A stretch of DNA of 64,000 nucleotides from a virus. Each line of letters starts with the position of its first letter. The stretch's first letter is position 1. The stretch covers positions 32,001 to 96,000 of IMG/VR virus record IMGVR_UViG_3300028388_004019, one strand, 5' to 3'. The translations under genes were made by a program, and so were the position numbers. Under the pieces are notes generated by a model. The model was given only the letters and a program-made list of their open reading frames with translations. It ran no database searches and was not told where the DNA came from. Shown one piece after another: positions 1 to 64,000 of this stretch.

Positions 1-1337
1 CCACTCTCCATACCTTCTAACTTAGTATAATACTCAGGGTCTTCATATAAGTGGTCCAATGCAATCTCAACAGCAACCATCATCTCTGATGTGTGTTCCA
101 TTTCATGTTGAATACCTTTTGTGAACTCATCATAGATTTCATCAACAGTGATATCATGCATCTTAGCGATGTCTTCGATATCCATACCGTCGGCTTTACC
201 ACCTTTGATTCTTTCTTCATCGATTCTAACACCACGAACATACTTAACACCACTAGCCCTTGTATCACCCAATTTTCTTTCTAATTGGTCAATAATCATT
301 TCAATGTGTTTGAGAGCAGAAGGTCCTTGAGCGGCTTTCATTAGTTTTCTAATCAATTCTTGCTTTTCAAAATCTCTTAATCTCGCCTCGTTAAGTTGAC
401 CATTAAACTTTTTATGATTCATCTTAGTGATGTCATACTTTGTTTGGTCTAACTCATCATATACAATCTCCTCAAAGTATTTTTCAAACATTGGGTCGAA
501 TAACTTTTCCAATTGTTCAGGTTTTCTGTGCCAACCTTTCATATACAAAGCTCTTTTGTCACCCACTCTTTGAATCTTTAGGTCTTCCATATTTTTCTTA
601 TAGAACCAATACGGCATTCTGATAAACTTAAACCCGTCCTTACCTGGTACATCATCTAATATCTCAATTTGAGAAATTGGTAACATCGCCTTATGTAAAG
701 ACATTGAATAAGGTTTGTGACCGCTAATAAAAAATGCGTCATTATCAGGGTATTGTCTGATGTTATAAACTTCCAATTGTTTTGGTGTTTCTTCACCAAC
801 CAAATAGGAACCAACATACGATTTAGTATCCGCTTCGTACTCACCCTTCATGAAGTCATAATCATTCGTATCAACCTCTTCCTGACCATCTTCATCTGAA
901 GCATCTTCCTGCTCGTTAACAAACCCACCCTCAGGTTTTGTTGTTAACTTAGACTCCGTCCCTGGTTGGAACATTGTGTTTTTCTTTGGCTCAGTAAACA
1001 ATGGTGCTTCGAAACCACCAGCACTACCAGCACCTGTAGCTTCAGTTGTCTCACCACCTTCACCTTCTTCATCCTGAACAATCTTCATTAAGATTTGATT
1101 CAATACATCCACCGTTAACCCTTCAGTTTCACCCTTTGGATTATCCTTACTCTTTAGGAATGGTGAATAACCTGTTTCTTCCTCAACTTCTTCCTCAGCC
1201 ATATTCTTGGCTTTATTCAAACTTATGAAGTTGTCAGTGACAGCATCATTACCACCCAGTGATGACAAATTCTTTGAGAATGCTTTTTGCAAACTCGTTT
1301 TAATCATATCTTTAAGTTCTTGTTCGTTCAATTTCAT
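1..1337 (-). CDS. 3'-partial protein (runs off the window edge) with an acidic N-terminal region and a DUF5661-like segment; possible internal head protein
   Basis: Not in the ORF track because there is no stop in the window. ATG at 1337 overlaps the upstream TAA (TAATG). The frame reads MKLNEQELKDMIK... and ends KGGKADGMDIEDIAKMH...GIQHEMEHTSEMMVAVEIALDHLYEDPEYYTKL, which resembles the DUF5661 ExEH...A..HL.E.P.YY motif. Confidence 0.8.
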   Translation of the reverse strand, partial: MKLNEQELKDMIKTSLQKAFSKNLSSLGGNDAVTDNFISLNKAKNMAEEEVEEETGYSPFLKSKDNPKGETEGLTVDVLNQILMKIVQDEEGEGGETTEATGAGSAGGFEAPLFTEPKKNTMFQPGTESKLTTKPEGGFVNEQEDASDEDGQEEVDTNDYDFMKGEYEADTKSYVGSYLVGEETPKQLEVYNIRQYPDNDAFFISGHKPYSMSLHKAMLPISQIEILDDVPGKDGFKFIRMPYWFYKKNMEDLKIQRVGDKRALYMKGWHRKPEQLEKLFDPMFEKYFEEIVYDELDQTKYDITKMNHKKFNGQLNEARLRDFEKQELIRKLMKAAQGPSALKHIEMIIDQLERKLGDTRASGVKYVRGVRIDEERIKGGKADGMDIEDIAKMHDITVDEIYDEFTKGIQHEMEHTSEMMVAVEIALDHLYEDPEYYTKLEGMES

Positions 1338-1585
1338 TACTTCACCGATTTTAAGGTAGGCTCCCAAAAACTTCTACGAGTCCACATAATCTTATAGAAC
1401 TCTCTCATGATTTTTACAACGATATCATTGATATCACCAGAAAGCTTACCTCTTTGAAGTTCTTTCTGAATGGTCTTAATCATTTTGTCCTCAAATTGTT
1501 TTAATGTGTTAGAATCCAAGAAATCTTTGATTTCCTTTCTAACCATCACTTCAATCTCTTTCTTATCTGTATTTGATAATGCCAT
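1337..1585 (-). CDS. hypothetical protein (about 82 aa)
   Basis: ORF 1337..1603 in the track. The likely start is MALSNTDKK at 1585 (TAATG overlap with the upstream stop). Confidence 0.75.
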   Translation of the reverse strand: MALSNTDKKEIEVMVRKEIKDFLDSNTLKQFEDKMIKTIQKELQRGKLSGDINDIVVKIMREFYKIMWTRRSFWEPTLKSVK

Positions 1586-2163
1586 TACTTCCCAATTTTC
1601 CAATACATACGTCCCGATATTGTCGGTTGTAAATCTTGGTTTACACCTACACCCACTCCGAACATATTTCTTTGTTTATTCTTAAACATGAATTCACCAC
1701 CCACATAATCCAATTGTGATGTACCACCGTTAACACCTATACCCCAATAGAACTCTCTCTTATTAAGGTAAATCTCTTTGGTGATGGTTGTCGTTGGAAT
1801 ACTGATGTCTGAAGTGAAACTTCTACTCAATACACTGTTCTTTGAGATGGTATCATTCAAAACCAAATATCCTAACGTATCTAAAGTTAGGGTATCAGTG
1901 TAATGGTATTTAGCATAATAGTCTTTTAATATTGACATCGTATCAATGTCCTGTGGTATTGTATCATGTTCTGTAACCACCCTTGTCCTCCATTTGGGAA
2001 CGTATTCTGTTTGTGTTACATTTACTGTATCCCACTTGGTTTCAATAGTTACAATAACCTCAGGTTCCACGGGGTCCTTTCTACTACATTGACTTTGATA
2101 TAGTAATACCAAAGCCAAAGCAATAATCAAAACATTCTGTATGGAACCGATATACTTTTTCAT
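1585..2163 (-). CDS. membrane-anchored protein, possible spanin-like lysis accessory
   Basis: N-terminal hydrophobic helix (VLIIALALVLLY), DT-rich stalk, and C-terminal amphipathic beta strands (GVGVGVNQDLQPTISGRMYWKIGK). Lies two genes from an amidase-like gene. Confidence 0.45.
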   Translation of the reverse strand: MKKYIGSIQNVLIIALALVLLYQSQCSRKDPVEPEVIVTIETKWDTVNVTQTEYVPKWRTRVVTEHDTIPQDIDTMSILKDYYAKYHYTDTLTLDTLGYLVLNDTISKNSVLSRSFTSDISIPTTTITKEIYLNKREFYWGIGVNGGTSQLDYVGGEFMFKNKQRNMFGVGVGVNQDLQPTISGRMYWKIGK

Positions 2164-2762
2164 TATTCAGAATCTACGTTTCTAGTCTTCTTTCTAGATG
2201 CCAAGACCTTAGCCCATTTAGACTTAAATTGTTCGTAGTAAGATGTTAATTTATTGATTAACTCAACCAATGACTCGTCCAACTTAATCATATCACCATT
2301 AACGTATACACCATTGTTTTCACCGATAGAATAGAAGAACTCCAAATCAAAGTCGATAACCTTACCACTCCACTCAACATTGTTAGGATAGATGTGCAAC
2401 GTACCGAAGTCTGATAAGTCAGATACTTGTTCAACAAAGTCATCCATTGTTTCTTGGAACGCCATTTTCTCTTCCGAACTAAGTTCCAATTCTTGTTTGT
2501 CTTTACCGTGTAAGGTTACAATACCACCTGATACTCTATAAGATTGACTCTTATCCTCATCAGGTGTAGTCTCGATGTCAATTTCTTCTTCACTGTCAAC
2601 ATCAACGTTCACCGGCTCGTCAGTCAAGTCTGTAACTACCTCTTCTTGTTCATTGATAAGACCCGCTTTGATTAGAGACTTTCTTGACTCATTCAAATCA
2701 CTCTTACCTAACATTTCTCTTGATGCTTTCAAGAGATTTTTCATTTCATCATACTGATTCAT
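2163..2762 (-). CDS. hypothetical acidic protein
   Basis: 199-aa ORF tightly coupled to both neighbours; contains LNE and INE motifs near the N-terminus. Confidence 0.75.
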   Translation of the reverse strand: MNQYDEMKNLLKASREMLGKSDLNESRKSLIKAGLINEQEEVVTDLTDEPVNVDVDSEEEIDIETTPDEDKSQSYRVSGGIVTLHGKDKQELELSSEEKMAFQETMDDFVEQVSDLSDFGTLHIYPNNVEWSGKVIDFDLEFFYSIGENNGVYVNGDMIKLDESLVELINKLTSYYEQFKSKWAKVLASRKKTRNVDSE

Positions 2763-3351
2763 TTTCTAATACTTTTAATAACTCTTCATAGTCAAAAGCC
2801 GGACTCAAATCTGTTACATTTTGAGAATAGTTACTTCTTGTAACAATACCCTCATAGAACTCGACATTGTCGACCTTTACATTATGACCTATACAGGTCT
2901 TCGGAATCTCGAACCTATCACATAAATCAACCACCAATTTCTGTAGTGATTCCATCTGAGAGTCAGTGTATGGGTCCCAAAAAAAGTGACTTCTCCACTT
3001 GCGTTCGTATACTCCTTCACTATAAATATTACCAATCCAGTTAATGTAAGAAGCATTAAGGGGGTTTTTCTTCAACCACCCAAGATTCTCCAAAGTGATA
3101 ACAATGGTTTGCTTTTGATTATTGTAATCTTTTAGGTAGTCGGAATAAGTCTCAGGGTCGAGCAATTGAAAGACCCTCCCATCTTTTCTTATAAGATAGT
3201 GAGGGACTTTCTTGTATTCTCCGTTGTGCCTTGTTTTAAGTGATGTTACGTATTCACCACCTTCTCTTGATGTATGACTTAATAGTATTTGTTTTTTGTT
3301 TTTCCAACGTCCAACACTATTAAATCCTGTCAATTCTTGTATTTCTTGCAT
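2749..3351 (-). CDS. N-acetylmuramoyl-L-alanine amidase (Amidase_2-like), putative endolysin
   Basis: Motifs ILLSHT, PHYLIRKDGRVFQL, ITLEN, YTDSQMESL, IGHN and TDLSPAFD match the Amidase_2 layout. Confidence 0.7.
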   Translation of the reverse strand: MQEIQELTGFNSVGRWKNKKQILLSHTSREGGEYVTSLKTRHNGEYKKVPHYLIRKDGRVFQLLDPETYSDYLKDYNNQKQTIVITLENLGWLKKNPLNASYINWIGNIYSEGVYERKWRSHFFWDPYTDSQMESLQKLVVDLCDRFEIPKTCIGHNVKVDNVEFYEGIVTRSNYSQNVTDLSPAFDYEELLKVLENESV

Positions 3352-4501
3352 TACGTGGTTGATATCTCAAAGTCTTTATCTGAGGTTTTGGAGTTTCCTC
3401 TTTAGGAGTTTCCTCAGGTGTTTCTTCAATACTAACCTCTTTTTTAGAATTTTCAATCTTATCTAACTGTTCTTTGAGTTTTTCAATGTCTTCATCAGTA
3501 GGATTGATTGGTTGTGGTTCCTTTTCATTATCCACCACAAATATCTCACCATCCAAGATTTCATCCAATACTTCTTCAGGTAAATCGTCAGACCAATTTT
3601 CGCTCTTAGTCTCTTGTAAGTCTAATAAGTCCGAAAACTCATTGTCCACATCAACAGGTTCTTTGACCTTTGGTTGTGGTTCCTCTTTACCTTTCTTACG
3701 TAAACGATTGAAAGCGAAGTTCGCAGCAATAACCAAAGATATCGCCAATGGGTCAAAAACAAAAATAATAACCAACATAAGAATGTTTACCACCTTACTC
3801 ATTGGTGTATTTGTCAACTCACTTATGTATTTCAATGGTCCCAACTCCGCAGCCACCTCTGAATTTGATTGAACATCCAATCGTTTAATTTCTAACGAAG
3901 TAATAGAATCTGTAACAACCTCCAATTTCTGAGATATCTCATTTCTACTTTCAACAGCTTCGTCCAATTCTTTTTGTAACGCTCGTCTCGTTGATGATGA
4001 TGTGGTCGTTATAATCTGACCCGTTTCTTTATCTTTATATTGTATTACGTTGTTTGCCAAACCCGCTCTTAGGCCTGAAATACTTTGGTCCAATGCCTCT
4101 TTTTCGGATAGGTAGTATGTACGGTTTTCTTCAAAACGTCCTTTCTTTAGGTCAATCAACTCAACTTCCTTATCTACAATACCAGCAGATGCCGCAGTCT
4201 CTTGATACGCAGCAGATAAGAACCCATAGATACCCGCAGAGGTGATTAACACCAATACAAACGCAGCAACAGTTAAGTAGGTTCTTAAAAATTTGTTAAG
4301 TTCACTCCAGTATTGATATAATAGGGATGCAATGACCAATTTGGCAATCTCCAATGAAGACGCCATAATTAAAACCTGAAACGAGGCTCCCGCGAATAAC
4401 TTCGAAAGCCCCGTTACAGAGTAGAATGCCGCTGACAAACTCACAGATAGAGCTGACAACGCTATAATAAAGGGAAAAATCCTTTTTTGAATCTCTTTCA
4501 T
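3320..4501 (-). CDS. multi-pass membrane protein with periplasmic or cytoplasmic coiled coil
   Basis: Three to four N-terminal hydrophobic segments, a long coiled coil, another TM segment (ILMLVIIFVFDPLAISLVIAA), and an acidic tail. Confidence 0.75.
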   Translation of the reverse strand: MKEIQKRIFPFIIALSALSVSLSAAFYSVTGLSKLFAGASFQVLIMASSLEIAKLVIASLLYQYWSELNKFLRTYLTVAAFVLVLITSAGIYGFLSAAYQETAASAGIVDKEVELIDLKKGRFEENRTYYLSEKEALDQSISGLRAGLANNVIQYKDKETGQIITTTSSSTRRALQKELDEAVESRNEISQKLEVVTDSITSLEIKRLDVQSNSEVAAELGPLKYISELTNTPMSKVVNILMLVIIFVFDPLAISLVIAANFAFNRLRKKGKEEPQPKVKEPVDVDNEFSDLLDLQETKSENWSDDLPEEVLDEILDGEIFVVDNEKEPQPINPTDEDIEKLKEQLDKIENSKKEVSIEETPEETPKEETPKPQIKTLRYQPRNARNTRIDRI

Positions 4502-4544
4502 AATAAACTATTTAGGCAAAACTACCTTACAATAAATAGTTCAT

Positions 4545-5333
4545 TTATAGATAATCAAACAATTCTGAGGATTCGTTACGTAGTTTACGGAGTGCCTTCT
4601 CCTTAATTTGACGGACACGCTCCTTAGTCAAACTGAAGTCGGTACCAATATCTTCCAATGTTCTTGGAACACCAGTCATCCCGAAATAGTCCATAATGAT
4701 TGACTTCTCACGGTCGTCCAACACATCCATAATCTCAACCATCTTCGCCTTCAATAAATCCGCAGTATTGAAACCTTCATCAGGTTGAACAGCATTTTTA
4801 TTCTCAATCAAATCAACCAACGTATCACCTTCCTCATTGATGTTCATATCCAAATCAATTACTTTAGGTAAAGTGGTGAACTTCTCGTCCAACTCCTTGT
4901 TGGTCTTCTGAGCCTCTTTTTTCGCTCGATGCATCTCCTGAACAACGTTTACTGGTAGACGAATGGTACGAGAGTTTTCATTCAAACTTTGGATAATAGA
5001 TTGTTTAATCCACTTCGTCCAATCAAAGTTCTTAATTGCTTTCATCAATCCCAAATTACCCTCAGCAATCAAGTCACCCAACGGTAACCCTTGATTCTGA
5101 TATTGTTTGGCAACGGTGATAACGAAACGTAGGTTTCCTTGCAACAACTCCTGATGGATAGCATCACGCTGAGCATCAGAAACATTGTCAGAACAAATCA
5201 TCTCTGATAGTTCCTTCTCACGTTCAGGGGTCATTACCTTAATCTTTCTAATGTCTGATAGATACATTTGTATCTCCTCTTGGTTCAATGGTGAACTCAT
5301 AAAATTTTCTTCTTTATTGTTATTTGTATTCAT
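4545..5333 (-). CDS. RNA polymerase sigma70-family factor (RpoD/RpoS-like), with an apparent 10-aa deletion in region 2.3
   Basis: Region 2 (NLRFVITVAKQYQNQGLPLGDLIAEGNLGLMKA) and the region 4 HTH (RTLEDIGTDFSLTKERVRQIKEKALRKLR) are present. The start is at 5333 or 5300. Confidence 0.92.
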   Translation of the reverse strand: MNTNNNKEENFMSSPLNQEEIQMYLSDIRKIKVMTPEREKELSEMICSDNVSDAQRDAIHQELLQGNLRFVITVAKQYQNQGLPLGDLIAEGNLGLMKAIKNFDWTKWIKQSIIQSLNENSRTIRLPVNVVQEMHRAKKEAQKTNKELDEKFTTLPKVIDLDMNINEEGDTLVDLIENKNAVQPDEGFNTADLLKAKMVEIMDVLDDREKSIIMDYFGMTGVPRTLEDIGTDFSLTKERVRQIKEKALRKLRNESSELFDYL

Positions 5334-5898
5334 TTGCATATCGGTCAAGTAGTTTACGCTCATCCAAAGTTAAGGAATCTGGTCCATTCTCCACCAACTT
5401 ATCTAAGATATCATCCATGGAAGGTAGAGTATTGTCGACCAACATAGGGTCAACATCTTCATCTTCCTCCATATCAAAGGTGAAATCTAATTCTTTGGTG
5501 AAGTAATCAATGATTCGGTCCAACTCCTCGTCGTCCTGTTTCACCTCCATCTCAGGAACGTTCAACATAAGGTTAACATTTTCGTTATCCTCTTCTAAAT
5601 CAAAAAGATTGTCCGCTAACTCTTTGGGTAATTTTGCGGATGTCTTCTCTGACATCGGCATTAGGAAATATTCATACTTATCCTCTTTCAAAGATTCATA
5701 GATGAATTTTTTGAATTCATCAAAGGGGATGTCTGTATTAATCTTTATAATCATATGGTATGACCCATAAATGTATTTAATAGTTTCATCGGTGCTGGCA
5801 AGGATTACCGACTTTCCGACCTGATTTACCTTATAATCACTCGTGAAGTCTCCAAACACGAATAATAAGTATGTTTCATTACTGTTTTCTATTGACAT
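5320..5898 (-). CDS. hypothetical protein with C-terminal DUF6576-like motif
   Basis: Ends DDILDKLVENGPDSLTLDERKLL, matching the ILDKI...G..SLT..E...L motif. ATG at 5898 is preferred because the track's TTG start lies inside the promoter. Confidence 0.7.
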   Translation of the reverse strand: MSIENSNETYLLFVFGDFTSDYKVNQVGKSVILASTDETIKYIYGSYHMIIKINTDIPFDEFKKFIYESLKEDKYEYFLMPMSEKTSAKLPKELADNLFDLEEDNENVNLMLNVPEMEVKQDDEELDRIIDYFTKELDFTFDMEEDEDVDPMLVDNTLPSMDDILDKLVENGPDSLTLDERKLLDRYANEYK

Positions 5899-5913
5899 AT
5901 CGTTTATTTTTTC

Positions 5914-5945
5914 CAAAGGTAAGTATATTTATCTAATAAACCAAA
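5914..5945 (-). promoter_or_regulatory. Bacteroidota primary-sigma-type promoter TTTG-N20-TACCTTTG
   Basis: Exact match to the Bacteroidota -33 TTTG / -7 TAnnTTTG consensus with a 20-nt spacer, 15 nt upstream of the ATG at 5898. Confidence 0.7.
5926..5932 (+). promoter_or_regulatory. putative phage late-promoter motif TATTTAT
   Basis: The same heptamer recurs upstream of many structural genes; here it is 17 nt before the ATG at 5950. Confidence 0.5.
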
Positions 5946-5949
5946 GAGT

Positions 5950-6579
5950 ATGAAAAAGATTTCTTTAACAGAATCTCAGTTAACAGATTTAATCCAAAAG
6001 GTAGTAAAACAAAAATTGGGCCAAATCAATGAGGATTCTGCAGATATAAATCAGGATGGTATTATTTCTCCTGAAGAGCTTTACCAACACTTCGACCTTG
6101 ATGGTGACGGTGTGGTAACAATGGCTGATTACGCAGCTCACGTGGACTTCCACTGTGAAAACCCTGAACTACTTCAACCGTCAAGAGAATCTGACGAATA
6201 CGTCATGAAGATGGACCAAGACCGTGAACCATTCATGGCATTCTTTAATGTTGATGATATGGCTCCAATGATGGAACAAGAGGAAGAAGATATGGACGAA
6301 AAACCAGGAAAATATCCTGTTGAAGACCCAATGTTTGACCTTGACGATTCTGACGTTGCAGACATCATGTCAGCAGATGGTCCAATGAGAAGATTCAGAG
6401 GTTCTATCTACGTTGATGGAATGATTCCTGAAACTGACGATGTTGAGTACGATAGAAAACTCGCAATCAAAGTATTAGAAAACTACGCTAAGAAACTTCC
6501 AACGGCTGAAGTTTATGTCGGAGGTGCTGGATTCAAACAAAGAAGTTTAATCGAACCTTACGACAACATGGACTTCTAA
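5950..6579 (+). CDS. acidic protein with two EF-hand-like Ca-binding loops
   Basis: Loops DINQDGIISPEE and DLDGDGVVTMAD; N-terminus MKKISLTESQL...INE; followed by a terminator. One of only two convincing plus-strand genes. Confidence 0.75.
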   Translation: MKKISLTESQLTDLIQKVVKQKLGQINEDSADINQDGIISPEELYQHFDLDGDGVVTMADYAAHVDFHCENPELLQPSRESDEYVMKMDQDREPFMAFFNVDDMAPMMEQEEEDMDEKPGKYPVEDPMFDLDDSDVADIMSADGPMRRFRGSIYVDGMIPETDDVEYDRKLAIKVLENYAKKLPTAEVYVGGAGFKQRSLIEPYDNMDF

Positions 6580-6602
6580 CCAAACCACCATATATAAATA
6601 AG

Positions 6603-6630
6603 AAACCCACCATTACGGTGGGTTTTTTTA
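6603..6630. terminator. intrinsic terminator between convergent genes
   Basis: Hairpin AAACCCACC-ATTAC-GGTGGGTTT followed by a T run on the plus strand. Confidence 0.8.
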
Positions 6631-7167
6631 TACCCTCTTTGAATATCCAACGACCTGGTAGAAATCCTTCTTATCGTCACAGTAATCCTTTACCAACTCC
6701 AACAACGTTCTGAACATAAACGCTCCTGTGGTCTGTTTCTCACAACGAATGAATAACTCAATAAATGCCGTCAACGTATCCATAGGGTAGTATCCATGTC
6801 CATTGAGTTCATCATATACTCCATCCAACTGAGAATACAAACTAAGTTCGTAACCGTCCCTCTCCTCAACAGTTTGGAAGGGGTCCAACTGGTCATACTG
6901 TTCCAACATGTTGTAAACAAAACCACGAACCAATCCTTTGTTGTATTCTGACTTCACCAACAAATCTACAATCCAGTGAGTGTGACTCGGTGTTCTCAAT
7001 CGTTTACCGTCCTCACGGTATTTGACGATGAAATCTAAGTCAGGGTTCTCACCACGGAATCCCTGATAGATAGCAATTGCCGTTCCATCTTCCATAGTGT
7101 AGTGTTTGAGGGGTGGGTAATAGTTGTCCGTTCCTCGTTGTTTGTAGGTTAATTGTTCTACAGTCAT
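6628..7167 (-). CDS. hypothetical protein
   Basis: 179-aa ORF with ATG start and normal spacing; no family recognised. Confidence 0.75.
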   Translation of the reverse strand: MTVEQLTYKQRGTDNYYPPLKHYTMEDGTAIAIYQGFRGENPDLDFIVKYREDGKRLRTPSHTHWIVDLLVKSEYNKGLVRGFVYNMLEQYDQLDPFQTVEERDGYELSLYSQLDGVYDELNGHGYYPMDTLTAFIELFIRCEKQTTGAFMFRTLLELVKDYCDDKKDFYQVVGYSKRV

Positions 7168-7171
7168 AGTA

Positions 7172-7429
7172 TTATCCTAAGTGGTTATTAAATTCTCTCA
7201 TCTCTTGCTCCTCGTATTTCTTGAATTGCTCTTCACGACGCAAGACTGTCATAAAGTCGAAAATGTATTTCTTAACCTCGTTGAGGTGATTGTTAACATC
7301 CATTCCACGGTCCAACATCTCTTGGGTGTCAGATAGATTGGATGCCACTCGCATCAATACATCAGTGGTTTTCAACATTTCAGCTGGTAGGTATTCTCCG
7401 TGCTTCTCACAAAATTCAACTTTGGTCAT
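7172..7429 (-). CDS. hypothetical protein
   Basis: 85-aa ORF directly downstream of a promoter element. Confidence 0.7.
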   Translation of the reverse strand: MTKVEFCEKHGEYLPAEMLKTTDVLMRVASNLSDTQEMLDRGMDVNNHLNEVKKYIFDFMTVLRREEQFKKYEEQEMREFNNHLG

Positions 7430-7454
7430 ATCGTTATCGTTTTATTAGATTACG

Positions 7455-7488
7455 AATATACAACAAAAAAGGGACTCTCACAAGTCCC
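7455..7488 (-). repeat. 34-bp direct repeat, copy 1 (terminator hairpin fused to a promoter)
   Basis: aatatacaacaaaaaagggactctcacaagtccc is identical to 8983..9016. On the minus strand it reads GGGACT-TGTGAG-AGTCCC-TTTTTT, then TTG-N20-TATATTCG. Confidence 0.9.
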
Positions 7489-7500
7489 TTCTTAAAAAAG

Positions 7501-8334
7501 TTAAATTAACTCCATAGGTAATTGAATATTACTTAACCTCTCAGTTATAATATCATAATACTCTTTAACCATCTCACTACCAAGGTAATTTCTATCTTTA
7601 TTAATTGCCGCTCTCGCGGTAGTACCACTACCCATCATTGGGTCATAAACTAAATCACCCTTATTAGTCCAAGTCTCAATATGGTCTTCCACAAGCTTAG
7701 TTGGAAATATCGCGGGATGTTGATATGCAATCTCATCTTCTTGACCATTCTTCGATGTCTTATATGTCCATACATTATATCTCTGTCCATATTCAGAAAT
7801 TGTTTTTCTACTGTTTTCCTTCATAGTACCGTCCTTTTGTCTAACGGTGTTTTTACCCCATGAACCGACCTTACCCCCATAAACATTTTTACGGTCTTTA
7901 ATTGAGTTAAATGTTTTCGGTTTTCCCTTAGAAAAAACAAACATATACTCAAATATTTGATGGTATCGATTAGAAGACGGGTTAGAAAAGTTATTCTTTT
8001 GATAAATCATAGTATCATGAATATTGAAACCTATCTCTTTGAAATATAACGCCTGTCTAAATGATGTTCCTGTTTCTGAACCATTATGTGTAGCATCACC
8101 AACAACCCAAACAACTACCCCACCTTCTTTTGTGACTCGATATAACTCCTTCGCAATATCCTCAAAGGGAAACGAATATCCGTTATAATCTGTTTGATTA
8201 CCTTTTATGTGGTTTTTATAGGTTCTTAAATCATCGTAAGGTGGAGAAGTAACAGTTAAATCAATACTATTATCATCCATTCTTGACATAGTATCAAGAC
8301 AGTTTTCATTATAAATCATATTTTTTTTAATCAT
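7501..8334 (-). CDS. DNA methyltransferase, beta class (N4-cytosine/N6-adenine)
   Basis: Catalytic motif IV TSPPY near the N-terminus and SAM-binding motif I VYDPMMGSGTT near the C-terminus. Confidence 0.93.
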   Translation of the reverse strand: MIKKNMIYNENCLDTMSRMDDNSIDLTVTSPPYDDLRTYKNHIKGNQTDYNGYSFPFEDIAKELYRVTKEGGVVVWVVGDATHNGSETGTSFRQALYFKEIGFNIHDTMIYQKNNFSNPSSNRYHQIFEYMFVFSKGKPKTFNSIKDRKNVYGGKVGSWGKNTVRQKDGTMKENSRKTISEYGQRYNVWTYKTSKNGQEDEIAYQHPAIFPTKLVEDHIETWTNKGDLVYDPMMGSGTTARAAINKDRNYLGSEMVKEYYDIITERLSNIQLPMELI

Positions 8335-8370
8335 ATTAATAGTGTAATATTTTTTTGTATTTTGTACAGT

Positions 8371-8961
8371 TTATCCTCGTAAAATAACTTTATTATGATT
8401 ACTATAAATATCATAATAACTACCTTGTTGGATATTACCATAGGCCATATACTCGAAATTACAAAGGTCAGTCACTTTATATCTACCCGTCAATTGTCCT
8501 GGTCCTGAATGTTCAAAATGAAATAATATGTGATATCCATCTTGAATATTTTTTCTTAATTTAGTCTTTTCTTCAGGTGTTGAAGTATAAAAAACTCTGA
8601 ACCTACTTTTAATATCATCTATATCTGAACTTATTTTTAATTCAGGATATATTACTTTTTCCCCAACTCTAAGTCTTAAGTCAGGATATCCCGTACCTAA
8701 TCTTTCAACAATAACATCATCACCATAATGTTTCTGTATTGCATTAACCATGACATTTTCAACAAAATTACCATATTCATTAATACGTCCATGATACTCC
8801 ATTTCACTATTTTTAACAATGGTTTGTTCAGTTATATTACTCAAAAAATCAATCATATCTTGAGTAACTTCTAAAATTTCTGAATCATAATATGCTGAAA
8901 TATAATCATTCAATGTTATTTTTTGTTTTTTTTGAGCCCTAAGATATGATATATTGTCCAT
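8371..8961 (-). CDS. PD-(D/E)xK nuclease, probable type II restriction endonuclease
   Basis: GYPDLRLRVGEKVIYPELK gives a PD...ExK motif. The gene is co-oriented with and directly upstream of the MTase and is similarly AT-rich. Confidence 0.55.
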   Translation of the reverse strand: MDNISYLRAQKKQKITLNDYISAYYDSEILEVTQDMIDFLSNITEQTIVKNSEMEYHGRINEYGNFVENVMVNAIQKHYGDDVIVERLGTGYPDLRLRVGEKVIYPELKISSDIDDIKSRFRVFYTSTPEEKTKLRKNIQDGYHILFHFEHSGPGQLTGRYKVTDLCNFEYMAYGNIQQGSYYDIYSNHNKVILRG

Positions 8962-8982
8962 TTAATATTATTTTACATTTCA

Positions 8983-9016
8983 AATATACAACAAAAAAGG
9001 GACTCTCACAAGTCCC
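8983..9016 (-). repeat. 34-bp direct repeat, copy 2 (terminator hairpin fused to a promoter)
   Basis: Identical to 7455..7488. It contains the TGA stop of the dCMP deaminase gene and reads TTG-N20-TATATTTG on the minus strand. Confidence 0.9.
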
Positions 9017-9458
9017 CTTCATAAAAAATCACCTCAACACCACTTTCTTCGAACATCTGTTTTGAACGTTTGGCATGTTCGTCCCAATGTTCTCGGTTTC
9101 TTGTGGTGTCCACAGTCTTACAATAGATACGTCTGACCCCTGAACTAATTATCCCACGAGCACAATCACTACACGGTATACCACAGGTCAAATACATTGT
9201 TGTATCTCTTAGACTGACACCGATACGTGCTGCGTTATATAAAGCGTTACGTTCCGCATGTTCAAACCAAAAATACTTCTCTGGTCTTACCTGACGTTCT
9301 TCCACATCATCGTTGATACCACGAGGAAAGGAGTTATACCCAGTGGTGATAATCTCGTGGTCCTTACCCACGATGACTGCACCAATTTTTGTTCTACGGT
9401 CTTTTGACTTCTCTTTGACCTGTTCGGCAATATTCAAAAAATACTTATCCCAATTCAT
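9006..9458 (-). CDS. dCMP deaminase (cytidine/deoxycytidylate deaminase family)
   Basis: Zn motifs HAERNA and PCSDC; TGYNSFPRG. Confidence 0.93.
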   Translation of the reverse strand: MNWDKYFLNIAEQVKEKSKDRRTKIGAVIVGKDHEIITTGYNSFPRGINDDVEERQVRPEKYFWFEHAERNALYNAARIGVSLRDTTMYLTCGIPCSDCARGIISSGVRRIYCKTVDTTRNREHWDEHAKRSKQMFEESGVEVIFYEGDL

Positions 9459-9594
9459 CTTCTTCTTTTGTTTCGTACCACGAAGGATTTGGTAAACCTG
9501 AATAATGGTCCCAAGTCTCGTCTGGTAACCAGTTTACTGTTTCACCTGAGAGACGTTGTTGGTCTTCTCTATCTTTACTATTCCGTCTGCCCAT
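9445..9594 (-). CDS. possible 49-aa small protein overlapping the 3' end of sbcC
   Basis: Manually translated as MGRRNSKDREDQQRLSGETVNWLPDETWDHYSGLPNPSWYETKEEDELG*. It fills the gap between sbcC and the deaminase. Confidence 0.3.
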   Translation of the reverse strand: MGRRNSKDREDQQRLSGETVNWLPDETWDHYSGLPNPSWYETKEEDELG

Positions 9595-10643
9595 TGTGAT
9601 ACCATTGGATTATGTGTGATAATTAATATTTTCTCGAAGTAGTCTTTAATCTTATGGAAGAATTCTGCTACCATCTCCAAGTTGTCGTTGGATATCTTTC
9701 CAAATACTTCATCGAATACCACCACGTTTGGTTTTGGTAGTGAACATACTTTTGACAGTACCGCTCTAAGTGCCAAGGACGCCATCGTTCTTTCAAACCC
9801 TGAACCTGACGACATCAACTTCTCAATCTGAGTGTTGTTGTCAATCATCCAAAATTCAACCTCATCTTTCTCTGAGATACGAACCTCCAACTTAAACTCT
9901 GCCGAGTCCATAAGTAGTCGTTGTAGTTCTGAGTTGATGACTGGCATCATACTTCTCATAATCATCTTTGAGATACCCTTCTTACCGAAGAGTTCCAAAT
10001 AGATTTTGTAGATTTTTAGTTTTGCTTCTTCCTCTTTGATTTTCTCAATAAGGTCTTTGAAATCAACAATCTTCTCTTCGTATTTTTTGATGTTGGCTTG
10101 AGATGTGGTAATCTCGTAGTTGACTCCTTCTTTTTCTCTTTGAAGGTCGTCCAATCTCATATCAGCACGAAGGATGGTCTCATCAATCTTTTTGTTCTCC
10201 TCAAACTTCTCTTTGTCTTTGTTGAAACGGTCCAACTTATCTTGAGCTTGGTCTTTCTTCAACTTCAACGATTCCAATTGAATCTCAAACTTCTCTTTGA
10301 TGAGCTTGTTTCTTTCATAAAGGTCAAAAGCTTTCTTAAGGTCCACAAACGATTGTTCTTCCTTTGTCAACTTCTCAACTTCTTTCACACTTTTCTTAAC
10401 CTTCTTTTCAAGGTCTTTTGACTCTTCTTTCTTTTTGTCGGCATAGTCTGACTTGGCCAGTTCTATACCACAATACTGACAGGAGAAACCTCCTTCAAAA
10501 TCCTTTAGTTCATCGGTGATGTCCGAGATTTTGGATTCCATGGTTCCCAACTTAACTTTCTCTTCTGATAATAAGTCCTTCACGTTATCGTGCTGGTCCT
10601 CATGGTAATATTCAGAAGGTTCAACAACCTTAACCTGTTTCAA
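9534..10643 (-). CDS. sbcC: SbcC/Rad50/gp46-like ATPase, C-terminal half (zinc hook, signature motif, Walker B)
   Basis: CQYC zinc hook, coiled coil, signature motif SGSGFE, Walker B VVFDE and H-loop ITH. Begins out of frame with the N-terminal half. Confidence 0.88.
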   Translation of the reverse strand: MKQVKVVEPSEYYHEDQHDNVKDLLSEEKVKLGTMESKISDITDELKDFEGGFSCQYCGIELAKSDYADKKKEESKDLEKKVKKSVKEVEKLTKEEQSFVDLKKAFDLYERNKLIKEKFEIQLESLKLKKDQAQDKLDRFNKDKEKFEENKKIDETILRADMRLDDLQREKEGVNYEITTSQANIKKYEEKIVDFKDLIEKIKEEEAKLKIYKIYLELFGKKGISKMIMRSMMPVINSELQRLLMDSAEFKLEVRISEKDEVEFWMIDNNTQIEKLMSSGSGFERTMASLALRAVLSKVCSLPKPNVVVFDEVFGKISNDNLEMVAEFFHKIKDYFEKILIITHNPMVSQWADGIVKIEKTNNVSQVKQ

Positions 10644-11752
10644 GTCAGACTCAACACCATTGATTCCTTGATGTTATCTTCTTGACCTTTGATAAGTTCA
10701 TTGTGCTCTTCAATGTAACCCTTCAAAGATTCGATATCATAAAGGTTTGAGGTCATGCTCTTTTGAAACTTTGAGGACATTTCCTTTGCGGTATCTTCCT
10801 TAAGTTTCAATGCGTCCAATCCCAAGAACCTTGAAAGGACTTGTCCTCTCGCTGTTGGTTTGGCATCAATCAACTCTTCCAAGTTGGTTGCCGTTGTTAA
10901 GATGGTCATCAAAAAGTCATCCATTGTTCCAATGGACTTCTTAATGAAATCCTCCGTTTCTCTTCTCTGTTCACCAGTAAAGTTCAATAAGCTTCCGTCG
11001 GCAAGTTTCTTGAAGAACTCCAAAGATGTGCTAACGGTATAGTCAACTTTGTTTCTCTTCAACTTTCTGGTCACCTCTCTGACGATGATATACTCCTCAC
11101 CGTCAATAAGAACTTCACCCTTTACTGTGACCTTATCCTTGTTTCTAAATCTATTAAAGATTTCTTCTGCTTTACTCGTCTTAGTAGTTTGGTTGAAGAA
11201 AAGGAAAAGAAGGAGGTCTACTGTCAAAACGGTCTTTCCTCCAAAATTGGGGGGATTGGATTCGACCGTTGAGATTCCTTTGATTTTATCAAAGTTCAAA
11301 ATTTGTCCATCACCAAAAGATAAGAAGTTTGAAAACTCAATCTTCTTAATATACCACTTCTTAAATGGGGTGACCTCTGCCTTCTCAGACGCAATAGCGT
11401 TCTCAACAGCATCATCCAAATTAAGAATGTCGTCGGCATATTCCTTCAACTTATTGTTGTCCAAATACTTAACGATGAGTTCCTTTTGGTAGTTCTCATC
11501 CAAAATGTTCACAGACACATCAATGGACTGTAAATCACCTTCATCAGTTTTGACTTTGGTAACCACATTCACATTGGTCGATGAATACTTCTTCTGAAAG
11601 TACGTCCTTACCCTTTTGATTCTTTCTTGTGTGAAGTTTTCGGGGGTGTCTTCCCACACTACTTGAATGTAAGGGTTGGTCAACTCATCAGTTTTTAATT
11701 TGTGAGACATAAAGTTGTAGTTTAGTTCTTTCGGTGGATTGAACAAATCCAT
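10640..11752 (-). CDS. sbcC: SbcC/Rad50/gp46-like ATPase, N-terminal half
   Basis: IKKIEFSNFLSFG, Walker A-like NFGGKT, and the start of the coiled coil. Ends abruptly at a -1 frame change. Confidence 0.88.
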   Translation of the reverse strand: MDLFNPPKELNYNFMSHKLKTDELTNPYIQVVWEDTPENFTQERIKRVRTYFQKKYSSTNVNVVTKVKTDEGDLQSIDVSVNILDENYQKELIVKYLDNNKLKEYADDILNLDDAVENAIASEKAEVTPFKKWYIKKIEFSNFLSFGDGQILNFDKIKGISTVESNPPNFGGKTVLTVDLLLFLFFNQTTKTSKAEEIFNRFRNKDKVTVKGEVLIDGEEYIIVREVTRKLKRNKVDYTVSTSLEFFKKLADGSLLNFTGEQRRETEDFIKKSIGTMDDFLMTILTTATNLEELIDAKPTARGQVLSRFLGLDALKLKEDTAKEMSSKFQKSMTSNLYDIESLKGYIEEHNELIKGQEDNIKESMVLSLT

Positions 11753-11753
11753 T

Positions 11754-11996
11754 TTATAGTTTGATATCCAAAGGTGTGTTTTCGTCTGCGTTTGGTAACT
11801 CTACGTCACCCATACTAATTTGAGGACCTGTTTGTTGTGTTTCCTCTTGCTCACCTCTTAATTGCTCCAACTGAGCAGTCATCTGCTCTTGCCATAGTTT
11901 TTGCATTTGGTTCATTTCACCTTTTAGACGAGCATTTCTCGCCTGAACTCTTTTACGGTGTGCCTTGGCTCCACCTCTTTTTTTTGTTCTACCCAT
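11754..11996 (-). CDS. hypothetical basic protein
   Basis: 80-aa ORF coupled to its neighbours. Confidence 0.7.
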   Translation of the reverse strand: MGRTKKRGGAKAHRKRVQARNARLKGEMNQMQKLWQEQMTAQLEQLRGEQEETQQTGPQISMGDVELPNADENTPLDIKL

Positions 11997-12186
11997 TGTT
12001 TTTTTTGTTTTCTAAGTAATCTATTATAAAACCGATAGCCACAAGTATATGCATTCCAAATGACATAATCAACTCGTGGATATCATCATATACGTTCAAA
12101 CTCAAATGAACGTGACCCACAACCCAAAATGGTATTGCAAGGTTTTGACTAATCCATACCGTAGTATATTTTAAGAAATGTTTCAT
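11989..12186 (-). CDS. small membrane protein (65 aa)
   Basis: ATG at 12186 (MKHFLKYTT...) follows the upstream stop; two hydrophobic segments. The track's longer version overlaps another gene. Confidence 0.65.
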   Translation of the reverse strand: MKHFLKYTTVWISQNLAIPFWVVGHVHLSLNVYDDIHELIMSFGMHILVAIGFIIDYLENKKNNG

Positions 12187-12187
12187 C

Positions 12188-12520
12188 TTATTTCTCGAAA
12201 TGTTCAACAATCGTGTTGATGGCCCATACACCACCTGATGCCAACATCCCATCGAAGAATATTGCCGGTACTGTTGGTATTCCCATCTCGATACCCCAAA
12301 TGGAGTAGATAAATGCACCCATGAAAAATCCTACCCATGTTGAACAACACATCATACAGGAAATGATTCCGTGAATGAAATTGAACAACGGTCCGAGGAC
12401 TGGAATACGTGAGTTACCCAATTTTTCAATGGACAAACGTGTTGATTGGAATATGGAACCATACACAATAATCTGTGTCATTCCGTAAGCGGCGATTAAC
12501 CATAATAATAATATCATCAT
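12188..12520 (-). CDS. DUF1360-like membrane protein
   Basis: Hydrophobic protein with the CxxC...W motif (ISCMMCCSTWVG). Confidence 0.6.
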   Translation of the reverse strand: MMILLLWLIAAYGMTQIIVYGSIFQSTRLSIEKLGNSRIPVLGPLFNFIHGIISCMMCCSTWVGFFMGAFIYSIWGIEMGIPTVPAIFFDGMLASGGVWAINTIVEHFEK

Positions 12521-13401
12521 AATTCTTTATTTAAGTTTGTTGATGCCAAATATGTGGCAGTTTGTTTTTTGAATTCCTTATCCAATTCTAACATAATTTC
12601 TTCATATTGTGAAATGGATTTATCTTTTTCTCTAATTTCTTCTTTTAACTTCTGAATGGTGTTTTGTAATCCTTTGAGTTTTTCAGGGTCAGCATTTCCT
12701 TTGACTTCCTTAATAACCTCAACCTCTTTGATTACCTCCACTGGTACTTCTTTGATAATTTCGACCTCTTTGGTGACCTCGATTTCCTTAACAACCTCTT
12801 TAGGTTTCTCCTCCAAAAGAACTTCCAACTCAGATAGTTGCCTCTCCAATTTTTTCTTTTCAGCATTTGCATTCTTCAGTTTTGTACTATATGTTTTGTT
12901 TGACCTCTCCAACTTGGTAAGTTTCCCTCCGAGTTCCTTTACCTGCTCATCATCGGTGATATAAACCTCTTTGGTGACCACCTTCTCAACTGGTTTCTCC
13001 ACCTCGACAATCTTCTCTACTTCTTTGATTACCTCTACAGGTTTTTCAACCTCAACGATTACCTCTTTCTCAATAACCTTTTCAACAATCTTTTCAACGG
13101 GGACCTCCTTGGTGATGACCCTCTCGACCTCTTTAATGACTTCTACGGGGACTTCTTTCTCCACAACCTTCTCCACCACCTTTTCAACTGGAACCTCAAC
13201 ACGGACCTCCTTAATCACCTCTTTCTCGATGACCTTCACCCCATCAGCATTTAATAATCCATATTTTTCAATCTGATACCCTTGAGCGAAGCATTCTTTG
13301 ATGAACTCATTGATGTCGAGTTCATTCAACTTACAGAACACTTTAAGGTCCTTAAGTTCTGAAGATGAAAAGTTAATAGTTGGTGAGTTGTTCTGTGCCA
13401 T
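12517..13401 (-). CDS. coiled-coil protein with V/I/E/K-rich (EVIKEV/VEKP) repeats
   Basis: Two low-complexity tracts of xVEKVV/EVIKEV repeats flank coiled-coil segments. Confidence 0.75.
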   Translation of the reverse strand: MAQNNSPTINFSSSELKDLKVFCKLNELDINEFIKECFAQGYQIEKYGLLNADGVKVIEKEVIKEVRVEVPVEKVVEKVVEKEVPVEVIKEVERVITKEVPVEKIVEKVIEKEVIVEVEKPVEVIKEVEKIVEVEKPVEKVVTKEVYITDDEQVKELGGKLTKLERSNKTYSTKLKNANAEKKKLERQLSELEVLLEEKPKEVVKEIEVTKEVEIIKEVPVEVIKEVEVIKEVKGNADPEKLKGLQNTIQKLKEEIREKDKSISQYEEIMLELDKEFKKQTATYLASTNLNKEL

Positions 13402-14155
13402 GTTCTAAGTCTTCAATGTCGGTGATTTTGAAACTCAAGAATGGTCTTGGGTTTGATAAATCCACAAAGGAATATTTGTCCTTCTCTATATTATAAATAC
13501 CGAAACCATGCTTGGTCACACTCTCCCCAAAGTTTTGTTGAATGGTGGAACCCACCATATAGGCTTTCTTATCATCAGGGATATTAATCACCTGACGTTT
13601 GTGGATATCACCACATAATACCACATCCAATCCTCTGAAGTTCTCCAACTCATACGCATGGTCACCAAAATCAAAACCAGTGTCAGTTGTCAATCCCTGA
13701 ATAGGGTCATGAAATAACCCAATCTTAAATCCTTCAGCCTCACTAATATCAGGTTTGATATTCCCCTGAAACTGTGAATATACACACCAACTGACATTCT
13801 CATCTTCATAAACTCCTCTGTCTCTGTAATATACAATCTCAGGGTTCTTTAATGAATCAATGATAGGTGTCAACGCATCCAAACGATTAAGGTTATTGTT
13901 AAGGAAGTCGTGATTACCAGGGATAAGGACCGTCTTTGCAATTTTGGTACACTCTGTCAATGTCCATGCAACAATCTCAATAAGTTCAGGCGTCATCTGA
14001 TTCTTACTATGAACCAAATCACCAGTGAACACAATACGGTCAGGACCAATCTCCTTAAACTTCTCCAACATATCTGTTAGAATCTGTCTATATAAGTCGT
14101 GGTCCTTGAATAATCTTAAATGTAAATCTGAAAAGTGTACTAAGGTATTAATCAT
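13373..14155 (-). CDS. sbcD: SbcD/Mre11/gp47-like metallophosphoesterase nuclease
   Basis: Motifs SDLH, GDLVH, GNHD, H and GDIH are present in order. Confidence 0.9.
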   Translation of the reverse strand: MINTLVHFSDLHLRLFKDHDLYRQILTDMLEKFKEIGPDRIVFTGDLVHSKNQMTPELIEIVAWTLTECTKIAKTVLIPGNHDFLNNNLNRLDALTPIIDSLKNPEIVYYRDRGVYEDENVSWCVYSQFQGNIKPDISEAEGFKIGLFHDPIQGLTTDTGFDFGDHAYELENFRGLDVVLCGDIHKRQVINIPDDKKAYMVGSTIQQNFGESVTKHGFGIYNIEKDKYSFVDLSNPRPFLSFKITDIEDLEHGTEQLTNY

Positions 14156-14496
14156 CGGATTGATTTGAATTTACCGTGAATATAATAGTTGAATTGTTCC
14201 CATTTATTGAGTTCGGAACCCCATAACTTTCGGTCACTCATATCGATACACCAATCATCCCATTTTTCAAATAGGTAAAGGATATCAATTGTAAGTTCAC
14301 CAGAATGTGTGACCGTTGGGAATGACCACGTGATTTCAAATAGTGAACCCTCCCAATGAATACCATTATGAATATTCAAGAATTGGAAACCAAACTTATC
14401 ATGGTCACCACCCAAATACACATTGAATAATCCTATCTTAAGATTCCATCGGTGGGTCTTCCACGCTATCTTCTGAAGTAGTTTTCTTATTTTCAT
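14152..14496 (-). CDS. hypothetical protein
   Basis: Probable ATG at 14496 (MKIRKLLQK...); ATGA-type overlap with sbcD. Confidence 0.6.
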   Translation of the reverse strand: MKIRKLLQKIAWKTHRWNLKIGLFNVYLGGDHDKFGFQFLNIHNGIHWEGSLFEITWSFPTVTHSGELTIDILYLFEKWDDWCIDMSDRKLWGSELNKWEQFNYYIHGKFKSIR

Positions 14497-14561
14497 TTTC
14501 TTCTGTTTTACTATTCCACATTTCGTCCCAAAAGTAGAACGTTTCTTTCTTATTGTTAAAA

Positions 14562-14786
14562 TCACTCATCTCCGAGAATATCAAATTCTTCGTTCATGTG
14601 TCCACACTTTGCACACACATAAGTTTCCATAGGTACCAGTTGGTCCTCAGGAGACCCAGTTAACAATTTACTAATTTTTTTTATAATTGTCACCTTTTCA
14701 AAGAAAATATTTTCACATTCCTCACATTTCACATTCGGCGAGTCCATTACGTTCACCTGAATCTTCTTTCCTCCACTTAAATCCAT
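14562..14786 (-). CDS. small zinc-ribbon protein
   Basis: CEEC...CAKC pairs in 74 aa. Confidence 0.7.
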   Translation of the reverse strand: MDLSGGKKIQVNVMDSPNVKCEECENIFFEKVTIIKKISKLLTGSPEDQLVPMETYVCAKCGHMNEEFDILGDE

Positions 14787-14799
14787 TTTTAATTGGCAA

Positions 14800-15429
14800 T
14801 TATCTTTTTAATTGGCAGAACGATACAATGATGTACCTCTGACCTGTTAATACGGGTAAACCCCCGTGGCGGTGTGTTATCTGACCAGGGTGAATGGATA
14901 TATTCCCCTTCAACCCTTTTAATGATGTCTGTTGATTTGGGAAGTAGGTACCTCCACCAGTAAAGTCCTCAGTATTTAATGTTACCACAACAGTAATCTG
15001 ACTCATATCGTGGTGTAACCCCAAATGGTATTGAGCATAAGGATGATAACGAGCAATAAAGTTTTCCGAATGTAGATTTAACCAATCAGGTTCTTCTAAT
15101 TTATAAAGATATGTCGCCATCGGCCAAACATATTCTTTCAATACCGCTTCATAGGTTTCGTGTAAACCCAAAGTCTCCATCACCATATCTGTCGTTGGAT
15201 AACTCTCATGTCGGTCCACAGTCCAACAATTACATGCCTCAGCTTCTTGAATGATATAGTCACAAAATAAATCAGTGAAACAAGGAATGGTATATATATT
15301 CGGCAATTCCTCTTGAGCATATAGGTCCCATTTGAAACTCGTAACCTCAGGACGTAAAAACTTTTCCCTCCAACCTTCAGGGTCGCTAAAATAGGTATAT
15401 AATTCTGGATGTACTCTACTCTCTCCCAT
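14800..15429 (-). CDS. 2OG-Fe(II) dioxygenase resembling the PLOD/lysyl-hydroxylase catalytic domain
   Basis: FIARY...LGLHHDMSQITVVVTLN..DFTGGGTYF...HPGQITHRHGGLPVLTGQRYIIVSF supplies HxD...H...R and closely parallels the PLOD C-terminal domain. Confidence 0.85.
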   Translation of the reverse strand: MGESRVHPELYTYFSDPEGWREKFLRPEVTSFKWDLYAQEELPNIYTIPCFTDLFCDYIIQEAEACNCWTVDRHESYPTTDMVMETLGLHETYEAVLKEYVWPMATYLYKLEEPDWLNLHSENFIARYHPYAQYHLGLHHDMSQITVVVTLNTEDFTGGGTYFPNQQTSLKGLKGNISIHPGQITHRHGGLPVLTGQRYIIVSFCQLKR

Positions 15430-15580
15430 ATTCTTCTCCCGATTCTCTAGCTAGTTTAACACCATACCCGATTAACACCCCACCAATAAATGATGTCCAT
15501 AACCACGGGTACGAAGTCATGAATATCCCCAACATGGTGAAGATGATTGCGTGTCCGTATTTACTTACCTTTATCTTCAT
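15416..15580 (-). CDS. small membrane protein (54 aa), missed by the track
   Basis: MKIKVSKYGHAIIFTMLGIFMTSYPWLWTSFIGGVLIGYGVKLARESGEEYGRE* fills the gap between the two dioxygenase genes and overlaps both. Confidence 0.6.
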   Translation of the reverse strand: MKIKVSKYGHAIIFTMLGIFMTSYPWLWTSFIGGVLIGYGVKLARESGEEYGRE

Positions 15581-16172
15581 TGCTATAATTAATCATATAT
15601 TTTACCTCACCCTTTTGAACCATCTTAACACCATATCTATGGGTAATCTGTCCTGGGAAGATGTACATATGTCCTTGTTTTGGCTTGATTGAGCATTTAT
15701 ACTTTTCAAAGTAAATTTCACCACCATTATCTTCGTTTTTATCAAACTTAATCAACTTGGTAATATTAACAAAATCATGGTGTAAACGTATGTCATCCCC
15801 TTCTTCCAAAGTGATTAACTCACTATCAACATCCATTTGCCTGAATCCTCTACCCGCAACACCCCAATAATGGTTCATCATCTCGAACCCATACTCTTCG
15901 ATAACATCATAATAGTCTTGATAAAAAGGGTGACCATTAAATGTATAGGTTTTAAGTCTTGACCCCCACTTATTACTAACCATAAGTTCTTCATCTTTGG
16001 TATTCTCCAAAAATTTATCACAAAACTCTTGTGTGAAAAAAGGAATTTCTAAAACATCTGTACAGGGATTGGTAATCATAAGGTCCCATTCCTTGGATAT
16101 TGCCTCTTTTCTCATACAGAGTTTTTTCCATCCATTTACATCCGAAAAATCAAAAATCTCAGGGTATTTCAT
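15561..16172 (-). CDS. second PLOD-like 2OG-Fe(II) dioxygenase (divergent paralogue)
   Basis: LEIPFFTQEFCD, IRLHHDF, GGEIYF and FPGQITHRYG follow the same layout as 14800..15429. Confidence 0.8.
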   Translation of the reverse strand: MKYPEIFDFSDVNGWKKLCMRKEAISKEWDLMITNPCTDVLEIPFFTQEFCDKFLENTKDEELMVSNKWGSRLKTYTFNGHPFYQDYYDVIEEYGFEMMNHYWGVAGRGFRQMDVDSELITLEEGDDIRLHHDFVNITKLIKFDKNEDNGGEIYFEKYKCSIKPKQGHMYIFPGQITHRYGVKMVQKGEVKYMINYSNEDKGK

Positions 16173-16198
16173 AACAGATTAAAAATAATACATTCTTA

Positions 16199-17056
16199 TT
16201 ATTTATCAAGATATTCACTCATATCCATTTCCATAACTCTTTCAATCACAGACTTTGGAACTCTAAACTCTCTATAATCAGATTCTTTGGTAACCAACAC
16301 CACTATACATCCCATCAACTTAAGGTCTTCATATTTGGTTCCCTCTAACATCTTCATTAAAAGTTTACCGTAGAAAGGTAACTGTAAGTAATAGTGACCC
16401 AGCGAGTTATCAGGCAAATCTTGGAATGGTTCCTTCATTGGTGTGGTCCACTTATTTGTTTCAAAGTTTTTAGGTTTATTGGTCTTCCAATCCGTGATTA
16501 CCATACCGAAACCCGTCTTTTCTTTATTCATCACCAACCAAACCTTATCAGGTTGACCAGTGTAGCCTAAATCAGGATGTCCCAACACCATCTCCGTATC
16601 TAATAATACCGCATCTCTCTCTTCCATTAACCTGATAAACTTTTCACCAGCGTTAATCATTGAGTTAGACTTCATCTCTTGTTCCAAATCGACCTCAAAG
16701 ATTGGTTCACGAACATCTTTGTAGTCACCATTTTGTTCAATGATTTTCTTTTCCAAAATATAGTGAACACGTGACCCCATGTTGGTTGCATAGCTACCAG
16801 CAGCAGACCACTCGTCCAACAGACGTTGCATCTCCACTCGGTCTCCCTTCGCCTTCTTATAAGCAATTTCCTCAGCAGGAAACGGTTCATAAAACAACTT
16901 CAACAACTTTGATACTGACGGCCAGTCTTTACGAGTCTCACCTTTGTGGTCCCTCATAAAGTAGGTGTGGGTATCTTCAATAAAGCTGAGGTTTAATTCT
17001 TTTTTTCTCTCTTCTACTATTTCTCTGATTTCCTCAGCAATCTTCTTTAATTCCAT
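16199..17056 (-). CDS. PD-(D/E)xK (Cas4/RecB-like) exonuclease
   Basis: GSRVH, E, GQPD, DWKTNK and YYLQLPFYG motifs. Confidence 0.85.
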   Translation of the reverse strand: MELKKIAEEIREIVEERKKELNLSFIEDTHTYFMRDHKGETRKDWPSVSKLLKLFYEPFPAEEIAYKKAKGDRVEMQRLLDEWSAAGSYATNMGSRVHYILEKKIIEQNGDYKDVREPIFEVDLEQEMKSNSMINAGEKFIRLMEERDAVLLDTEMVLGHPDLGYTGQPDKVWLVMNKEKTGFGMVITDWKTNKPKNFETNKWTTPMKEPFQDLPDNSLGHYYLQLPFYGKLLMKMLEGTKYEDLKLMGCIVVLVTKESDYREFRVPKSVIERVMEMDMSEYLDK

Positions 17057-17059
17057 ATT

Positions 17060-17986
17060 CTATTTCTCTAATGTGACGTAAGCATCTTCAGGTATCTGAC
17101 CTCGTAAGTCACCCAAATCTTTATCATCAGGTAACCTTACAATATCTATTCGACCATATAACTTTCCACCACTTAATTTATAATATATTTTCTTCGCATC
17201 TTCCCATGCGTCACCATCCAAACAAATGATGATTCTTCCTTTTGCATTATCATATAAAGTCTCCCACAACATATCAGATAAAAACTTACCCAACAACGGA
17301 ATGGAATTCGGCACGAAGAATCCATCAAAGACCCCTTCAACCAAATAAATGTCCTCCTCCCAATTGATACGACTTTCATTAAAGATAAGCAATTCTTTTG
17401 GAGCAACAGGGTTTTTATACTTAAATTTTGAGTATTTATCCCAACTCCTTGAAACGAAGTAGTTTAACTCACCGTCTTTATCATAAGATGGGACGATAAT
17501 ACGACCCGAATACTCACCCTCTAACGCGAAACCAATGTCATACTTCTCAATCATCTCATCAGTAATACCACGTCTCTTAAGATAATTGTATGCTTGAGCT
17601 CGAGGGGGGTACCTTTCATTAATATCTTTGAACTGTCTATATTCTTTGGGGATTCTTAGTTTTTGATATTCCTTTTCTCTCTTCTCGAAATCATCAGGAC
17701 GAACTAAGTTATAAAACTCCTTATCTTTCTTATTACCATATTGGTCAATAAGACGACCCAAGTGACCGTGAGTACCATGAGTTTCAGCACATGCCCAACA
17801 TTTATAAACGTGTTGACCATAGTTGATTTCGAGGTTTCCCTTTCCATCACCATGGTCCAACCCTTTAATGTCGTGAGAACATACAGGGCAGTCAAAAGAT
17901 ATCTGTCCAGTGACCTCGTTGTGTTTACGAGGGTCACCGAAGATACCTTCAACTAAATCTAAAACTAATGATTCATCTCTCTCCAT
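17060..17986 (-). CDS. dnaG: DNA primase (zinc-binding domain plus TOPRIM)
   Basis: CPVC...CWAC Zn finger, RIIVP, EGVFD and DGDA motifs. Confidence 0.9.
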   Translation of the reverse strand: MERDESLVLDLVEGIFGDPRKHNEVTGQISFDCPVCSHDIKGLDHGDGKGNLEINYGQHVYKCWACAETHGTHGHLGRLIDQYGNKKDKEFYNLVRPDDFEKREKEYQKLRIPKEYRQFKDINERYPPRAQAYNYLKRRGITDEMIEKYDIGFALEGEYSGRIIVPSYDKDGELNYFVSRSWDKYSKFKYKNPVAPKELLIFNESRINWEEDIYLVEGVFDGFFVPNSIPLLGKFLSDMLWETLYDNAKGRIIICLDGDAWEDAKKIYYKLSGGKLYGRIDIVRLPDDKDLGDLRGQIPEDAYVTLEK

Positions 17987-17990
17987 CAGA

Positions 17991-18023
17991 CAAAAGATAA
18001 GAATTTATTGGAGAGTAGTCAAA
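17991..18023 (-). promoter_or_regulatory. Bacteroidota-type promoter upstream of primase
   Basis: TTTG-N20-TATCTTTT (one mismatch to TAnnTTTG), immediately before the ATG. Confidence 0.45.
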
Positions 18024-18638
18024 CTAAAAGTTATAACCTAAGTTCTCTATTGTTTTTTTAGACTTTTCGAAAACCAACTCGATAGACCTATCGTTGGTGT
18101 ACATATCCCTGTAATTGTCAGGCTTTACGTAATTAAAATAATTTTTCCTGCTGTTCGTTTTATTATGATGTACCAATTCAACATTCCCAAAACCATTAAT
18201 TTCACAGAGGTAATCCCAATCCTTCTCTCTTTCTTCAAGTCTTAACCACTTATCAACCATAAAGTTATCATCATTAAATGTCATAACATCCTGAGGGTCA
18301 TAATCATGGTCAAGATAAAACTCAAAATTATCATACATTTCTATAGAATTAGTTTTACGAGTTTTCGCAATACGTTTAGTATCTATAAAATGAAAATACC
18401 TACTCACCGCATGTGACCATGGATTTCTAACCGTAGACATCTTAAACCAATTTTCTTTAACTTCATTGAAAAGTTGTTCATTTTGGTTCTTCAACATAGT
18501 ATAAGTCACGTGGGAACCATATTTCGACAACCATCTTGAGCCGACAGGACTATGTTTACCTAAGCAATAGTATAGGGACTCTCCACCTGTTTTCGGCACG
18601 TGTTGAATCAATGATTTATATTTTTCATTAAAAAACAT
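18024..18638 (-). CDS. sulfotransferase (Sulfotransfer_2-like)
   Basis: 5'-PAPS loop HVPKTGGES and 3'-phosphate motif VRNPWSHAVSRY. Confidence 0.8.
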   Translation of the reverse strand: MFFNEKYKSLIQHVPKTGGESLYYCLGKHSPVGSRWLSKYGSHVTYTMLKNQNEQLFNEVKENWFKMSTVRNPWSHAVSRYFHFIDTKRIAKTRKTNSIEMYDNFEFYLDHDYDPQDVMTFNDDNFMVDKWLRLEEREKDWDYLCEINGFGNVELVHHNKTNSRKNYFNYVKPDNYRDMYTNDRSIELVFEKSKKTIENLGYNF

Positions 18639-18639
18639 A

Positions 18640-19239
18640 TCACCAAAGACCTTGTTGTCTCATATAACCCTGAACACAGGTATAAGCATCCGCTTGGTCG
18701 AAACATTCTTTCTTCAAAGTGTTGTTTCTTGTATACAACCAAACAATCTGTGGTTCAGCCTCTGAAACCTTTTCCCATACAAGTAATTTCTTATCAATAT
18801 CTTTTGGAAGACCACCGAAAAGAACTTTTTTACCCTTACCGTTATCTTGTACCAATTCAGGCCAAGCAAACTTTCTTGAATTATAGGTTGAAATGTAATT
18901 AGGGATAATTCCCAATATATCATAGATGGATTTGGTAATCATTGAGTTATATCTCAACAGTGTCCCCACCGTCCACACGTTATTGGAATTCAATAATGGT
19001 TCCTCAATAATAACTTTGGTAATACCAATTTCTTTATACTCTTGTAGTTTTTCCTCGAACGCATCAACCTTTGCCAACAACTCCTCAATCTTATCTTCGG
19101 GTTTTGGTTTGATAACAGGTGAAACGTGAGTTAATTCCAACAACTTTTGTGTTTGGATGTCAAAAAGTGACCATCCAATTGTTTTGGTAGAAATGTCTAA
19201 CCCCAATACTTTTGGAGTATTCTTCAAATTATTTCTCAT
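18640..19239 (-). CDS. ruvC: RuvC-like Holliday junction resolvase
   Basis: VLGLDIST, IIEEP and DQADA acidic RNase H-fold motifs. Confidence 0.8.
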   Translation of the reverse strand: MRNNLKNTPKVLGLDISTKTIGWSLFDIQTQKLLELTHVSPVIKPKPEDKIEELLAKVDAFEEKLQEYKEIGITKVIIEEPLLNSNNVWTVGTLLRYNSMITKSIYDILGIIPNYISTYNSRKFAWPELVQDNGKGKKVLFGGLPKDIDKKLLVWEKVSEAEPQIVWLYTRNNTLKKECFDQADAYTCVQGYMRQQGLW

Positions 19240-19244
19240 ATTTT

Positions 19245-21449
19245 TTAGAAATCGAACTTTATCGTGTACTGTTGTACCCCTACTCTCTTTTCAGGGGATT
19301 GTACCTTAGATATAATCATAAGGTCTTTGTCCGAATTATAAAGTCCAACTTCAGTAACGTAAGGAGCGTTACCCGTCCATGTAGGATTTGAACTATCCAA
19401 GAATTGTGTCTGACCTAAGTTGACTTGATAGTTCATTACATAAATTGTGGCTGCAATATCGGACTTCAATGTTCCGTAGAAGAAAAATTCATCACCGAAG
19501 TTAAGTTGGGAGTCTCCCGTCTGTGGAATATCAATATAGTTTTCTAAGACATATGAAGAACCTCCATCAAAATTTTCTTTGGTGATTTGAAATGTTTTGG
19601 ATGCCATATTAGATTCAGAGATGTATGAACCTGAAGTTATACCTGAAATTTGTGATGTCATATCTATTTCAATCCATTCATCAGCTTCTGGTCTTTCACC
19701 AGTCGTAGTCTTCTGAACCAACAATACCAATTTGTTTGCACTGAAACCTGATGGATTTCCTGATGGTGAATCATCTAAGAATGGGAACTCCGCACCAAAA
19801 CTCACTGTCACATTTTTACTCGTTCCGTCACCACAACCCGCATCTTCACCAGTGATAGTGGTATAATAGTTACAGTGTAATGAATCTGTAAACGCGTCAT
19901 TGTTGAATCTATAAGTTACCCATAAAGTTTCATTGGACCCAGTCAATACTCCTTGAAACCCTGTAGTCACAGAGTCAGAATTTATTGGTGATATATACCC
20001 CAACTTAGGTGCTGGCAAAGTCCAATTTCTGTTCGATTTGTAGTTCAAAGCCGCCACCAACTCTTCGTCGTCAATCACAACAATTTTTAAGTCAGGGAAT
20101 ACTTTTCCTACTCTATTCGGGTAACCATTGATATCTGAATTAGTATCCCATAAATGGTAATATCTAATACCTGGCTCGTTCATATTAGAATTTGGTGTCG
20201 ACTCAATATAGTGAGGGGTGAATAAAGACAACGTATCGTAACCCGCAGGGTCAGTATAGAACGTTTCACCCATAGTATTTCCTGTTGACTTATGCCACAT
20301 CAACCATGGAATATCCAAATTGAAATTACGTGCAGCACCTGTATCACTTGATAATGACTTCGAAGTGTCTCTATTTTTTTGTGATAACTTTTCACCATAA
20401 AAGTTATCGATAGCGTTATTTGTATAGTGAATTATTGCAATGGCTTTTTGGTCTGAAGGAGAGACCTCAACTTTCTCGCTGAATGAATTGTAGTAATATG
20501 TGGAATCAGTATCAGTCTGACCACTATCACTGTTATAACCCAAATATTCTTTTGTACCTACATAACCTTTGGAACCGAAGTTGTTAAAATCTAAATCATC
20601 AATCGTAAAACCTGCAGGTGATTCAGTCCAAGGTGTGTTCATATTCCAAATTTTCACATCTTCACCTGTTGAACAATTTGTTTCGAAATTCAACTCTTGA
20701 TTCTGAATGTAAGATAAAGGAGTATTGGAATCATACATTTCCGTCATACCTGAAGGAAAGAAATATACTCGACCATCACCATTTAAAGACATCGTTGAAA
20801 AGTCAGGAAGATTTCTGTCAACTTCGACCGTCACAGTACCTGAAGTACCAGTAGTCGAGCCAGTGATTCCTTCCACCCTATATAATAAAACAGGAAAACT
20901 ACCTGACCATGTGTTACAATTTGCAGTACCGTCCATCCAAATTGAGACATAGTCACCAACAGCAGTATCTGCCGAGAATGATGTACTACAGTTTGAATAA
21001 GTCGCTTCAAAAGTTTTACCTGAGTTCAAAGTAGATAAATCAACAACCCAATTCGACGATTTCACATAAGTCGATGATGATTGATGATAAAACGAACCAG
21101 TGGTACCTGTAAAGAATCCTCTTGGTGACGCACTATTAAAAATTTCATCTACTTCAGGCTTTGAGAAAGGAATACCAAAATATGATGTCTTATTGGAATC
21201 AACATACAAAGGATATTTGATATTCATTTGGTTTTTCTCAGGAATAGAAGTTTTATTCTGAGCATTGAAAGAAGGTGATAATACTTCTAAGGTTGATAAG
21301 TCTATATTATCTATACAATCATAACAAACTTCACTATCACCAACTTGGAAATAACTGATGTTGAAATCTCCTCGTGAGATAGCTCTACGACCTGCATCAG
21401 TAATCACTGAGTTAATCAAAGCTGAAGTATCTTTTATAATGTATCCCAT
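19245..21449 (-). CDS. putative virion structural (baseplate or tail) protein
   Basis: C-terminal YVTEVGLY...LMIISKVQSP and N-terminal ITDAGRRAI resemble phage tail/baseplate protein motifs; TATTTAT motif upstream. Confidence 0.6.
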   Translation of the reverse strand: MGYIIKDTSALINSVITDAGRRAISRGDFNISYFQVGDSEVCYDCIDNIDLSTLEVLSPSFNAQNKTSIPEKNQMNIKYPLYVDSNKTSYFGIPFSKPEVDEIFNSASPRGFFTGTTGSFYHQSSSTYVKSSNWVVDLSTLNSGKTFEATYSNCSTSFSADTAVGDYVSIWMDGTANCNTWSGSFPVLLYRVEGITGSTTGTSGTVTVEVDRNLPDFSTMSLNGDGRVYFFPSGMTEMYDSNTPLSYIQNQELNFETNCSTGEDVKIWNMNTPWTESPAGFTIDDLDFNNFGSKGYVGTKEYLGYNSDSGQTDTDSTYYYNSFSEKVEVSPSDQKAIAIIHYTNNAIDNFYGEKLSQKNRDTSKSLSSDTGAARNFNLDIPWLMWHKSTGNTMGETFYTDPAGYDTLSLFTPHYIESTPNSNMNEPGIRYYHLWDTNSDINGYPNRVGKVFPDLKIVVIDDEELVAALNYKSNRNWTLPAPKLGYISPINSDSVTTGFQGVLTGSNETLWVTYRFNNDAFTDSLHCNYYTTITGEDAGCGDGTSKNVTVSFGAEFPFLDDSPSGNPSGFSANKLVLLVQKTTTGERPEADEWIEIDMTSQISGITSGSYISESNMASKTFQITKENFDGGSSYVLENYIDIPQTGDSQLNFGDEFFFYGTLKSDIAATIYVMNYQVNLGQTQFLDSSNPTWTGNAPYVTEVGLYNSDKDLMIISKVQSPEKRVGVQQYTIKFDF

Positions 21450-21455
21450 ATTCTT

Positions 21456-21462
21456 ATAAATA
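21456..21462 (-). promoter_or_regulatory. putative late-promoter motif TATTTAT
   Basis: 6 nt upstream of the ATG at 21449. Confidence 0.5.
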
Positions 21463-21477
21463 CCTTATCTAATTATT

Positions 21478-22890
21478 TTATGTACCTGACGGATAAGGAC
21501 TTGTTGAAATACTTTGATTAGTACCACCATTACCTGTCGCTGTACCACAATTGGTACCATTTATTGTCACATTCTGCACTCCGATACTGTAATAGTTATA
21601 ACCATATACAGGGCAGATATCACTCAGAGGATATGAATGTGATACTGTAAATGTATCAACACCACTAACAGAACCACCAGAAATCGTTACACTGACAGTT
21701 CTTGAGAATCCTGAGTATTTGTACCCTCCTGAAGATATTGGTGTTACAGTGTTACCTCCACAACTTCTGAAACCACCACTTACATTATTATACAATGTAC
21801 CAACAGTAAATGAAGCATTTCCTGAAGAAGTGACAGTAGAACCTGATGTAAACACAGCATTTTGAGAACCAAAATAATAATTTGTGAAATTATTATTGAT
21901 TTGTATATCAGCACTTATACTAACCCCACTCGGTAATGATGGAGTCACTGAGGCGGTCCAATTAACAGTCTTAGACTTGTTATATTGAGTGTTACTATTT
22001 GTACTTGTGGATGTTGTCAATTGAAGTGTATATGCCGTACTATTATTACCTGACCCTATACTAAAGTTTCTTGTAATAACATTCGGGTTTGCATCTTTGA
22101 TGTAAACCGTACCATTGCCCGCAGGTAAATTCAAGAATGTTGGAGAACTTTGGTAAGTAACTCCATCTAAAGAGTACACAATAGGTCCTACACCTCCCCA
22201 AGCCTGGACGGTGACTGTACCGTTATCAGCATTTACACATGTTTCGTCAGTCGTAGTAACAGTAGCGTTCAATCCTTGAGTTACACAAGTACCTGTTACC
22301 ATAGTCCAAGTGTTACTTGTACCCAATTCTGTCCATGTTCCAGTCGGAATGGTTATATTACTATTGAATACTAAATTAGCGCTTGTATAACCACTTAGTA
22401 CCCATCTTGTTCTTCCACTATCGTACACAACGTCATATGTTGTACCACTCCAAGATGGACGACCATTGATAACACCTTGGTAATCAAATTCATATTGAGT
22501 GTATGGTGATTGGTTTTTGGTCAAACACATATTCGATGGATATGTTGGTGCAGATGATGGTGTCGGTGTTGGTGTTGATGACGGAGTGATTGCTGGCGGT
22601 GGTCCTTCAACAACACAAGTTGCCGTTTGAATGAAATCACCATAATTGTCCGTGACCGTGGCAGTATATGTTCCCGGTACGATATTAGATAAAGTCGTTT
22701 CTCCAACATCACCTGTGGACCATTCAATACTATAAGGAGGAGTTCCACCAGTGATGAACAACTGCATAGAACCGTCATTACCAACTGCAGACGCATCGTT
22801 AGTCTCACAATCAACACCCAATGGGTAGACTGTAAAGATGTTGCAATTATTATTTGTTACTGTATCACTCATATTAACAACCTGACCCAA
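21478..22890 (-). CDS. virion-associated protein with SprB-like repeats and a short PT tract
   Basis: DGSMQLFITGGTPPYSIEWSTG...LSNIVPGTYTATVTD and a second TxETC..ADNGTVTV..GG..P..YSLDG unit. Confidence 0.65.
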   Translation of the reverse strand: MGQVVNMSDTVTNNNCNIFTVYPLGVDCETNDASAVGNDGSMQLFITGGTPPYSIEWSTGDVGETTLSNIVPGTYTATVTDNYGDFIQTATCVVEGPPPAITPSSTPTPTPSSAPTYPSNMCLTKNQSPYTQYEFDYQGVINGRPSWSGTTYDVVYDSGRTRWVLSGYTSANLVFNSNITIPTGTWTELGTSNTWTMVTGTCVTQGLNATVTTTDETCVNADNGTVTVQAWGGVGPIVYSLDGVTYQSSPTFLNLPAGNGTVYIKDANPNVITRNFSIGSGNNSTAYTLQLTTSTSTNSNTQYNKSKTVNWTASVTPSLPSGVSISADIQINNNFTNYYFGSQNAVFTSGSTVTSSGNASFTVGTLYNNVSGGFRSCGGNTVTPISSGGYKYSGFSRTVSVTISGGSVSGVDTFTVSHSYPLSDICPVYGYNYYSIGVQNVTINGTNCGTATGNGGTNQSISTSPYPSGT

Positions 22891-25066
22891 CTTGACATTC
22901 TAAAAATAGTACACCATTAGGTCCTACACTATAAATAGTAGAACCATCAGATATGAAAGTACCGTTTGCAACATATGTTGTCAAAGCACTATTATTATAT
23001 ACCACAACACCATTTGCAAGTGCATTTACAGAAGAATTAGTATAAACTACAGTCAATGGACCGAACAAAGTACATAGAGGACAATTAATACTTATAGACC
23101 TTTGCACATTCCATTGCGTAAACTGAGGAGCTAGAGTTGATTGTGTCAAACAGAATTCACCACTCCACGTATTATTTGTATTATCCGTGAAAAATTTAGA
23201 TGAGTTCACTTGAGTTGTTGCACTTGTACACTCGGCTTCAAAGTAATAGAAAGTTTTTCCGTTGGTTGTCGTAACAGTACTGTTTGTGGTTGCACTAAAG
23301 ACAAAACCTTGACCTGTCAACCATTGATTCTGTGGGTCTCGAGCCTCGAATGTTAGTACTTGGTTTGCAGATAGGGAAGGTACACCCCATGTAACTGTAT
23401 TATTCAAGTCATTTGCACACATTTTGACAGCATAAACATCACCAACGTTTATAGTACTATCAACAGTCGTTGAGTTCAGACTATTATTTGTAAATGACTT
23501 AGCAAAAGTGATATTACCGTTTACAGTAAATGAAGATGAACCTCCAGTGTTCTGATATTCAGTATATGACGCAATCACTGGACTATAGAAATTAAAATTC
23601 TCAATTTTTGTTTTGTAATCATTGAGATTTGTGACACCATTATTTAACCATGATGGATGAGTCGCAGGACCGGGACTAAACACAGTTAAACTACATGTGA
23701 TAGGTAAAGGTGTTGGCGTGGCAGCATTTAAATTACTATTACATATAGTACAATCATCAAACACTGTCGGACTTCCAAAAATATTAGTCGTGGAATTAGA
23801 GTAAATAAAACCTTGAGGCGGTACATACGGTTGATTGAATAAACCCACATATACATAACATACTCCTTGATATTGGAATGTTTTACCCACTGAAACATTT
23901 GGTACTGGTACATCTTGACTGATAATAATCGCAATTTCGGTTGTACATGCACTATAAACATGTGTCTGTGAAGGTACACCACCACTTGTAGACGGTGTGA
24001 TTGAAGCAGTGACACTTGGAGTTAAGGTAGGTGTCGGTGTTTGTGTCTGAGTATTTGTCGGCGTTTGGGTTGGCGTATGTGTCGGAGTAGGTGTCTGAGA
24101 TTGAGTAGGTGTTGGTGTTGGTGAAAGACAAACACAACCTGTGTCTGCATAAAAACTTCCACTTGAATCAGGTGTCAAAATTTGTACTCTGACCGCACAA
24201 ACATTGACGGCCGTATACTCATTTACAAATAAACTGTAGGTAATACCATCACAATCTTCAATCTCAAAATGTGTACCCCTTGTATAACCTCCATACAATT
24301 CAAAATTTGTACAACACGGTGTAGTAGAACTTGGTGTAGGTGTATGTGTTGGTGTGACCTCAGGTGTATCTGAAATTGTTGGCGTTGGTGTTTGACTAAC
24401 ACCTGGTGTATCCGATACAGAAACAGTTGGAGTATTAGTTGGTGTAACACTTGAAGTCATTGACTGAGTCAAAGTTGGCGTATTAGATGGTGTCACCGTA
24501 TTGGTTGGTGTATTAGATGCGGTAACAGATGGTGTGATACTTTGTGTAACTGTAGGAGTATGTGTTGGTGTGGGTGTCACAGTTTGTGTTCTCGTCAAAG
24601 TAGGTGTTGGTGAAGGTGTTTTAGTAGGTCTCGGTGTACCAGTCTGAGAAACACCAGGAGTTGGAGATAACGAAGCCGTAGGTGTGACATACGCAGTGAC
24701 AGAAGGTGTAGGAGTATTCGTCGGCGTTACTGAAGGAGTGGCCGTTTGACTTGGAGTTGGCGAAGGAGTAATCTGAATATCACTATTACAAATAGTACAT
24801 GTGGAGTGTGTATCATTGATACTATCAATATAAGAATCTGGAGAACCTGAAACATCACTATCATATCTCAAACATAATAATTGTTGTCCGTCAGCATTTG
24901 TGATATATGCGGAAAACACATCACCAATTTCTATAAGAGTTGAATTGTAAACTAACTCATCGGCCACATAAAATGTGTTATTAGTTGCACATTGTACAAG
25001 TTTTTTAACTGTATCACAATCTGTTGCCTCACGAAATATATTGAACCTTTTACTACCTGTTACCAT
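22874..25066 (-). CDS. Thr/Pro-rich mucin-like protein with Cys-rich modules (730 aa)
   Basis: TPTxTx tracts separated by short Cys-containing globular modules. Confidence 0.8.
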   Translation of the reverse strand: MVTGSKRFNIFREATDCDTVKKLVQCATNNTFYVADELVYNSTLIEIGDVFSAYITNADGQQLLCLRYDSDVSGSPDSYIDSINDTHSTCTICNSDIQITPSPTPSQTATPSVTPTNTPTPSVTAYVTPTASLSPTPGVSQTGTPRPTKTPSPTPTLTRTQTVTPTPTHTPTVTQSITPSVTASNTPTNTVTPSNTPTLTQSMTSSVTPTNTPTVSVSDTPGVSQTPTPTISDTPEVTPTHTPTPSSTTPCCTNFELYGGYTRGTHFEIEDCDGITYSLFVNEYTAVNVCAVRVQILTPDSSGSFYADTGCVCLSPTPTPTQSQTPTPTHTPTQTPTNTQTQTPTPTLTPSVTASITPSTSGGVPSQTHVYSACTTEIAIIISQDVPVPNVSVGKTFQYQGVCYVYVGLFNQPYVPPQGFIYSNSTTNIFGSPTVFDDCTICNSNLNAATPTPLPITCSLTVFSPGPATHPSWLNNGVTNLNDYKTKIENFNFYSPVIASYTEYQNTGGSSSFTVNGNITFAKSFTNNSLNSTTVDSTINVGDVYAVKMCANDLNNTVTWGVPSLSANQVLTFEARDPQNQWLTGQGFVFSATTNSTVTTTNGKTFYYFEAECTSATTQVNSSKFFTDNTNNTWSGEFCLTQSTLAPQFTQWNVQRSISINCPLCTLFGPLTVVYTNSSVNALANGVVVYNNSALTTYVANGTFISDGSTIYSVGPNGVLFLECQVGSGC

Positions 25067-25067
25067 C

Positions 25068-26345
25068 CTAATCTATCGTTCCTGCTTGCCAGTATTCATC
25101 TCCCGACAAATCTAAATTTATGTCATCACTTAGACCATTCACTATATGTAATTGAGTAGACCCTGTATCTGAAAAGTAAACAGAATTACCCGTCCATGCT
25201 GAAATAGATAGTTGTTCAGCAACTTTATCAATTCGATTTGCCAAACCTCGTACTGGTCTCCATACATAAGTATTTTCTGTGATGTACACTTTTATACTCT
25301 GACTTGCGAAAACTAATCCGACAATCTTTCTTGTACCTTCAATATCGGCCACTAATGCTGAGCCAGAATCCCCACCGTTTATAGGATAATAACACCAATA
25401 GTCCTCAGTGGTTGTTAATGCACTGGCACCAAATCTTATACAATCAGAGAAATAAATAACCTCCTCTACACCTTGATTATTATATTTGATAGTTATCGAA
25501 TGTGAAGTTGAATCAACAAATAGTTTACTATCACCTTCACCTTTTGGACCTGTAGTACGACCAGTACTGAATAAGTTGTTTCGATTGGTTAATAAACTGT
25601 CAATTTCTGATGTCGAAGCAAATTCCAAAGTGTCTAACCAATCATTCATCCCGTATTGTTTATACGAAACAGAATAATCAATATCAGATTCATTGATTGT
25701 TGTCAATGCAGCATCAACAGTATTATATTCAGGAGTACCACTCAACGGTACATACCTTTTAACTAAACCAATCGAATTTTGTAGTCCTCTATTACTACCA
25801 TCGTTAGGTTGAGTAACAAAATTATTACTTATACTTGTATGTGTTTTATCAGGGTTTCTCTCCGATGCTAAAAAAGCGTTTTTAACTAAAACATGGTTAT
25901 TACTTACACCAACCAATGAATTAGTATCAGTATCCACTGCTAAAAAACCTAAAGTACCCACATAATTACCTAAATTAGTATAGTTGGTTACTGAAATACC
26001 TCCTTGAAGTGGTCTGAATTTATCTCGATTACCAGGCGCCACCGAATCCCATGAGTAAAAATTGGATGGACACCATTGAGCATTTTCAAGACTGGCGAAT
26101 TCATATTTACCTTCTTCAACATCAGTGGGTAATAATTCCTCACCGACTTGTATTTCAGAAGGTAAAACCTCATCTTCAGGTATTTCATCGAGAGGTTTTT
26201 TCTTGATGACCGTAAAAACAATAGCATCTTCATTGGTGAGTTTACCACCAACTGTTTTTTTACCATAACCAACACCTACTACATCCTCGGGTGTTATACT
26301 ATGGTAGTGTTTAGTTATTTTGTTAATTATACTTTGGTCCATCAT
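25068..26345 (-). CDS. chymotrypsin-fold (S1/PA clan) serine protease with N-terminal pro-region
   Basis: Triad motifs in order: SNNHV (His), VDAAL (Asp), GGDSGS (Ser). Confidence 0.85.
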   Translation of the reverse strand: MMDQSIINKITKHYHSITPEDVVGVGYGKKTVGGKLTNEDAIVFTVIKKKPLDEIPEDEVLPSEIQVGEELLPTDVEEGKYEFASLENAQWCPSNFYSWDSVAPGNRDKFRPLQGGISVTNYTNLGNYVGTLGFLAVDTDTNSLVGVSNNHVLVKNAFLASERNPDKTHTSISNNFVTQPNDGSNRGLQNSIGLVKRYVPLSGTPEYNTVDAALTTINESDIDYSVSYKQYGMNDWLDTLEFASTSEIDSLLTNRNNLFSTGRTTGPKGEGDSKLFVDSTSHSITIKYNNQGVEEVIYFSDCIRFGASALTTTEDYWCYYPINGGDSGSALVADIEGTRKIVGLVFASQSIKVYITENTYVWRPVRGLANRIDKVAEQLSISAWTGNSVYFSDTGSTQLHIVNGLSDDINLDLSGDEYWQAGTID

Positions 26346-26350
26346 ATGTT

Positions 26351-26357
26351 ATAAATA
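26351..26357 (-). promoter_or_regulatory. putative late-promoter motif TATTTAT
   Basis: 5 nt upstream of the protease ATG. Confidence 0.5.
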
Positions 26358-26411
26358 TTAACCATTAGGTTTATATTTGCCATGTAGACACTTGTTATTT
26401 TTTTATTTCAT

Positions 26412-29400
26412 TTACCCACCACATGGGTGCTCTGCAGGTGATGTACACTCACTACAGTCGACATATACCTCACTAGGTCCACCTGTCCACAGATTACCAT
26501 TATTACCAATAAACTGACCGTTAATAACACCCAGTTTGGTCTCCGTACCAGTTGATGAGGTATAGAAACTGACACATTGGTCACTTATACCTGTTTGATT
26601 TTGTAAATATAATGTAGTTCTACCAGCAGTAATTGCTTGATTAATCTCACTTTGAAGTGTTGTAGTCACACTCAATGAATATGGAGTAGCTTCACCAGTT
26701 TCACAACACCCTGAGAAATATATGTCAACATAATTTGGTGTTTGTGTAATTGACGGAGTAACCGTATTTGTAGGTGTGACCGATGGAGTCACTGAGGCCG
26801 TCACAGTTTGAGTTGGTGTATTAGTAACAGTTTGAGTTGGTGTATTAGTTTGTGTTTGGGTCGGTGTATTAGTTTGTGTTTGGGTCGGTGTATTAGTTTG
26901 TGTTTGGGTTGGAGTAGAAGTGACTGTTTGTGTAGGTGTCTTAGTTTGTGTCATAGTATTTGTCGGAGTATTAGTTACAGTCTGTGTAATAGTTGGCGTC
27001 ACAGATAACGTAGGCGTCACTGTCGGTGTTGGTGTTTGACTCTGTGTAGGTGTTGGGGTAGGTGAAAGACAGTAACCTAAATTATTTATAGCATCTTCAA
27101 TCAGGTCCGCGTAGTACTGTGAACTACCTTGTCTTAATACATTGTAAGTATTATGTATTTCTGTTTTATCTGAAAGTCCATATATACCAGCATAATTTCC
27201 GAGACCCTCTTCAACCGCAATCAATAAGTTTTGGAAATTGATATGACTTTGATTTGTTCCAGAGACTTGGAAATACTCACCTCTTATATCATAACTATTA
27301 CTATCGATACGAGACCTTAGTCTCACAATATCGGAATCGAATGTAGACGTTCTGGTTGTAAAAATACCCCAATTACCATCTCCAGTATAATCAGTTTGGG
27401 CTTCATCTTGGAATACCATATTTAGACGCTTATCAACGGTAGGGTCATCGAAACTTAAACTCGATAAAAAGAAATAACCACGTTCATCAGATTTTTTGAA
27501 TTTAACACGTTTGTCGTATAAGTCTTCGTCATTATTATAGAACGGTAATAAAACAGGTTTAAGAAGTGTATTCACAGCAACAGATAAAGGTGGAATAGTT
27601 ACATCCATAGAACCCGATGAATCATAGTAAATATTAATTTCTGTCCCATCATCTATTGGGATACATGCCGGTGTTTCTGTAAGTGTAGGACTAATCGAAG
27701 GCGTAGGTGTTAGTGTTGCATTAGGTATGAAAATAAATTCTGTAAATACCTCCCCTTCTGTAGGTGTGACTGTAGGTGTAACTGTCGGAGTTGATGTATA
27801 TGTTGGACTCACAGAGATTGATGGTGTATTAGTTGGACTATTTGATATTGTAGGTGTGTTAGTTGGACTTACCGATATAGTTGGCGTGTTTGTAGGACTC
27901 ACTGAAATCGTAGGGGTATTTGTTGGTGTAGGTGTAGGACTCACATCAGGATTACTACAACAGTTGTTACATATTGTTGTCAATGTGTATGCGGATGATG
28001 GGTATTGTGGTGGGAATACTACAGTACCTTGTTGAGCACATATTCTCACAGTTTGAGGTACTCTATAAATAAATCCATGAGATTGTCTCACTGTCCCACA
28101 TAATGTTTCATCACACTCATCGTACCAATATTCAAATAGACCTTCATTACCTAACTTAGTAACAGTTATTTCATAAACACTACAATCATACAATACCCCT
28201 GATGGTGATGGAGTCACTGTATGTGTCGGAGTAACTGTTGGTGTCGAAGTTACTGTTGGGGTTTGAGTCGATGATGGTGTATAAGTTTGAGTTGGGGTTT
28301 GTGAACTACCAGGTGTTTGTGATACTGTGACTGTAGGTGTTAAAGTAGGTGACTGAGTCACAGTAACCGTTGGTGTTTGGGTTGACGCAGGGCTTGAAGT
28401 TATTGTCGGAGTCTGTGTTACTGTCGGAGTATTCGATGGTGTTGGAGTATTAGACGACGTTACAGTCACCGTTTGTGTTGGAGTGATTGTGGATGTCGGA
28501 GTAGATGTAGGAGTCCCACCAGGTGTCTCTGATGGTGTTACAGTCTGTGTTATGGTGGCTGTTGGTGTAAATGTTGGAGTGATACTTGATGTAATTGACG
28601 GAGTTACCGTTAAAGTAGGTGTTACCGATGCTGTTGTTGATGGTGTCAATGTCGGGGTAATAGACGGTGTTGCCGATGCGGTTGGAGTAAATGTTGAGGT
28701 TTGTGTTGGCGTATTTGTCTGTGTAACACCAGGAGTTTCAGAAGGAGTTACCGTCAATGTTGGTGTTTGTGTTGGGGTTTCACTGGCAGTAACCGTTGGA
28801 GTTACAGAACCTGTAGGTGTATTAGTATTTGTAACCGTTGGTGTTACCGAAGCAGTCGTAGATGGTGTTGGTGTAATCGAAGCTGTTGGAGTAACAGACG
28901 ATGTTGGAGTTACCGTTTGTGTTGGAGTATTAGATGGTGTTACCGTGACCGTTTGAGTAGGTGTATTAGTAGGTGTTGAACCTGGCGTTTCAGATGGAGT
29001 CACCGTTTGTGTCTGAGTAACCGTCGGAGTAATACTTGCCGTTAATGTTGGAGTTACTGATGCTGTTGGTGTATTCGTATTTGTAACCGTTGGAGTAACT
29101 GATGAAGTCACTGATGGTGTAGGTGTTACAGACGCTGTTTGAGTAACAGTAGATGTCGGAGTAACAGAAGATGTAGGGGTTACTGTTGACGTTTGAGTTA
29201 CAGTCTGAGTTGGTGTAGATGTTGGAGTTACTCCTGGTGTTTCTGATGGTGTTACCGTTTGTGTTTGAGTAACTGTTGGAGTCACACTCGAAGTCAATGT
29301 TGGAGTTACTGACGCAGTTGGAGTAATCGAAGCAGTCACTGTAGATGTAACTGACGGTGTTGGTGTATTTGACGTTGTTGGTGTTATTGTAGCAGTTGGA

Positions 29401-32400
29401 GTAACCGTTGAAGTCTGTGTTACCGTTTGTGTTGGGGTATTAGTCGGGGTCACCCCTGGTGTTTCAGAAGGAGTTACCGTCAATGTTGGTGTTTGTGTTG
29501 GGGTTTCACTGGCAGTCACTGTAGGTGTTACAGATGCCGTTGGTGTGATAGTAGATGTAATTGTCGCTGTTACTGATGGTGTCGGCGTATTTGATGTTGT
29601 TGGAGTAACAGACGCAGTAGGAGTAACTGATGATGTAGGTGTTACTGAAGCGGTTTGTGTAACCGTCGCAGTTGGCGTAGATGTCGGTGTAACCCCTGGT
29701 GTTTCAGAAGGTGTGACCGTTTGTGTTTGTGTCACTGTCGGTGTGATAGTAGCGGTCAATGTTGGTGTAACTGATGCCGTTGGAGTAACTGTTGAAGTAA
29801 TTGTTGCAGTCACTGATGGTGTCGGAGTTACAGAAGATGTTGGGGTAACCGATGCCGTCGGGGTAACAGAAGCTGTTGGTGTGACTGAACTTGTTGGAGT
29901 ATTAGTCGGAGTAGAAACAGGTGTTTCAGAAGGTGTAACAGTTTGTGTTTGAGTAACAGTTGGAGTTACACTTGAAGTTACTGTCGGCGTTACTGATGCA
30001 GTTGGAGTAACACTTGCAGTGATTGTAGCAGTCACAGACGGTGTTGGAGTATTTGATGTTGTAGGAGTAACGGAGGCCGTTGGAGTTACTGACGATGTCG
30101 GAGTAACAGACGCAGTTTGTGTTACCGTTTGAGTCGGTGTAGATGTTGGAGTTACCCCTGGAGTCTCAGATGGTGTTACCGTTTGAGTCTGAGTAACCGT
30201 CGGTGTAATAGTTGCCGTTACCGTTGGTGTAATAGAAGCGGTAGGAGTAACAGATGATGTAACTGTCGCAGTAACTGATGGGGTTGGAGTATTTGACGTT
30301 GTAGGTGTAACCGATGCTGTTGGTGTAACTGATGAAGTAGGAGTATTAGAAGGTGTTACCGTAACTGTAGAAGTTGGTGTAGATGTCGGAGTAACACCTG
30401 GCGTTTCAGAAGGAGTTACAGTTTGTGTTGGCGTGAATGTTGGTGTAACTGTAGCAGTTACGGTCGGTGTAATACTTGCCGTTGGTGTTACACTCGCAGT
30501 TATAGTTGCAGTTACCGATGGTGTTACTGTTTGAGTAGGAGTTACTGATGCAGTTGGTGTAACTGATGAAGTAGGAGTTACTGAAGCCGTCACCGTTTGA
30601 GTTGGTGTGATTGATGCAGTTGGTGTCACACTAGCAGTCGGCGTTACAGATGAAGTAGGAGTATTTGTTTGTGTTACCGCAGGTGTTTCAGATGGTGTTA
30701 CCGTTTGAGTCGGTGTGTTAGTTGGTGTCTCACTTGCCGTCAATGTTGGTGTAACAGACGCCGTTGGTGTTACCGATGCCGTTACAGTAGCAGTAACCGA
30801 AGGTGTCGGAGTATTTGTAGGTGTTTCAGTAGGTGTTGGAGTTACCGATGATGTAGGCGTTACACTTGCAGTTGGAGTAACCGAAGCGGTAACCGTTTGT
30901 GTTGGTGTGATAGTTGCCGTTTGAGTAACAGTTGAAGTTGGAGTATTAGTTGGCGTACTTACAGGTGTTGACGAAGCAGTAACAGTTTGTGTCGGTGTAA
31001 ATGTTGGAGTCACGGTAGAAGTGACCGTTGGAGTTATAGACGCAGTAGGAGTTACCGATGCAGTAACAGTTTGAGTAACTGTTTGAGTAGGTGTGTTTGT
31101 CGGAGTTAACGATGCTGTTGGAGTAACTGAAGATGTTGGAGTAACACTTGATGTTGGAGTAACCGAAGCAGTAACCGTTTGAGTTGGAGTAATAGTTGAC
31201 GTTTGAGTTACCGTTTGTGTTGGAGTGTTAGTTGGGGTAATTGATGGTGTCTCAGATGGAGTAACCGTCTGAGTAGGCGTAAATGTCGGAGTAACCGTGG
31301 CAGTTACCGTTGGAGTAATAGACGCAGTTGGTGTAACTGAAGCAGTAACAGTTTGTGTAACAGTCTGAGTTGGGGTATTTGTCGGTGTAATACTTGCAGT
31401 TGGAGTGACCGAACTTGTAGGTGTTACTGATGATGTTGGCGTAACCGAAGCCGTAACCGTTTGAGTTGGGGTAATAGTTGCAGTCGGTGTCAATGTAGAC
31501 GTAGGAGTATTCGTAGGTGTCACTGCTGGTGTAGAAGAAGCTGTTACCGTTTGTGTCGGAGTAAAGGTTGGAGTCACCGTTGAAGTAACAGTTGGAGTAA
31601 TAGACGCAGTAGGTGTTACCGATGCAGTAACCGTTTGAGTCACTGTTTGTGTTGGCGTATTTGTAGGTGTCAACGAGGCAGTTGGTGTAACCGAAGCAGT
31701 TGGTGTTATTGATGATGTTGGAGTAACCGAAGCAGTTACCGTTTGAGTCGGAGTTATAGTTGCAGTTTGTGTAACTGTTGATGTTGGGGTATTAGTTGGA
31801 GTAACTGCGGGGGTTGAAGAAGCAGTGACAGTTTGTGTTGGCGTAAATGTCGGAGTGACCGTGGCAGTTACCGTTGGTGTGATAGTTGCAGTTGGTGTAA
31901 ATGTTGGAGTAACCGTAGCCGTAACTGTTGGTGTTATTGAGGCAGTTGGTGTTACACTAGCGGTTGGAGTAACTGAAGATGTAGGCGTTACCGAAGCTGT
32001 CACTGTTTGTGTCGGGGTAATTGTAGCAGTTGGAGTAACTGAAGATGTTGGAGTGACTGATGATGTCGGAGTATTAGTCGGAGTGACCTCAGGCGTTGAA
32101 GATGCCGTCACAGTCTGTGTAGGGGTAAATGTTGGAGTAACCGTGGCAGTTACAGTCGGTGTAATACTTGCAGTCGGTGTTACCGACGCAGTAACAGTTT
32201 GAGTGACAGAGGCAGTTGGAGTAACCGACGCAGTAGATGTCACCGTTTGTGTTGGTGTATATGTCGGAGTAACTGAAGGTGTCGGTGTTACCGACGCAGT
32301 TGGTGTTGGTGTTGGAGTCGGAGCAATGAATATAACCTCAACGGGACATGTACACGCACTCGTATTAACATCAGTAATACCCCAAGTACTAATAGTCTCA

Positions 32401-35400
32401 CCCGGAGGTAAAATGGAATTAAAATTATATTCAATTTGATGTTCATTAACCGGCATCGTTCTCACACCTGAATATGTGAATCCTGAACTACCTGTCATGA
32501 AACCTGATATCTCATAATCACATAGTGATTCTGCAGGGTCCGTTAATGCAGCATCATTCCAAAGATTAATTCTAATCTTATCACCCTGGACAATGTAACC
32601 AGCAATATACTGTGTTGTCTGTGGACATGTTGCCGATGGAGTTACCGTCTGTGTTGGAGTAATCGATGCAGTTGGAGTAATTGATGATGTCGGCGTTACA
32701 GATGCAGTCGGGGTAACCGTTTGAGTAACTGAGGCGGTTGGTGTAACACTTGCAGTCACTGTTTGTGTCGGAGTAATTGTTGCGGTTGGCGTTACTGACG
32801 ATGTTGGTGTTACAGAAGATGTTGGCGTATTAGTTGGAGTCACTGCAGGAGTTGAAGATGCAGTAACCGTTTGTGTCGGGGTAAATGTCGGAGTGACCGT
32901 GGCAGTTACCGTTGGTGTTATTGATGCAGTAGGGGTAAACGTAGGTGTTACGGTCGCAGTTACTGACGGGGTAATAGATGCCGTAGGTGTTACTGATGCA
33001 GTTGGTGTAACAGAACTTGTAGGTGTATTAGTTGGAGTAACAGTATTAGATGGTGTTACGGTATTGGTCGGAGTCACACTTGCGGTTGGTGTGACAGAAG
33101 ATGTTGGAGTATTAGTTGGTGTAACTGCAGGGGTTGAAGAAGCAGTTACTGTTTGTGTCGGAGTAACCGTCGCAGTCCTTGTAGGTGTAACCGTTGGCGT
33201 TACTGATGATGTAGGTGTAAATGTCGGGGTAACAGTTGCGGTTCTTGTCGGCGTTACCGATGGAGTAACTGTTGATGTTGCAGTTACAGACGGAGTCGGA
33301 GTAACACTTGCGGTTGGTGTTACCGATGATGTCGGAGTGTTTGTAGGAGTAACACTCGAAGTTGGTGTAACTGAAGAAGTCGGCGTATTTGTTGGAGTTA
33401 CAGTATTAGAAGGGGTAACCGTATTTGTTGGAGTCACACTCGCAGTTGGAGTAACCGACGATGTCGGTGTATTTGTGGGTGTTACCTGAGCAGTCTGTGT
33501 AGGTGTATGTGTTGGTGTTACAGTAGATGTCGCAGTTACCGATGGTGTTGGAGTAACAGATGAAGTTGGAGTTACAGAAGCAGTAGGAGTATTTGTAGGT
33601 GTTACCGTATTAGTTGGAGTAACCGATGCGGTTGGTGTTACTGATGATGTTGGTGTATTTGTCGGAGTAACACTTGCCGTTGGGGTGACAGTAGAAGTCG
33701 CAGTAACCGAAGGTGTTGGTGTATTTGATGAAGTCGGTGTATTAGTTGGAGTTACCGCTGCCGTTTGTGATGGTGTCACAGATGCAGTTGGAGTATATGT
33801 TGGAGTAACAGTCGCAGTCCTTGTTGGCGTAACAGTTGGAGTAACTGAAGACGTTGGTGTAAATGTTGGTGTAACCGTATTAGATGGAGTAACAGTATTC
33901 GATGGTGTAACTGATGATGTAGGAGTATTTGTAGGTGTAACCGTATTAGATGGAGTAACAGTATTCGATGGTGTAACTGATGATGTAGGAGTATTTGTAG
34001 GGGTAACAGTATTTGACGGAGTTACAGTATTTGTTGGAGTATACGAAGGTGTTACCGTATTTGTTGGGGTAACCGATGCAGTTGGCGTAACTGAACTGGT
34101 TGGTGTATTCGTAGGCGTAACAGTATTTGTTGGAGTATACGAAGGTGTTACCGTATTTGTTGGGGTAACCGATGCAGTTGGCGTAGCAGTTCTTGTCGGT
34201 GTCCTTGTAGGACTTACCGATATCGAAGGAGTAACTGAAGGAGTAACCGTCGCGGTTCTGGTCGGTGTTCTAGTAGGACTTACTGAAATAGAAGGCGTAA
34301 CCGTTGCAGTTCTCGTAGGGGTCCTTGTAGGTGTTCTAGTAGGACTAACCGAAATAGAAGGCGTAACCGTTGCAGTTCTGGTCGGTGTACGTGTTGGTGT
34401 TGGTGTAGGTGATGGACATGACGGACACTCCCCATAACCACAAATACTCTCAATCCAGTTTGGTGCAGGTATAAATAAATCAGGAATACCAGTACTCGTA
34501 GATGTTATCTGATAACACGCATTATTACCAAATGGATTAATAACACCATCACCCTGAAATAATACCGTACCTGATGTTGTTGACGCAATGAAAGTATCAT
34601 TAGAGTCACAACAATTAACCATTAAATACTTATCAACAGCTGGTGTTGAAGTCGGTGTCGGAGTACGAGTTGGAGTACTCGTTGGAGTTCTTGTTGGAGT
34701 TCTTGTTGGTGTACGAGTTGGTGTCGGTGGTATTGTCGTAGGTGTAGGAGTAGGTGTCGGCGTTACAGGTGTGTCACCACAACATTCTGTACATGTTTGA
34801 TATGCAGTTGCACTACAAGTCTCCACAGGTTCACAATCAGGAACAATACCTTCAACAAAGTAACAACAACCATCACAGTTATCTAACTTAACAACTTGAC
34901 CAGCATTTGGACATGGACTTATATTAAGGGATACAAATTGACCAGAGTATTGATAGTTACATGTTCCACAAGCTTCTGGGTCAATATCAATACAAGGGAT
35001 AAGGAATGCACAACAGGTTTGATTAAGATTCATTATATCATAACCAACACCAGGTTCCATACCAGGTTCATAAGGTGTTGGAGTACCCTCACCCTCACAT
35101 TCTTCACAATTATTAAATGTCTGTACTACACTACCAATAAAACTAATATTAGCTTCTGAACAATTTTCAGCACATGAACCTGACCTGAAAACCTCCCAAC
35201 AAACATTAATATTATCAACAAAAGCCTGACCTACTTGAAGATTATAAACATTTTGTATACAGGCAACAGAACTTCTCGTCCTACAATCTCTAATACAAAC
35301 ATAACCTACATTGTGAACAATATACCCATCTAAGATATAGTAATTAGGACCACTAAGAGAAAGGTTATAGATTGGGTCGAAAGAATATACAATCTCTTTG

Positions 35401-35774
35401 GATTCAACAGGTTCGTGAATAACCTCACCGTCAACCATTTTAACCATATCGTATTCACCCCCAACAACTAAACTTATGGTGGAAACAAATTGATATTTTT
35501 CTTTGGTTTTGTGGTACGCTAATACGTGTTCATCAATAACACCCAACCCATTAATCTGAAGGTAATTACCCGATTCTTCTAATATCTCGGTAACCTCAGG
35601 AGATTGGACATTATCAACATTAATGGTAGGAAATTGGACCTCACGGAAGTCAACGCCGTTAACAATTTCAGGTATATCAAAAGAAAACAGTTGGTCCCCT
35701 AATTGAATATCTTCAATATTCTTTACGGAACCATCTGATAATAATACTTTCTGTCCTAACTTATAACCTGCCAT
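26412..35774 (-). CDS. giant (3120 aa) mucin-like Thr/Pro-repeat protein with N-terminal Hint domain, Cys-rich modules and a vWA-like domain
   Basis: Uninterrupted 9.4-kb ORF. Hint blocks in aa 1-155, about 2000 aa of TPTxSx hexads, and a YYDSSGSM MIDAS-like motif. Confidence 0.9.
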   Translation of the reverse strand: MAGYKLGQKVLLSDGSVKNIEDIQLGDQLFSFDIPEIVNGVDFREVQFPTINVDNVQSPEVTEILEESGNYLQINGLGVIDEHVLAYHKTKEKYQFVSTISLVVGGEYDMVKMVDGEVIHEPVESKEIVYSFDPIYNLSLSGPNYYILDGYIVHNVGYVCIRDCRTRSSVACIQNVYNLQVGQAFVDNINVCWEVFRSGSCAENCSEANISFIGSVVQTFNNCEECEGEGTPTPYEPGMEPGVGYDIMNLNQTCCAFLIPCIDIDPEACGTCNYQYSGQFVSLNISPCPNAGQVVKLDNCDGCCYFVEGIVPDCEPVETCSATAYQTCTECCGDTPVTPTPTPTPTTIPPTPTRTPTRTPTRTPTSTPTRTPTPTSTPAVDKYLMVNCCDSNDTFIASTTSGTVLFQGDGVINPFGNNACYQITSTSTGIPDLFIPAPNWIESICGYGECPSCPSPTPTPTRTPTRTATVTPSISVSPTRTPTRTPTRTATVTPSISVSPTRTPTRTATVTPSVTPSISVSPTRTPTRTATPTASVTPTNTVTPSYTPTNTVTPTNTPTSSVTPTASVTPTNTVTPSYTPTNTVTPSNTVTPTNTPTSSVTPSNTVTPSNTVTPTNTPTSSVTPSNTVTPSNTVTPTFTPTSSVTPTVTPTRTATVTPTYTPTASVTPSQTAAVTPTNTPTSSNTPTPSVTATSTVTPTASVTPTNTPTSSVTPTASVTPTNTVTPTNTPTASVTPTSSVTPTPSVTATSTVTPTHTPTQTAQVTPTNTPTSSVTPTASVTPTNTVTPSNTVTPTNTPTSSVTPTSSVTPTNTPTSSVTPTASVTPTPSVTATSTVTPSVTPTRTATVTPTFTPTSSVTPTVTPTRTATVTPTQTVTASSTPAVTPTNTPTSSVTPTASVTPTNTVTPSNTVTPTNTPTSSVTPTASVTPTASITPSVTATVTPTFTPTASITPTVTATVTPTFTPTQTVTASSTPAVTPTNTPTSSVTPTSSVTPTATITPTQTVTASVTPTASVTQTVTPTASVTPTSSITPTASITPTQTVTPSATCPQTTQYIAGYIVQGDKIRINLWNDAALTDPAESLCDYEISGFMTGSSGFTYSGVRTMPVNEHQIEYNFNSILPPGETISTWGITDVNTSACTCPVEVIFIAPTPTPTPTASVTPTPSVTPTYTPTQTVTSTASVTPTASVTQTVTASVTPTASITPTVTATVTPTFTPTQTVTASSTPEVTPTNTPTSSVTPTSSVTPTATITPTQTVTASVTPTSSVTPTASVTPTASITPTVTATVTPTFTPTATITPTVTATVTPTFTPTQTVTASSTPAVTPTNTPTSTVTQTATITPTQTVTASVTPTSSITPTASVTPTASLTPTNTPTQTVTQTVTASVTPTASITPTVTSTVTPTFTPTQTVTASSTPAVTPTNTPTSTLTPTATITPTQTVTASVTPTSSVTPTSSVTPTASITPTNTPTQTVTQTVTASVTPTASITPTVTATVTPTFTPTQTVTPSETPSITPTNTPTQTVTQTSTITPTQTVTASVTPTSSVTPTSSVTPTASLTPTNTPTQTVTQTVTASVTPTASITPTVTSTVTPTFTPTQTVTASSTPVSTPTNTPTSTVTQTATITPTQTVTASVTPTASVTPTSSVTPTPTETPTNTPTPSVTATVTASVTPTASVTPTLTASETPTNTPTQTVTPSETPAVTQTNTPTSSVTPTASVTPTASITPTQTVTASVTPTSSVTPTASVTPTQTVTPSVTATITASVTPTASITPTVTATVTPTFTPTQTVTPSETPGVTPTSTPTSTVTVTPSNTPTSSVTPTASVTPTTSNTPTPSVTATVTSSVTPTASITPTVTATITPTVTQTQTVTPSETPGVTPTSTPTQTVTQTASVTPTSSVTPTASVTPTTSNTPTPSVTATITASVTPTASVTPTVTSSVTPTVTQTQTVTPSETPVSTPTNTPTSSVTPTASVTPTASVTPTSSVTPTPSVTATITSTVTPTASVTPTLTATITPTVTQTQTVTPSETPGVTPTSTPTATVTQTASVTPTSSVTPTASVTPTTSNTPTPSVTATITSTITPTASVTPTVTASETPTQTPTLTVTPSETPGVTPTNTPTQTVTQTSTVTPTATITPTTSNTPTPSVTSTVTASITPTASVTPTLTSSVTPTVTQTQTVTPSETPGVTPTSTPTQTVTQTSTVTPTSSVTPTSTVTQTASVTPTPSVTSSVTPTVTNTNTPTASVTPTLTASITPTVTQTQTVTPSETPGSTPTNTPTQTVTVTPSNTPTQTVTPTSSVTPTASITPTPSTTASVTPTVTNTNTPTGSVTPTVTASETPTQTPTLTVTPSETPGVTQTNTPTQTSTFTPTASATPSITPTLTPSTTASVTPTLTVTPSITSSITPTFTPTATITQTVTPSETPGGTPTSTPTSTITPTQTVTVTSSNTPTPSNTPTVTQTPTITSSPASTQTPTVTVTQSPTLTPTVTVSQTPGSSQTPTQTYTPSSTQTPTVTSTPTVTPTHTVTPSPSGVLYDCSVYEITVTKLGNEGLFEYWYDECDETLCGTVRQSHGFIYRVPQTVRICAQQGTVVFPPQYPSSAYTLTTICNNCCSNPDVSPTPTPTNTPTISVSPTNTPTISVSPTNTPTISNSPTNTPSISVSPTYTSTPTVTPTVTPTEGEVFTEFIFIPNATLTPTPSISPTLTETPACIPIDDGTEINIYYDSSGSMDVTIPPLSVAVNTLLKPVLLPFYNNDEDLYDKRVKFKKSDERGYFFLSSLSFDDPTVDKRLNMVFQDEAQTDYTGDGNWGIFTTRTSTFDSDIVRLRSRIDSNSYDIRGEYFQVSGTNQSHINFQNLLIAVEEGLGNYAGIYGLSDKTEIHNTYNVLRQGSSQYYADLIEDAINNLGYCLSPTPTPTQSQTPTPTVTPTLSVTPTITQTVTNTPTNTMTQTKTPTQTVTSTPTQTQTNTPTQTQTNTPTQTQTNTPTQTVTNTPTQTVTASVTPSVTPTNTVTPSITQTPNYVDIYFSGCCETGEATPYSLSVTTTLQSEINQAITAGRTTLYLQNQTGISDQCVSFYTSSTGTETKLGVINGQFIGNNGNLWTGGPSEVYVDCSECTSPAEHPCGG
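33868..33999. repeat. exact 66-bp tandem duplication inside the giant mucin-like gene
   Basis: ggtgtaaccgtattagatggagtaacagtattcgatggtgtaactgatgatgtaggagtatttgta occurs twice in tandem. Confidence 0.85.
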
Positions 35775-35793
35775 TTACTGATACACTTAACCT

Positions 35794-35800
35794 ATAAATA
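35794..35800 (-). promoter_or_regulatory. putative late-promoter motif TATTTAT
   Basis: In the 46-nt gap upstream of the giant ORF's start. Confidence 0.5.
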
Positions 35801-35820
35801 ATCGGTTAACCCCTTTTGTA

Positions 35821-38181
35821 TCAGGATTCTTTCCTCAAACTTCCGTCGTAATGGTCAAATCTATCGTGTTCAGTCGGACTTAATAACAAGATACCTGGTT
35901 TAATGTTACCCTTGATTGTTTCTTGGAACATATAAGACATCCAAGTTTGCTCATAAGGACGAGCCCATTTCTCCGTTAAGAACATCTTTTCATTACCGTA
36001 TTTCGATACAATCTGAGGCCAGTTACAGTAATAAATCTCACCATGTGCAAATGGTATTCCTTGGAATGTGTCTATTTTAGTGATTTTAGTTTTTGGTGCG
36101 TTAGGGTCCAATCCTTGAACAGGTAGATTTGGTTTTTCTGGCCAATGTTCTTCCCTAATATGTTGTGGAACATTATACCACGCCCATTGAACCGTATTGT
36201 CACCATAAAATTCTGTATAAGATAACTTTAAGAAATCAAAGTTGTTTTTCTTTGCAATTTTTAATGAGTTTCTGTATAGATTCTTCACATATCTGTTGAA
36301 TCCATTCTTACAAACCTCACCTTGTTTTGGATAGAAGAACATATCATCTTCAAAGAAGAAATAATAATCAAATCCTCTCTCCTCAGCATCCTCAGCAACC
36401 CACTGACGACCACCACAAATACCTAAGTTGTCTTTCTTAACATAAATCATATTATATTCTTTTGCCAACTCTTCATATTCAGGTGATGTCGATAAATCTG
36501 TTGAATTATCTAAGACAACCCATTGAGGTTTCGTCACAAAATCCTCATCATATTGTTTCATCGACTCAATCAATGTTTTTATCTGATTTGGACTATTAAA
36601 TGTAATAACATATAAACCTACATTGGTAATATCTAAATCATTTTTGATTACCTCAAACCTCATCTCATCCATCGGTTTGTGTCTATCCTGTTTGACATCC
36701 TCAAAGAACTTATTAATCAACCCATTCCCTTCGATTGGGAAGTATTGGTAGTTCTCAGGGTATCTATATAACAATAAGGTAAATAGAGACTCCTCAGTAC
36801 CCATATAACCCTGATTAAGGGTGGATTTCATAATACCGTAATACTCATTATTAAAATCAGCAATATCTTCAATAGGACCACCAAAGAACCCACCACGACA
36901 AACTTTATTGACTTTAGCATTTGCAATCTCATTCATCTTATTAATCTCGAAACCGTGAATCTCAGTATTCGATTCATAAGGGAACGCAATGAAAGTCATC
37001 TTATCAATCTTTGTCAACTTATCCAATACTCTATCATGTGTAAAGTAACCTGAATGTACGGTATTAGTAATACCAGCATCCAACCAGAATAAGTGTGTTG
37101 AACCAAACTTATCCATAATCTTAGCATCGTGTAACAAATATGGTTTTGACATCACCAATGGATTGTACATATCCAATCTACCTTGAGTAGATTCTGATAA
37201 CCATCCCACCTGATTTTGCCATTCAGGGTTTGTACGAATGTTTTGAATTGGTTCATAGAATTCTCCTTTGAACCACTCTTGGCTACGACTGATGAACTGT
37301 GTTGTCTCATCTGACCTTCTCTCCATAACAAAATCCCTTAATTCCTCATCACCAAATACAATCATGTTGTAAGGTATCTTAAGAATTTCATCAAATTTTT
37401 TTAAATAATGTTCAAAACTACGTGACCAACCTTCCGCTAATTCATCACGTTTAATGTTCCATAACCCTGTTACTATAGTAATTCCGTTGTTTTCCATTTC
37501 TCCGTAAAGTTCTTTATAAATGTATTTTTTTATTCCGACGATATCTCCGCCCTCAAGACCATAAACATAATCATGTTGGTCAAATTTTTGAATGATATTT
37601 TGTTGGTCTTCTTCTTCCAAACTTCCCCACTCTATTCTAACAATCTTTGGTGAATGTCTTTCAAAATCAATTTGTTTGAAGATAACATAGTCATGACCTT
37701 CAGCATCAATTTTAATAACATCATAATCAATGATTTCATGCTTATTTAATAATGAATCTAAGGTGATTGTTGGAACCTTAATTCTCACTCCATATTTTTC
37801 TACAGTATCTCTATCACCTTCACTAGCCAAACCATTTTTTGGTGGATATATTGCACTCATACCCATAAAACAATGGTGGATATCTTTATTTTCAATAGCA
37901 AAAGGATTGATGGTTAACATTTCAACCTCACCATTTTTATCAGACACCGCAGAGTTTTCAAACTTATGTTTGTCACCCAAATTCTTCACCAGTTTATGAA
38001 AGTAATAAGGAATCGGTTCCACATATAAACCTGTGAAATCATATGCGTTGGTATACCCGATTAATTCATCAAATGTTTGTCCGTCCATCGCACCAATATT
38101 AAGTGTAAACAATTTATGTCCTTGTTTACCCAAATGGTGAAGTGCGTGATTGAAATAATCTGTTTTTTCTAATTGAATCAT
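35821..38181 (-). CDS. tri-domain protein: FkbM-family methyltransferase + HtrL/YibB-like domain + GT-A-like domain
   Basis: FkbM motifs NIGAMDG, VEP and IKIDAEGHD; HtrL-like ITIVTGLWNIKR...RSFEHYL and FWLDAG; C-terminal YVITFN...DNST...GICGGRQ...FFEDD (DxD-like). Confidence 0.75.
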   Translation of the reverse strand: MIQLEKTDYFNHALHHLGKQGHKLFTLNIGAMDGQTFDELIGYTNAYDFTGLYVEPIPYYFHKLVKNLGDKHKFENSAVSDKNGEVEMLTINPFAIENKDIHHCFMGMSAIYPPKNGLASEGDRDTVEKYGVRIKVPTITLDSLLNKHEIIDYDVIKIDAEGHDYVIFKQIDFERHSPKIVRIEWGSLEEEDQQNIIQKFDQHDYVYGLEGGDIVGIKKYIYKELYGEMENNGITIVTGLWNIKRDELAEGWSRSFEHYLKKFDEILKIPYNMIVFGDEELRDFVMERRSDETTQFISRSQEWFKGEFYEPIQNIRTNPEWQNQVGWLSESTQGRLDMYNPLVMSKPYLLHDAKIMDKFGSTHLFWLDAGITNTVHSGYFTHDRVLDKLTKIDKMTFIAFPYESNTEIHGFEINKMNEIANAKVNKVCRGGFFGGPIEDIADFNNEYYGIMKSTLNQGYMGTEESLFTLLLYRYPENYQYFPIEGNGLINKFFEDVKQDRHKPMDEMRFEVIKNDLDITNVGLYVITFNSPNQIKTLIESMKQYDEDFVTKPQWVVLDNSTDLSTSPEYEELAKEYNMIYVKKDNLGICGGRQWVAEDAEERGFDYYFFFEDDMFFYPKQGEVCKNGFNRYVKNLYRNSLKIAKKNNFDFLKLSYTEFYGDNTVQWAWYNVPQHIREEHWPEKPNLPVQGLDPNAPKTKITKIDTFQGIPFAHGEIYYCNWPQIVSKYGNEKMFLTEKWARPYEQTWMSYMFQETIKGNIKPGILLLSPTEHDRFDHYDGSLRKES

Positions 38182-38363
38182 TAACTAATTACAATAAAGT
38201 TTTTCTGCCACCCTTTATACTCAGTCCAAGTCTTACCCAAAAGTTCCGCAGTTTCAACTGCAAAATTGTATTCGTCTTCTCTGTATGTATCATCCATAAT
38301 AATTGGTACTGAAGTGTCCAATCCCTTTAACTTAGGGAAAATATAATTCAAAACTATATTCAT
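38181..38363 (-). pseudogene. 60-aa ORF, possibly an internally deleted remnant of a SAM-dependent methyltransferase
   Basis: Coupled to both neighbours. DTSVPIIMDDTYREDE resembles only the C-terminal part of a class I MTase; no SAM-binding loop is present. Confidence 0.3.
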
Positions 38364-39238
38364 AATTGTTCAAAGAATTTGTAGAAGCTGATTTTACCCT
38401 CCAAAAATTCAGGTGTGACCGATTTATCAGTTAAGTTTGAGTCATCGTGGTACCACGTATTAAACTTAAAACTATTATAATTTTCAGGTTTGTCATAAAC
38501 CATTGTAGACATCATCGCCTCATGGTTCAAAAGAAACTCCTTATCCAAACACACCTGAGCGTAATTCTCAAACCTTTCAAAAAAGTCGGGTAACTTACTC
38601 ACATGACCACCAATAATACCACCAATAGATAAAGAATCATAGTTGTGGTCTTTCTCCAAAATATCATTCAATTTTCTGTGGTCGTGGAAGAATAATGTGT
38701 TTCTAATATCAATTAATCTATCACCGACCCAATTATTGATTTTGTTAAATAATAAAGTATTGAAAATACCATCGTAAGTATACCGATATTTATTCACAGA
38801 TAATCCAGTAATTTTATCAGCATTTGAGTTATACCGTCTCGGATATAAACCAAGATGTGATAATCCACAATCTATCCAATATAGATAATCAATCCCTTCT
38901 TCCATCTCATCTTCCATCAAAGCAATTTTAGCCCATCCGACTTCCAAATAAAATTTGAATTTATCAGGATTTTTTTCTTTAATTTCAATCATCTTTTTAC
39001 TATGACGAATATCTTCAAGTTCTTTGACTTTAATTGTTACATTATCTACCTGATTTTCATCCATATAGTTTTGTAACGCTTCTGCCGTGTTAGAACCTGT
39101 ATAACAAACAATCGGTAAACCCATTTCAGATAGTTGAACCAATGAATTGATGTACCTATCCCAACGAGCTTGAACCTTATGACCAAAGAAAGGGAAATCA
39201 CCCAAACCAAAATATAAAAAAGTTACTAATTTTGTCAT
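38360..39238 (-). CDS. HtrL/YibB-like putative glycosyltransferase
   Basis: TKLVTFLY...RWDRYINSL and YLYWIDCGLSH parallel the HtrL-like domain of the downstream gene. Confidence 0.55.
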   Translation of the reverse strand: MTKLVTFLYFGLGDFPFFGHKVQARWDRYINSLVQLSEMGLPIVCYTGSNTAEALQNYMDENQVDNVTIKVKELEDIRHSKKMIEIKEKNPDKFKFYLEVGWAKIALMEDEMEEGIDYLYWIDCGLSHLGLYPRRYNSNADKITGLSVNKYRYTYDGIFNTLLFNKINNWVGDRLIDIRNTLFFHDHRKLNDILEKDHNYDSLSIGGIIGGHVSKLPDFFERFENYAQVCLDKEFLLNHEAMMSTMVYDKPENYNSFKFNTWYHDDSNLTDKSVTPEFLEGKISFYKFFEQL

Positions 39239-40806
39239 TTTCTAAAGTAATAATCCTCTAATAAGAGACAATCCATTTCTGTTTTATCATAGACTTTTAA
39301 AGCATCTGAGTATCTTGAAAGAATAGGTTTACCGTTCACATTGAATGATGTATTTAATAAAACACCAATTCCTGATTTCTCTTCAAACTCAGTCAATAGG
39401 TTATACAACCAAGGATTTTGTTCTTCTGTAACTGTCTGAACTCGAGCAGTACCATCAACATGAGTAATCGAAACTAATTGCTCTCTCCACTCTTCTCTTA
39501 CCGTTGGACAAAAACTCATCCATCTACTCTCACCTTCGAAATCAAAGTATTTTTCAACATCTTCTAATTTACAAACTGGTGCAAATGGTCTGTACCATTC
39601 TCTATTTTTAACCTTCGCATTTAGAATATCTTTCATATCAGGATACGCTGGATTACAAATGATACTACGATTACCTAAAGCTCTCGGTCCATGTTCTGAC
39701 GTACCTCTTACAACACCAACAATTTTTCCATTGGATAAATCATCAGTCAAACTATCCATAGTCAACTCACGTCCTCGTCTTTCTTCAACGTGAGACATTA
39801 ATGTATGTCTGTCGAGAATCGGTACACCAGCATAAGTCACGTCAACCGCAGTTGCTGGTTTCATATGATTCAAAATCATACCAGTTGCAATACCACAGTC
39901 ATTTGGGTTAGGTGGAACAAACACAGGACGGTCTAATATCTGTTGTAGTTTGGTATTAAGAAGTATGTTAAGAGCACATCCACCAACTGTAATCAACGGG
40001 ATATCAGGATATTCATCCAAGAATGGTTGAGCCATCTCCATGAAAACATTTTCGAAGGCAATTTGTGAAGTTTTAGCAACGTCCCATCCTGTTTGTCCTG
40101 TAAATCGGTTATTCATATCGAAAACCAATCCTGTTTGTTCACCTAATTCACCCAAAAAATCGATATAGTTCAAACCATCGGGTTTTCTTCTATAGTAATT
40201 TTCGAAGTGTGGTAACCAATCTTCATTTACCTCACCATAAGAACATAGTCCCATGATTTTACCAGAATATACTAAGTTACCAATATTTAATGCGGGTTCC
40301 TTACGAATATCACCCAAATAATCACCAAATGACATATAAGGGAAACCTAAATCTAAATTATATTTGTCCAATAAGGTTATAGTTTCTCTATCAGACGCAT
40401 GATATACATTGAAGAAACCGTCATTACCACCTCCATCGAAAGAGATTATCAACGCTTCATTATAATCAGTCTGATATAAACCACAAGCCGCGTGACTCAA
40501 ATGGTGAAGACAGTTGATATGTTCTTTAGCAGGAATAAGTTTTTCATAGTGAACCTTAGTTCCACTTTCTAAAGTATCTGAGTTCAAGTAATAACACTTT
40601 TCATACTCAGAAATACCATATTCATCTTCGATAAATTTCAAGATATGTTTAAGTAGATAAGGTCTTGTATATGAAACCAAATACTGAGCATAACCAGCAT
40701 TCTTTTCACTCAAAAATCTTTCTACTTCAATTACTGTAATTAATTCTCCATTCTCCTCAACCGCAACCGCCGCGTTGTGAGAACCATAAAACGCAATATT
40801 CGCCAT
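39235..40806 (-). CDS. carbamoyltransferase (NodU/CmcH family)
   Basis: GSHNAAVA, ERF, HHLSHAA, SFDGGG, GKIMGL, GGCALN, PNDCG, EHGPRALGNRSI, RPFAP, HVDGTARVQ and LNTSFN motifs. Confidence 0.95.
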   Translation of the reverse strand: MANIAFYGSHNAAVAVEENGELITVIEVERFLSEKNAGYAQYLVSYTRPYLLKHILKFIEDEYGISEYEKCYYLNSDTLESGTKVHYEKLIPAKEHINCLHHLSHAACGLYQTDYNEALIISFDGGGNDGFFNVYHASDRETITLLDKYNLDLGFPYMSFGDYLGDIRKEPALNIGNLVYSGKIMGLCSYGEVNEDWLPHFENYYRRKPDGLNYIDFLGELGEQTGLVFDMNNRFTGQTGWDVAKTSQIAFENVFMEMAQPFLDEYPDIPLITVGGCALNILLNTKLQQILDRPVFVPPNPNDCGIATGMILNHMKPATAVDVTYAGVPILDRHTLMSHVEERRGRELTMDSLTDDLSNGKIVGVVRGTSEHGPRALGNRSIICNPAYPDMKDILNAKVKNREWYRPFAPVCKLEDVEKYFDFEGESRWMSFCPTVREEWREQLVSITHVDGTARVQTVTEEQNPWLYNLLTEFEEKSGIGVLLNTSFNVNGKPILSRYSDALKVYDKTEMDCLLLEDYYFRK

Positions 40807-42074
40807 TATAATGTACCTGTTAGTCTATCACACCATCCTTTTGAAGTTGAATAAGGCCAAACAACCCAATAAGCTGGTTTTTCAGTTATGTTAAATTGTC
40901 TCCAAACTTTACAGTAACCGTCAGGGTCATTCATCATACGGTCAATCTCTGCTCTGTCTGCATCCTTTCTGTAAATAGTGTTATCTTCCTTATCGTGGAA
41001 AGCAACAACCCAATATTCATAATCTTTCTCAGGAACTTGCTCATAACCAACATCAATACAATGTTTGTAAATAGTCGCAAAACTCTCCAACCATTCTTCT
41101 TTCGACACATATGAATCAATACCTGGGTTCGGTGGGTAGTTTTTATCTAAAGTGTATTGTTGTACACCTCTTTTACTGAATTTCAAACCTGAAAACTCTT
41201 CATATTCTTCCAAAGACCTCGTTGGACCAAACCCGTATTTACCTTCGTGACCTTCTTGAGATTCACCATCCATACCAAATAATTTTCTATTTGTTAAGTG
41301 TGAAGTATTGTTTTTACTGACCCAATCTTTATCATCATCCCATTGTTTAGTTCTACCTTTACGAGTATATTCGTGCCAAATCAAAACTTTGTGTGGATGG
41401 AACATATCATATCCCCATGTAAACGCTCTCGCCGCGATTGAAATCTCTTCCCCGTGGAAGTAGTACTCAGGATTGTGTTGAACCTCATTACTGAATTCAC
41501 CCAATGTGAAGCAGAAATGTGCCGAGTAAAATCTTGCAGGAACAGGTGTATCCAATTCTCTCCAACCTGGTATAGTCTCAGGTAAAAAGAATACCGCACC
41601 TTCAGGAATGAAACGGTCAAAGACCATTCTCCACGGTTCTTGCACTCTCGCCGCTGGGTCATTATCAGGGTCAAATGATGAAACATAACCTGTCAATAAA
41701 GGTTTCGGAATACCCATACCTTGTAAATCTTTGACCATCTTAATCATCTCCACGTCCCAATTTTTCTCAAATCTCATGTGTGAATCAATCTGTAATGTAT
41801 ACATTTCCCCGTCATACATCTGTTGAATCTGATTTCTTGCCCAACAGGCACCTTTAGACTCTTCATAAGGAACATCCATTATTCTGAATCTCTCATCATC
41901 ACGGTACTTGTCAAGGTTATCAAATCCATCTTCAGGATGGTATTGTCTACAAATCCCCAATATAACATTTTGGGGTCTTTTTGCGTTTTTTAACATATCT
42001 TCTATAGTTGGGACCAACTCAGGGTCTCGATATGACGCAATCTGTACGAAAATTTTCTGTGCTCTTCTTGCCAT
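40806..42074 (-). CDS. GT60-like (Pfam GlcNAc) polypeptide/hydroxyproline N-acetylglucosaminyltransferase
   Basis: IFVQIASYRD, GACWAR, QIDSHMRF..NWD, SAHFCF and GEE...AARAFTWGYD match the Gnt1/OGNT family pattern. Probable start MARRAQK at 42074. Confidence 0.8.
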   Translation of the reverse strand: MARRAQKIFVQIASYRDPELVPTIEDMLKNAKRPQNVILGICRQYHPEDGFDNLDKYRDDERFRIMDVPYEESKGACWARNQIQQMYDGEMYTLQIDSHMRFEKNWDVEMIKMVKDLQGMGIPKPLLTGYVSSFDPDNDPAARVQEPWRMVFDRFIPEGAVFFLPETIPGWRELDTPVPARFYSAHFCFTLGEFSNEVQHNPEYYFHGEEISIAARAFTWGYDMFHPHKVLIWHEYTRKGRTKQWDDDKDWVSKNNTSHLTNRKLFGMDGESQEGHEGKYGFGPTRSLEEYEEFSGLKFSKRGVQQYTLDKNYPPNPGIDSYVSKEEWLESFATIYKHCIDVGYEQVPEKDYEYWVVAFHDKEDNTIYRKDADRAEIDRMMNDPDGYCKVWRQFNITEKPAYWVVWPYSTSKGWCDRLTGTL

Positions 42075-42136
42075 AATTTTAATGTTTGTAATAAGAATAA
42101 TCAAAGATTATTTAAGATAAAGTGATATTTATAGAT

Positions 42137-42310
42137 ATGAAACTTCTAAAAACAATAAAACATTTAGTACAAGAGTCGGAAGAAAACTTGGAAAACGCAT
42201 TACATACTAATACGTCACCGAAAGAACTTAAGGCTTTAGAAGAAAACTATACTGAATCTTTGAATCTACTTTCATTATTTGAAAGTTTAGAGCAAGAAAA
42301 AGAGGACTAA
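42137..42310 (+). CDS. small acidic protein
   Basis: ATG at 42137 lies 4 nt after a TATTTAT motif (42126-42132); MKLLKTIKHLVQESEE... Confidence 0.6.
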   Translation: MKLLKTIKHLVQESEENLENALHTNTSPKELKALEENYTESLNLLSLFESLEQEKED

Positions 42311-42328
42311 TTTCTTAACCCTCTTTTT
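42297..42328 (-). terminator. intrinsic terminator of the fibre gene (possibly bidirectional)
   Basis: Minus strand GAGGGTTAA-GAAA-TTAGTCCTC-TTTTT, with G:U pairs and a GNRA loop; T run on the plus side as well. Confidence 0.7.
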
Positions 42329-42354
42329 TTATCACTTTTCTTTATATTGTTTTA

Positions 42355-45300
42355 TTATTGTTGTGTATATTCAACTTCAATCTTATCAACATCAATTCTT
42401 TCCGCCTGAATAAAGTAGTAACAGTCAATCTTATTACTGAATAGGTTACCATTCTGAATATATACCACCCAATCCTTAATCTCTTTAACATATAAGTTTT
42501 GGTGTGAACCTACTGAGGTCAACTGAACAGTAATTGAATCAGGGTCAACCAAATCCTTCCAATATTCAGGAAGTTCGATTTCCTTATCATTCAATTGTCT
42601 ACCTCTAATATAGATACCGTGTTCAGGACCCTCCAAGTTACCATGCTTCAACCTCATACCCTGTTCTTTCTTCTCAGAGTTCGGGTGTGGAATGTCGAAG
42701 GCTTTGGATGTTGCCATTAAGTTTCCTTGACCGTCTACACTAAATACTCTTGCTCCACCCGCCTCATAACCTGAAACAAGGAATGTATTTGGGTCTGATG
42801 AATCCAATTCTAATACATTATCATAAGTTTCGTCGGCTTCAATCATAACTCTTGTTAAACTTCTGTTAGCCTGTGTAGTTTTTCTAAATTTCGTATTAGC
42901 CGCTCCTGTAGTTTTGAATTCTAAATTATTACCGTTTTGTGTAACTGTTCTGGCTGCCGATAAAGTTCCATCAGAACTATAGATATTCGTATTACCTGCG
43001 GAAGTTATATATCCAGCATCATTATTAAATCCACTGTTATTAATGTTACCTTTGGTAAGTTTCTTTTGATTGTTTGATGAATCAACCACCACAAAGAAAT
43101 CACCATCATCATTCGAAGTCGATGTAGTCAATTCAGATAAATCAACAGAGATAGTATCAGCGGCGACATCAATACCTGTACCAGCACCTACGTTTAGAGT
43201 TATAGAACTACCCAAAGAAACAGAACCACCGTTAGTAAGACCATTTCCTGCGAAAACCGTAAGTGAAGAATTTGCCAATGAAGAGTTAGGTACATTAGAT
43301 AATCCTAAGGCTATCGTACCACTTGTTGTAATTGGTGACCCTGAATCCACATCTATACCATCAGACCCTGAGATTGCTACTGAGGTCACAGTACCACTCG
43401 AATTCGTATATGGTAAGTCAGATATCAAACCTTTCTTAACATTATTGTCCGTGGCATCGTGATAGATGATAGTATCAGTAAGTGCAATGCCTGTACCTTC
43501 TAAATCCGTTGCAGAATTTATAAAGTTATTAGTACCCGAGTAATCTAATCCAACAGTATTAGCCGCTACAGAAACACCCGTACCTGCACCTACATTTAAG
43601 GTTGTCGAACCACCCAATGAAACAGAACCACCGTTAGTAAGACCATTTCCTGCGGTTACCGTAAGTGAAGAATTTGCAAGTTTCGCATTGGTTACATTAG
43701 CATCTGTAATCTTTACAGTAGTTACTGCATTTGTGGCTAATTCAGCGGTATTGACGACACCCGCATCAATCGAAGCATTTAATTGTACGTCCGTAGAACC
43801 ATCGAAGGAAATTGCTGATGCGGTAATATCACCTGTAATCGAGAAGTTTCTCGGTGCTTCTAAGGTTGTTGCGGTTCCAGCATTACCATCAAGATTTCCT
43901 TGTACATCACCTGTAAGTGGACCAGTTATGGAGTTGAAAGATACATCATCACCCGTGGCTACTGATTGGTCTTGACCACCCAAATATCCCCATTGTGCTG
44001 CTGATATCGTAGTTGTACCGATATTTGCTAATTGAGTAGCCTCTGCCGATGTCATTGAAACACCTTGAATCTTAGTGACTGTACCGTTTAATGAAACGTT
44101 ACCAGTACCATCGAAAGATACATTGGATGCCGTAACATCTCCAGTAATTGAAAAGTTTCTTGCAGTCTCAAGTGCTGTCGCGGTGTCCGCATTTCCAGTG
44201 ACATCACCTGTCACATTACCAGTAACATTACCAGTAACATTACCTGTAAGGTTACCACTGAAGGCTGTAGATGTAACCGAAGTGAGACCTGCGAGTGTTG
44301 TTGAGGACGCACCTAAATCAATACTTGTACTACCAATAGTCACACTGTCATTTGATAAAGCACTATTTGGAATGTTTGACCAAAAACCTGTAATATCTTG
44401 TGCTGAAGAACCATCATTCAACCCTAAAGAGAGACTTCCTGAAGTGAAGGTTCCACCTGTTACATATGTATTAACGGAATTACCTACTGTTAAATCAATC
44501 GTATCTGTTCCTGAATTACCCACAATGGTTACAGTACTGTCAGAAGACGTAAAGTTCAGAGTACCACCCAATGGTACAACAGGGTCAGAACCTGAAGGTG
44601 CATTCACAGTAAATGACGAATTTGAAAGTGAAGAATTAGGTACATTTGATAAACCTAAGGCTATTGTACCGTTTGTCGTAATCGGCGAACCTGAATCAAC
44701 ATCAATACCATCTGAACCTGAAATTGCTACCGAAGTTACAGTACCTTGATTATTTGAAAACGGTAAAGCTAAAACATCATAATATAATACATTGTTAGAT
44801 GCATTACTAACAGGTATGTGCCATGATGTTTGTATGTCACCAGTACCTGCTCCTGAGGCTAAAATATAATTGTCTGTTCCTGCGTAGTCGAGAGCTACAT
44901 CATTCGTGTTTACTACGATACCAGTACCCGCACCCACATTCAATGTAGTTGAACCACCTAAGGAAACTGAACCTCCATTGGCTAAACCATTACCAGCACT
45001 TACCGTAAGTGAAGAATTTGCAAGTTGAGAATTAGTTATCTGTCCATTACTTACATCAGCAATGATGTCATCACCAGTAATTTGACCACCTAATGAGATG
45101 TCAGAACCCGCAATATCAATCGATGAATTAGCTAATGAAGTATTTGGAACATTAGATAAACCTAAAGTAATTGTTCCACTTGTTGTTATTGGTGAACCTG
45201 AATCAACGTCAATACCATCAGTACCACTAATAGCTACTGAAGTAACTGTACCTGAGTTATTAGAGAATGGTAAATCAGAAATTAAACCTTTCTTAACATT

Positions 45301-45744
45301 ATTATCTGTAGCATCGTGGTAAACAATAGTATCAGAAGTTGCGATTGAAGTTCCTTCTAAGTTAGTTGCCGAGTCAATAAAGTTGTTTGTTCCCGAATAA
45401 TCAAGAGCCACATCATTAGCGTTTACAACTATACCTGTTCCTGCACCAACGTTAAGTGTTACAGAACCGCCTAAAGAAACTGAACCTCCGTTCGCTAAAC
45501 CTGAACCCGCAGTCACTGTAAGTGAAGAATTGTCTAAAGATGCGTTTGGAATAGTGCCGAAAGAGAGAGCGCCCGAACCATTAGTCAATAATACCTCATC
45601 AGCAGACCCATCTGAAGTTGGGAATGTATATGCTGAATTAAATTCTATAACACCACCCGTTGAAATGTTGATACGGGTAGTCGTATTTGTTCTAAGATTC
45701 AATCCTGAACTATTACTATAATAAACTCCGTTATGGTTTGCCAT
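42355..45744 (-). CDS. tail-fibre-like protein (1129 aa) with internal repeats and a conserved C-terminal domain
   Basis: G/S/T/N-rich repeats, RNFSITGDVTASNVSFDGTGNV fibre repeat, and C-terminal KAFDIPHP...LEGPEHGIYIRG...LPEYW...TVQLT typical of phage fibre C-termini. Confidence 0.75.
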   Translation of the reverse strand: MANHNGVYYSNSSGLNLRTNTTTRINISTGGVIEFNSAYTFPTSDGSADEVLLTNGSGALSFGTIPNASLDNSSLTVTAGSGLANGGSVSLGGSVTLNVGAGTGIVVNANDVALDYSGTNNFIDSATNLEGTSIATSDTIVYHDATDNNVKKGLISDLPFSNNSGTVTSVAISGTDGIDVDSGSPITTSGTITLGLSNVPNTSLANSSIDIAGSDISLGGQITGDDIIADVSNGQITNSQLANSSLTVSAGNGLANGGSVSLGGSTTLNVGAGTGIVVNTNDVALDYAGTDNYILASGAGTGDIQTSWHIPVSNASNNVLYYDVLALPFSNNQGTVTSVAISGSDGIDVDSGSPITTNGTIALGLSNVPNSSLSNSSFTVNAPSGSDPVVPLGGTLNFTSSDSTVTIVGNSGTDTIDLTVGNSVNTYVTGGTFTSGSLSLGLNDGSSAQDITGFWSNIPNSALSNDSVTIGSTSIDLGASSTTLAGLTSVTSTAFSGNLTGNVTGNVTGNVTGDVTGNADTATALETARNFSITGDVTASNVSFDGTGNVSLNGTVTKIQGVSMTSAEATQLANIGTTTISAAQWGYLGGQDQSVATGDDVSFNSITGPLTGDVQGNLDGNAGTATTLEAPRNFSITGDITASAISFDGSTDVQLNASIDAGVVNTAELATNAVTTVKITDANVTNAKLANSSLTVTAGNGLTNGGSVSLGGSTTLNVGAGTGVSVAANTVGLDYSGTNNFINSATDLEGTGIALTDTIIYHDATDNNVKKGLISDLPYTNSSGTVTSVAISGSDGIDVDSGSPITTSGTIALGLSNVPNSSLANSSLTVFAGNGLTNGGSVSLGSSITLNVGAGTGIDVAADTISVDLSELTTSTSNDDGDFFVVVDSSNNQKKLTKGNINNSGFNNDAGYITSAGNTNIYSSDGTLSAARTVTQNGNNLEFKTTGAANTKFRKTTQANRSLTRVMIEADETYDNVLELDSSDPNTFLVSGYEAGGARVFSVDGQGNLMATSKAFDIPHPNSEKKEQGMRLKHGNLEGPEHGIYIRGRQLNDKEIELPEYWKDLVDPDSITVQLTSVGSHQNLYVKEIKDWVVYIQNGNLFSNKIDCYYFIQAERIDVDKIEVEYTQQ

Positions 45745-45780
45745 TTTATATGTTTTCTCTTTCTTTTATTTTTTGGCTAT

Positions 45781-45800
45781 GGGGGAGGGTTAACTCCCCC
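45781..45800. other. strong GC hairpin in the 5' leader of the fibre gene
   Basis: GGGGGAG-N6-CTCCCCC with no U tract following on either strand; downstream of TATTTAT at 45815-45821. Confidence 0.6.
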
Positions 45801-45848
45801 AATCATATCTAATGATAAATACTTTTCAAATAATTTATAGTGTATAAA

Positions 45849-48806
45849 TTAGATTACTTGTACCCATCCAAATGATTTTTTGATGTATACACCTTCATCA
45901 CCATCAGTTTGATATACTAACAAACCTGTCGCTGGTGAAGAAATAGCACCTCTCTGAGTCTCTGTCATTCTCGGGAAAAGGAAACCTTTCGTAGTCGATG
46001 ACACCTCAAGTACTGCTGAAGCAGCAGGTGCAGCAACCCCGATACCTACAGCACTTGCCGATTCATCAACAGAAAGTGTTGTTCCGTCAACCGTGAAATC
46101 ACCACCTGTGAACGCTAACGTGTTACTCGCCTGAGTCACTGTTCTAGCACCTGTTAACGTACCATTAGTATTAAAGATGTTCGTATTCACAGACGAACCA
46201 ACTGTAATGTCGATTGTCTTAGAACCACCTGAAATACTAACAGAACTATCCGTAGAGGTGAAAGTAATTGTATCTTCATTTGCATCTGCAACAACATTCG
46301 AACCAGCATCCACTCCGAATGTCTTGAAGAATTCTTGAGAAGAACCCAAATCAGAGTTTGTGATTGTAAAGTTAGGATACGTACCTGAAGTTGAAATACC
46401 CGAACCGTTTGATAAAGAAACTGTCTTATCGTAAAGATTAGTTGAACCTTCAGCAATATTATCAGAGTCCAAAGAAACCGCACCTGTCTGACCATTTACA
46501 GAAGTTACAGATTCAGTGTTATCAATCTTATCCCAAGTCGAACCGTTATAGAAAACAAAGTCACCAACTTCAAATGTCACAGAACCGTTACCTAAGTTCT
46601 GAGTACCACCTGTAGCTACACGGTATTGGTCACCCGAATTACCTGTATATGAAGGGTAAATGTCAGGTGTGTTAGTATTCGCATTCCACTCACCTTTGTA
46701 TTCAAACGCTGAAGAAGGTAATTGTGAAGAAGGTACTCTACCGTTAGCATCAAGAGATGCATAACCGTTAGATTGACCTTTTCTTGATACAACTTCAACA
46801 AATGTATCATCAACAGAAATAACCAACGTATCTGTAGACTGAGCAACAGTATCAATACCGTTACCACCTGAGAACGTTGATGTATCACCCAACTCTAATG
46901 TTTGTGTACCTGAGTCACCCGCCAATGTTAATGATGAGTTCGCTAATTTAGCGTTAGTAACAGAAGAGTTTACTAATTGTGAACCGTTTATTGTTTTGTT
47001 TGTAAGTGTTTGTGAACCTGATGTTGTCACAACCGTATTGTCAATCGCCAATGTAACGGTACCTGATGACTCAGTTGAGTCGATACCTGTACCACCCGCA
47101 ATTGTTAATGTACCACCCAAATCGATATTTGATGAGTTAGAACCATCTGTAACAGAAATTGATGAGTTTTCCAATTTAGCATTTGTTACACCACCATCAA
47201 CTAATTCTGCAGTATCAACAGTGTTTGCTGCCAATGAAGATGATAAAGCTACGTTACCAGTACCATCAAATGAAATTGCCGATGCTGTGATATCACCAGT
47301 GATAGAGAAGTTTCTTCCTGTCGCTAGTGCAGTCGCGGTATCTGCATTACCTGTCAAATCACCCGTTACATCACCCGTTAAATCACCTTCGAACGCCGTT
47401 GATGTTACCGAAGTTAAACCTGCAAGTGTAGTTGACGAAGCACCTAAGTCGATACTCGTCGTACCAACTGTGATACTATCATTTACCAATGCAGAATTAG
47501 GAATGTTAGTCCAAATGTCAGAAACTGTGAAATCAGTATCTGCATTATTAGTGAATGTAATCGTACCAGATGAGAATGTACCACCCGTTACAAATGTGTC
47601 AACACCAGCACCGACAGAGATATCAAATGTGTCAGATGTTGAGTTACCTGAAATCACAACAGAGTTATTACTCGATTGGAAAGTCAACGTACCACCCAAG
47701 TCTACTACAGGGTTTGTACCTGAAGTACCTGCGAATGTTACTGATGAGTTTGCTAATTTAGCGTTTGTTACATCACCATCTACAATCTTAGCTGTAGTAA
47801 CAGCGTCATCAGCCAATTCTGTAGTATCAACAACACCAGCCGCTATTGATGAACTCAATGCAACGTTACCAGTACCATCAAATGAAATTGCTGATGCGGT
47901 GATATCACCTGTAATTGAGAAGTCTCTTCCCGTTTCCAATGCAGTCGCAGTATCAGCGTTACCAGTCACATCACCCGTTAAATCACCTTCGAACGCCGTT
48001 GACGTTACCGATGTTAACCCAGCTAAAGTAGTTGATGAACTACCTAATGCAATCGCGGTTGTACCAACCGTAATTTCGTCACTATCTAAACCAATGGTGA
48101 TTGTGGACGTACCATTACTCTCAGTAGAAATACCTGTACCACCTAATATGTTAATACCTGTTTCTAAGTTAATAGTACCAGAAGAACCTGAATCACCATC
48201 AAAATACCATCTGAAAGAATCTAAGTTGAATGAGTTACCATCATTTCTAGTGATTGTCAAATCACCATTTGATAATGTCATTCCAGTTGAGAATGTATCC
48301 GCACCATCTAATCCTGTAATTTCGATGTCCGTTTCCAATCCATCGTTTATACCCAATGTTAGGGTTGAAGTACCTGAGTTATAAGTACCACCAGTAATGA
48401 ACGGTAATGCAATTGGTGTTGAACCAATTGTACCCGTCCCATCTAGTGCAATGTCGTATGCACTACTGTATGTCACCGCCGTTACCGCTTGAACCGTCAA
48501 GTTAGAGGTATCTCCATCAACATCTGTCAAAGTAACAACGTTATCTGAAATAGAACCACCAACTAACACATCGCTGCGATAAGACACGACACCGTTTGTG
48601 TTGGTCACCAAAACACGTCCATTCGTGCTAGATGCCAAATCTCTAATCCTCAAAGGAGTAGAGGTCGAACCAGAAATGTCCACTAAGTTTGTTGGAGATA
48701 ATACACCAAAACCGTGGTTACCACTCGAATCAATAACTTCTCTTTTTACGTCATTGGTAGTGAATGATAATTCATTACTGGAATTGTAATTTAAGCCGTT
48801 TGACAT
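45849..48806 (-). CDS. tail-fibre-like protein (985 aa)
   Basis: Fibre repeats shared with 42355..45744, YASLDANGRVPSSQLP, and C-terminal STTKGFLFPRMT..QR.AISSPATGLLVY domain. Confidence 0.75.
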   Translation of the reverse strand: MSNGLNYNSSNELSFTTNDVKREVIDSSGNHGFGVLSPTNLVDISGSTSTPLRIRDLASSTNGRVLVTNTNGVVSYRSDVLVGGSISDNVVTLTDVDGDTSNLTVQAVTAVTYSSAYDIALDGTGTIGSTPIALPFITGGTYNSGTSTLTLGINDGLETDIEITGLDGADTFSTGMTLSNGDLTITRNDGNSFNLDSFRWYFDGDSGSSGTINLETGINILGGTGISTESNGTSTITIGLDSDEITVGTTAIALGSSSTTLAGLTSVTSTAFEGDLTGDVTGNADTATALETGRDFSITGDITASAISFDGTGNVALSSSIAAGVVDTTELADDAVTTAKIVDGDVTNAKLANSSVTFAGTSGTNPVVDLGGTLTFQSSNNSVVISGNSTSDTFDISVGAGVDTFVTGGTFSSGTITFTNNADTDFTVSDIWTNIPNSALVNDSITVGTTSIDLGASSTTLAGLTSVTSTAFEGDLTGDVTGDLTGNADTATALATGRNFSITGDITASAISFDGTGNVALSSSLAANTVDTAELVDGGVTNAKLENSSISVTDGSNSSNIDLGGTLTIAGGTGIDSTESSGTVTLAIDNTVVTTSGSQTLTNKTINGSQLVNSSVTNAKLANSSLTLAGDSGTQTLELGDTSTFSGGNGIDTVAQSTDTLVISVDDTFVEVVSRKGQSNGYASLDANGRVPSSQLPSSAFEYKGEWNANTNTPDIYPSYTGNSGDQYRVATGGTQNLGNGSVTFEVGDFVFYNGSTWDKIDNTESVTSVNGQTGAVSLDSDNIAEGSTNLYDKTVSLSNGSGISTSGTYPNFTITNSDLGSSQEFFKTFGVDAGSNVVADANEDTITFTSTDSSVSISGGSKTIDITVGSSVNTNIFNTNGTLTGARTVTQASNTLAFTGGDFTVDGTTLSVDESASAVGIGVAAPAASAVLEVSSTTKGFLFPRMTETQRGAISSPATGLLVYQTDGDEGVYIKKSFGWVQVI

Positions 48807-48854
48807 TGTCTTAAAATTTTTTTTGTTAGTTTATGTTTATTCCCTTAAAAAGGC

Positions 48855-50522
48855 TTATAATACGTTCACCCATCCTAAAGACTTGTACATGTACATACCC
48901 TCTTCCCCATCGGAATCAGTATTAGTACAATACACTATCAATCCTGCGATTGGTGAACTTATAGCTAATCTCTGTGCTTGAGTCATCCTTGGTATCAGAA
49001 GACCCTGATTAGTGCTTGCTAATTCTAATAAAGCACAGACTGGTGATGTCGTATTGGTACCCATTGATACCGAACCACCACTAAATGTTAAACTATTAGA
49101 GTCTTGGTCAACAACTCTATTACTTTCTAATTGACCGTCAGCACTGTATAAGTTACCAGTCGTTGTGAAACCAGTAATATCTACAGAACCGTTTGTATTA
49201 TCTAATAGGGATAAGGTACCATTACTTAGTGTACCTCCTGTTATTTCAGGTGCAAAACCTCCAACACTAAACTCCGTACCATCGTTCATACCCAACGTCA
49301 AAGTAGTTGGAGTATATGTAGCACCTGTTAAATAAGTGTCGTCTGAGTCAAGACCTGTTATTGTAATATCTGTTTCTAAACCATCATTGATGTTCAAGGT
49401 AAGATTACCCGAAGAATATGTACCACCGGTAATGAATGGTAATTCAACCGCAGGTGCAGATACTCCTGTTGAAGTTCCTGATAGTGCCCAAACATTTTTA
49501 CCTAAACCTGTTACGGCATCAACAGTGAGTGATGTCGTTGAATTATCATTGAGCGTGACTGTGAATACATTACTACTTTCTGTGACGGTTTTAACGTAAC
49601 TCCAACCAGTGATATCAACATCATTATCATCATTTCTCGAAAGGGATAAAGTACCTGTCGTTTCGGTGTAAGTACCACCTGTTATATATGTATCTGATTC
49701 GACTGTGGTGAAACCTGTTACAACAATATCATCACCAACATTCTTGATTAGGGTAAGTGTGTCCCCAACTAAAGTAGCATTAGAAAGTGCGGTGAAACCA
49801 GTAATATCAACATTGGAGTCATCATTTAGACTCAATTGTAAAGTACCTTGTGAGTTATAAGTTACGGTACCACCAGTAATATAAGTATCAGAACCACCAC
49901 CAGTTGTAAACCCTGTAACATTGATAGTTCCACCTGTATTATTTTCAAGACTTAATGTACCAGTTCCTGAGTTATATGTACCACCTGTAATTTGCCAGTC
50001 AGTACCATAAAAGATTCTCCAACGAGCATTGTCTCTTGTAACACCACTTACACCTTCAATTGAGGAGTCTAACCATGCATCGATGAAATCCTCACCACCA
50101 GTTGTAGACGTAGAGATAGTGGTACCGTTATCACTCTCGGTGGTAGAACCACTCGCACCGTCCCATAAAGTTTCGAAGTTTGGTATAGTATACTGATAAG
50201 TTTTTTGTGTTTCGTGTACGTACACCAACATACCAAGTCTTCTACGACCTGATGAAATATTATCAGAGTTTAGTGTAAGGTTATCAGGTAAGAAGGGTAA
50301 TGTTCTCTTATTGTATTGAATTGGAATGGTATTTCCTGTGAATTCTATAAGACCAGTTTCACCACTCGGTATAGTAAATTTCAAGTCATCGAGAGTATAT
50401 ACCTCCATGTAACCACCAGTCTGTAATACACTGAAATTAGTACCATAAACTTTTTGTCTTTCCGCGGCATTTGTACCTGTTAAGTTGGTCGTTGACGTTG
50501 GATTTTTATATACGAAACTCAT
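48855..50522 (-). CDS. fibre or structural protein with ITGGTY repeats and a PRMT..QR C-terminal domain
   Basis: Repeated YITGGTY...GTL.L..ND units; the C-terminus is paralogous to that of 45849..48806. TATTTAT at 50537-50543. Confidence 0.7.
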   Translation of the reverse strand: MSFVYKNPTSTTNLTGTNAAERQKVYGTNFSVLQTGGYMEVYTLDDLKFTIPSGETGLIEFTGNTIPIQYNKRTLPFLPDNLTLNSDNISSGRRRLGMLVYVHETQKTYQYTIPNFETLWDGASGSTTESDNGTTISTSTTGGEDFIDAWLDSSIEGVSGVTRDNARWRIFYGTDWQITGGTYNSGTGTLSLENNTGGTINVTGFTTGGGSDTYITGGTVTYNSQGTLQLSLNDDSNVDITGFTALSNATLVGDTLTLIKNVGDDIVVTGFTTVESDTYITGGTYTETTGTLSLSRNDDNDVDITGWSYVKTVTESSNVFTVTLNDNSTTSLTVDAVTGLGKNVWALSGTSTGVSAPAVELPFITGGTYSSGNLTLNINDGLETDITITGLDSDDTYLTGATYTPTTLTLGMNDGTEFSVGGFAPEITGGTLSNGTLSLLDNTNGSVDITGFTTTGNLYSADGQLESNRVVDQDSNSLTFSGGSVSMGTNTTSPVCALLELASTNQGLLIPRMTQAQRLAISSPIAGLIVYCTNTDSDGEEGMYMYKSLGWVNVL

Positions 50523-50547
50523 TCCCCTTTTTAATTATAAATATTCA

Positions 50548-53481
50548 TTAATTCACCAACCCACCTTTAAAGTAGAGAGTTGTTGAACTGTTATCCAATC
50601 TAAAGTCTTGCGACGAGTATGTTGTGTATATTCTATACGTACCATTAGCGAATCCAGTAGGATTAGTAACAGTATAAGTGTAATAAGAAGAGGTCAACGA
50701 ACGAGCTGTTAAGTTAGATGAACCTTGACCATTCGAATTTTCTATTTCCCGTACTCTATTAGCAGTTCCAGCACCACCGATAGACTCATCAGCAATAATC
50801 CATGTGTACCAAGCGTCACCTGATACTGTTCCTGAATTAATCTCAGTAGTAACAAATTTGTATTGTTCAATAGCATTACCAAATGAATCGTTACCACCTC
50901 CTGACTGAGGCACTGTCGCCGTCACAATTGAAGGTACATTACCTGTCCCAGCATTTTGGTTGTAGTAAGATAAGTACGAACCTAAATCAGAAGAACTTGT
51001 CGGACCACTACCATTGGTAAATCCATACCACGAAGCACCAGCATTAAACATGAACGTTCCGATTTCTGATGCGTCTGAATCAGGTTCAATCAATAGATAA
51101 GCGTTAGGAACACTTGCAGTTGATGGTGACACAGTCGGTGTCACTGTATTAGTTGGCGTCAATGATACTGTAGCGGTCGGCGATGCCGTCACTGATGGTG
51201 TTGGTGTTAATGAAGTCGAAGGTGTGACCGATGGTGTTGCGGTTACAGTTGGTGTTACAGTATTAGAAGGAGTAACAGTCGTTGTCGGTGTATTTGTTGG
51301 AGTAGGTGTTGGTGTTTCAGTACCTGCTGGTGTACTCGACGGAGTAACTGAAGGTGTGACTGTATTAGTTGGTGTATTCGTATTCGTTGGTTGTGGAGTA
51401 AACGATGGTGTTGGTGTCACCGTATTAGACGGAGTCACTGTATTCGTAGGTGTATTCGTTGGTGTTATACTCGGTGTCACCGATGATGTTGGTGTATTTG
51501 TTGGCGTAATGGTTGGCGTCACCGATGAAGTAACGGATGGAGTCACTGAAGGAGTAACCGAGTGAGTTGGTGTGTTTGTTGGTGTTATTGTTGGTGTCAC
51601 ACTTGCGGTCAACGATTGAGTTGGCGTAATCGATGGTGTCACCGACGCCGTCGGAGTATTTGTCGGGGTTCTTGTAGGTGTAACAGAAGCTGTCACTGAT
51701 GGTGTTATAGTTTGAGTTGGAGTATAAGAAGCCGTCACTGTAGGTGTTACACTTGCAGTAGGTGTGTTTGTTGGTGTCACTGCAGGTGTACTTGTCGGCG
51801 TGACTGAACTTGTTGGTGTATTTGTTGGTGTTGAACCAGGTGTCGATGTTGGAGTAATACTTGATGTTGGCGTATTTGTCGGTGTACCACCTGGCGTTCC
51901 TGATGGCGTGACAGTTTGCGTAGGAGTATTTGTCGGACTCACGGCCGGTGTTCCTGATGGAGTTACAGTCTGTGTTGGAGTACTTGTTGGAGTACCACCA
52001 GGTGTTTCTGATGGAGTTACTGTCTGTGTTGGAGTATTTGTTGGTGTACCACCTGGTGTTTCTGATGGAGTTAGAGTTTGTGTTGGAGTATTGGTAGGAG
52101 TTACTGATAAAGTAATTGACGGAGTCACAGTTTGAGTTGGGGTACTTGTTGGTGTACCACCAGGTGTTTCTGATGGTGTAACACTTGATGTTGGCGTAGA
52201 AGTAGGAGTTATAGAAGAGGTTACTGTCGGTGTATTTGTAGCAGTATTCGATGGTGTCAATGTTGCGGTTGCCTGTGGAGTTGAAGTTGGCGTACTTGAA
52301 ACAGATACTGATGGTGTTACTGTCGGAGTTGAAGTGTATGTTACTGTTGGCGTAGGAGTAGCAGTTTGACTCGATGCAGGAGTACTTGAAACAGATACTG
52401 ATGGTGTTACTGTAGGAGTTGAAGTAAATGTAGGTGACGGCGTTGGACTCACACCACCTGTTGGAGTTAATGATACAGTACGTGTCGGTTGTGGAGTATT
52501 CGTTACTGATGGAGTCACGGATGATGTGACAGTCACTGTCGGAGTTGGTGTTGCAGTATTTGTAGGTGTTGATGTCGGCGTTGTCGTTACAGTAGCCGAA
52601 GGTGTTGATGTTGGTGTAGAAGTTACTGAGACTGATGGTGTCACCGATGGTGTCGCAGTATTTGTTGGCGTTGAAGTTGGTGTTACTGATGATGTAGGGG
52701 TATTGGTCGGTGTTACGGATGAAGTTGGTGTATTTGTCGGAGTAACTGATGGCGTACTTGTTGGTGTGACATTTATTGTTGAAGTTGGCGTATTCGTAGG
52801 AGTCACCGTACTCGTTATAGTATTTGTTGGAGTAGGTGTAGCCGTGACACCGATAGAAGGGGTGACCGAAGCAGTCGGAGTCGGACTCAATGATGTTGTC
52901 GGGGTTGGAGATGGAGTACCTGAGAATTGGTAATCCTCACTCACTGTAAAGTTATTACCTGCAGGTACACCATTAAACGTAAAACCACTAAAGATAACAT
53001 CACCTCTATCAATCAACTCATAGTTTTCAGATGTGGCAGTCAATGCAGTACTCGCCGATAACGCACCTACTGGTACATTAATAGTAGGAGTAAACGTAAT
53101 GTAACCACCCGTAGTCTTACCAATTAAGTTAGTAAAGGCAACTGCTAAATTAGAAGTTTGTCTTACATTAGATTCTACAGTATATCTAGCAACTACAGAA
53201 CCTGGCTCATATTCTGTAGTAATCGTGATAACTTCAGTATCACCATAAATGATGATTTGTTTAGTGACTGTTTGGTCGTCACAGTCAGGCTGATTGTTTT
53301 CGAATGTTAAAGAGTACTGAGTACCTCCTGAGGTAGCAGGGAAATCATACGTCACCCCAGCAACCAATTGGTCACGAGTTTGACCTGTTAATATTGGTGT
53401 TGTAGACGTTGAACCTGTATATATACTGAAGGGACCAAGAGCGTTACTCCCCAATGTTAATCTTAATACAACCTGAGCCAT
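50548..53481 (-). CDS. Thr/Pro-rich mucin-like protein (977 aa)
   Basis: About 600 aa of TPTxTx hexads between globular N- and C-terminal domains; TATTTAT at 53497-53503. Confidence 0.85.
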
Positions 53482-53546
53482 TTAATTGTTTTAATAATAA
53501 ATAGTTTATAACCTATAAATTACCTAATAAATTACTTTACTTTTTA

Positions 53547-56500
53547 TTAGGGAGTCCATGGGAATCTCACTATAATAGAATTTTCATTACTATTATTCGG
53601 GTTGAAACTGTAAGATGCGGTCGCTGAATTACCATTAGCACTGTCCCTTACAACATAATTACCAAGGGTTATGTGACCTGTTTCAATAGCAGTTGTTGTT
53701 ATTGCTTCACCACATCCCGCACCTGTTGGTGTAGCATTCTGAACAGACACGTTAATGTTATCCGCAGTAGTCGCTTGGAAATTATTAGTACTTAACACAG
53801 GTAATGCATTACTATTTTTCGTAATTGTGACAACAACCGAGCCATTTTTAGTTATGGATGCAGTGAATTTGTCACAATCATTCTCACTAAGTGTCGATGA
53901 TACATAGACAGTAAAGGTCTCTAGTGGTGCCGAAGAAGAAACTGTTGGAGTCGGTGTAGGCGTTGCAGTTTCACTAATTGTTGGAGTCGGAGTTGGTGTT
54001 GAAGTTTCACTAGTCGACGGAGTAACAGTTGGTGTCGGAGTTGATGTTTCACTAATTGTTGGAGTCGGAGTCGGAGTTGATGTTTCACTAATTGTTGGAG
54101 TAACCGTATTTGTAGGTGTCGGAGTAAGAGTCGATGTCTCACTAATAGAAGGCGTAACAGTAACAGTTGATGACGGCGTATTAGTAACCGTTGGCGAAGA
54201 AGTCGGTGTTGAAGTATTTGTCGGAGTTGGTGTTTGAGTTGAGCCAGGTGTGTTAGATACTGAAGGTGTCACCGAAGAAGTAGGTGTCGGAGTAGGTGTT
54301 GATGTTTCACTAATTGTTGGTGTGACGGTAGGTGTTGCAGTTTGACTAACACCCGGTGTGTTCGAAACAGATACTGATGGTGTGTTAGTTGGTGTTACTG
54401 ATGGAGTATCAGATATTGATGGAGTCACAGTAACCGTTTGTGTTACAGTAGAAGTCAAAGTTGGTGTTTGAGTGACTGTTGGTGTTGGTGTTTGAGTCGA
54501 ACCAGGTGTCTGTGAGTTAGTCACCGTAGGTGTAATTGTCGATGTTGGAGTAGGTGTACTTGTTTCTGTTTGAGTTACAGATACTGTAGGGGTAGGTGTC
54601 TGACTTACACCAGGAGTATCCGATACAGTTACAGATGGAGTATTTGTCGGAGTAATTGATGATGTTACTGAAGGCGTTGGTGTCACAGTTTCAGTGGCTG
54701 CCGGTGTTGATGTTGGTGTTATTGATACAGAAGGAGTAACACTTACAGTAGGTGTTGGAGTTGCAGTATTACTAGGTGTTGGGGTAGGACTCGACGGTAC
54801 GTAACTACAATCTAAGTCGTATTCAATCAATACCTGAATATCAACAAATTCATTTGTTTCACAATCACCCGTAATTTTCACACTATTCTGTATTGGGTCA
54901 ACCTCGACTCCTTGTATTCCAACAAATAAAGAAATAACATCTTCGAGTAATTCTGCCCAAACGAAATCAGAAGGAACATCACTTAATGTATATCCCGTGT
55001 AGAAACTTCCTGTTGCAACTTGGCCGTCGTATGAAATATCGTAGTTGAAAATTGCACTGTTAAGTGTACAACCCGACACTCCCAAGTCATCTATCAAATC
55101 TAAGTACCCTTCATTTAATAAATCATAAAAACCTTTCTTGGTCATTGTGGTTGTACTGAAATCATCACTACATATTTCAACTATAGGGAATGAACTTACT
55201 ACTGTCTTTATATCCTGAACAATATATTGTGCGGAATCCTGACAACCATTACTATCAGTCACTAAAACTGAATAGGTACCCTCAGTTTCTGCACTTATAG
55301 TTGAACCTGTTGAACCATCATTCCACAGGTAAGTAAACGGAGCTGTACCACTCAACGTTGTTGCACTTAATACATCAGGTGTTGTGTATGTACCTGGCGT
55401 GACAGTTATAACTACGTTGACTCCAGTCGTTCCTGTGATGTTTATTGTCTCTGAAACACTACATCCCGCACCGTCCACAACTTGAAGTGTGTAACCACCT
55501 TCTTCAACATTATAGAATGTGTAAGCAGATAATGGGGTATCAATAATCGACTGACCATCTGAAAGAATGTAATCCAAAGGCGCTGTGTACCCACTACTCG
55601 GTACTACTTTGATGACACCACTACCACCATTACAAGTATCACCTGTTGTCGTAATAGTAAGTTCGAATTTAGGTGTCGCACTTACAGTAAACTCACCAGT
55701 GTAACAACATCCGTTACTTCCTTCTACTTTGTAGTCATAGGTATCAGAAATAAGATTAGTAAACTGTTGTTGTGTATTAGATGTAGTAACCGATTGTGTA
55801 CCACCTGAAGTCTGACCAGTATAACTGTAAGTGTAAGGACCACCATCACCAACAACTGTGATGGTAACATTACCCAAACTTCCACAGTTTACATAATCAA
55901 GTCTTGTATTCACACTTGTGATACCACCCAAATCACCAATATTAACATTATCAGTCAATGTACAGTTTGAACTATCAGTTATAGTGAATTCGAAATTCCC
56001 TGAAGAACAACCTGTAAAGGTAAATGTGGTGTCTGAAGTAGTACCTGAATATCCATTCTGTCCGGCGTAAGTGTATGGTGCTGTTCCACCACTGATATAG
56101 ACAGTCACCTGACCGTCCTCACTTAAACAACTTGTTGGCGTTGTCGTATAAGAAAGTAGACTTATACCATTGGCCACATTTACCGTGGCAGATTTAATGA
56201 GTTCACAATTGTTACTATCTGTAACTGTTACTGAATACGTACCACCACTTAAATTAGAAATCGTATCACCAGTCGCACCATTTGACCATAAATAAGTGTA
56301 AGGTGAAGAACCTGTAAGTCCCGTAATTTCAATAGCCCCCGTATTGACCCCGCAAGAAGAAGTACCTGTTACAGAAAGACCATAATCTAACGAACTTACA
56401 CCTGATAAAGTCACAGTTGAAGTTTGACCCGTAGCACCACCGTAATCTTCTATGGTTGCATAGTATTCACCATTTGGTAGGTTTTCATATATAGTCGGAT

Positions 56501-59500
56501 TAATTGGACTACTCGTATTAGAGTACACCAAACCATCTTTATAAAGAACTATTTGATATGGTAGTGAGGTTGAATCACCACTTACTTTAATATATCCATT
56601 CTCTGAACCACAAGTTGTACCAGAAAAATCAATATCAGTAAGAATACATCCATCGATATTAACATTGACGTAAATTTCATTGTTTGAATCACCCAAACTA
56701 TCATTAAGTCTGAAAGTATAAGTACCGGCGGAAAGTCCTGTCCAAGTGAAAGGCTGATTTGATGTCCCACCTGTCAATGTACCAGGTAGAATATTATCAA
56801 TAGTATATGGTGGAACACCCGCAAATGGAGAAATAGTTATAACACCACCATTTGCATCTTCACAAGTTCCTGTCACCGAGAAATTATAATCTAAATCTCC
56901 TTGGTCACAATTCTGAGTCATTGGTGTACCGTTAAGTGAAATACCTGAATAAGGTTGTGATGGGTCTAATGGAACTATTTCTCCCACACTTTGACCTGAA
57001 CGGTAAAAACCACAACAATCAGTATAATGATAAGTACCATCTGTCACACCTTCTACACAACTACCACTATCTGAAGGTGAAGGTGTTGGTGTCAAAGTAT
57101 TTGTTGGAGTGACTGATGTAGTCACCGATGGTGTGTAAGTCGGTGTGTAAGTTGGTGTAACAGATGGGGTAGGTGTAGGTGAAGGACAAATACAAGGAGC
57201 GGTATCACAAATATTTTCTGTCAACGCACTGAAATCAAGTGTGATAACAGCACTTCCCGAAGTTTCACTATCGAATGTATAACAAGTTCCAGTATATGCG
57301 TATCCATAACCTTGAGATAGGTCGGTAGATTCAAGGAACACATCCAATCTTTCAGCAACAAACGCCTCAGTAAAACCAGTAACAGTAGGGTCTACATTTA
57401 CCCCAAAGTTTTTGAGTCCAGGTCCATTTTGGTATGATGAGTCCAAGTTTTGGTAAGCAGTTGTTGCTGTAAATGCAGAAAATACATTTATACTCGAAAG
57501 ACCTAGCAGATTTAAATTTTCAGGACCAACTGAAGTGATAGGTTCACCATATTTACTTAGATATTCTGTAGCATTAATAGTCTCACCTTCAACAATTCCA
57601 ACAACATGAGGGACAAAACCTTTTCGTGAATCAGCATCATCAATAACAGGATAAACTAAAGAGTCTATTCTACCGTTTTGCTGTTTGATATCCTCCCAAA
57701 CCTTTAAGTATTGTTCATAATCGTACTCTACTCTATCAGTAGTGAGGTTATTAGGTGTAGTTGCAGTCCAAGTATTACCAATAAGGTTAAATGGGTTAGA
57801 CACCAATGTACTATTATTCGTAAAATCACCATGATAAAGACCAACTAAACCGTCAGCCTCATCAATAATATTAATAACAATATAATTTGTATCACCACCA
57901 TTAAATGTACCTGACCCTGACTCGTCTGTAGTTGTCAAATTACTATGGTTGAACGGCACACCCTGTGAACGTGTATCATTACTACCTGTATTTAAGTCTA
58001 AACCCCTGTTAATTCTTTGATAGACGGTCGTATCATCTCTAAACTGTGTTTTTCTCGGAACACACTTACCATTATCATTAGCCTTACACCAACGTGAGTC
58101 ATATTCAGAATATGTCACACCATTATTCAAAGAACTGTATTCAACGACCGATGTCGAATCACTTAAAGTTCCACCCGTCATCGAACCCAAATATGGATAT
58201 GACATCCACCATATCCAGTTCTCACCATTACGAGAGTTATCACCAACAATACCCTCATATAAACTACCTAATTCAGAAGAATTTGAATTAAACCAACTAC
58301 GAATCGATTCCGAAGCACCAGAAGCAGTTGCGGAATCTAATGAAGTCCCATCATAGAATACATAAACATTTGGAGGGCCCGGCACATTTACATCAACAAT
58401 AATACTATCGGAGGAATCACAACAAGCAGTCATAGACCACGTTTCTGTAGAGGAACCCGGTGTCGAAGATGGTGTTGGGGTAGGAGTATTCGATGTAGTT
58501 ACTGTAGGACCAGGGGTATATGTCGGTGTGTAAGTTGGTGTAACAGATGGGGTAGGTGTCGGTGAATCACACGGTGGACATTCACCATCTTCACAACCAA
58601 CCGCCAAAACAGGATTACCAACACCAGAATAAACATAAGAAGGACCCGAACCTGAATAAGTTACGGCCGTTGCACAAACACCATTCGTACCATCAAAATT
58701 ATAATTATAAGTTTGACCGATAACAATATTAGTCGTACCCGTATAACCACTAAAAATGAAATATCCTCCACAACAATCCTCGAATTGATAATCATTACTT
58801 GATGAAGAGGTTGTTACCGTTGGAGTTACCGTTGGAGTTATCATTGGGGTAGGTGTAGATGTTTCCGAAATTGAAGGCGTAGGTGTAGGGGTAGGTGCAG
58901 ATGTTTCCGAAATTGAAGGTGTTGGTGTAGGGGTAGGTGCACTACACAATGAATCGGAACAACCACCAGGAATTTCTGTACTTTGGGAATCAACAACATA
59001 TCCGTTGAATGTTACAGTCGTTGCAGTGGCATTAACATTAGTATAACACCCATCAGGAATATCAGAAACATTTTCGATTTTATATACGTTTCCAGAAACA
59101 GGTGGTCCACCAAAAGCTGTGTCATATTCACCTTGTCTTGTTCTATAAAGGTCATCACCATTACAGGGTTCGAAATAGTAGTAATCCAAACATGGTGTCT
59201 CTCCGGTACAAGAATTACACATCACCTCACCTGATGGTGTATAATAACCATCTATAGTACCTGTAATAGTATAACCAGTAGTGATTTGTGTATATGCACC
59301 AACACACTCTCCATTTATGGTAACACCTGTATTTTGTTGTGGACCTAATGACCCCCTAATGTTACCATTCAATGTATCTGCAGTGAAGACATACACACTT
59401 TCGTCACAACACGACGCAGCACTATAGTATAGTATATCATTACCAGTACCACCAGTACAAGCACCACAATTGTCGTAAGCGGTAACAATCGTGTTACCAT

Positions 59501-60251
59501 TATTACCCGTATAAGGCCTAAAACAAATATTTCCTGGAGTAAAACACGCATTATAGTTAGTCAAATACGCAGTATCCTTATCTAATGCATTACCATCAAC
59601 ACTAATATTAGTAACATCAATATTACACGTAGATTCTTCATCTGTCAATCCATATGTGTAACCATCACCATTAGTGTTATAATAAGATATTGCACCCGTA
59701 GCACTAAATGGGATATCGTTACCACCACAAGGGTTTTGGTCAGTATTCGCAACATCGAACAATGTCAAGTTTCCTCCAAGCCAATTCCAAAATTCCGAAG
59801 AACTTGCGGACCCAAAAACCCAACCCGTTTCGTAGGTGTCACCATTACTATCGATTCTATCCTTTCTAGAGTCTTGAATGTAATTTGTATCAGAAAAATA
59901 GACATCACCATTGAGACCTAATAGGTGATTTTGTCGGTATAAATTGACTAATGCGAAAGTCGGTACCTCCATCCCTGTGGGTGGAAATCCTGACGAACTA
60001 CCACCATGATAATCATCATTTTTCATGGTGTAATCAACCGATTGATTAGGCGTTGTACCGTCGTAGGTTACAGACCAATATCTATGTTTGAAATTGTTGA
60101 AAAAACTATATGTACCACCAGTGAAATATTGTAAGTTTGTGTCGTCGGTAGCACCTGAAAGACCCGTATCCCACTGAATATAGTAAGTATCACCCGTATA
60201 GGTAGAACTCGCGGAAGTTCTTTGTTTGATTACAAAATAATAACTAGACAT
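53547..60251 (-). CDS. large (2234 aa) modular protein with Cys-rich modules, several SprB-like repeats and PT tracts
   Basis: SprB-like units such as [45 protein letters not shown], plus CC modules and a C-terminal PT tract. Confidence 0.85.
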   Translation of the reverse strand: [2234 protein letters not shown]

Positions 60252-63190
60252 TATCCACAGTTAATTGTTACGTTTATACCCACATTCAAGGTGATAGTCT
60301 TATCAGTAAATGATGGGTCACAACCCGTATTACTGAATGTGATGGTGTTACCATTAATAGAGTAATTCAAACCATCTTGATATAAATACTGAAAGTGTGC
60401 AATTGCAGCGTTCAACCATTCCGTATTCGAAGGGGCATCTGCATTACCATAACCAGTATAAAACTTCTCTTGTACGAGAATATCTGAATCCAATCGTAAA
60501 TCAATATACCATTCTGTCACCACACTATTCAAATCACATTGTGAGGTTGTAAAACCACTCGAAGAAACAATAGAGTTAATTTGTTGAGACAATATTTGAT
60601 TAAAAGTATTAGAAGGATAGAAATTACAGTCCACAGTTTGAGTAGCACAATTGTATTTCCATAACGGACCTTGAATCTCACAAGGAACACAATCAATCTC
60701 AACTATTTCACAACCCCTCTGTACCCTATAAACATGATTTTGTCTATGGAATACAGCGTTTTCCATTCTCTGACCACCATTCCATAAAGTTGAAGCAGGT
60801 ATGACTTGTTCAACCAATCTCATCCAATAGTCACCGATGCCATTAACATAATCAATCATCTTTTGGTAAGTGTATCGATTTGATGGTATGTTTACATCTT
60901 GTTGAGAATTTAAGTATTTCCAATATAAAGAGGCTAAAGTCAAGTAACCACCATTACTTGTCTGTCTATTACGAACATTAATCATGTTCTTATAGAATGA
61001 TTGAGCAAACTCAAAGAATGATTTGTCTTTTGGTCTTGGATTTATAACTGTCCAATCAATACCTCCAGGTGTTGGATAAGGTGAAGTCAATCCCGTGGCA
61101 GGAATAGGATAATTTTGGTCCCTACTCATTTGCCAAACGTCATATGTAAGACCTTGACCCATATTCATGAACAACTCAATATTTTTTCTATTCAATACTA
61201 ACCTCTCATCCACAACGTTATAATCTGATGTGAACTCACCAGTACCCTTTCTAACCCCTAAGTTGGTATCCGTCCATGATTTTTTATTATCATTGACAGA
61301 TGTAAGTTCATAACCCAATCTCATATTAGGAAAATCACGGAATTTATTAAAATACTTCTCCCCATAAGTGTATGGTTCTAAAGATGTTTGAATATTCGGA
61401 TTCGAACCCGTGAAATTGGAGTTTACCACATCAATAGTTTCATTTGCTCTGTGTTGTGGTGTTTGTTCAAACCAACCTGAACCCATTTCATAGTAGTATG
61501 AGTCTGTTTCAGGGACCACTCTTGGGTATCCTTCATCATCCATTGGGTAATCACCCCTTACTTCCTCAGTAAACGTAGTAACTGACTGTGGTGTGAAGGC
61601 AGTATAGGTAACTCCCTTGATTTTGTAGGTACTGTTAGGTACTAAGACCGGTAAAATGTCTAATTTTGTACCACCAGTCACTTCTGAAAGTTCTCTATTG
61701 AATTCTGTAAGATTAATTGGTCCATCAGCCATATAAATGGTCTCATTGAACTCAACCAATGCTTTGGGAGCACCAATCATTCTCATCAAAAACTCCAAAC
61801 CCGCTCGTGTACCCTTAGATTTGTATAGATAACCTGAATTTATGATTAGTTTTCTATAATATTCGTAATCTAACTCTTGTGGGGTCTTGTCACGAGTCTG
61901 ACCAGGGTAAATCGATTGATTTTTTGTTCCAAATATTGACGTTAAGAAGTCATCTTCCGTAATTGGTGATATGTTGATGTCAAAACCTAATGTCTGTGCT
62001 AGATTCTTTAGTAAGACCGAAGGAATATCATTCTTTGGATTGTAATTTACTGAGTTAATGTACGCTAATCCATCGATAAACTTCTTTGTCTCGTCAAAAC
62101 TCCTACCATAAATTTGTAAAACCTTCTCCATCTTTTGGTCACCAGTATCGAAGTCTTTGAATGCCCCTGTGACCAAGAATCTACTGATTAGGTTCGTCTT
62201 ATATCTGTCCATAACCTCTGAAATCTCGTTGATTTTGTTCAGATAGTTTTCATATGATACCGTTTGTATATCTAAATTCCATAACCCTTTAATTGGCCAT
62301 GTGATGTTTTCGACTGAAGTGTAGTACCTACCCGAATCATCTTCTCTCGGTACTCTGAATAACGCAGTATATTTAGGAGTGACTAATCTATTCAACAAAA
62401 ACTTTTCGACTTCATCAAAAGAGTCTTCAAAAATTTCTTCAGTGTAAAATTTGTTTGGTCTCAATATGATATTTTCGGTTGACGATGTTGAATTGCCGAA
62501 AGGCTTACCTTGTACAACCACATCTATAGTCCCTGCGGATAGAGAGACCGACGGTGTAAAATCTTGAACTTTATATTCAGTCTCACCAGTACCAACAAAT
62601 AATGAATACCTGAGGAACATCCTTGTCAAGTTTCTATATGGTGAAGTCTCCATTGGTCTGAGAGACATATTTCTATCGGCATTTTCACTAAAATCAATAT
62701 CGAATGGATTTTTAATTCTACCAACGGATACGGTGAACGTGGTTTCATCATCAACCACATCATAAGACACATTGCTCACCGTATTTGCCGTTGTATAGTC
62801 AGTAAAAACCCTATCAACCTCCAAAGCTGCGGGAAAAAAATTAATTATCCTCGTTATTGAAGATGAAAGTCTTTTTTGTAAAGAACCATAATAAGAAAAA
62901 TTAGTAACCACTGATACATCATAATTGGGGTATACTCCGAAATTACGAGCCCATATCTTTTTAGATTCCTCTAAATTTTCTAAATCCATATTCTCCAATG
63001 TAAAGGGATTGGAGAAAACACCCGTCTCAAAGGTACGATTAACCTTTTCAACTACGGAAGTAGTAAATTCAAAATTTCCTTGCGTTAAACCACCACCATC
63101 AACAAGCTGAAAGCCCACCAAGTCTGGTGAGAATGTTTCTGCTCCTGAAGGCGGTGCCGGTGGAAATCTGTATTTTTTTCTACTTGCCAT
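60251..63190 (-). CDS. putative baseplate or tail structural protein (979 aa)
   Basis: LLKNLAQTLG...YYRKLIINSGYLYKSKGTRAGLEFL resembles the KGT motif of baseplate/tail-formation proteins; structural gene context. Confidence 0.6.
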   Translation of the reverse strand: MASRKKYRFPPAPPSGAETFSPDLVGFQLVDGGGLTQGNFEFTTSVVEKVNRTFETGVFSNPFTLENMDLENLEESKKIWARNFGVYPNYDVSVVTNFSYYGSLQKRLSSSITRIINFFPAALEVDRVFTDYTTANTVSNVSYDVVDDETTFTVSVGRIKNPFDIDFSENADRNMSLRPMETSPYRNLTRMFLRYSLFVGTGETEYKVQDFTPSVSLSAGTIDVVVQGKPFGNSTSSTENIILRPNKFYTEEIFEDSFDEVEKFLLNRLVTPKYTALFRVPREDDSGRYYTSVENITWPIKGLWNLDIQTVSYENYLNKINEISEVMDRYKTNLISRFLVTGAFKDFDTGDQKMEKVLQIYGRSFDETKKFIDGLAYINSVNYNPKNDIPSVLLKNLAQTLGFDINISPITEDDFLTSIFGTKNQSIYPGQTRDKTPQELDYEYYRKLIINSGYLYKSKGTRAGLEFLMRMIGAPKALVEFNETIYMADGPINLTEFNRELSEVTGGTKLDILPVLVPNSTYKIKGVTYTAFTPQSVTTFTEEVRGDYPMDDEGYPRVVPETDSYYYEMGSGWFEQTPQHRANETIDVVNSNFTGSNPNIQTSLEPYTYGEKYFNKFRDFPNMRLGYELTSVNDNKKSWTDTNLGVRKGTGEFTSDYNVVDERLVLNRKNIELFMNMGQGLTYDVWQMSRDQNYPIPATGLTSPYPTPGGIDWTVINPRPKDKSFFEFAQSFYKNMINVRNRQTSNGGYLTLASLYWKYLNSQQDVNIPSNRYTYQKMIDYVNGIGDYWMRLVEQVIPASTLWNGGQRMENAVFHRQNHVYRVQRGCEIVEIDCVPCEIQGPLWKYNCATQTVDCNFYPSNTFNQILSQQINSIVSSSGFTTSQCDLNSVVTEWYIDLRLDSDILVQEKFYTGYGNADAPSNTEWLNAAIAHFQYLYQDGLNYSINGNTITFSNTGCDPSFTDKTITLNVGINVTINCG

Positions 63191-64000
63191 TAACTAATTA
63201 CATTATTGAAATTCTTACTGAAATCGATATTATCACCTCTATCTTGACGAACCTCAAATAATAGATTATTAAACTCATCTCTAATCTCGAACAAGTTGTA
63301 TTGTTTGTAGATGTTGTTAGATGGGTCATAAAGTGTGTAAATACCATCCTCGAGACTCTTAGTTTGATTACCATAAAGTGCAATCGCAAGAGTATCGATA
63401 TCGTGTTCAGCCATTTCAATATCTAATGTAATTGGGTTAAAATACGTATTAGTAATGATAATATTCTGATTTGGTTGACCGATAAATGGTGTTGCATTTG
63501 GTTTGTTCGACGGCGCACTCGATGGTGACAGTGTACAGAACAATAAGTCACTACCATTTTCAACATAACGATAACGGATAGTCTTTTGTGAACTGTTTGT
63601 TAGGTTTGTAGTCACAGGCTCACAATAGAAGGATGAAGTAATTATCCTATAAAAATTAGGTACCTTCGTTCCACTGTCATTTAAGTATTCCACTCTAAAA
63701 CCAACCAATCCTTGTGCAACAAATTTGTTACGGAATTGAGGGTCAACATTATTTAAATCAATGATAATACCTTTTACATTCGGAAGTGCTGACAATACAC
63801 CACAATCAGTGATTGTTGTTCTCATCTCAGCAGGACGAATATATAAAGTATAAATCCCTGTTTGATTAAACTCATTGGATGGTAGTCTTAAATTATACAT
63901 TCCACCCAATATTTCATTTGTATTTCCACCTGTTTCGTTATTGTGGAAATAAGGCGTCAATATAGAAGCCGCATCTAATTTTTTTAGTACAAAATCTTCA
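63190..64000 (-). CDS. 5'-partial putative structural protein (start lies beyond the window)
   Basis: The frame stays open from the window edge (EDFVLKKLDAASILTPYF...) to TAA at 63190; the track's TTG start at 63960 is internal. Confidence 0.75.
   Translation of the reverse strand, partial: EDFVLKKLDAASILTPYFHNNETGGNTNEILGGMYNLRLPSNEFNQTGIYTLYIRPAEMRTTITDCGVLSALPNVKGIIIDLNNVDPQFRNKFVAQGLVGFRVEYLNDSGTKVPNFYRIITSSFYCEPVTTNLTNSSQKTIRYRYVENGSDLLFCTLSPSSAPSNKPNATPFIGQPNQNIIITNTYFNPITLDIEMAEHDIDTLAIALYGNQTKSLEDGIYTLYDPSNNIYKQYNLFEIRDEFNNLLFEVRQDRGDNIDFSKNFNNVIS

Follow-up and report, generated by a model that had tools for sequence, protein, structure and literature searches.

The window analyzed here, a 64,000-nt stretch of DNA from an uncultured jumbo phage, carries on its minus strand a 3120-aa open reading frame (26412..35774) encoding a giant mucin-like protein that could be coated with sugars. 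Residues 1-155 form a Hint domain (35310..35774, minus strand; M1-A2, then position 1 of the domain at G3, through to the terminal N155), identified using phmmer, AF2, Foldseek, and VIA-align. It is followed by a Cys-rich globular domain of residues 156-335 (34770..35309, minus strand), delimited by conservation and AF2 modeling and predicted to be the N-terminal domain of the mature protein. In an alignment of 24 sequences, 28 columns of this domain never vary, and Cys accounts for 17 of these (C5, C9, and others). Its AF2 model is of high confidence (pLDDT 95.2, pTM 0.89). Fold searches of solved structures gave no convincing match, the best Foldseek hit having E 0.9 and the best VIA-align hit Z 4.3. 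Translation and segmentation of the remainder (26412..34769, minus strand) revealed Thr/Pro/Ser repeat tracts and five small globular segments, mostly Cys-containing; no Pfam family matched these other globular segments.

Upstream lies the last gene of a glycosylation block, an FkbM methyltransferase / HtrL / GT-A-like fusion (35821..38181, minus strand) assigned by Pfam (Methyltransf_21, E 9e-18; HtrL_YibB, E 5e-13). Between the two genes is a candidate phage promoter, the TTATTTATAG motif (35792..35801, minus strand), whose core TATTTATA begins 26 nt 5' of the ATG. The motif is conserved in an alignment of four lineages and over-represented in the window (14 occurrences vs 5.4 expected), and the core is found at -26/-27 in 49/49 related loci. 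In 48 of these 49 loci, a homologue of the fusion (glycosyltransferase) gene stops 50-89 nt short of the Hint ATG. The GT60-like neighbor has relatives of 46-48% identity in Xanthomonas and Stenotrophomonas jumbo phages, and the XacN1 locus contains a glycosyltransferase and carbamoyltransferase pair; tblastn detected no Hint gene in those jumbo phage records. The gene directly downstream (25068-26345) matches phrog_20754, annotated as 'protease' (E 1.7e-17). The designation of the mucin-like product as a virion protein is drawn from neighboring genes only, which suggest such a role.

The sequence-only reading had placed a Hint domain at the N terminus of the 3120-aa protein, and the region it proposed, 35310-35774, corresponds exactly to residues 1-155. 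All of the motifs it quoted were found, namely MAGYKLGQKVLLSDGSVKNIEDIQLGD, IDEH at residues 80-83, and YNLSLSGPNYYILDGYIVHN up to N155, with VGYVC immediately after. In an exhaustive phmmer search of a library of 1.8 billion proteins, 134 proteins were recovered at E<=1e-3, most of them canonical Cys1...HN Hint domains (100+; E 5e-17 to 1e-3). In the HMM comparison, these canonical relatives exceed the Pfam PT-HINT and Intein_splicing thresholds (PT-HINT scores of 92.6 bits for P0012 and 71 bits for P0016), whereas the window protein itself falls below the Pfam cut-offs, with weak matches to Hom_end_hint (E 0.003) and Intein_splicing (E 0.22). PT-HINT (PF07591) produced no match to residues 1-300 at E<=1, and its gathering cut-off was not reached. 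In the whole 184-kb record there was neither a second Hint copy nor a PT-HINT match.

The Hint fold is predicted by structure as well. The AF2 model of residues 1-200 (pLDDT 88.9, pTM 0.83) aligned in VIA-align with Hedgehog, BIL, and intein structures at Z 15-17.5, with an rmsd of 1.7-2.1 Å over 126-134 residues, and model residues 3..155 cover entire Hint chains, as also seen with Foldseek. These structures included Hedgehog 6tyy (Z 17.5, rmsd 1.8 Å over 132 residues), BIL2 6y75 (Z 17.4), the Mtu RecA mini-intein 2in0 (Z 17.1, chain range 1..440), and the Clostridium thermocellum BIL 2lwy (Z 16.7). Residues 1-155 are a true Hint domain, with a sequence resemblance far above chance.

Related metagenomic loci were fetched using a block G pattern that ends before HN. 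We found 61 loci in metagenomes of marine, estuarine, and freshwater origin, representing 35 unique sequences in three subclades with identity down to 28%. Relatives with a decayed block G could escape such a pattern, but a pattern-free phmmer search showed none. The clade forms a single group with strong support (SH-aLRT 99), every member runs on into Cys-rich modules and Thr/Pro repeats, and its profile matched BIL2 best among PDB sequences (E 8e-5). In cultured phages, neither megablast nor tblastn matched the region to any of 50,697 GenBank phage records, and nothing was found when P0004 and P0014 were used as queries against viral contigs. Two of the database hits, P0047 and P0114, were considered as free-standing N-terminal Cys-less Hints and rejected. 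In both, the frame stays open upstream and a Cys comes just before the called start (...GGC|M... and ...YGC|L...), which makes them ordinary Cys1 Hints at a C-terminus whose gene calls were cut short.

The Hint domain begins where the protein begins. An in-frame TAA lies directly 5' of the ATG, leaving no N-extein at all (almost none in the sequence-only reading), and the gene upstream sits in a different frame. In all relatives the protein begins M-x-(I)-G-Y/F-K and a stop precedes it by 0-9 codons; the 49 loci with upstream sequence all share this start. The TAA and the clade-wide start rule out a mis-annotated start or an upstream Cys in the window. They also set the domain apart from class 1 inteins, which are inserted in a conserved host protein between two exteins.

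Structural alignment of residues 3..155 with Hint chains from position 1 to the end, in agreement with the sequence alignment, identifies Gly3 as position 1 and Asn155 as the terminal Asn. The Gly3 codon (35766..35768, minus strand) occupies the place of the Hint N-terminal nucleophile, as determined by alignment to PI-SceI, structural alignment, and clade conservation. The Gly anticipated there is invariant in the 35 unique clade sequences, compared to Cys in 214/214 aligned canonical relatives, and the Cys, Ser, or Thr of class 1 inteins is absent from this position. Nor is there the block F:4 Cys of class 3 inteins (Trp-Cys-Thr triad); the window has N137, and the clade N, S, or R. In place of the class 1 block B Thr-x-x-His, the window has I-D-E-H, with the His but no Thr. 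The 'block B-like IDEH' of the sequence-only reading is thus present in the window, but elsewhere in the clade its His is replaced by N/Y, E, or P. This His is probably not functional, and its lack of conservation fits a loss of N-terminal chemistry. The nearby K5 and Q8 are invariant and clade-specific, where canonical relatives carry L/V/I/P and Thr, respectively. Lacking an N-extein and carrying Gly where Cys1 would be, the domain cannot form a thioester. Both N-terminal cleavage and splicing are excluded for this Hint.

At the other end of the domain, the His154-Asn155 codons (35310..35315, minus strand) encode the predicted Asn cyclization site, with N155|V156 as the scissile bond, and were assessed for invariance and synonymous change. 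The His-Asn of class 1 inteins at G:6 and G:7 is present and invariant in all loci covering it, and its codons vary synonymously (His, CAT 23 and CAC 6; Asn, AAT 19 and AAC 10). In these alignments, the pair is shown to be under purifying selection, and invariance with synonymous change is as expected if Asn cyclization were still used. Across the 35 unique sequences, 22 of 155 columns are invariant, including V153, H154, and N155. Residues 156-175 have zero invariant columns, and indels occur directly after HN.

The expectation that Val at +1 would preclude splicing was borne out. Splicing is excluded because +1 lacks a nucleophile: Val156 replaces the Cys, Ser, or Thr of class 1 inteins, and the clade carries V, I, L, F, S, or D, never Cys, with Ser in a single sequence and no consistent nucleophile. 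The +1 residue in canonical relatives is likewise mostly non-nucleophilic (Lys in 66%), which is the A-type BIL pattern, and the window's HN|V shares the A-type BIL arrangement of a C-terminal His-Asn with no +1 nucleophile. At block F:13, often His, the window has N144 and the clade N, S, F, Y, or D. Asn occurs at F:4 in 71% and at F:13 in 30% of canonical relatives, so N137 and N144 are common states.

On comparative evidence, we consider it reasonably likely that the protein cleaves itself at Asn155|Val156 and that the Hint domain is a self-removing N-terminal cap. Asn cyclization can proceed uncoupled from the N-terminal steps ('C-terminal cleavage'), and A-type BILs cut their C-terminus via Asn (PMC4031507, PMC7765530). 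In the proposed sequence of events, the mucin-like protein would be expressed from its own promoter right after the glycosylation genes, and the A-type-BIL-like Hint would fold on leaving the ribosome. Cyclization of Asn155, helped by His154, would be the only Hint reaction remaining. The N155|V156 bond would break, freeing a ~17-kDa Hint that ends in a succinimide, and Val at +1 would allow no ligation. The mature protein would then begin VGYVC at the disulfide-type Cys-rich domain, giving a Thr/Pro-repeat mucin-like product that is probably a glycosylated virion surface fiber. We infer the occurrence, timing, and purpose of this cleavage; the cap may help the protein to fold or stay soluble, give the glycosylating enzymes a place to dock, or shield the Cys-rich tip.

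Several considerations count against cleavage. The block F His (F:13), which often aids Asn cyclization, is not kept across the clade. Beta-branched residues at +1 (Val/Ile) are unfavorable for C-terminal cleavage in engineered inteins. The Leu or Phe present at +1 in a few relatives would be a bacterial N-degron after cytoplasmic cleavage. In several inteins, cyclization is much slower without a prior branched intermediate (PMC4031507).

A less probable alternative is that the Hint has a structural or adaptor role without catalysis and is retained on the mature protein, for example as a distal fiber knob or a module for docking during assembly or with glycosyltransferases, with His-Asn kept only as the closure of the last beta-strand of the fold. 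The absence and lack of conservation of the auxiliary F:4 Asp and F:13 His are consistent with this, and the clade-specific invariant K5 and Q8 point to an N-terminal strand remodeled for another purpose. Hint-like folds without catalysis exist, such as the AXH domain of ataxin-1, which was itself among the weak sequence matches. In addition, the pTM of 0.83 for the model of residues 1-200 means that the segment following the Hint is confidently placed beside it. However, retention of an inert domain leaves unexplained why the terminal pair is invariant at 28% identity while the far side of the bond varies and takes indels, why the domain always ends exactly at HN, and why the N-terminal catalytic residues have decayed and the C-terminal ones are kept.

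A more elaborate form of self-removal, which we regard as rather unlikely, is a timed leader that resembles those of RiPPs. In this case, the Hint could serve as a docking or folding handle during glycosylation of the emerging mucin-like chain by the neighboring GT60-like, HtrL, and carbamoyltransferase enzymes and then remove itself via a site re-wired around Lys5/Gln8 or the alpha-amine, such that Lys5/Gln8 or the nearby free alpha-amine would replace the usual block F His.

It is very improbable that the boundary is instead cut by a phage or host protease, with the Hint merely a recognizable pro-piece. Phage proteases commonly mature proheads and fibers, and the phrog_20754 match lies in the adjacent downstream gene, but nothing ties this protease-like neighbor to the mucin-like protein. 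The P' side shows no conserved recognition site, because the residues after HN vary and carry indels, and an intact Hint with a selected HN would be a needlessly elaborate pro-piece. Least credible of all is an annotation artifact, with the true start upstream alongside Cys1 and an N-extein, or a dead, decaying intein remnant: P0047 and P0114 show that gene calls can miss a Cys lying close upstream, but the TAA before the ATG, the out-of-frame upstream gene, and the identical start in all 49 loci with TATTTATA fixed at -26/-27 argue against the former, and a clade with SH-aLRT 99 that is under purifying selection is not decaying.

Among known systems, self-cleavage at Asn155|Val156 would most resemble that of A-type BILs (2lwy; BIL2 of the Tetrahymena BUBL locus, 6y75/6tmm). 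These share the fold, the His-Asn end without a +1 nucleophile, an occurrence in variable, non-housekeeping, repeat-rich proteins, and the same expected chemistry of Asn cyclization leading to C-terminal cleavage (PMC4031507, PMC7765530). However, BILs carry Cys1 and also act at the front, cleaving or ligating an N-terminal flank, whereas the window Hint has an invariant Gly (Gly3), no flank, and an unconserved block B His, and it belongs to a phage mucin-like protein. Engineered C-terminal-cleaving intein tags have the same layout, with an N-terminal intein, a disabled nucleophile, and a target freed by Asn cyclization (PMC7765530), but they are laboratory constructs derived from splicing inteins, whereas here a natural conserved family has a remodeled N-terminal strand (K5, Q8).

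The PT-HINT domains (PF07591) of polymorphic toxins have a similar proposed role in liberating the C-terminal portion of large proteins that are secreted or found at the surface. They are internal, carry Cys1, and precede a toxin domain, whereas the window Hint is N-terminal, Cys-less, and precedes a Cys-rich, mucin-like fiber. The S74 intramolecular-chaperone autopeptidase of phage tail spikes and fibers offers a functional analogy, as a self-cleaving module on low-complexity fiber proteins that is discarded after serving in folding or assembly (PMC7824862), although it has an unrelated fold and a Ser-Lys dyad and is C-terminal rather than N-terminal. Hedgehog/Hog domains combine Cys1 and a C-terminal location with a sterol/adduct recognition region; the window Hint has Gly3, lies at the extreme N-terminus, and, unlike in the Hedgehog/Hog arrangement, precedes a Cys-rich domain of no known fold.

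The known kinds of Hint domain are inteins, Hedgehog processing domains, BILs, and pre-toxin modules. To our knowledge, all of these use an N-terminal Cys or Ser and an upstream flank. A literature search for N-terminal or Cys-less Hints on phage fibers, or for BIL or Hint domains in phage virion proteins, did not find this arrangement, yielding nothing beyond reviews and true inteins in the terminase genes of phages. The clade is a natural, widespread family in which a Hint has been cut down to a single predicted reaction and set at the start of a giant phage mucin-like protein, a layout that biotechnologists have built by hand as self-cleaving purification tags. Without cleavage, the family would remain a clear case of a Hint fold put to non-catalytic use. 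If cleavage does occur, protein engineers would gain a natural Hint that is probably well tuned for C-terminal cleavage, and the family would show how Asn cyclization can be catalyzed without Cys1, the block B His, or the block F His. A step would also be added to the maturation of glycosylated jumbo phage fibers, whose biology is little known.

The Hint domain that the sequence-only reading had proposed lies at the N-terminus of a giant phage gene with a well-defined start. The ORF (26412..35774 (-)) encodes 3120 aa, and residues 1-155 correspond exactly to window positions 35310-35774; all motifs quoted in the earlier reading were found in the translation. A TAA codon is located directly 5' of the ATG, the upstream gene stops 46 nt away in a different frame, and the alignment revealed a start and conserved intergenic TTATTTATAG common to four divergent lineages. 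Neighbouring genes are those of a phage, with tail-fibre-like and virion-protein PHROGs, a primase, and an exonuclease. The record is a 183,755-bp IMG/VR virus fragment with an estimated completeness of 60%, which puts the whole phage genome probably near 300 kb. Immediately 5' of the ORF is a glycosylation block comprising a GlcNAc-type transferase, a carbamoyltransferase, an HtrL-like gene, and an FkbM-HtrL-GT fusion, and the gene directly downstream (25068-26345 (-)) matched phrog_20754, 'protease' (E 1.7e-17), without a Pfam family. The repeat region of the ORF (28000-34000) has a GC content of 0.45 compared to about 0.37 and a plus-strand GC skew of +0.37 to +0.43, because Thr/Pro tracts on the minus strand carry ACN/CCN codons. 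A 203-residue globular segment (residues 2703-2905; 27060-27668 (-)) contains INIYYDSSGSMD, a sequence similar to the vWA/MIDAS D-x-S-x-S motif; Pfam searches of this segment returned nothing at E<=1.

Pfam matches to the window protein were suggestive only (Hom_end_hint, E 0.003; Intein_splicing, E 0.22), with the Intein_splicing alignment reaching the end of the profile (position 155 of 155) on N155. Residues 1-220 were searched exhaustively with phmmer against 1.84 billion representatives, which identified 134 proteins at E<=1e-3, and junctions were parsed in all of them. Close relatives aside, nearly all matches were canonical Hint domains, beginning with C-F-x-x-G-T-x-[IV]-x-M-A-D-G, ending with [VI]-H-N, and often arranged in tandem with K or K-G-G-G between units. 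Representative matches exceeded Pfam thresholds for PT-HINT and Intein_splicing and passed NCBIfam intein N- and C-terminal models. An AlphaFold2 model of residues 1-200 (35-sequence alignment; pLDDT 88.9, pTM 0.83) retrieved only Hint structures as top Foldseek matches, and VIA-align superimposed it on Hedgehog 6tyy (Z 17.5, rmsd 1.8 A over 132 residues), BIL2 6y75 (Z 17.4), the Mtu RecA mini-intein (Z 17.1, model 3..155 matching chain 1..440), Ssp DnaB (Z 16.9), and a C. thermocellum BIL (Z 16.7). The phmmer matches and the modelled fold together bear out a Hint domain at residues 1-155. Since sequence and structural alignments agree, we assign Gly3 to the N-terminal nucleophile position, as had been proposed, and Asn155 to the terminal Asn.

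Many of the phmmer matches (P0008-P0136) are large metagenomic proteins in which 2-9 canonical Hint domains are strung in tandem by very short linkers (VHN-K-C or VHN-KGGG-C), and in P0012 and P0031 such arrays are fused to Tim44-like domains. Separately, in loci L011 (1-8586) and L074 (2035-3701), arrays of up to eight 2OG-Fe(II) oxygenase genes directly follow a protein whose C-terminus is a canonical Cys1 Hint with a 4-5-residue tail. One of these Hints is preceded by a Phe/Pro-repeat region (FFPPFFP...), and the loci may be involved in peptide modification or protein hydroxylation.

A word-based protein search and viral-contig scan identified a syntenic 297-kb contig (L001; 74% identity, ORF >2200 aa), and gene order was the same in two distant relatives (37% and 28% identity). 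Scanning metagenomes with the seed [YH][YF][IVL]L[DN]GY[IV]V, which ends before His-Asn, yielded 61 loci with Gly instead of Cys at position 1. Their 35 unique N-terminal sequences fall into three subclades, whose identity to the window domain is 64-100%, 31-42%, and 28-30%. All start M-[AVSI]-(I)-G-[YF]-K-x-G-Q, and an in-frame stop precedes this start by 0-9 codons. Beyond the Hint, every ORF carries Cys-rich modules together with tracts in which Thr makes up 24-40% and Pro 12-17%. An HtrL-type glycosyltransferase gene ends 50-89 nt 5' of the Hint ATG at 48 of the 49 loci with enough upstream sequence. In a quick, provisional maximum-likelihood tree, the Cys-less sequences occupied one side of a branch (SH-aLRT 99), as would be expected if they arose once from Cys-bearing Hints. 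In one 28%-identity relative (L010, 3044-6788), the N-terminal 212 aa (Hint plus first Cys-rich part) are read in a different frame from the mucin-like body (>1062 aa), with the frames overlapping by roughly 80 nt. The break, absent from sister loci L062 and L063, could be a frameshift introduced by assembly or a genuine split.

The same 49 loci share TATTTATA, which starts 26-27 nt 5' of the Hint ATG in every case (35792-35801 (-) in the window) and occurs across related loci L001-L072. The window holds 14 copies where 5.4 would be expected. The coding (minus) strand carries 12 of these, and several of the 14 are immediately 5' of structural genes. Besides the one at the Hint gene, the copies include 26350-26357, 21455-21462, and 50536-50543, all (-). 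The motif recalls the T4 late TATAAATA box and looks like a candidate phage-specific, perhaps late, promoter.

With no N-extein and no Cys, Ser, or Thr at position 1, acyl shift and N-terminal cleavage are impossible. Class 1, 2, and 3 splicing routes are likewise all closed because the +1 nucleophile is absent and F:4 (N137) is not Cys, in line with the earlier expectation that splicing should not occur. The described block B-like IDEH does include His83 in the window, but beyond its nearest relatives this residue is N/Y, E, or P, a loss expected once the N-terminal step is gone. Asn cyclisation can run uncoupled from earlier steps, termed 'C-terminal cleavage', and A-type BILs, with His-Asn present and the +1 nucleophile absent, give mostly cleavage products (PMC4031507, PMC7765530). 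His residues at F:13 and G:6 aid cyclisation and are dispensable in some inteins (PMC4031507, PMC7765530). Among 207 canonical related domains, Asn occupies F:4 in 71% and F:13 in 30%, His occupies F:13 in 44%, and Lys follows at +1 in 66%; as Asn is common at both F positions, N137 and N144 are ordinary states of the BIL-like family.

Every Cys-less member reaching the junction has H-N, followed mostly by V or I, in a few cases by L, F, S, or D, and never by Cys, with indels directly after HN (HN-VG-YAC, HNDVP-NIC, HN-LAPTIC). Just 22 of the 155 columns in the Hint are invariant, including G3, K5, G7, Q8, L148, G150, Y151, V153, H154, and N155, and residues 156-175 contain none. Across 29 distinct junction DNA sequences, His is encoded by CAT (23) or CAC (6) and Asn by AAT (19) or AAC (10). 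This synonymous variation indicates that the His-Asn amino acids, what remains of the Hint chemistry, are kept by purifying selection. F:13 varies across the clade, which is the main argument against efficient catalysis; we speculate that the clade-specific invariant Lys5 and Gln8, on a strand beside the active site and replaced by L/V/I/P and Thr in canonical relatives, might compensate. The main rival reading, that the Hint is non-catalytic and kept on the fibre, is rather unlikely and gives no reason for an invariant HN against free variation across the bond.

Of the characterised relatives, A-type BIL domains (2lwy, 6y75) come closest in fold and profile. Because two features that define BILs and inteins, Cys1 and the N-terminal flank, are both absent, we classify the domain as a BIL-like Hint arranged in a new way rather than as a member of the A-type BILs. 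A literature search found no description of a Cys-less Hint at the N-terminus of a phage structural protein. One complete 1343-aa family member (L057, 4001-8032) has a different Cys module after HN (CC...YDGECYEL...C..C repeats), TPTN repeats, and a C-terminal non-repeat domain, showing that the Hint is a portable, modular cap.

We consider it reasonably probable that the domain is a self-removing N-terminal cap: Asn155 cyclisation would release the Hint, and the mature protein would begin at Val156. The sequence-only interpretation is supported as far as computation reaches, with cleavage as a prediction. The mature N-terminal domain would comprise 180 residues (156-335; 34770-35309 (-)) with 17 invariant Cys in 24 sequences, suggesting disulfides and thus an extracellular, virion-exposed role. 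Searched against the PDB, its AlphaFold2 model (pLDDT 95.2, pTM 0.89) gave nothing convincing (the best scores were E 0.9 with Foldseek and Z 4.3 with VIA-align), and this predicted tip of the mature protein may adopt a disulfide-rich fold that has not been described before. Among phage proteins, the nearest functional parallel is the S74 intramolecular-chaperone autopeptidase, which lies at the C-terminus of tail spikes and fibres (PMC7824862). Three roles for the cap are compatible with the data: it could nucleate the folding or solubility of a very long low-complexity chain, offer the adjacent glycosylation enzymes a handle, or mask the Cys-rich tip.

Follow-up and report, generated by a model that had tools for sequence, protein, structure and literature searches.

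A GT60-like glycosyltransferase of a giant phage as a candidate initiator of mucin-type glycosylation on Thr/Pro-repeat proteins

The first gene of a five-gene operon in the window (the whole 64,000-nucleotide stretch that was analysed, DNA of an uncultured giant phage) encodes a protein that profile matches and a predicted structure support as a true member of the GT60/PF11397 glycosyltransferase family. This enzyme (the phage GT) probably starts mucin-type glycosylation on the phage's own Thr/Pro-repeat (PT-repeat) proteins, with the downstream genes tailoring the sugar. The family, the fold, the conserved DxH motif and histidine, the operon, its gene order and the co-occurrence with PT-repeat proteins are established here. 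Automatic annotation of the PF11397 family in phages already exists; a literature search for GT60 or PF11397 together with phage found no study.

The glycosyltransferase and its domains

The gene and the parts of its product are as follows.

40806-42074, minus strand: GT60-like (PF11397) glycosyltransferase gene, 422 aa; Pfam and PHROG matches, full-length AlphaFold2 model with pLDDT 95.6 and pTM 0.90
41175-42074, minus strand: GT-A catalytic domain, residues 1-300; PF11397 in two stretches, nearest solved structures GT27
41778-41786, minus strand: D97-S98-H99, the DxH motif that replaces DxD; invariant in 44 sequences, presumed Mn2+ ligands
41373-41375, minus strand: H234, candidate third metal ligand ("C-His"); invariant in the family alignment
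41076-41174, minus strand: linker or "middle" segment, residues 301-333; shared by almost every member of the family (local HMM mapping, 150 representatives)
40809-41075, minus strand: optional C-terminal beta-sandwich, residues 334-422, of fibronectin-III/Ig-like topology; separate fold, FN3 matches

The preliminary description had given the exact coordinates of the reading frame and left its strand unstated; the gene lies on the minus strand, with its ATG at 42074. An in-frame TTG at 42104 is dispensable, since close relatives are also 422-423 aa long and start alike. The N-terminus carries neither a signal peptide nor a membrane segment, as judged by inspection of the sequence. No near-identical DNA to this locus was found among the GenBank phages. 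Every motif quoted in the preliminary description was recovered, namely IASYRD (residues 12-17), GACWAR (75-80), QIDSHMRF (95-102) and GEE..R..T.GYD (208-223), together with YWVVAFHD and WVVWPYS...GW in the C-terminal part.

The proposed GT60-like identity held up in the profile searches. The protein matched PF11397 with E=4e-68, its 230.9 bits exceeding the curated cut-off of 21; the aligned part of the 352-position profile comprised 2-43 and 96-350, and phrog_24687 spanned residues 6-419 with E=7.6e-167; on the strength of these two values the match is not a matter of chance. PF11397, named "GlcNAc", is the Pfam family of CAZy GT60, and GT27 is the recognised sister family of GT60.

In the analysis of the full-length model, the best Foldseek matches were all ppGalNAc-Ts (E~4e-9). 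A best match to an unrelated GT2 family had been named in advance as speaking against the assignment; the VIA-align ranks 1-29 were instead all GT27 ppGalNAc-Ts (Z 19.2-22.5, rmsd 3.5-3.8 Å over 270-283 residues), while generic GT-A/GT2 enzymes reached a Z of at most 17.0. The structural alignments with GT27 showed 10-13% identity. The PDB sequence searches, with a single sequence as well as with a profile, matched no chain at E<=1-10, GalNAc-Ts included, so that GT60 is a family without a sequence-detectable solved relative.

The residues D97, H99, H234, E209/E210 and R216 are invariant among the 44 aligned sequences, which reach down to 34% identity. Replacement of DxD by DxH is a feature specific to GT27 and GT60, two families with polypeptide Ser/Thr O-glycosylation in common (PMC7185993). 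The position of H234 after the GEE...R...GYD block suggests that it is the C-His described in PMC7185993. GT60 is a family of prokaryotes and protists with known functions in protists only (PMC7185993, PMC8724618), where its enzymes initiate the mucin-type glycosylation of Thr-rich domains (PMC8724618, PMC3769586).

The additional C-terminal part noticed in the preliminary description is real, and in the high-confidence model it resolves into a linker of ~33 aa and a beta domain of ~88 aa. Modelled alone, the beta domain gave a pLDDT of 95.5 and 6-7 strands, and its best structural matches were FN3 domains (Z 6.3-7.8, rmsd 2.6-3.0 Å, 73-78 residues). Foldseek with this domain alone gave no match at E<=0.001, and an ESM Atlas feature search with the C-terminal part gave no usable one; the FN3-bearing transferase POMGNT2 appeared as a weak Foldseek row (E~0.1) and was not counted as evidence. 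No ricin-lectin Pfam match was found in the phage GT and no beta-trefoil among the 50 structural matches listed for the module; the ricin-type beta-trefoil measures ~125 aa, and the size of the module argues against one. The module was present in ~80 of the 150 family representatives, always after the catalytic and middle segments and sometimes duplicated, and was lacking from the tandem proteins with four GT domains. The C-terminal part thus ends in a discrete and optional module that appears weakly FN3-like; a part in substrate recognition would be a guess.

The operon, its variable island and the Thr/Pro-repeat proteins

The GT60-like gene is followed by four co-oriented genes with overlapping starts and stops (35821-42074).

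39235-40806, minus strand: NodU/TobZ-type O-carbamoyltransferase, 523 aa, second gene; PF16861 E=5.8e-64, PF02543 E=7e-18
38360-39238, minus strand: weak HtrL/YibB-like protein, 292 aa; TIGR02192 E=1.2e-4, far under the cut-off; homologue in 48 of 80 related loci
38181-38363, minus strand: 60-aa ORF overlapping its neighbours at start and stop; no homologue found in related loci
35821-38181, minus strand: 786-aa fusion of an FkbM methyltransferase, an HtrL/YibB-like part and a C-terminal GT-like region; constant last gene of the island

The placement of the phage GT as the first gene of the cluster, made in the preliminary description, is borne out here (gene 1 of 5), in the Xanthomonas phage XacN1 and in 75 related phage loci, in which the GT comes first, the homologue of the 786-aa protein last and swappable sugar-tailoring genes stand between them. 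The homologue of the 786-aa protein lies downstream of the GT in 76 of the 80 related loci. The inserted part of the island measures 0-7.2 kb and holds GT34-, GT25-, GT10- and GT7-like transferases, sugar O-methyltransferases and a DegT aminotransferase. The 786-aa protein itself matched PF05050 (E=8.9e-18) and PF09612 (E=4.8e-13), with weak GT PHROGs at residues 519-623.

The carbamoyltransferase matched the NodU model with E=4.4e-46, under the cut-off of that model. It was rejected as a core partner of the GT, being found in only 2 of the 80 viral loci besides XacN1-type phages and some MAG-binned contigs. The sugars that NodU-type enzymes carbamoylate are derived from GlcNAc, which fits a HexNAc as the first sugar. 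The motif TATTTATA at 42126-42133 was considered as the operon promoter and discarded: it lies on the opposite strand, ~10 nt before a small opposite-strand ORF.

Four proteins near the operon, three of them within 20 kb of it in addition to the 3120-aa protein, carry PT repeats with 13-20% Pro and are candidate acceptors.

26412-35774, minus strand: 3120-aa protein with ~2000 residues of (V/S)TPTxTPT-type repeats; 31% Thr, 13% Pro, 11% Ser
50548-53481, minus strand: 977-aa Thr/Pro/Ser-repeat protein in the fibre/tail block; 28% Thr, 14% Pro, 14% Ser
53547-60251, minus strand: 2234-aa protein with several PT-repeat blocks
22874-25066, minus strand: 730-aa protein with PT-repeat blocks

The gene of the 3120-aa protein comes directly after the operon, with a TATTTATA motif immediately 5' of its start. 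This protein had no Pfam match, and for the PT-repeat giants Pfam and PHROGs together gave no informative family, phrog_15511 matching the repeats only. Whether glycosylated or not, secreted and fibre proteins often contain Thr/Pro linkers. The PT-repeat proteins are putative virion components.

A PT-rich ORF was present in 51 of the 61 related phage loci with at least 3 kb of upstream sequence, as the immediate upstream neighbour in 29; these loci are akin to one another and the counts are not independent. Genome-wide, 6 of the 141 ORFs in the window's own record are PT-rich. The five GT-carrying genomes, XacN1 and Xoo-sp13 among them, hold 21-51 TPTxTPT-coding sites each against 0-2 for the reversed-pattern control, and no such site was found in five GT-lacking giant phages (2.05 Mb in total); this presence/absence test covers 5+5 genomes from few lineages.

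The four-gene cassette of XacN1 (ORF334-ORF330) is orthologous and has the same order. The GT orthologues of XacN1, Xoo-sp13 and the Stenotrophomonas phages CM1 and RAS14 show 46-48% identity, the carbamoyltransferase is 47% identical to ORF333, the 292-aa HtrL-like protein 31% identical to ORF332, and residues 234-786 of the fusion 39% identical to ORF330. Many PT-repeat proteins of XacN1 are encoded beside its tail sheath gene. The XacN1 virions contain at least two Schiff-positive glycoproteins, the bands not being assigned to proteins, and the authors called ORF334 a glycosyltransferase and suggested its link to the virion glycoproteins (PMC5852040). The idea that the neighbouring giant is always the substrate was dropped: ORF325, beside the XacN1 cassette, has 9% Thr and is not Thr/Pro-rich.

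Among the bacterial members of the family, a PT-repeat protein is the direct neighbour of the GT or of its HtrL/GT partner in 11 of 63 loci, which span about seven phylum- or class-level lineages; the chance expectation is 0.6-1.9 (P between 5e-11 and 5e-6). Several of these neighbours bear twin-arginine-type signals. The count excludes Burkholderiaceae VgrG-like proteins that have Thr/Pro tails and are encoded 2-5 kb from homologues with the catalytic part only. As only 11 of the 63 loci have such a neighbour, many family members may use other acceptors. The kept gene order and the link to PT-repeat proteins in phages and bacteria lend support to the earlier naming of the phage GT as the candidate initiator.

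The proposed pathway and its alternatives

In the pathway that we consider probable, the phage GT would be a soluble, cytoplasmic, Mn2+-dependent retaining GT-A enzyme. It would put the first sugar, most likely an alpha-HexNAc from UDP-GlcNAc, on Thr (perhaps Ser) of the (V/S)TPTxTPT repeats before or during virion assembly. The NodU-type O-carbamoyltransferase, the HtrL-like proteins and the methyltransferase/GT fusion may then tailor and extend this sugar, and the FN3-like module probably helps to hold the repetitive acceptor.

Of the alternatives, the least improbable, though still unlikely, is a non-protein host acceptor (LPS or lipo-oligosaccharide, capsule or another envelope glycan) or a free glycoconjugate, in which case the cell surface rather than the virion would be remodelled. 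The Pfam and NCBIfam names of HtrL/YibB refer to the LPS-core locus of E. coli, 40 related loci contain GT25-like genes (GT25 being an LPS-type family), a PT neighbour is lacking for most of the bacterial homologues, and a review takes GT clusters of giant phages as modifiers of surface polysaccharides (PMC7824862). However, the nearest folds are polypeptide transferases and not LPS enzymes, and the islands yielded no lipid-carrier priming enzyme, flippase, polymerase or ligase. The locus lies inside a structural-gene block, between fibre genes and the PT-repeat giants, and this reading would leave the association with PT repeats, phage and bacterial alike, without an explanation.

It is improbable that the pathway resembles that of Skp1 in Dictyostelium and Toxoplasma, with a 2OG-Fe(II) prolyl hydroxylase acting on Pro of the Thr-Pro repeats and alpha-GlcNAc then added to hydroxyproline, even though the Skp1 enzyme Gnt1 belongs to GT60 (PMC6939170) and the Pro content of the repeats would suit it. 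Two relatives (P0123 and P0124) consist of four tandem GT60 domains fused to P4H-type PF13640 oxygenase domains, but they represent the tandem sub-type without the C-terminal module. Two 2OG-Fe(II) oxygenases are also encoded in the window at 14800-16172, but they score under the Pfam cut-off (PF13640, 22.3 bits against 27) and lie 25 kb away, outside the operon. PF13640 was unmatched in G001 and G003 (two phage genomes, both estimated as 100% complete), XacN1 and Xoo-sp13, although the GT and PT repeats are present in all four.

We give a similarly low probability to the phage GT as the extender of a protein glycan begun by another enzyme, such as the HtrL-like proteins or a host transferase. 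Gene order is no proof of reaction order, neither the HtrL-like nor the C-terminal GT-like domain has an assigned specificity, and a GT60+HtrL fusion (P0179) in the family shows just a common pathway of the two. On the other hand, every characterised member of GT60 and GT27 has the polypeptide itself as its acceptor (PMC8724618, PMC7185993), the GT is constant beside the PT-repeat gene whereas the intervening genes can be exchanged, and in some bacterial loci (L146, L163 and L166) the GT is the sole flanking partner of the PT protein, a counterpart of the 786-aa protein being absent.

Glycosylation of modified DNA bases against restriction, as by the T4 glucosyltransferases on hydroxymethylcytosine, with the carbamoyl- and methyltransferases decorating that sugar, is very improbable: phage glycosyltransferases are classically DNA modifiers, the 786-aa protein weakly matches a beta-glucosyl-HMC-alpha-glucosyltransferase PHROG (E=1.2e-4) and the XacN1 cassette adjoins DNA polymerase and RNase H genes on one side, but the nearest fold is that of polypeptide transferases, the bacterial homologues adjoin secreted PT-repeat proteins and no ThyA-family (PF00303) gene was found in the 184 kb of this phage (~60% of a complete genome). 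In G001 and XacN1 the only ThyA homologue scores above the cut-off of the canonical thymidylate-synthase equivalog (328 and 219 bits, respectively, with the cut-off at 108) and thus gives no sign of a hydroxymethylase; that of G003 falls under every equivalog cut-off (312.6 against 327 and 78.4 against 108) and was left untyped.

Relation to known systems and meaning for the family

The reading we favour, initiation on the phage's own PT-repeat proteins, is closest to the protist GT60 enzymes (pp-alpha-GlcNAcT/TcOGNT of T. cruzi and the Golgi pp-alpha-GlcNAcT of Dictyostelium), with which the phage GT shares PF11397, the DxH motif and a GT-A fold near GT27. These enzymes require Mn2+ and start mucin-type O-glycans on Thr-rich repeats (PMC3769586, PMC8724618), and in the phage genes of Thr-rich repeats adjoin. 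Unlike the protist Golgi enzymes, the phage GT is predicted to be soluble and cytoplasmic, without a membrane anchor; it has the extra FN3-like module, stands in an operon with carbamoyltransferase and HtrL-like genes, and its activity, donor and acceptor are predicted ones. Gnt1 is likewise a soluble cytoplasmic GT60 enzyme and begins a short chain to which further soluble transferases add in turn (PMC6939170). It needs prior hydroxylation at one site of one protein, whereas the candidate acceptors of the phage are kilo-residue repeats, and the P4H gene of its pathway is absent from four of the five GT-carrying phage genomes that were searched.

The animal and apicomplexan GT27 enzymes, which initiate dense mucin-type O-glycosylation, are the closest solved structures (Z up to 22.5) and have the DxH motif, presumably a C-terminal His for metal binding, and the order of catalytic and then accessory domain in common with the phage GT. 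In contrast to it, they are Golgi type II membrane proteins that use UDP-GalNAc, without a sequence-level match, and their accessory domain is a ricin-type lectin, where the phage GT appears to have an FN3-like beta-sandwich of ~88 aa.

In the serine-rich repeat adhesins of Gram-positive bacteria, the soluble GtfA/GtfB put GlcNAc on long Ser/Thr repeats in the cytoplasm, other transferases extend the glycans and the product is then exported or assembled; the proposed phage system would work alike. GtfA/B have the GT-B fold (GT4), however, and are unrelated to the phage GT in sequence and fold, and the adhesins leave by accessory Sec, whereas several of the bacterial PT-repeat neighbours bear twin-arginine-like signals. 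Methylated sugars are common in virus-encoded glycosylation of virions, and we know of no mucin-like repeat substrates or GT60 initiator described for it. In chloroviruses and other giant viruses and in the capsid or tail of mycobacteriophages, the virus's own soluble transferases glycosylate structural proteins in the cytoplasm (PMC4691112); these systems differ from the phage studied here in transferase families and acceptor motifs. XacN1 differs in a 765-aa carbamoyltransferase, an unfused methyltransferase domain and a neighbouring giant that is not PT-rich, and its description gave no GT60 family, acceptor type or link to PT repeats (PMC5852040). Since XacN1 is in culture and combines an orthologous cassette with virion proteins that are Schiff-positive, the question is already open to bench work.

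The many bacterial and viral GT60 members are without an assigned role, and the locus offers one, the starting of dense O-glycosylation of Thr/Pro-repeat proteins. More tentatively, GT60-like enzymes and TPTxTPT proteins may form a widespread, undescribed prokaryotic and viral mucin-type system with glycosylation in the cytoplasm, in which bacteria would export the product and giant phages would assemble a sugar-coated particle, and which is a possible evolutionary source of eukaryotic GT60/GT27 mucin glycosylation. If the proposed function holds, giant phages would cover appendage proteins with a mucin-like sugar coat of their own making and diversify it by a swappable gene island. Such a coat would affect adsorption, protease resistance, adhesion to surfaces or mucus and recognition by hosts or grazers. 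The long PT "linkers" of bacterial secreted proteins would then be programmed glycosylation sites with a dedicated enzyme, and the system would inform the origin of eukaryotic mucin-type glycosylation.

Organisation of the locus and family membership of the glycosyltransferase

Five minus-strand genes overlap start-to-stop in the window, from 42074 down to 35821, and begin with the glycosyltransferase (GT), which the preliminary description had correctly placed first in a modification cluster. The genes of this operon and the large Thr/Pro-rich repeat (PT-repeat) protein next to it are as follows.

40806-42074, minus strand: operon gene 1, the GT, 422 aa
Operon gene 2, minus strand: NodU/TobZ-type carbamoyltransferase
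Operon gene 3, minus strand: weak HtrL/YibB-like protein, 292 aa
Operon gene 4, minus strand: 60-aa open reading frame (ORF)
Operon gene 5, minus strand: 786-aa protein in which an FkbM methyltransferase and an HtrL/YibB domain are fused to a GT-like C-terminus
26412-35774, minus strand: 3120-aa PT-repeat protein directly after the operon (31% Thr, 13% Pro, 11% Ser)

The window corresponds to positions 32001-96000 of an IMG/VR viral record of 183,755 bp with a G+C content of 38% and an estimated completeness of about 60%, which implies a phage of approximately 300 kb. The open frame of the GT spans 40806-42104 on the minus strand, and the ATG at 42074 gives the 422-aa protein; the same length and start are found in more than 100 metagenomic relatives (74-95% identity). 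Inspection of the N-terminus (MARRAQKIF...) revealed no signal peptide or membrane segment. The Pfam search assigned the protein to PF11397 'Glycosyltransferase (GlcNAc)' with E=4e-68 and 230.9 bits against a cut-off of 21, in agreement with the GT60-like assignment first proposed from motifs, all of which are present: IASYRD (residues 12-17), GACWAR (75-80), QIDSHMRF (95-102) and GEE..R..T.GYD (208-223), together with the C-terminal strings YWVVAFHD and WVVWPYS..GW. The match to phrog_24687 ('glycosyltransferase') spans residues 6-419, which shows the C-terminal part to be included in a recurrent phage protein.

The alignment of 44 family sequences, down to 34% identity, showed that Q44, R80, D97, H99, F102, W106, D107, E209, E210, R216, G221, P227 and H234 are invariant. 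D97-S-H99 is a DxH motif, and having DxH instead of DxD sets apart GT27 and GT60, sister families that both perform polypeptide Ser/Thr O-glycosylation (GT-A survey, Taujale et al., PMC7185993). The metal site of GT27 is completed by a C-terminal His (PMC7185993), for which H234 is the obvious candidate counterpart.

PDB searches detected no solved structure for the GT by sequence. The AlphaFold2 model built from the alignment reached a pLDDT of 95.6 and a pTM of 0.90, and its top Foldseek matches against the PDB were exclusively polypeptide GalNAc-transferases (E ~4e-9). In VIA-align, 29 GT27 entries came first (Z 19.2-22.5, rmsd 3.5-3.8 A over 270-283 residues) and the first other family followed at Z 17.0; thus GT27 leads by fold, and not an unrelated GT2 family, the match that the preliminary description had regarded as telling against its assignment. 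Sequence, motif and fold place the GT in PF11397/GT60; it is not a GT27 member. The best matches in the viral structure library were proteins named 'Glycosyltransferase, GlcNAc' by UniProt (uncultured Caudovirales, Megaviridae samples and Pandoravirus), so databases already document viral members of the family; a literature search found no paper on PF11397/GT60 in viruses.

The C-terminal strings had been taken to mark an extra domain, and this proved to be a separate, optional beta-sandwich module. A set of 150 representatives was scanned with local HMMs for three regions: the catalytic part (residues 1-300), the middle segment (262-334) and the C-terminal part (335-422). The module is present in about 80 of them, always C-terminal to the other two regions and in some proteins duplicated, and missing in 38; it is absent from most proteins that have two to four GT copies in tandem. 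Folded alone, it gave a confident beta-sandwich (pLDDT 95.5). Foldseek with the module alone returned no significant match, and the best structural matches of the exhaustive search were fibronectin type III domains (Z 6.3-7.8, rmsd 2.6-3.0 A over 73-78 residues), a Z range that may mean only a common arrangement. On this confident fold and these best matches, the module is probably an accessory domain of FN3/Ig-like type rather than a ricin-type lectin as in GT27 enzymes. The ricin-type lectin domain is also absent from protist GT60 enzymes (West et al., PMC8724618). By analogy, it is plausible that the module holds the acceptor.

Conservation of the glycan-building island

Only four GenBank phages carry the GT (Xanthomonas XacN1 and Xoo-sp13, Stenotrophomonas CM1 and RAS14; 46-48% identity). 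In XacN1, the GT, carbamoyltransferase, HtrL-like and HtrL/GT genes are orthologous to those of the window and their order is conserved. Of 80 related IMG/VR loci (GT 66-78% identical), 76 have the 786-aa homologue downstream of the GT, 48 the 292-aa homologue and just two the carbamoyltransferase. In these loci, 0 to 7.2 kb separate the GT from the 786-aa homologue, and the genes in this interval encode GT34-like (51 loci), GT25-like (40 loci), GT10-like and GT7-like transferases, as well as CmcI/TylF/FkbM sugar O-methyltransferases and a DegT aminotransferase. The locus is a glycan-building island whose first and last genes are fixed and whose middle is swappable. No lipid-carrier priming enzyme, flippase or polymerase was seen in the GT islands. 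The metagenomic protein P0179, a fusion of a GT60 domain and an HtrL domain, ties the two domains to one pathway.

An ORF of about 56 aa (42143-42313, plus strand) separates the fibre gene from the GT operon and breaks the otherwise uniform minus-strand run; a terminator-like hairpin is located at it, near 42290-42330. The motif TATTTATA occurs at 42126-42133 on the plus strand, about 10 nt ahead of the ATG of this ORF. The window contains 14 sites of TATTTATA (e.g., 21455, 22930, 26350, 35793 and 50536, minus strand) against 5.4 expected, a number reached in none of 100 shuffles. Twelve are on the coding strand, and several copies precede the starts of structural genes by a few bases, among them the start of the 3120-aa PT-repeat gene; none of the 14 is a coding-strand copy ahead of the GT operon.

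Thr/Pro-repeat proteins and the probable acceptor

We consider it reasonably probable that the GT starts the O-glycosylation of the phage's own PT-repeat proteins. About 2000 residues of the 3120-aa protein are (V/S)TPTxTPT-type repeats with approximately 40% Thr, and similar blocks occur in nearby proteins of 977, 2234 and 730 aa; the block upstream of the GT encodes fibre- and tail-type proteins according to PHROG. A PT-rich ORF is present in 51 of 61 related viral loci with at least 3 kb upstream and is the direct upstream neighbour of the GT in 29, the loci being mutually related and the counts not independent; only 6 of the 141 long ORFs in the window's own genome are PT-rich. A DNA pattern coding for TPTxTPT, with the reversed pattern as a control, gave 21-51 sites in each of five GT-carrying genomes (51 in both XacN1 and Xoo-sp13, 21-35 in three complete or near-complete IMG/VR relatives) against 0-2 for the control, and none in five GT-lacking giant phages (Atu_ph07, SCTP-2, RaK2, G and phiKZ; 2.05 Mb together).

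The PT segments of XacN1 (50-270 aa) are located in ORF232-237, in ORF369/370/372, which adjoin the tail sheath gene, and in the 2823-aa ORF384; the giant ORF325 adjoining the cassette is not PT-rich. XacN1 virions contain at least two Schiff-positive proteins, which the authors propose to be made by the phage's own transferases (PMC5852040).

Several further features of these proteins were recorded. In XacN1 (AP018399.1), ORF232-237 form a tandem array of paralogue-like proteins of about 430 aa, each with a central PT-repeat block (124048-133104), and ORF384 (272200-280671) is a glycerophosphodiester phosphodiesterase whose examined portion contains seven or more PT blocks. A non-repetitive island of the 3120-aa protein (residues ~2700-2860), for which Pfam gave no match, carries the string D-S-S-G-S-M-D, resembling the von Willebrand A metal-site motif. 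The source record encodes two further PT-rich proteins, of about 1070 and 1116 aa, at 145249-151821, about 49 kb past the window end. A 470-aa Thr/Ser/Gly-rich protein (21478-22890, minus strand) has SprB repeats (PF13573, E=2.7e-10), which are found in gliding-motility adhesins of Bacteroidota.

A scan of one bacterial genome per species revealed relatives, most of them of full length, that share 35-52% identity and come from Gemmatimonadota, Acidobacteriota, Verrucomicrobiota, Actinomycetota, several proteobacterial classes and Sphingobacterium. A PT-repeat ORF directly adjoins the GT or the 786-like partner in 11 of 63 bacterial-type loci. These 11 represent about seven lineages at the phylum or class level; nine of the pairs are co-oriented, that of L152 is divergent, and in L143 the ORF lies on the opposite strand. 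Chance would give 0.6-1.9 such cases (P between 5e-11 and 5e-6), and the ~940 kb examined contain just three further PT-rich ORFs. This adjacency is the strongest argument for PT-repeat polypeptides as substrates of the GT clade. Several of the PT neighbours start with a twin-arginine-type signal (e.g., SRRQF.., RRRLLQ..), and such proteins beside GT60-like genes hint at glycosylation in the cytoplasm before Tat export.

In L141, L142, L182, L146, L163, L166, L154, L119 and L121, GT60-like and HtrL/GT genes directly adjoin genes for small proteins whose long TPTxTPT repeats come after a twin-arginine-type signal or, in Gemmatimonadota, after what by eye resembles a PqqD/RRE-like N-terminal domain. 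At a distance of 2-5 kb from the catalytic-only GT60 homologues of Ralstonia, Achromobacter and Paraburkholderia lie proteins that appear VgrG-like by eye and have almost pure Thr/Pro tails (L149:10291-13152, L160:13052-15535 and L179:13096-15591, minus strand).

The closest matches from bacterial genomes (57-72% GT identity) are the contigs L108-L111, L114 and L117, binned with Saprospiraceae, Lewinellaceae, Cytophagaceae or Bacteroidia. Their G+C content is mostly 34-42% (L111 50%, L114 62%); all six carry the 786-aa homologue, and L108-L110 and L117 also the carbamoyltransferase homologue. They are probably phage contigs, and their binning hints at a Bacteroidota host for the window's phage.

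The many bacterial homologues without a PT neighbour, the family names HtrL and GT25 and a review's reading of giant-phage GT clusters would fit an enzyme acting on host envelope glycans; as this leaves the fold neighbours and the PT association unexplained, we regard it as unlikely. Hydroxyproline as the acceptor is slightly more doubtful still. The metagenomic proteins P0123 (2461 aa, also with an AhpC/TSA domain) and P0124 (1641 aa) fuse four tandem GT60 domains to P4H-type 2OG-Fe(II) oxygenase domains, an architecture suggestive of hydroxyproline glycosylation in a different branch of the family. The window itself has two adjacent weak 2OG-Fe(II) oxygenase paralogues on the minus strand, at 14800-15429 (OGFOD2-like N-terminal part, above the PF03171 cut-off) and 15561-16172 (sub-threshold PF13640 match only). 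However, PF13640 is absent from two complete relatives and also from XacN1 and Xoo-sp13, and its absence from these four GT-carrying genomes indicates that this route is not general for the GT clade. We give an equally low chance to the GT extending a chain begun by another enzyme. Glycosylation of DNA bases is highly improbable, as no hydroxymethylase was found, a ThyA-family gene is absent from the examined part of the source record, and the sole ThyA homologues of XacN1 and the related phage genome G001 score as canonical thymidylate synthases.

Relation to known glycosylation systems

Phage proteins of this kind are annotated as glycosyltransferases in GenBank and UniProt, and virion glycosylation had been guessed at by the authors of XacN1. 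New are the assignment to GT60/GT27, the association with PT repeats in both phages and bacteria, the architecture of the island and the analysis of the domains. Compared with characterised GT60 enzymes, the GT is soluble, judging by its sequence, has an FN3-like module, and is phage-encoded in an operon with carbamoyl- and methyl-transferases. Protist pp-alpha-GlcNAc-transferases start mucin-type glycans on Thr (PMC3769586, PMC8724618), and, as far as can be inferred, the phage GT would work like them.
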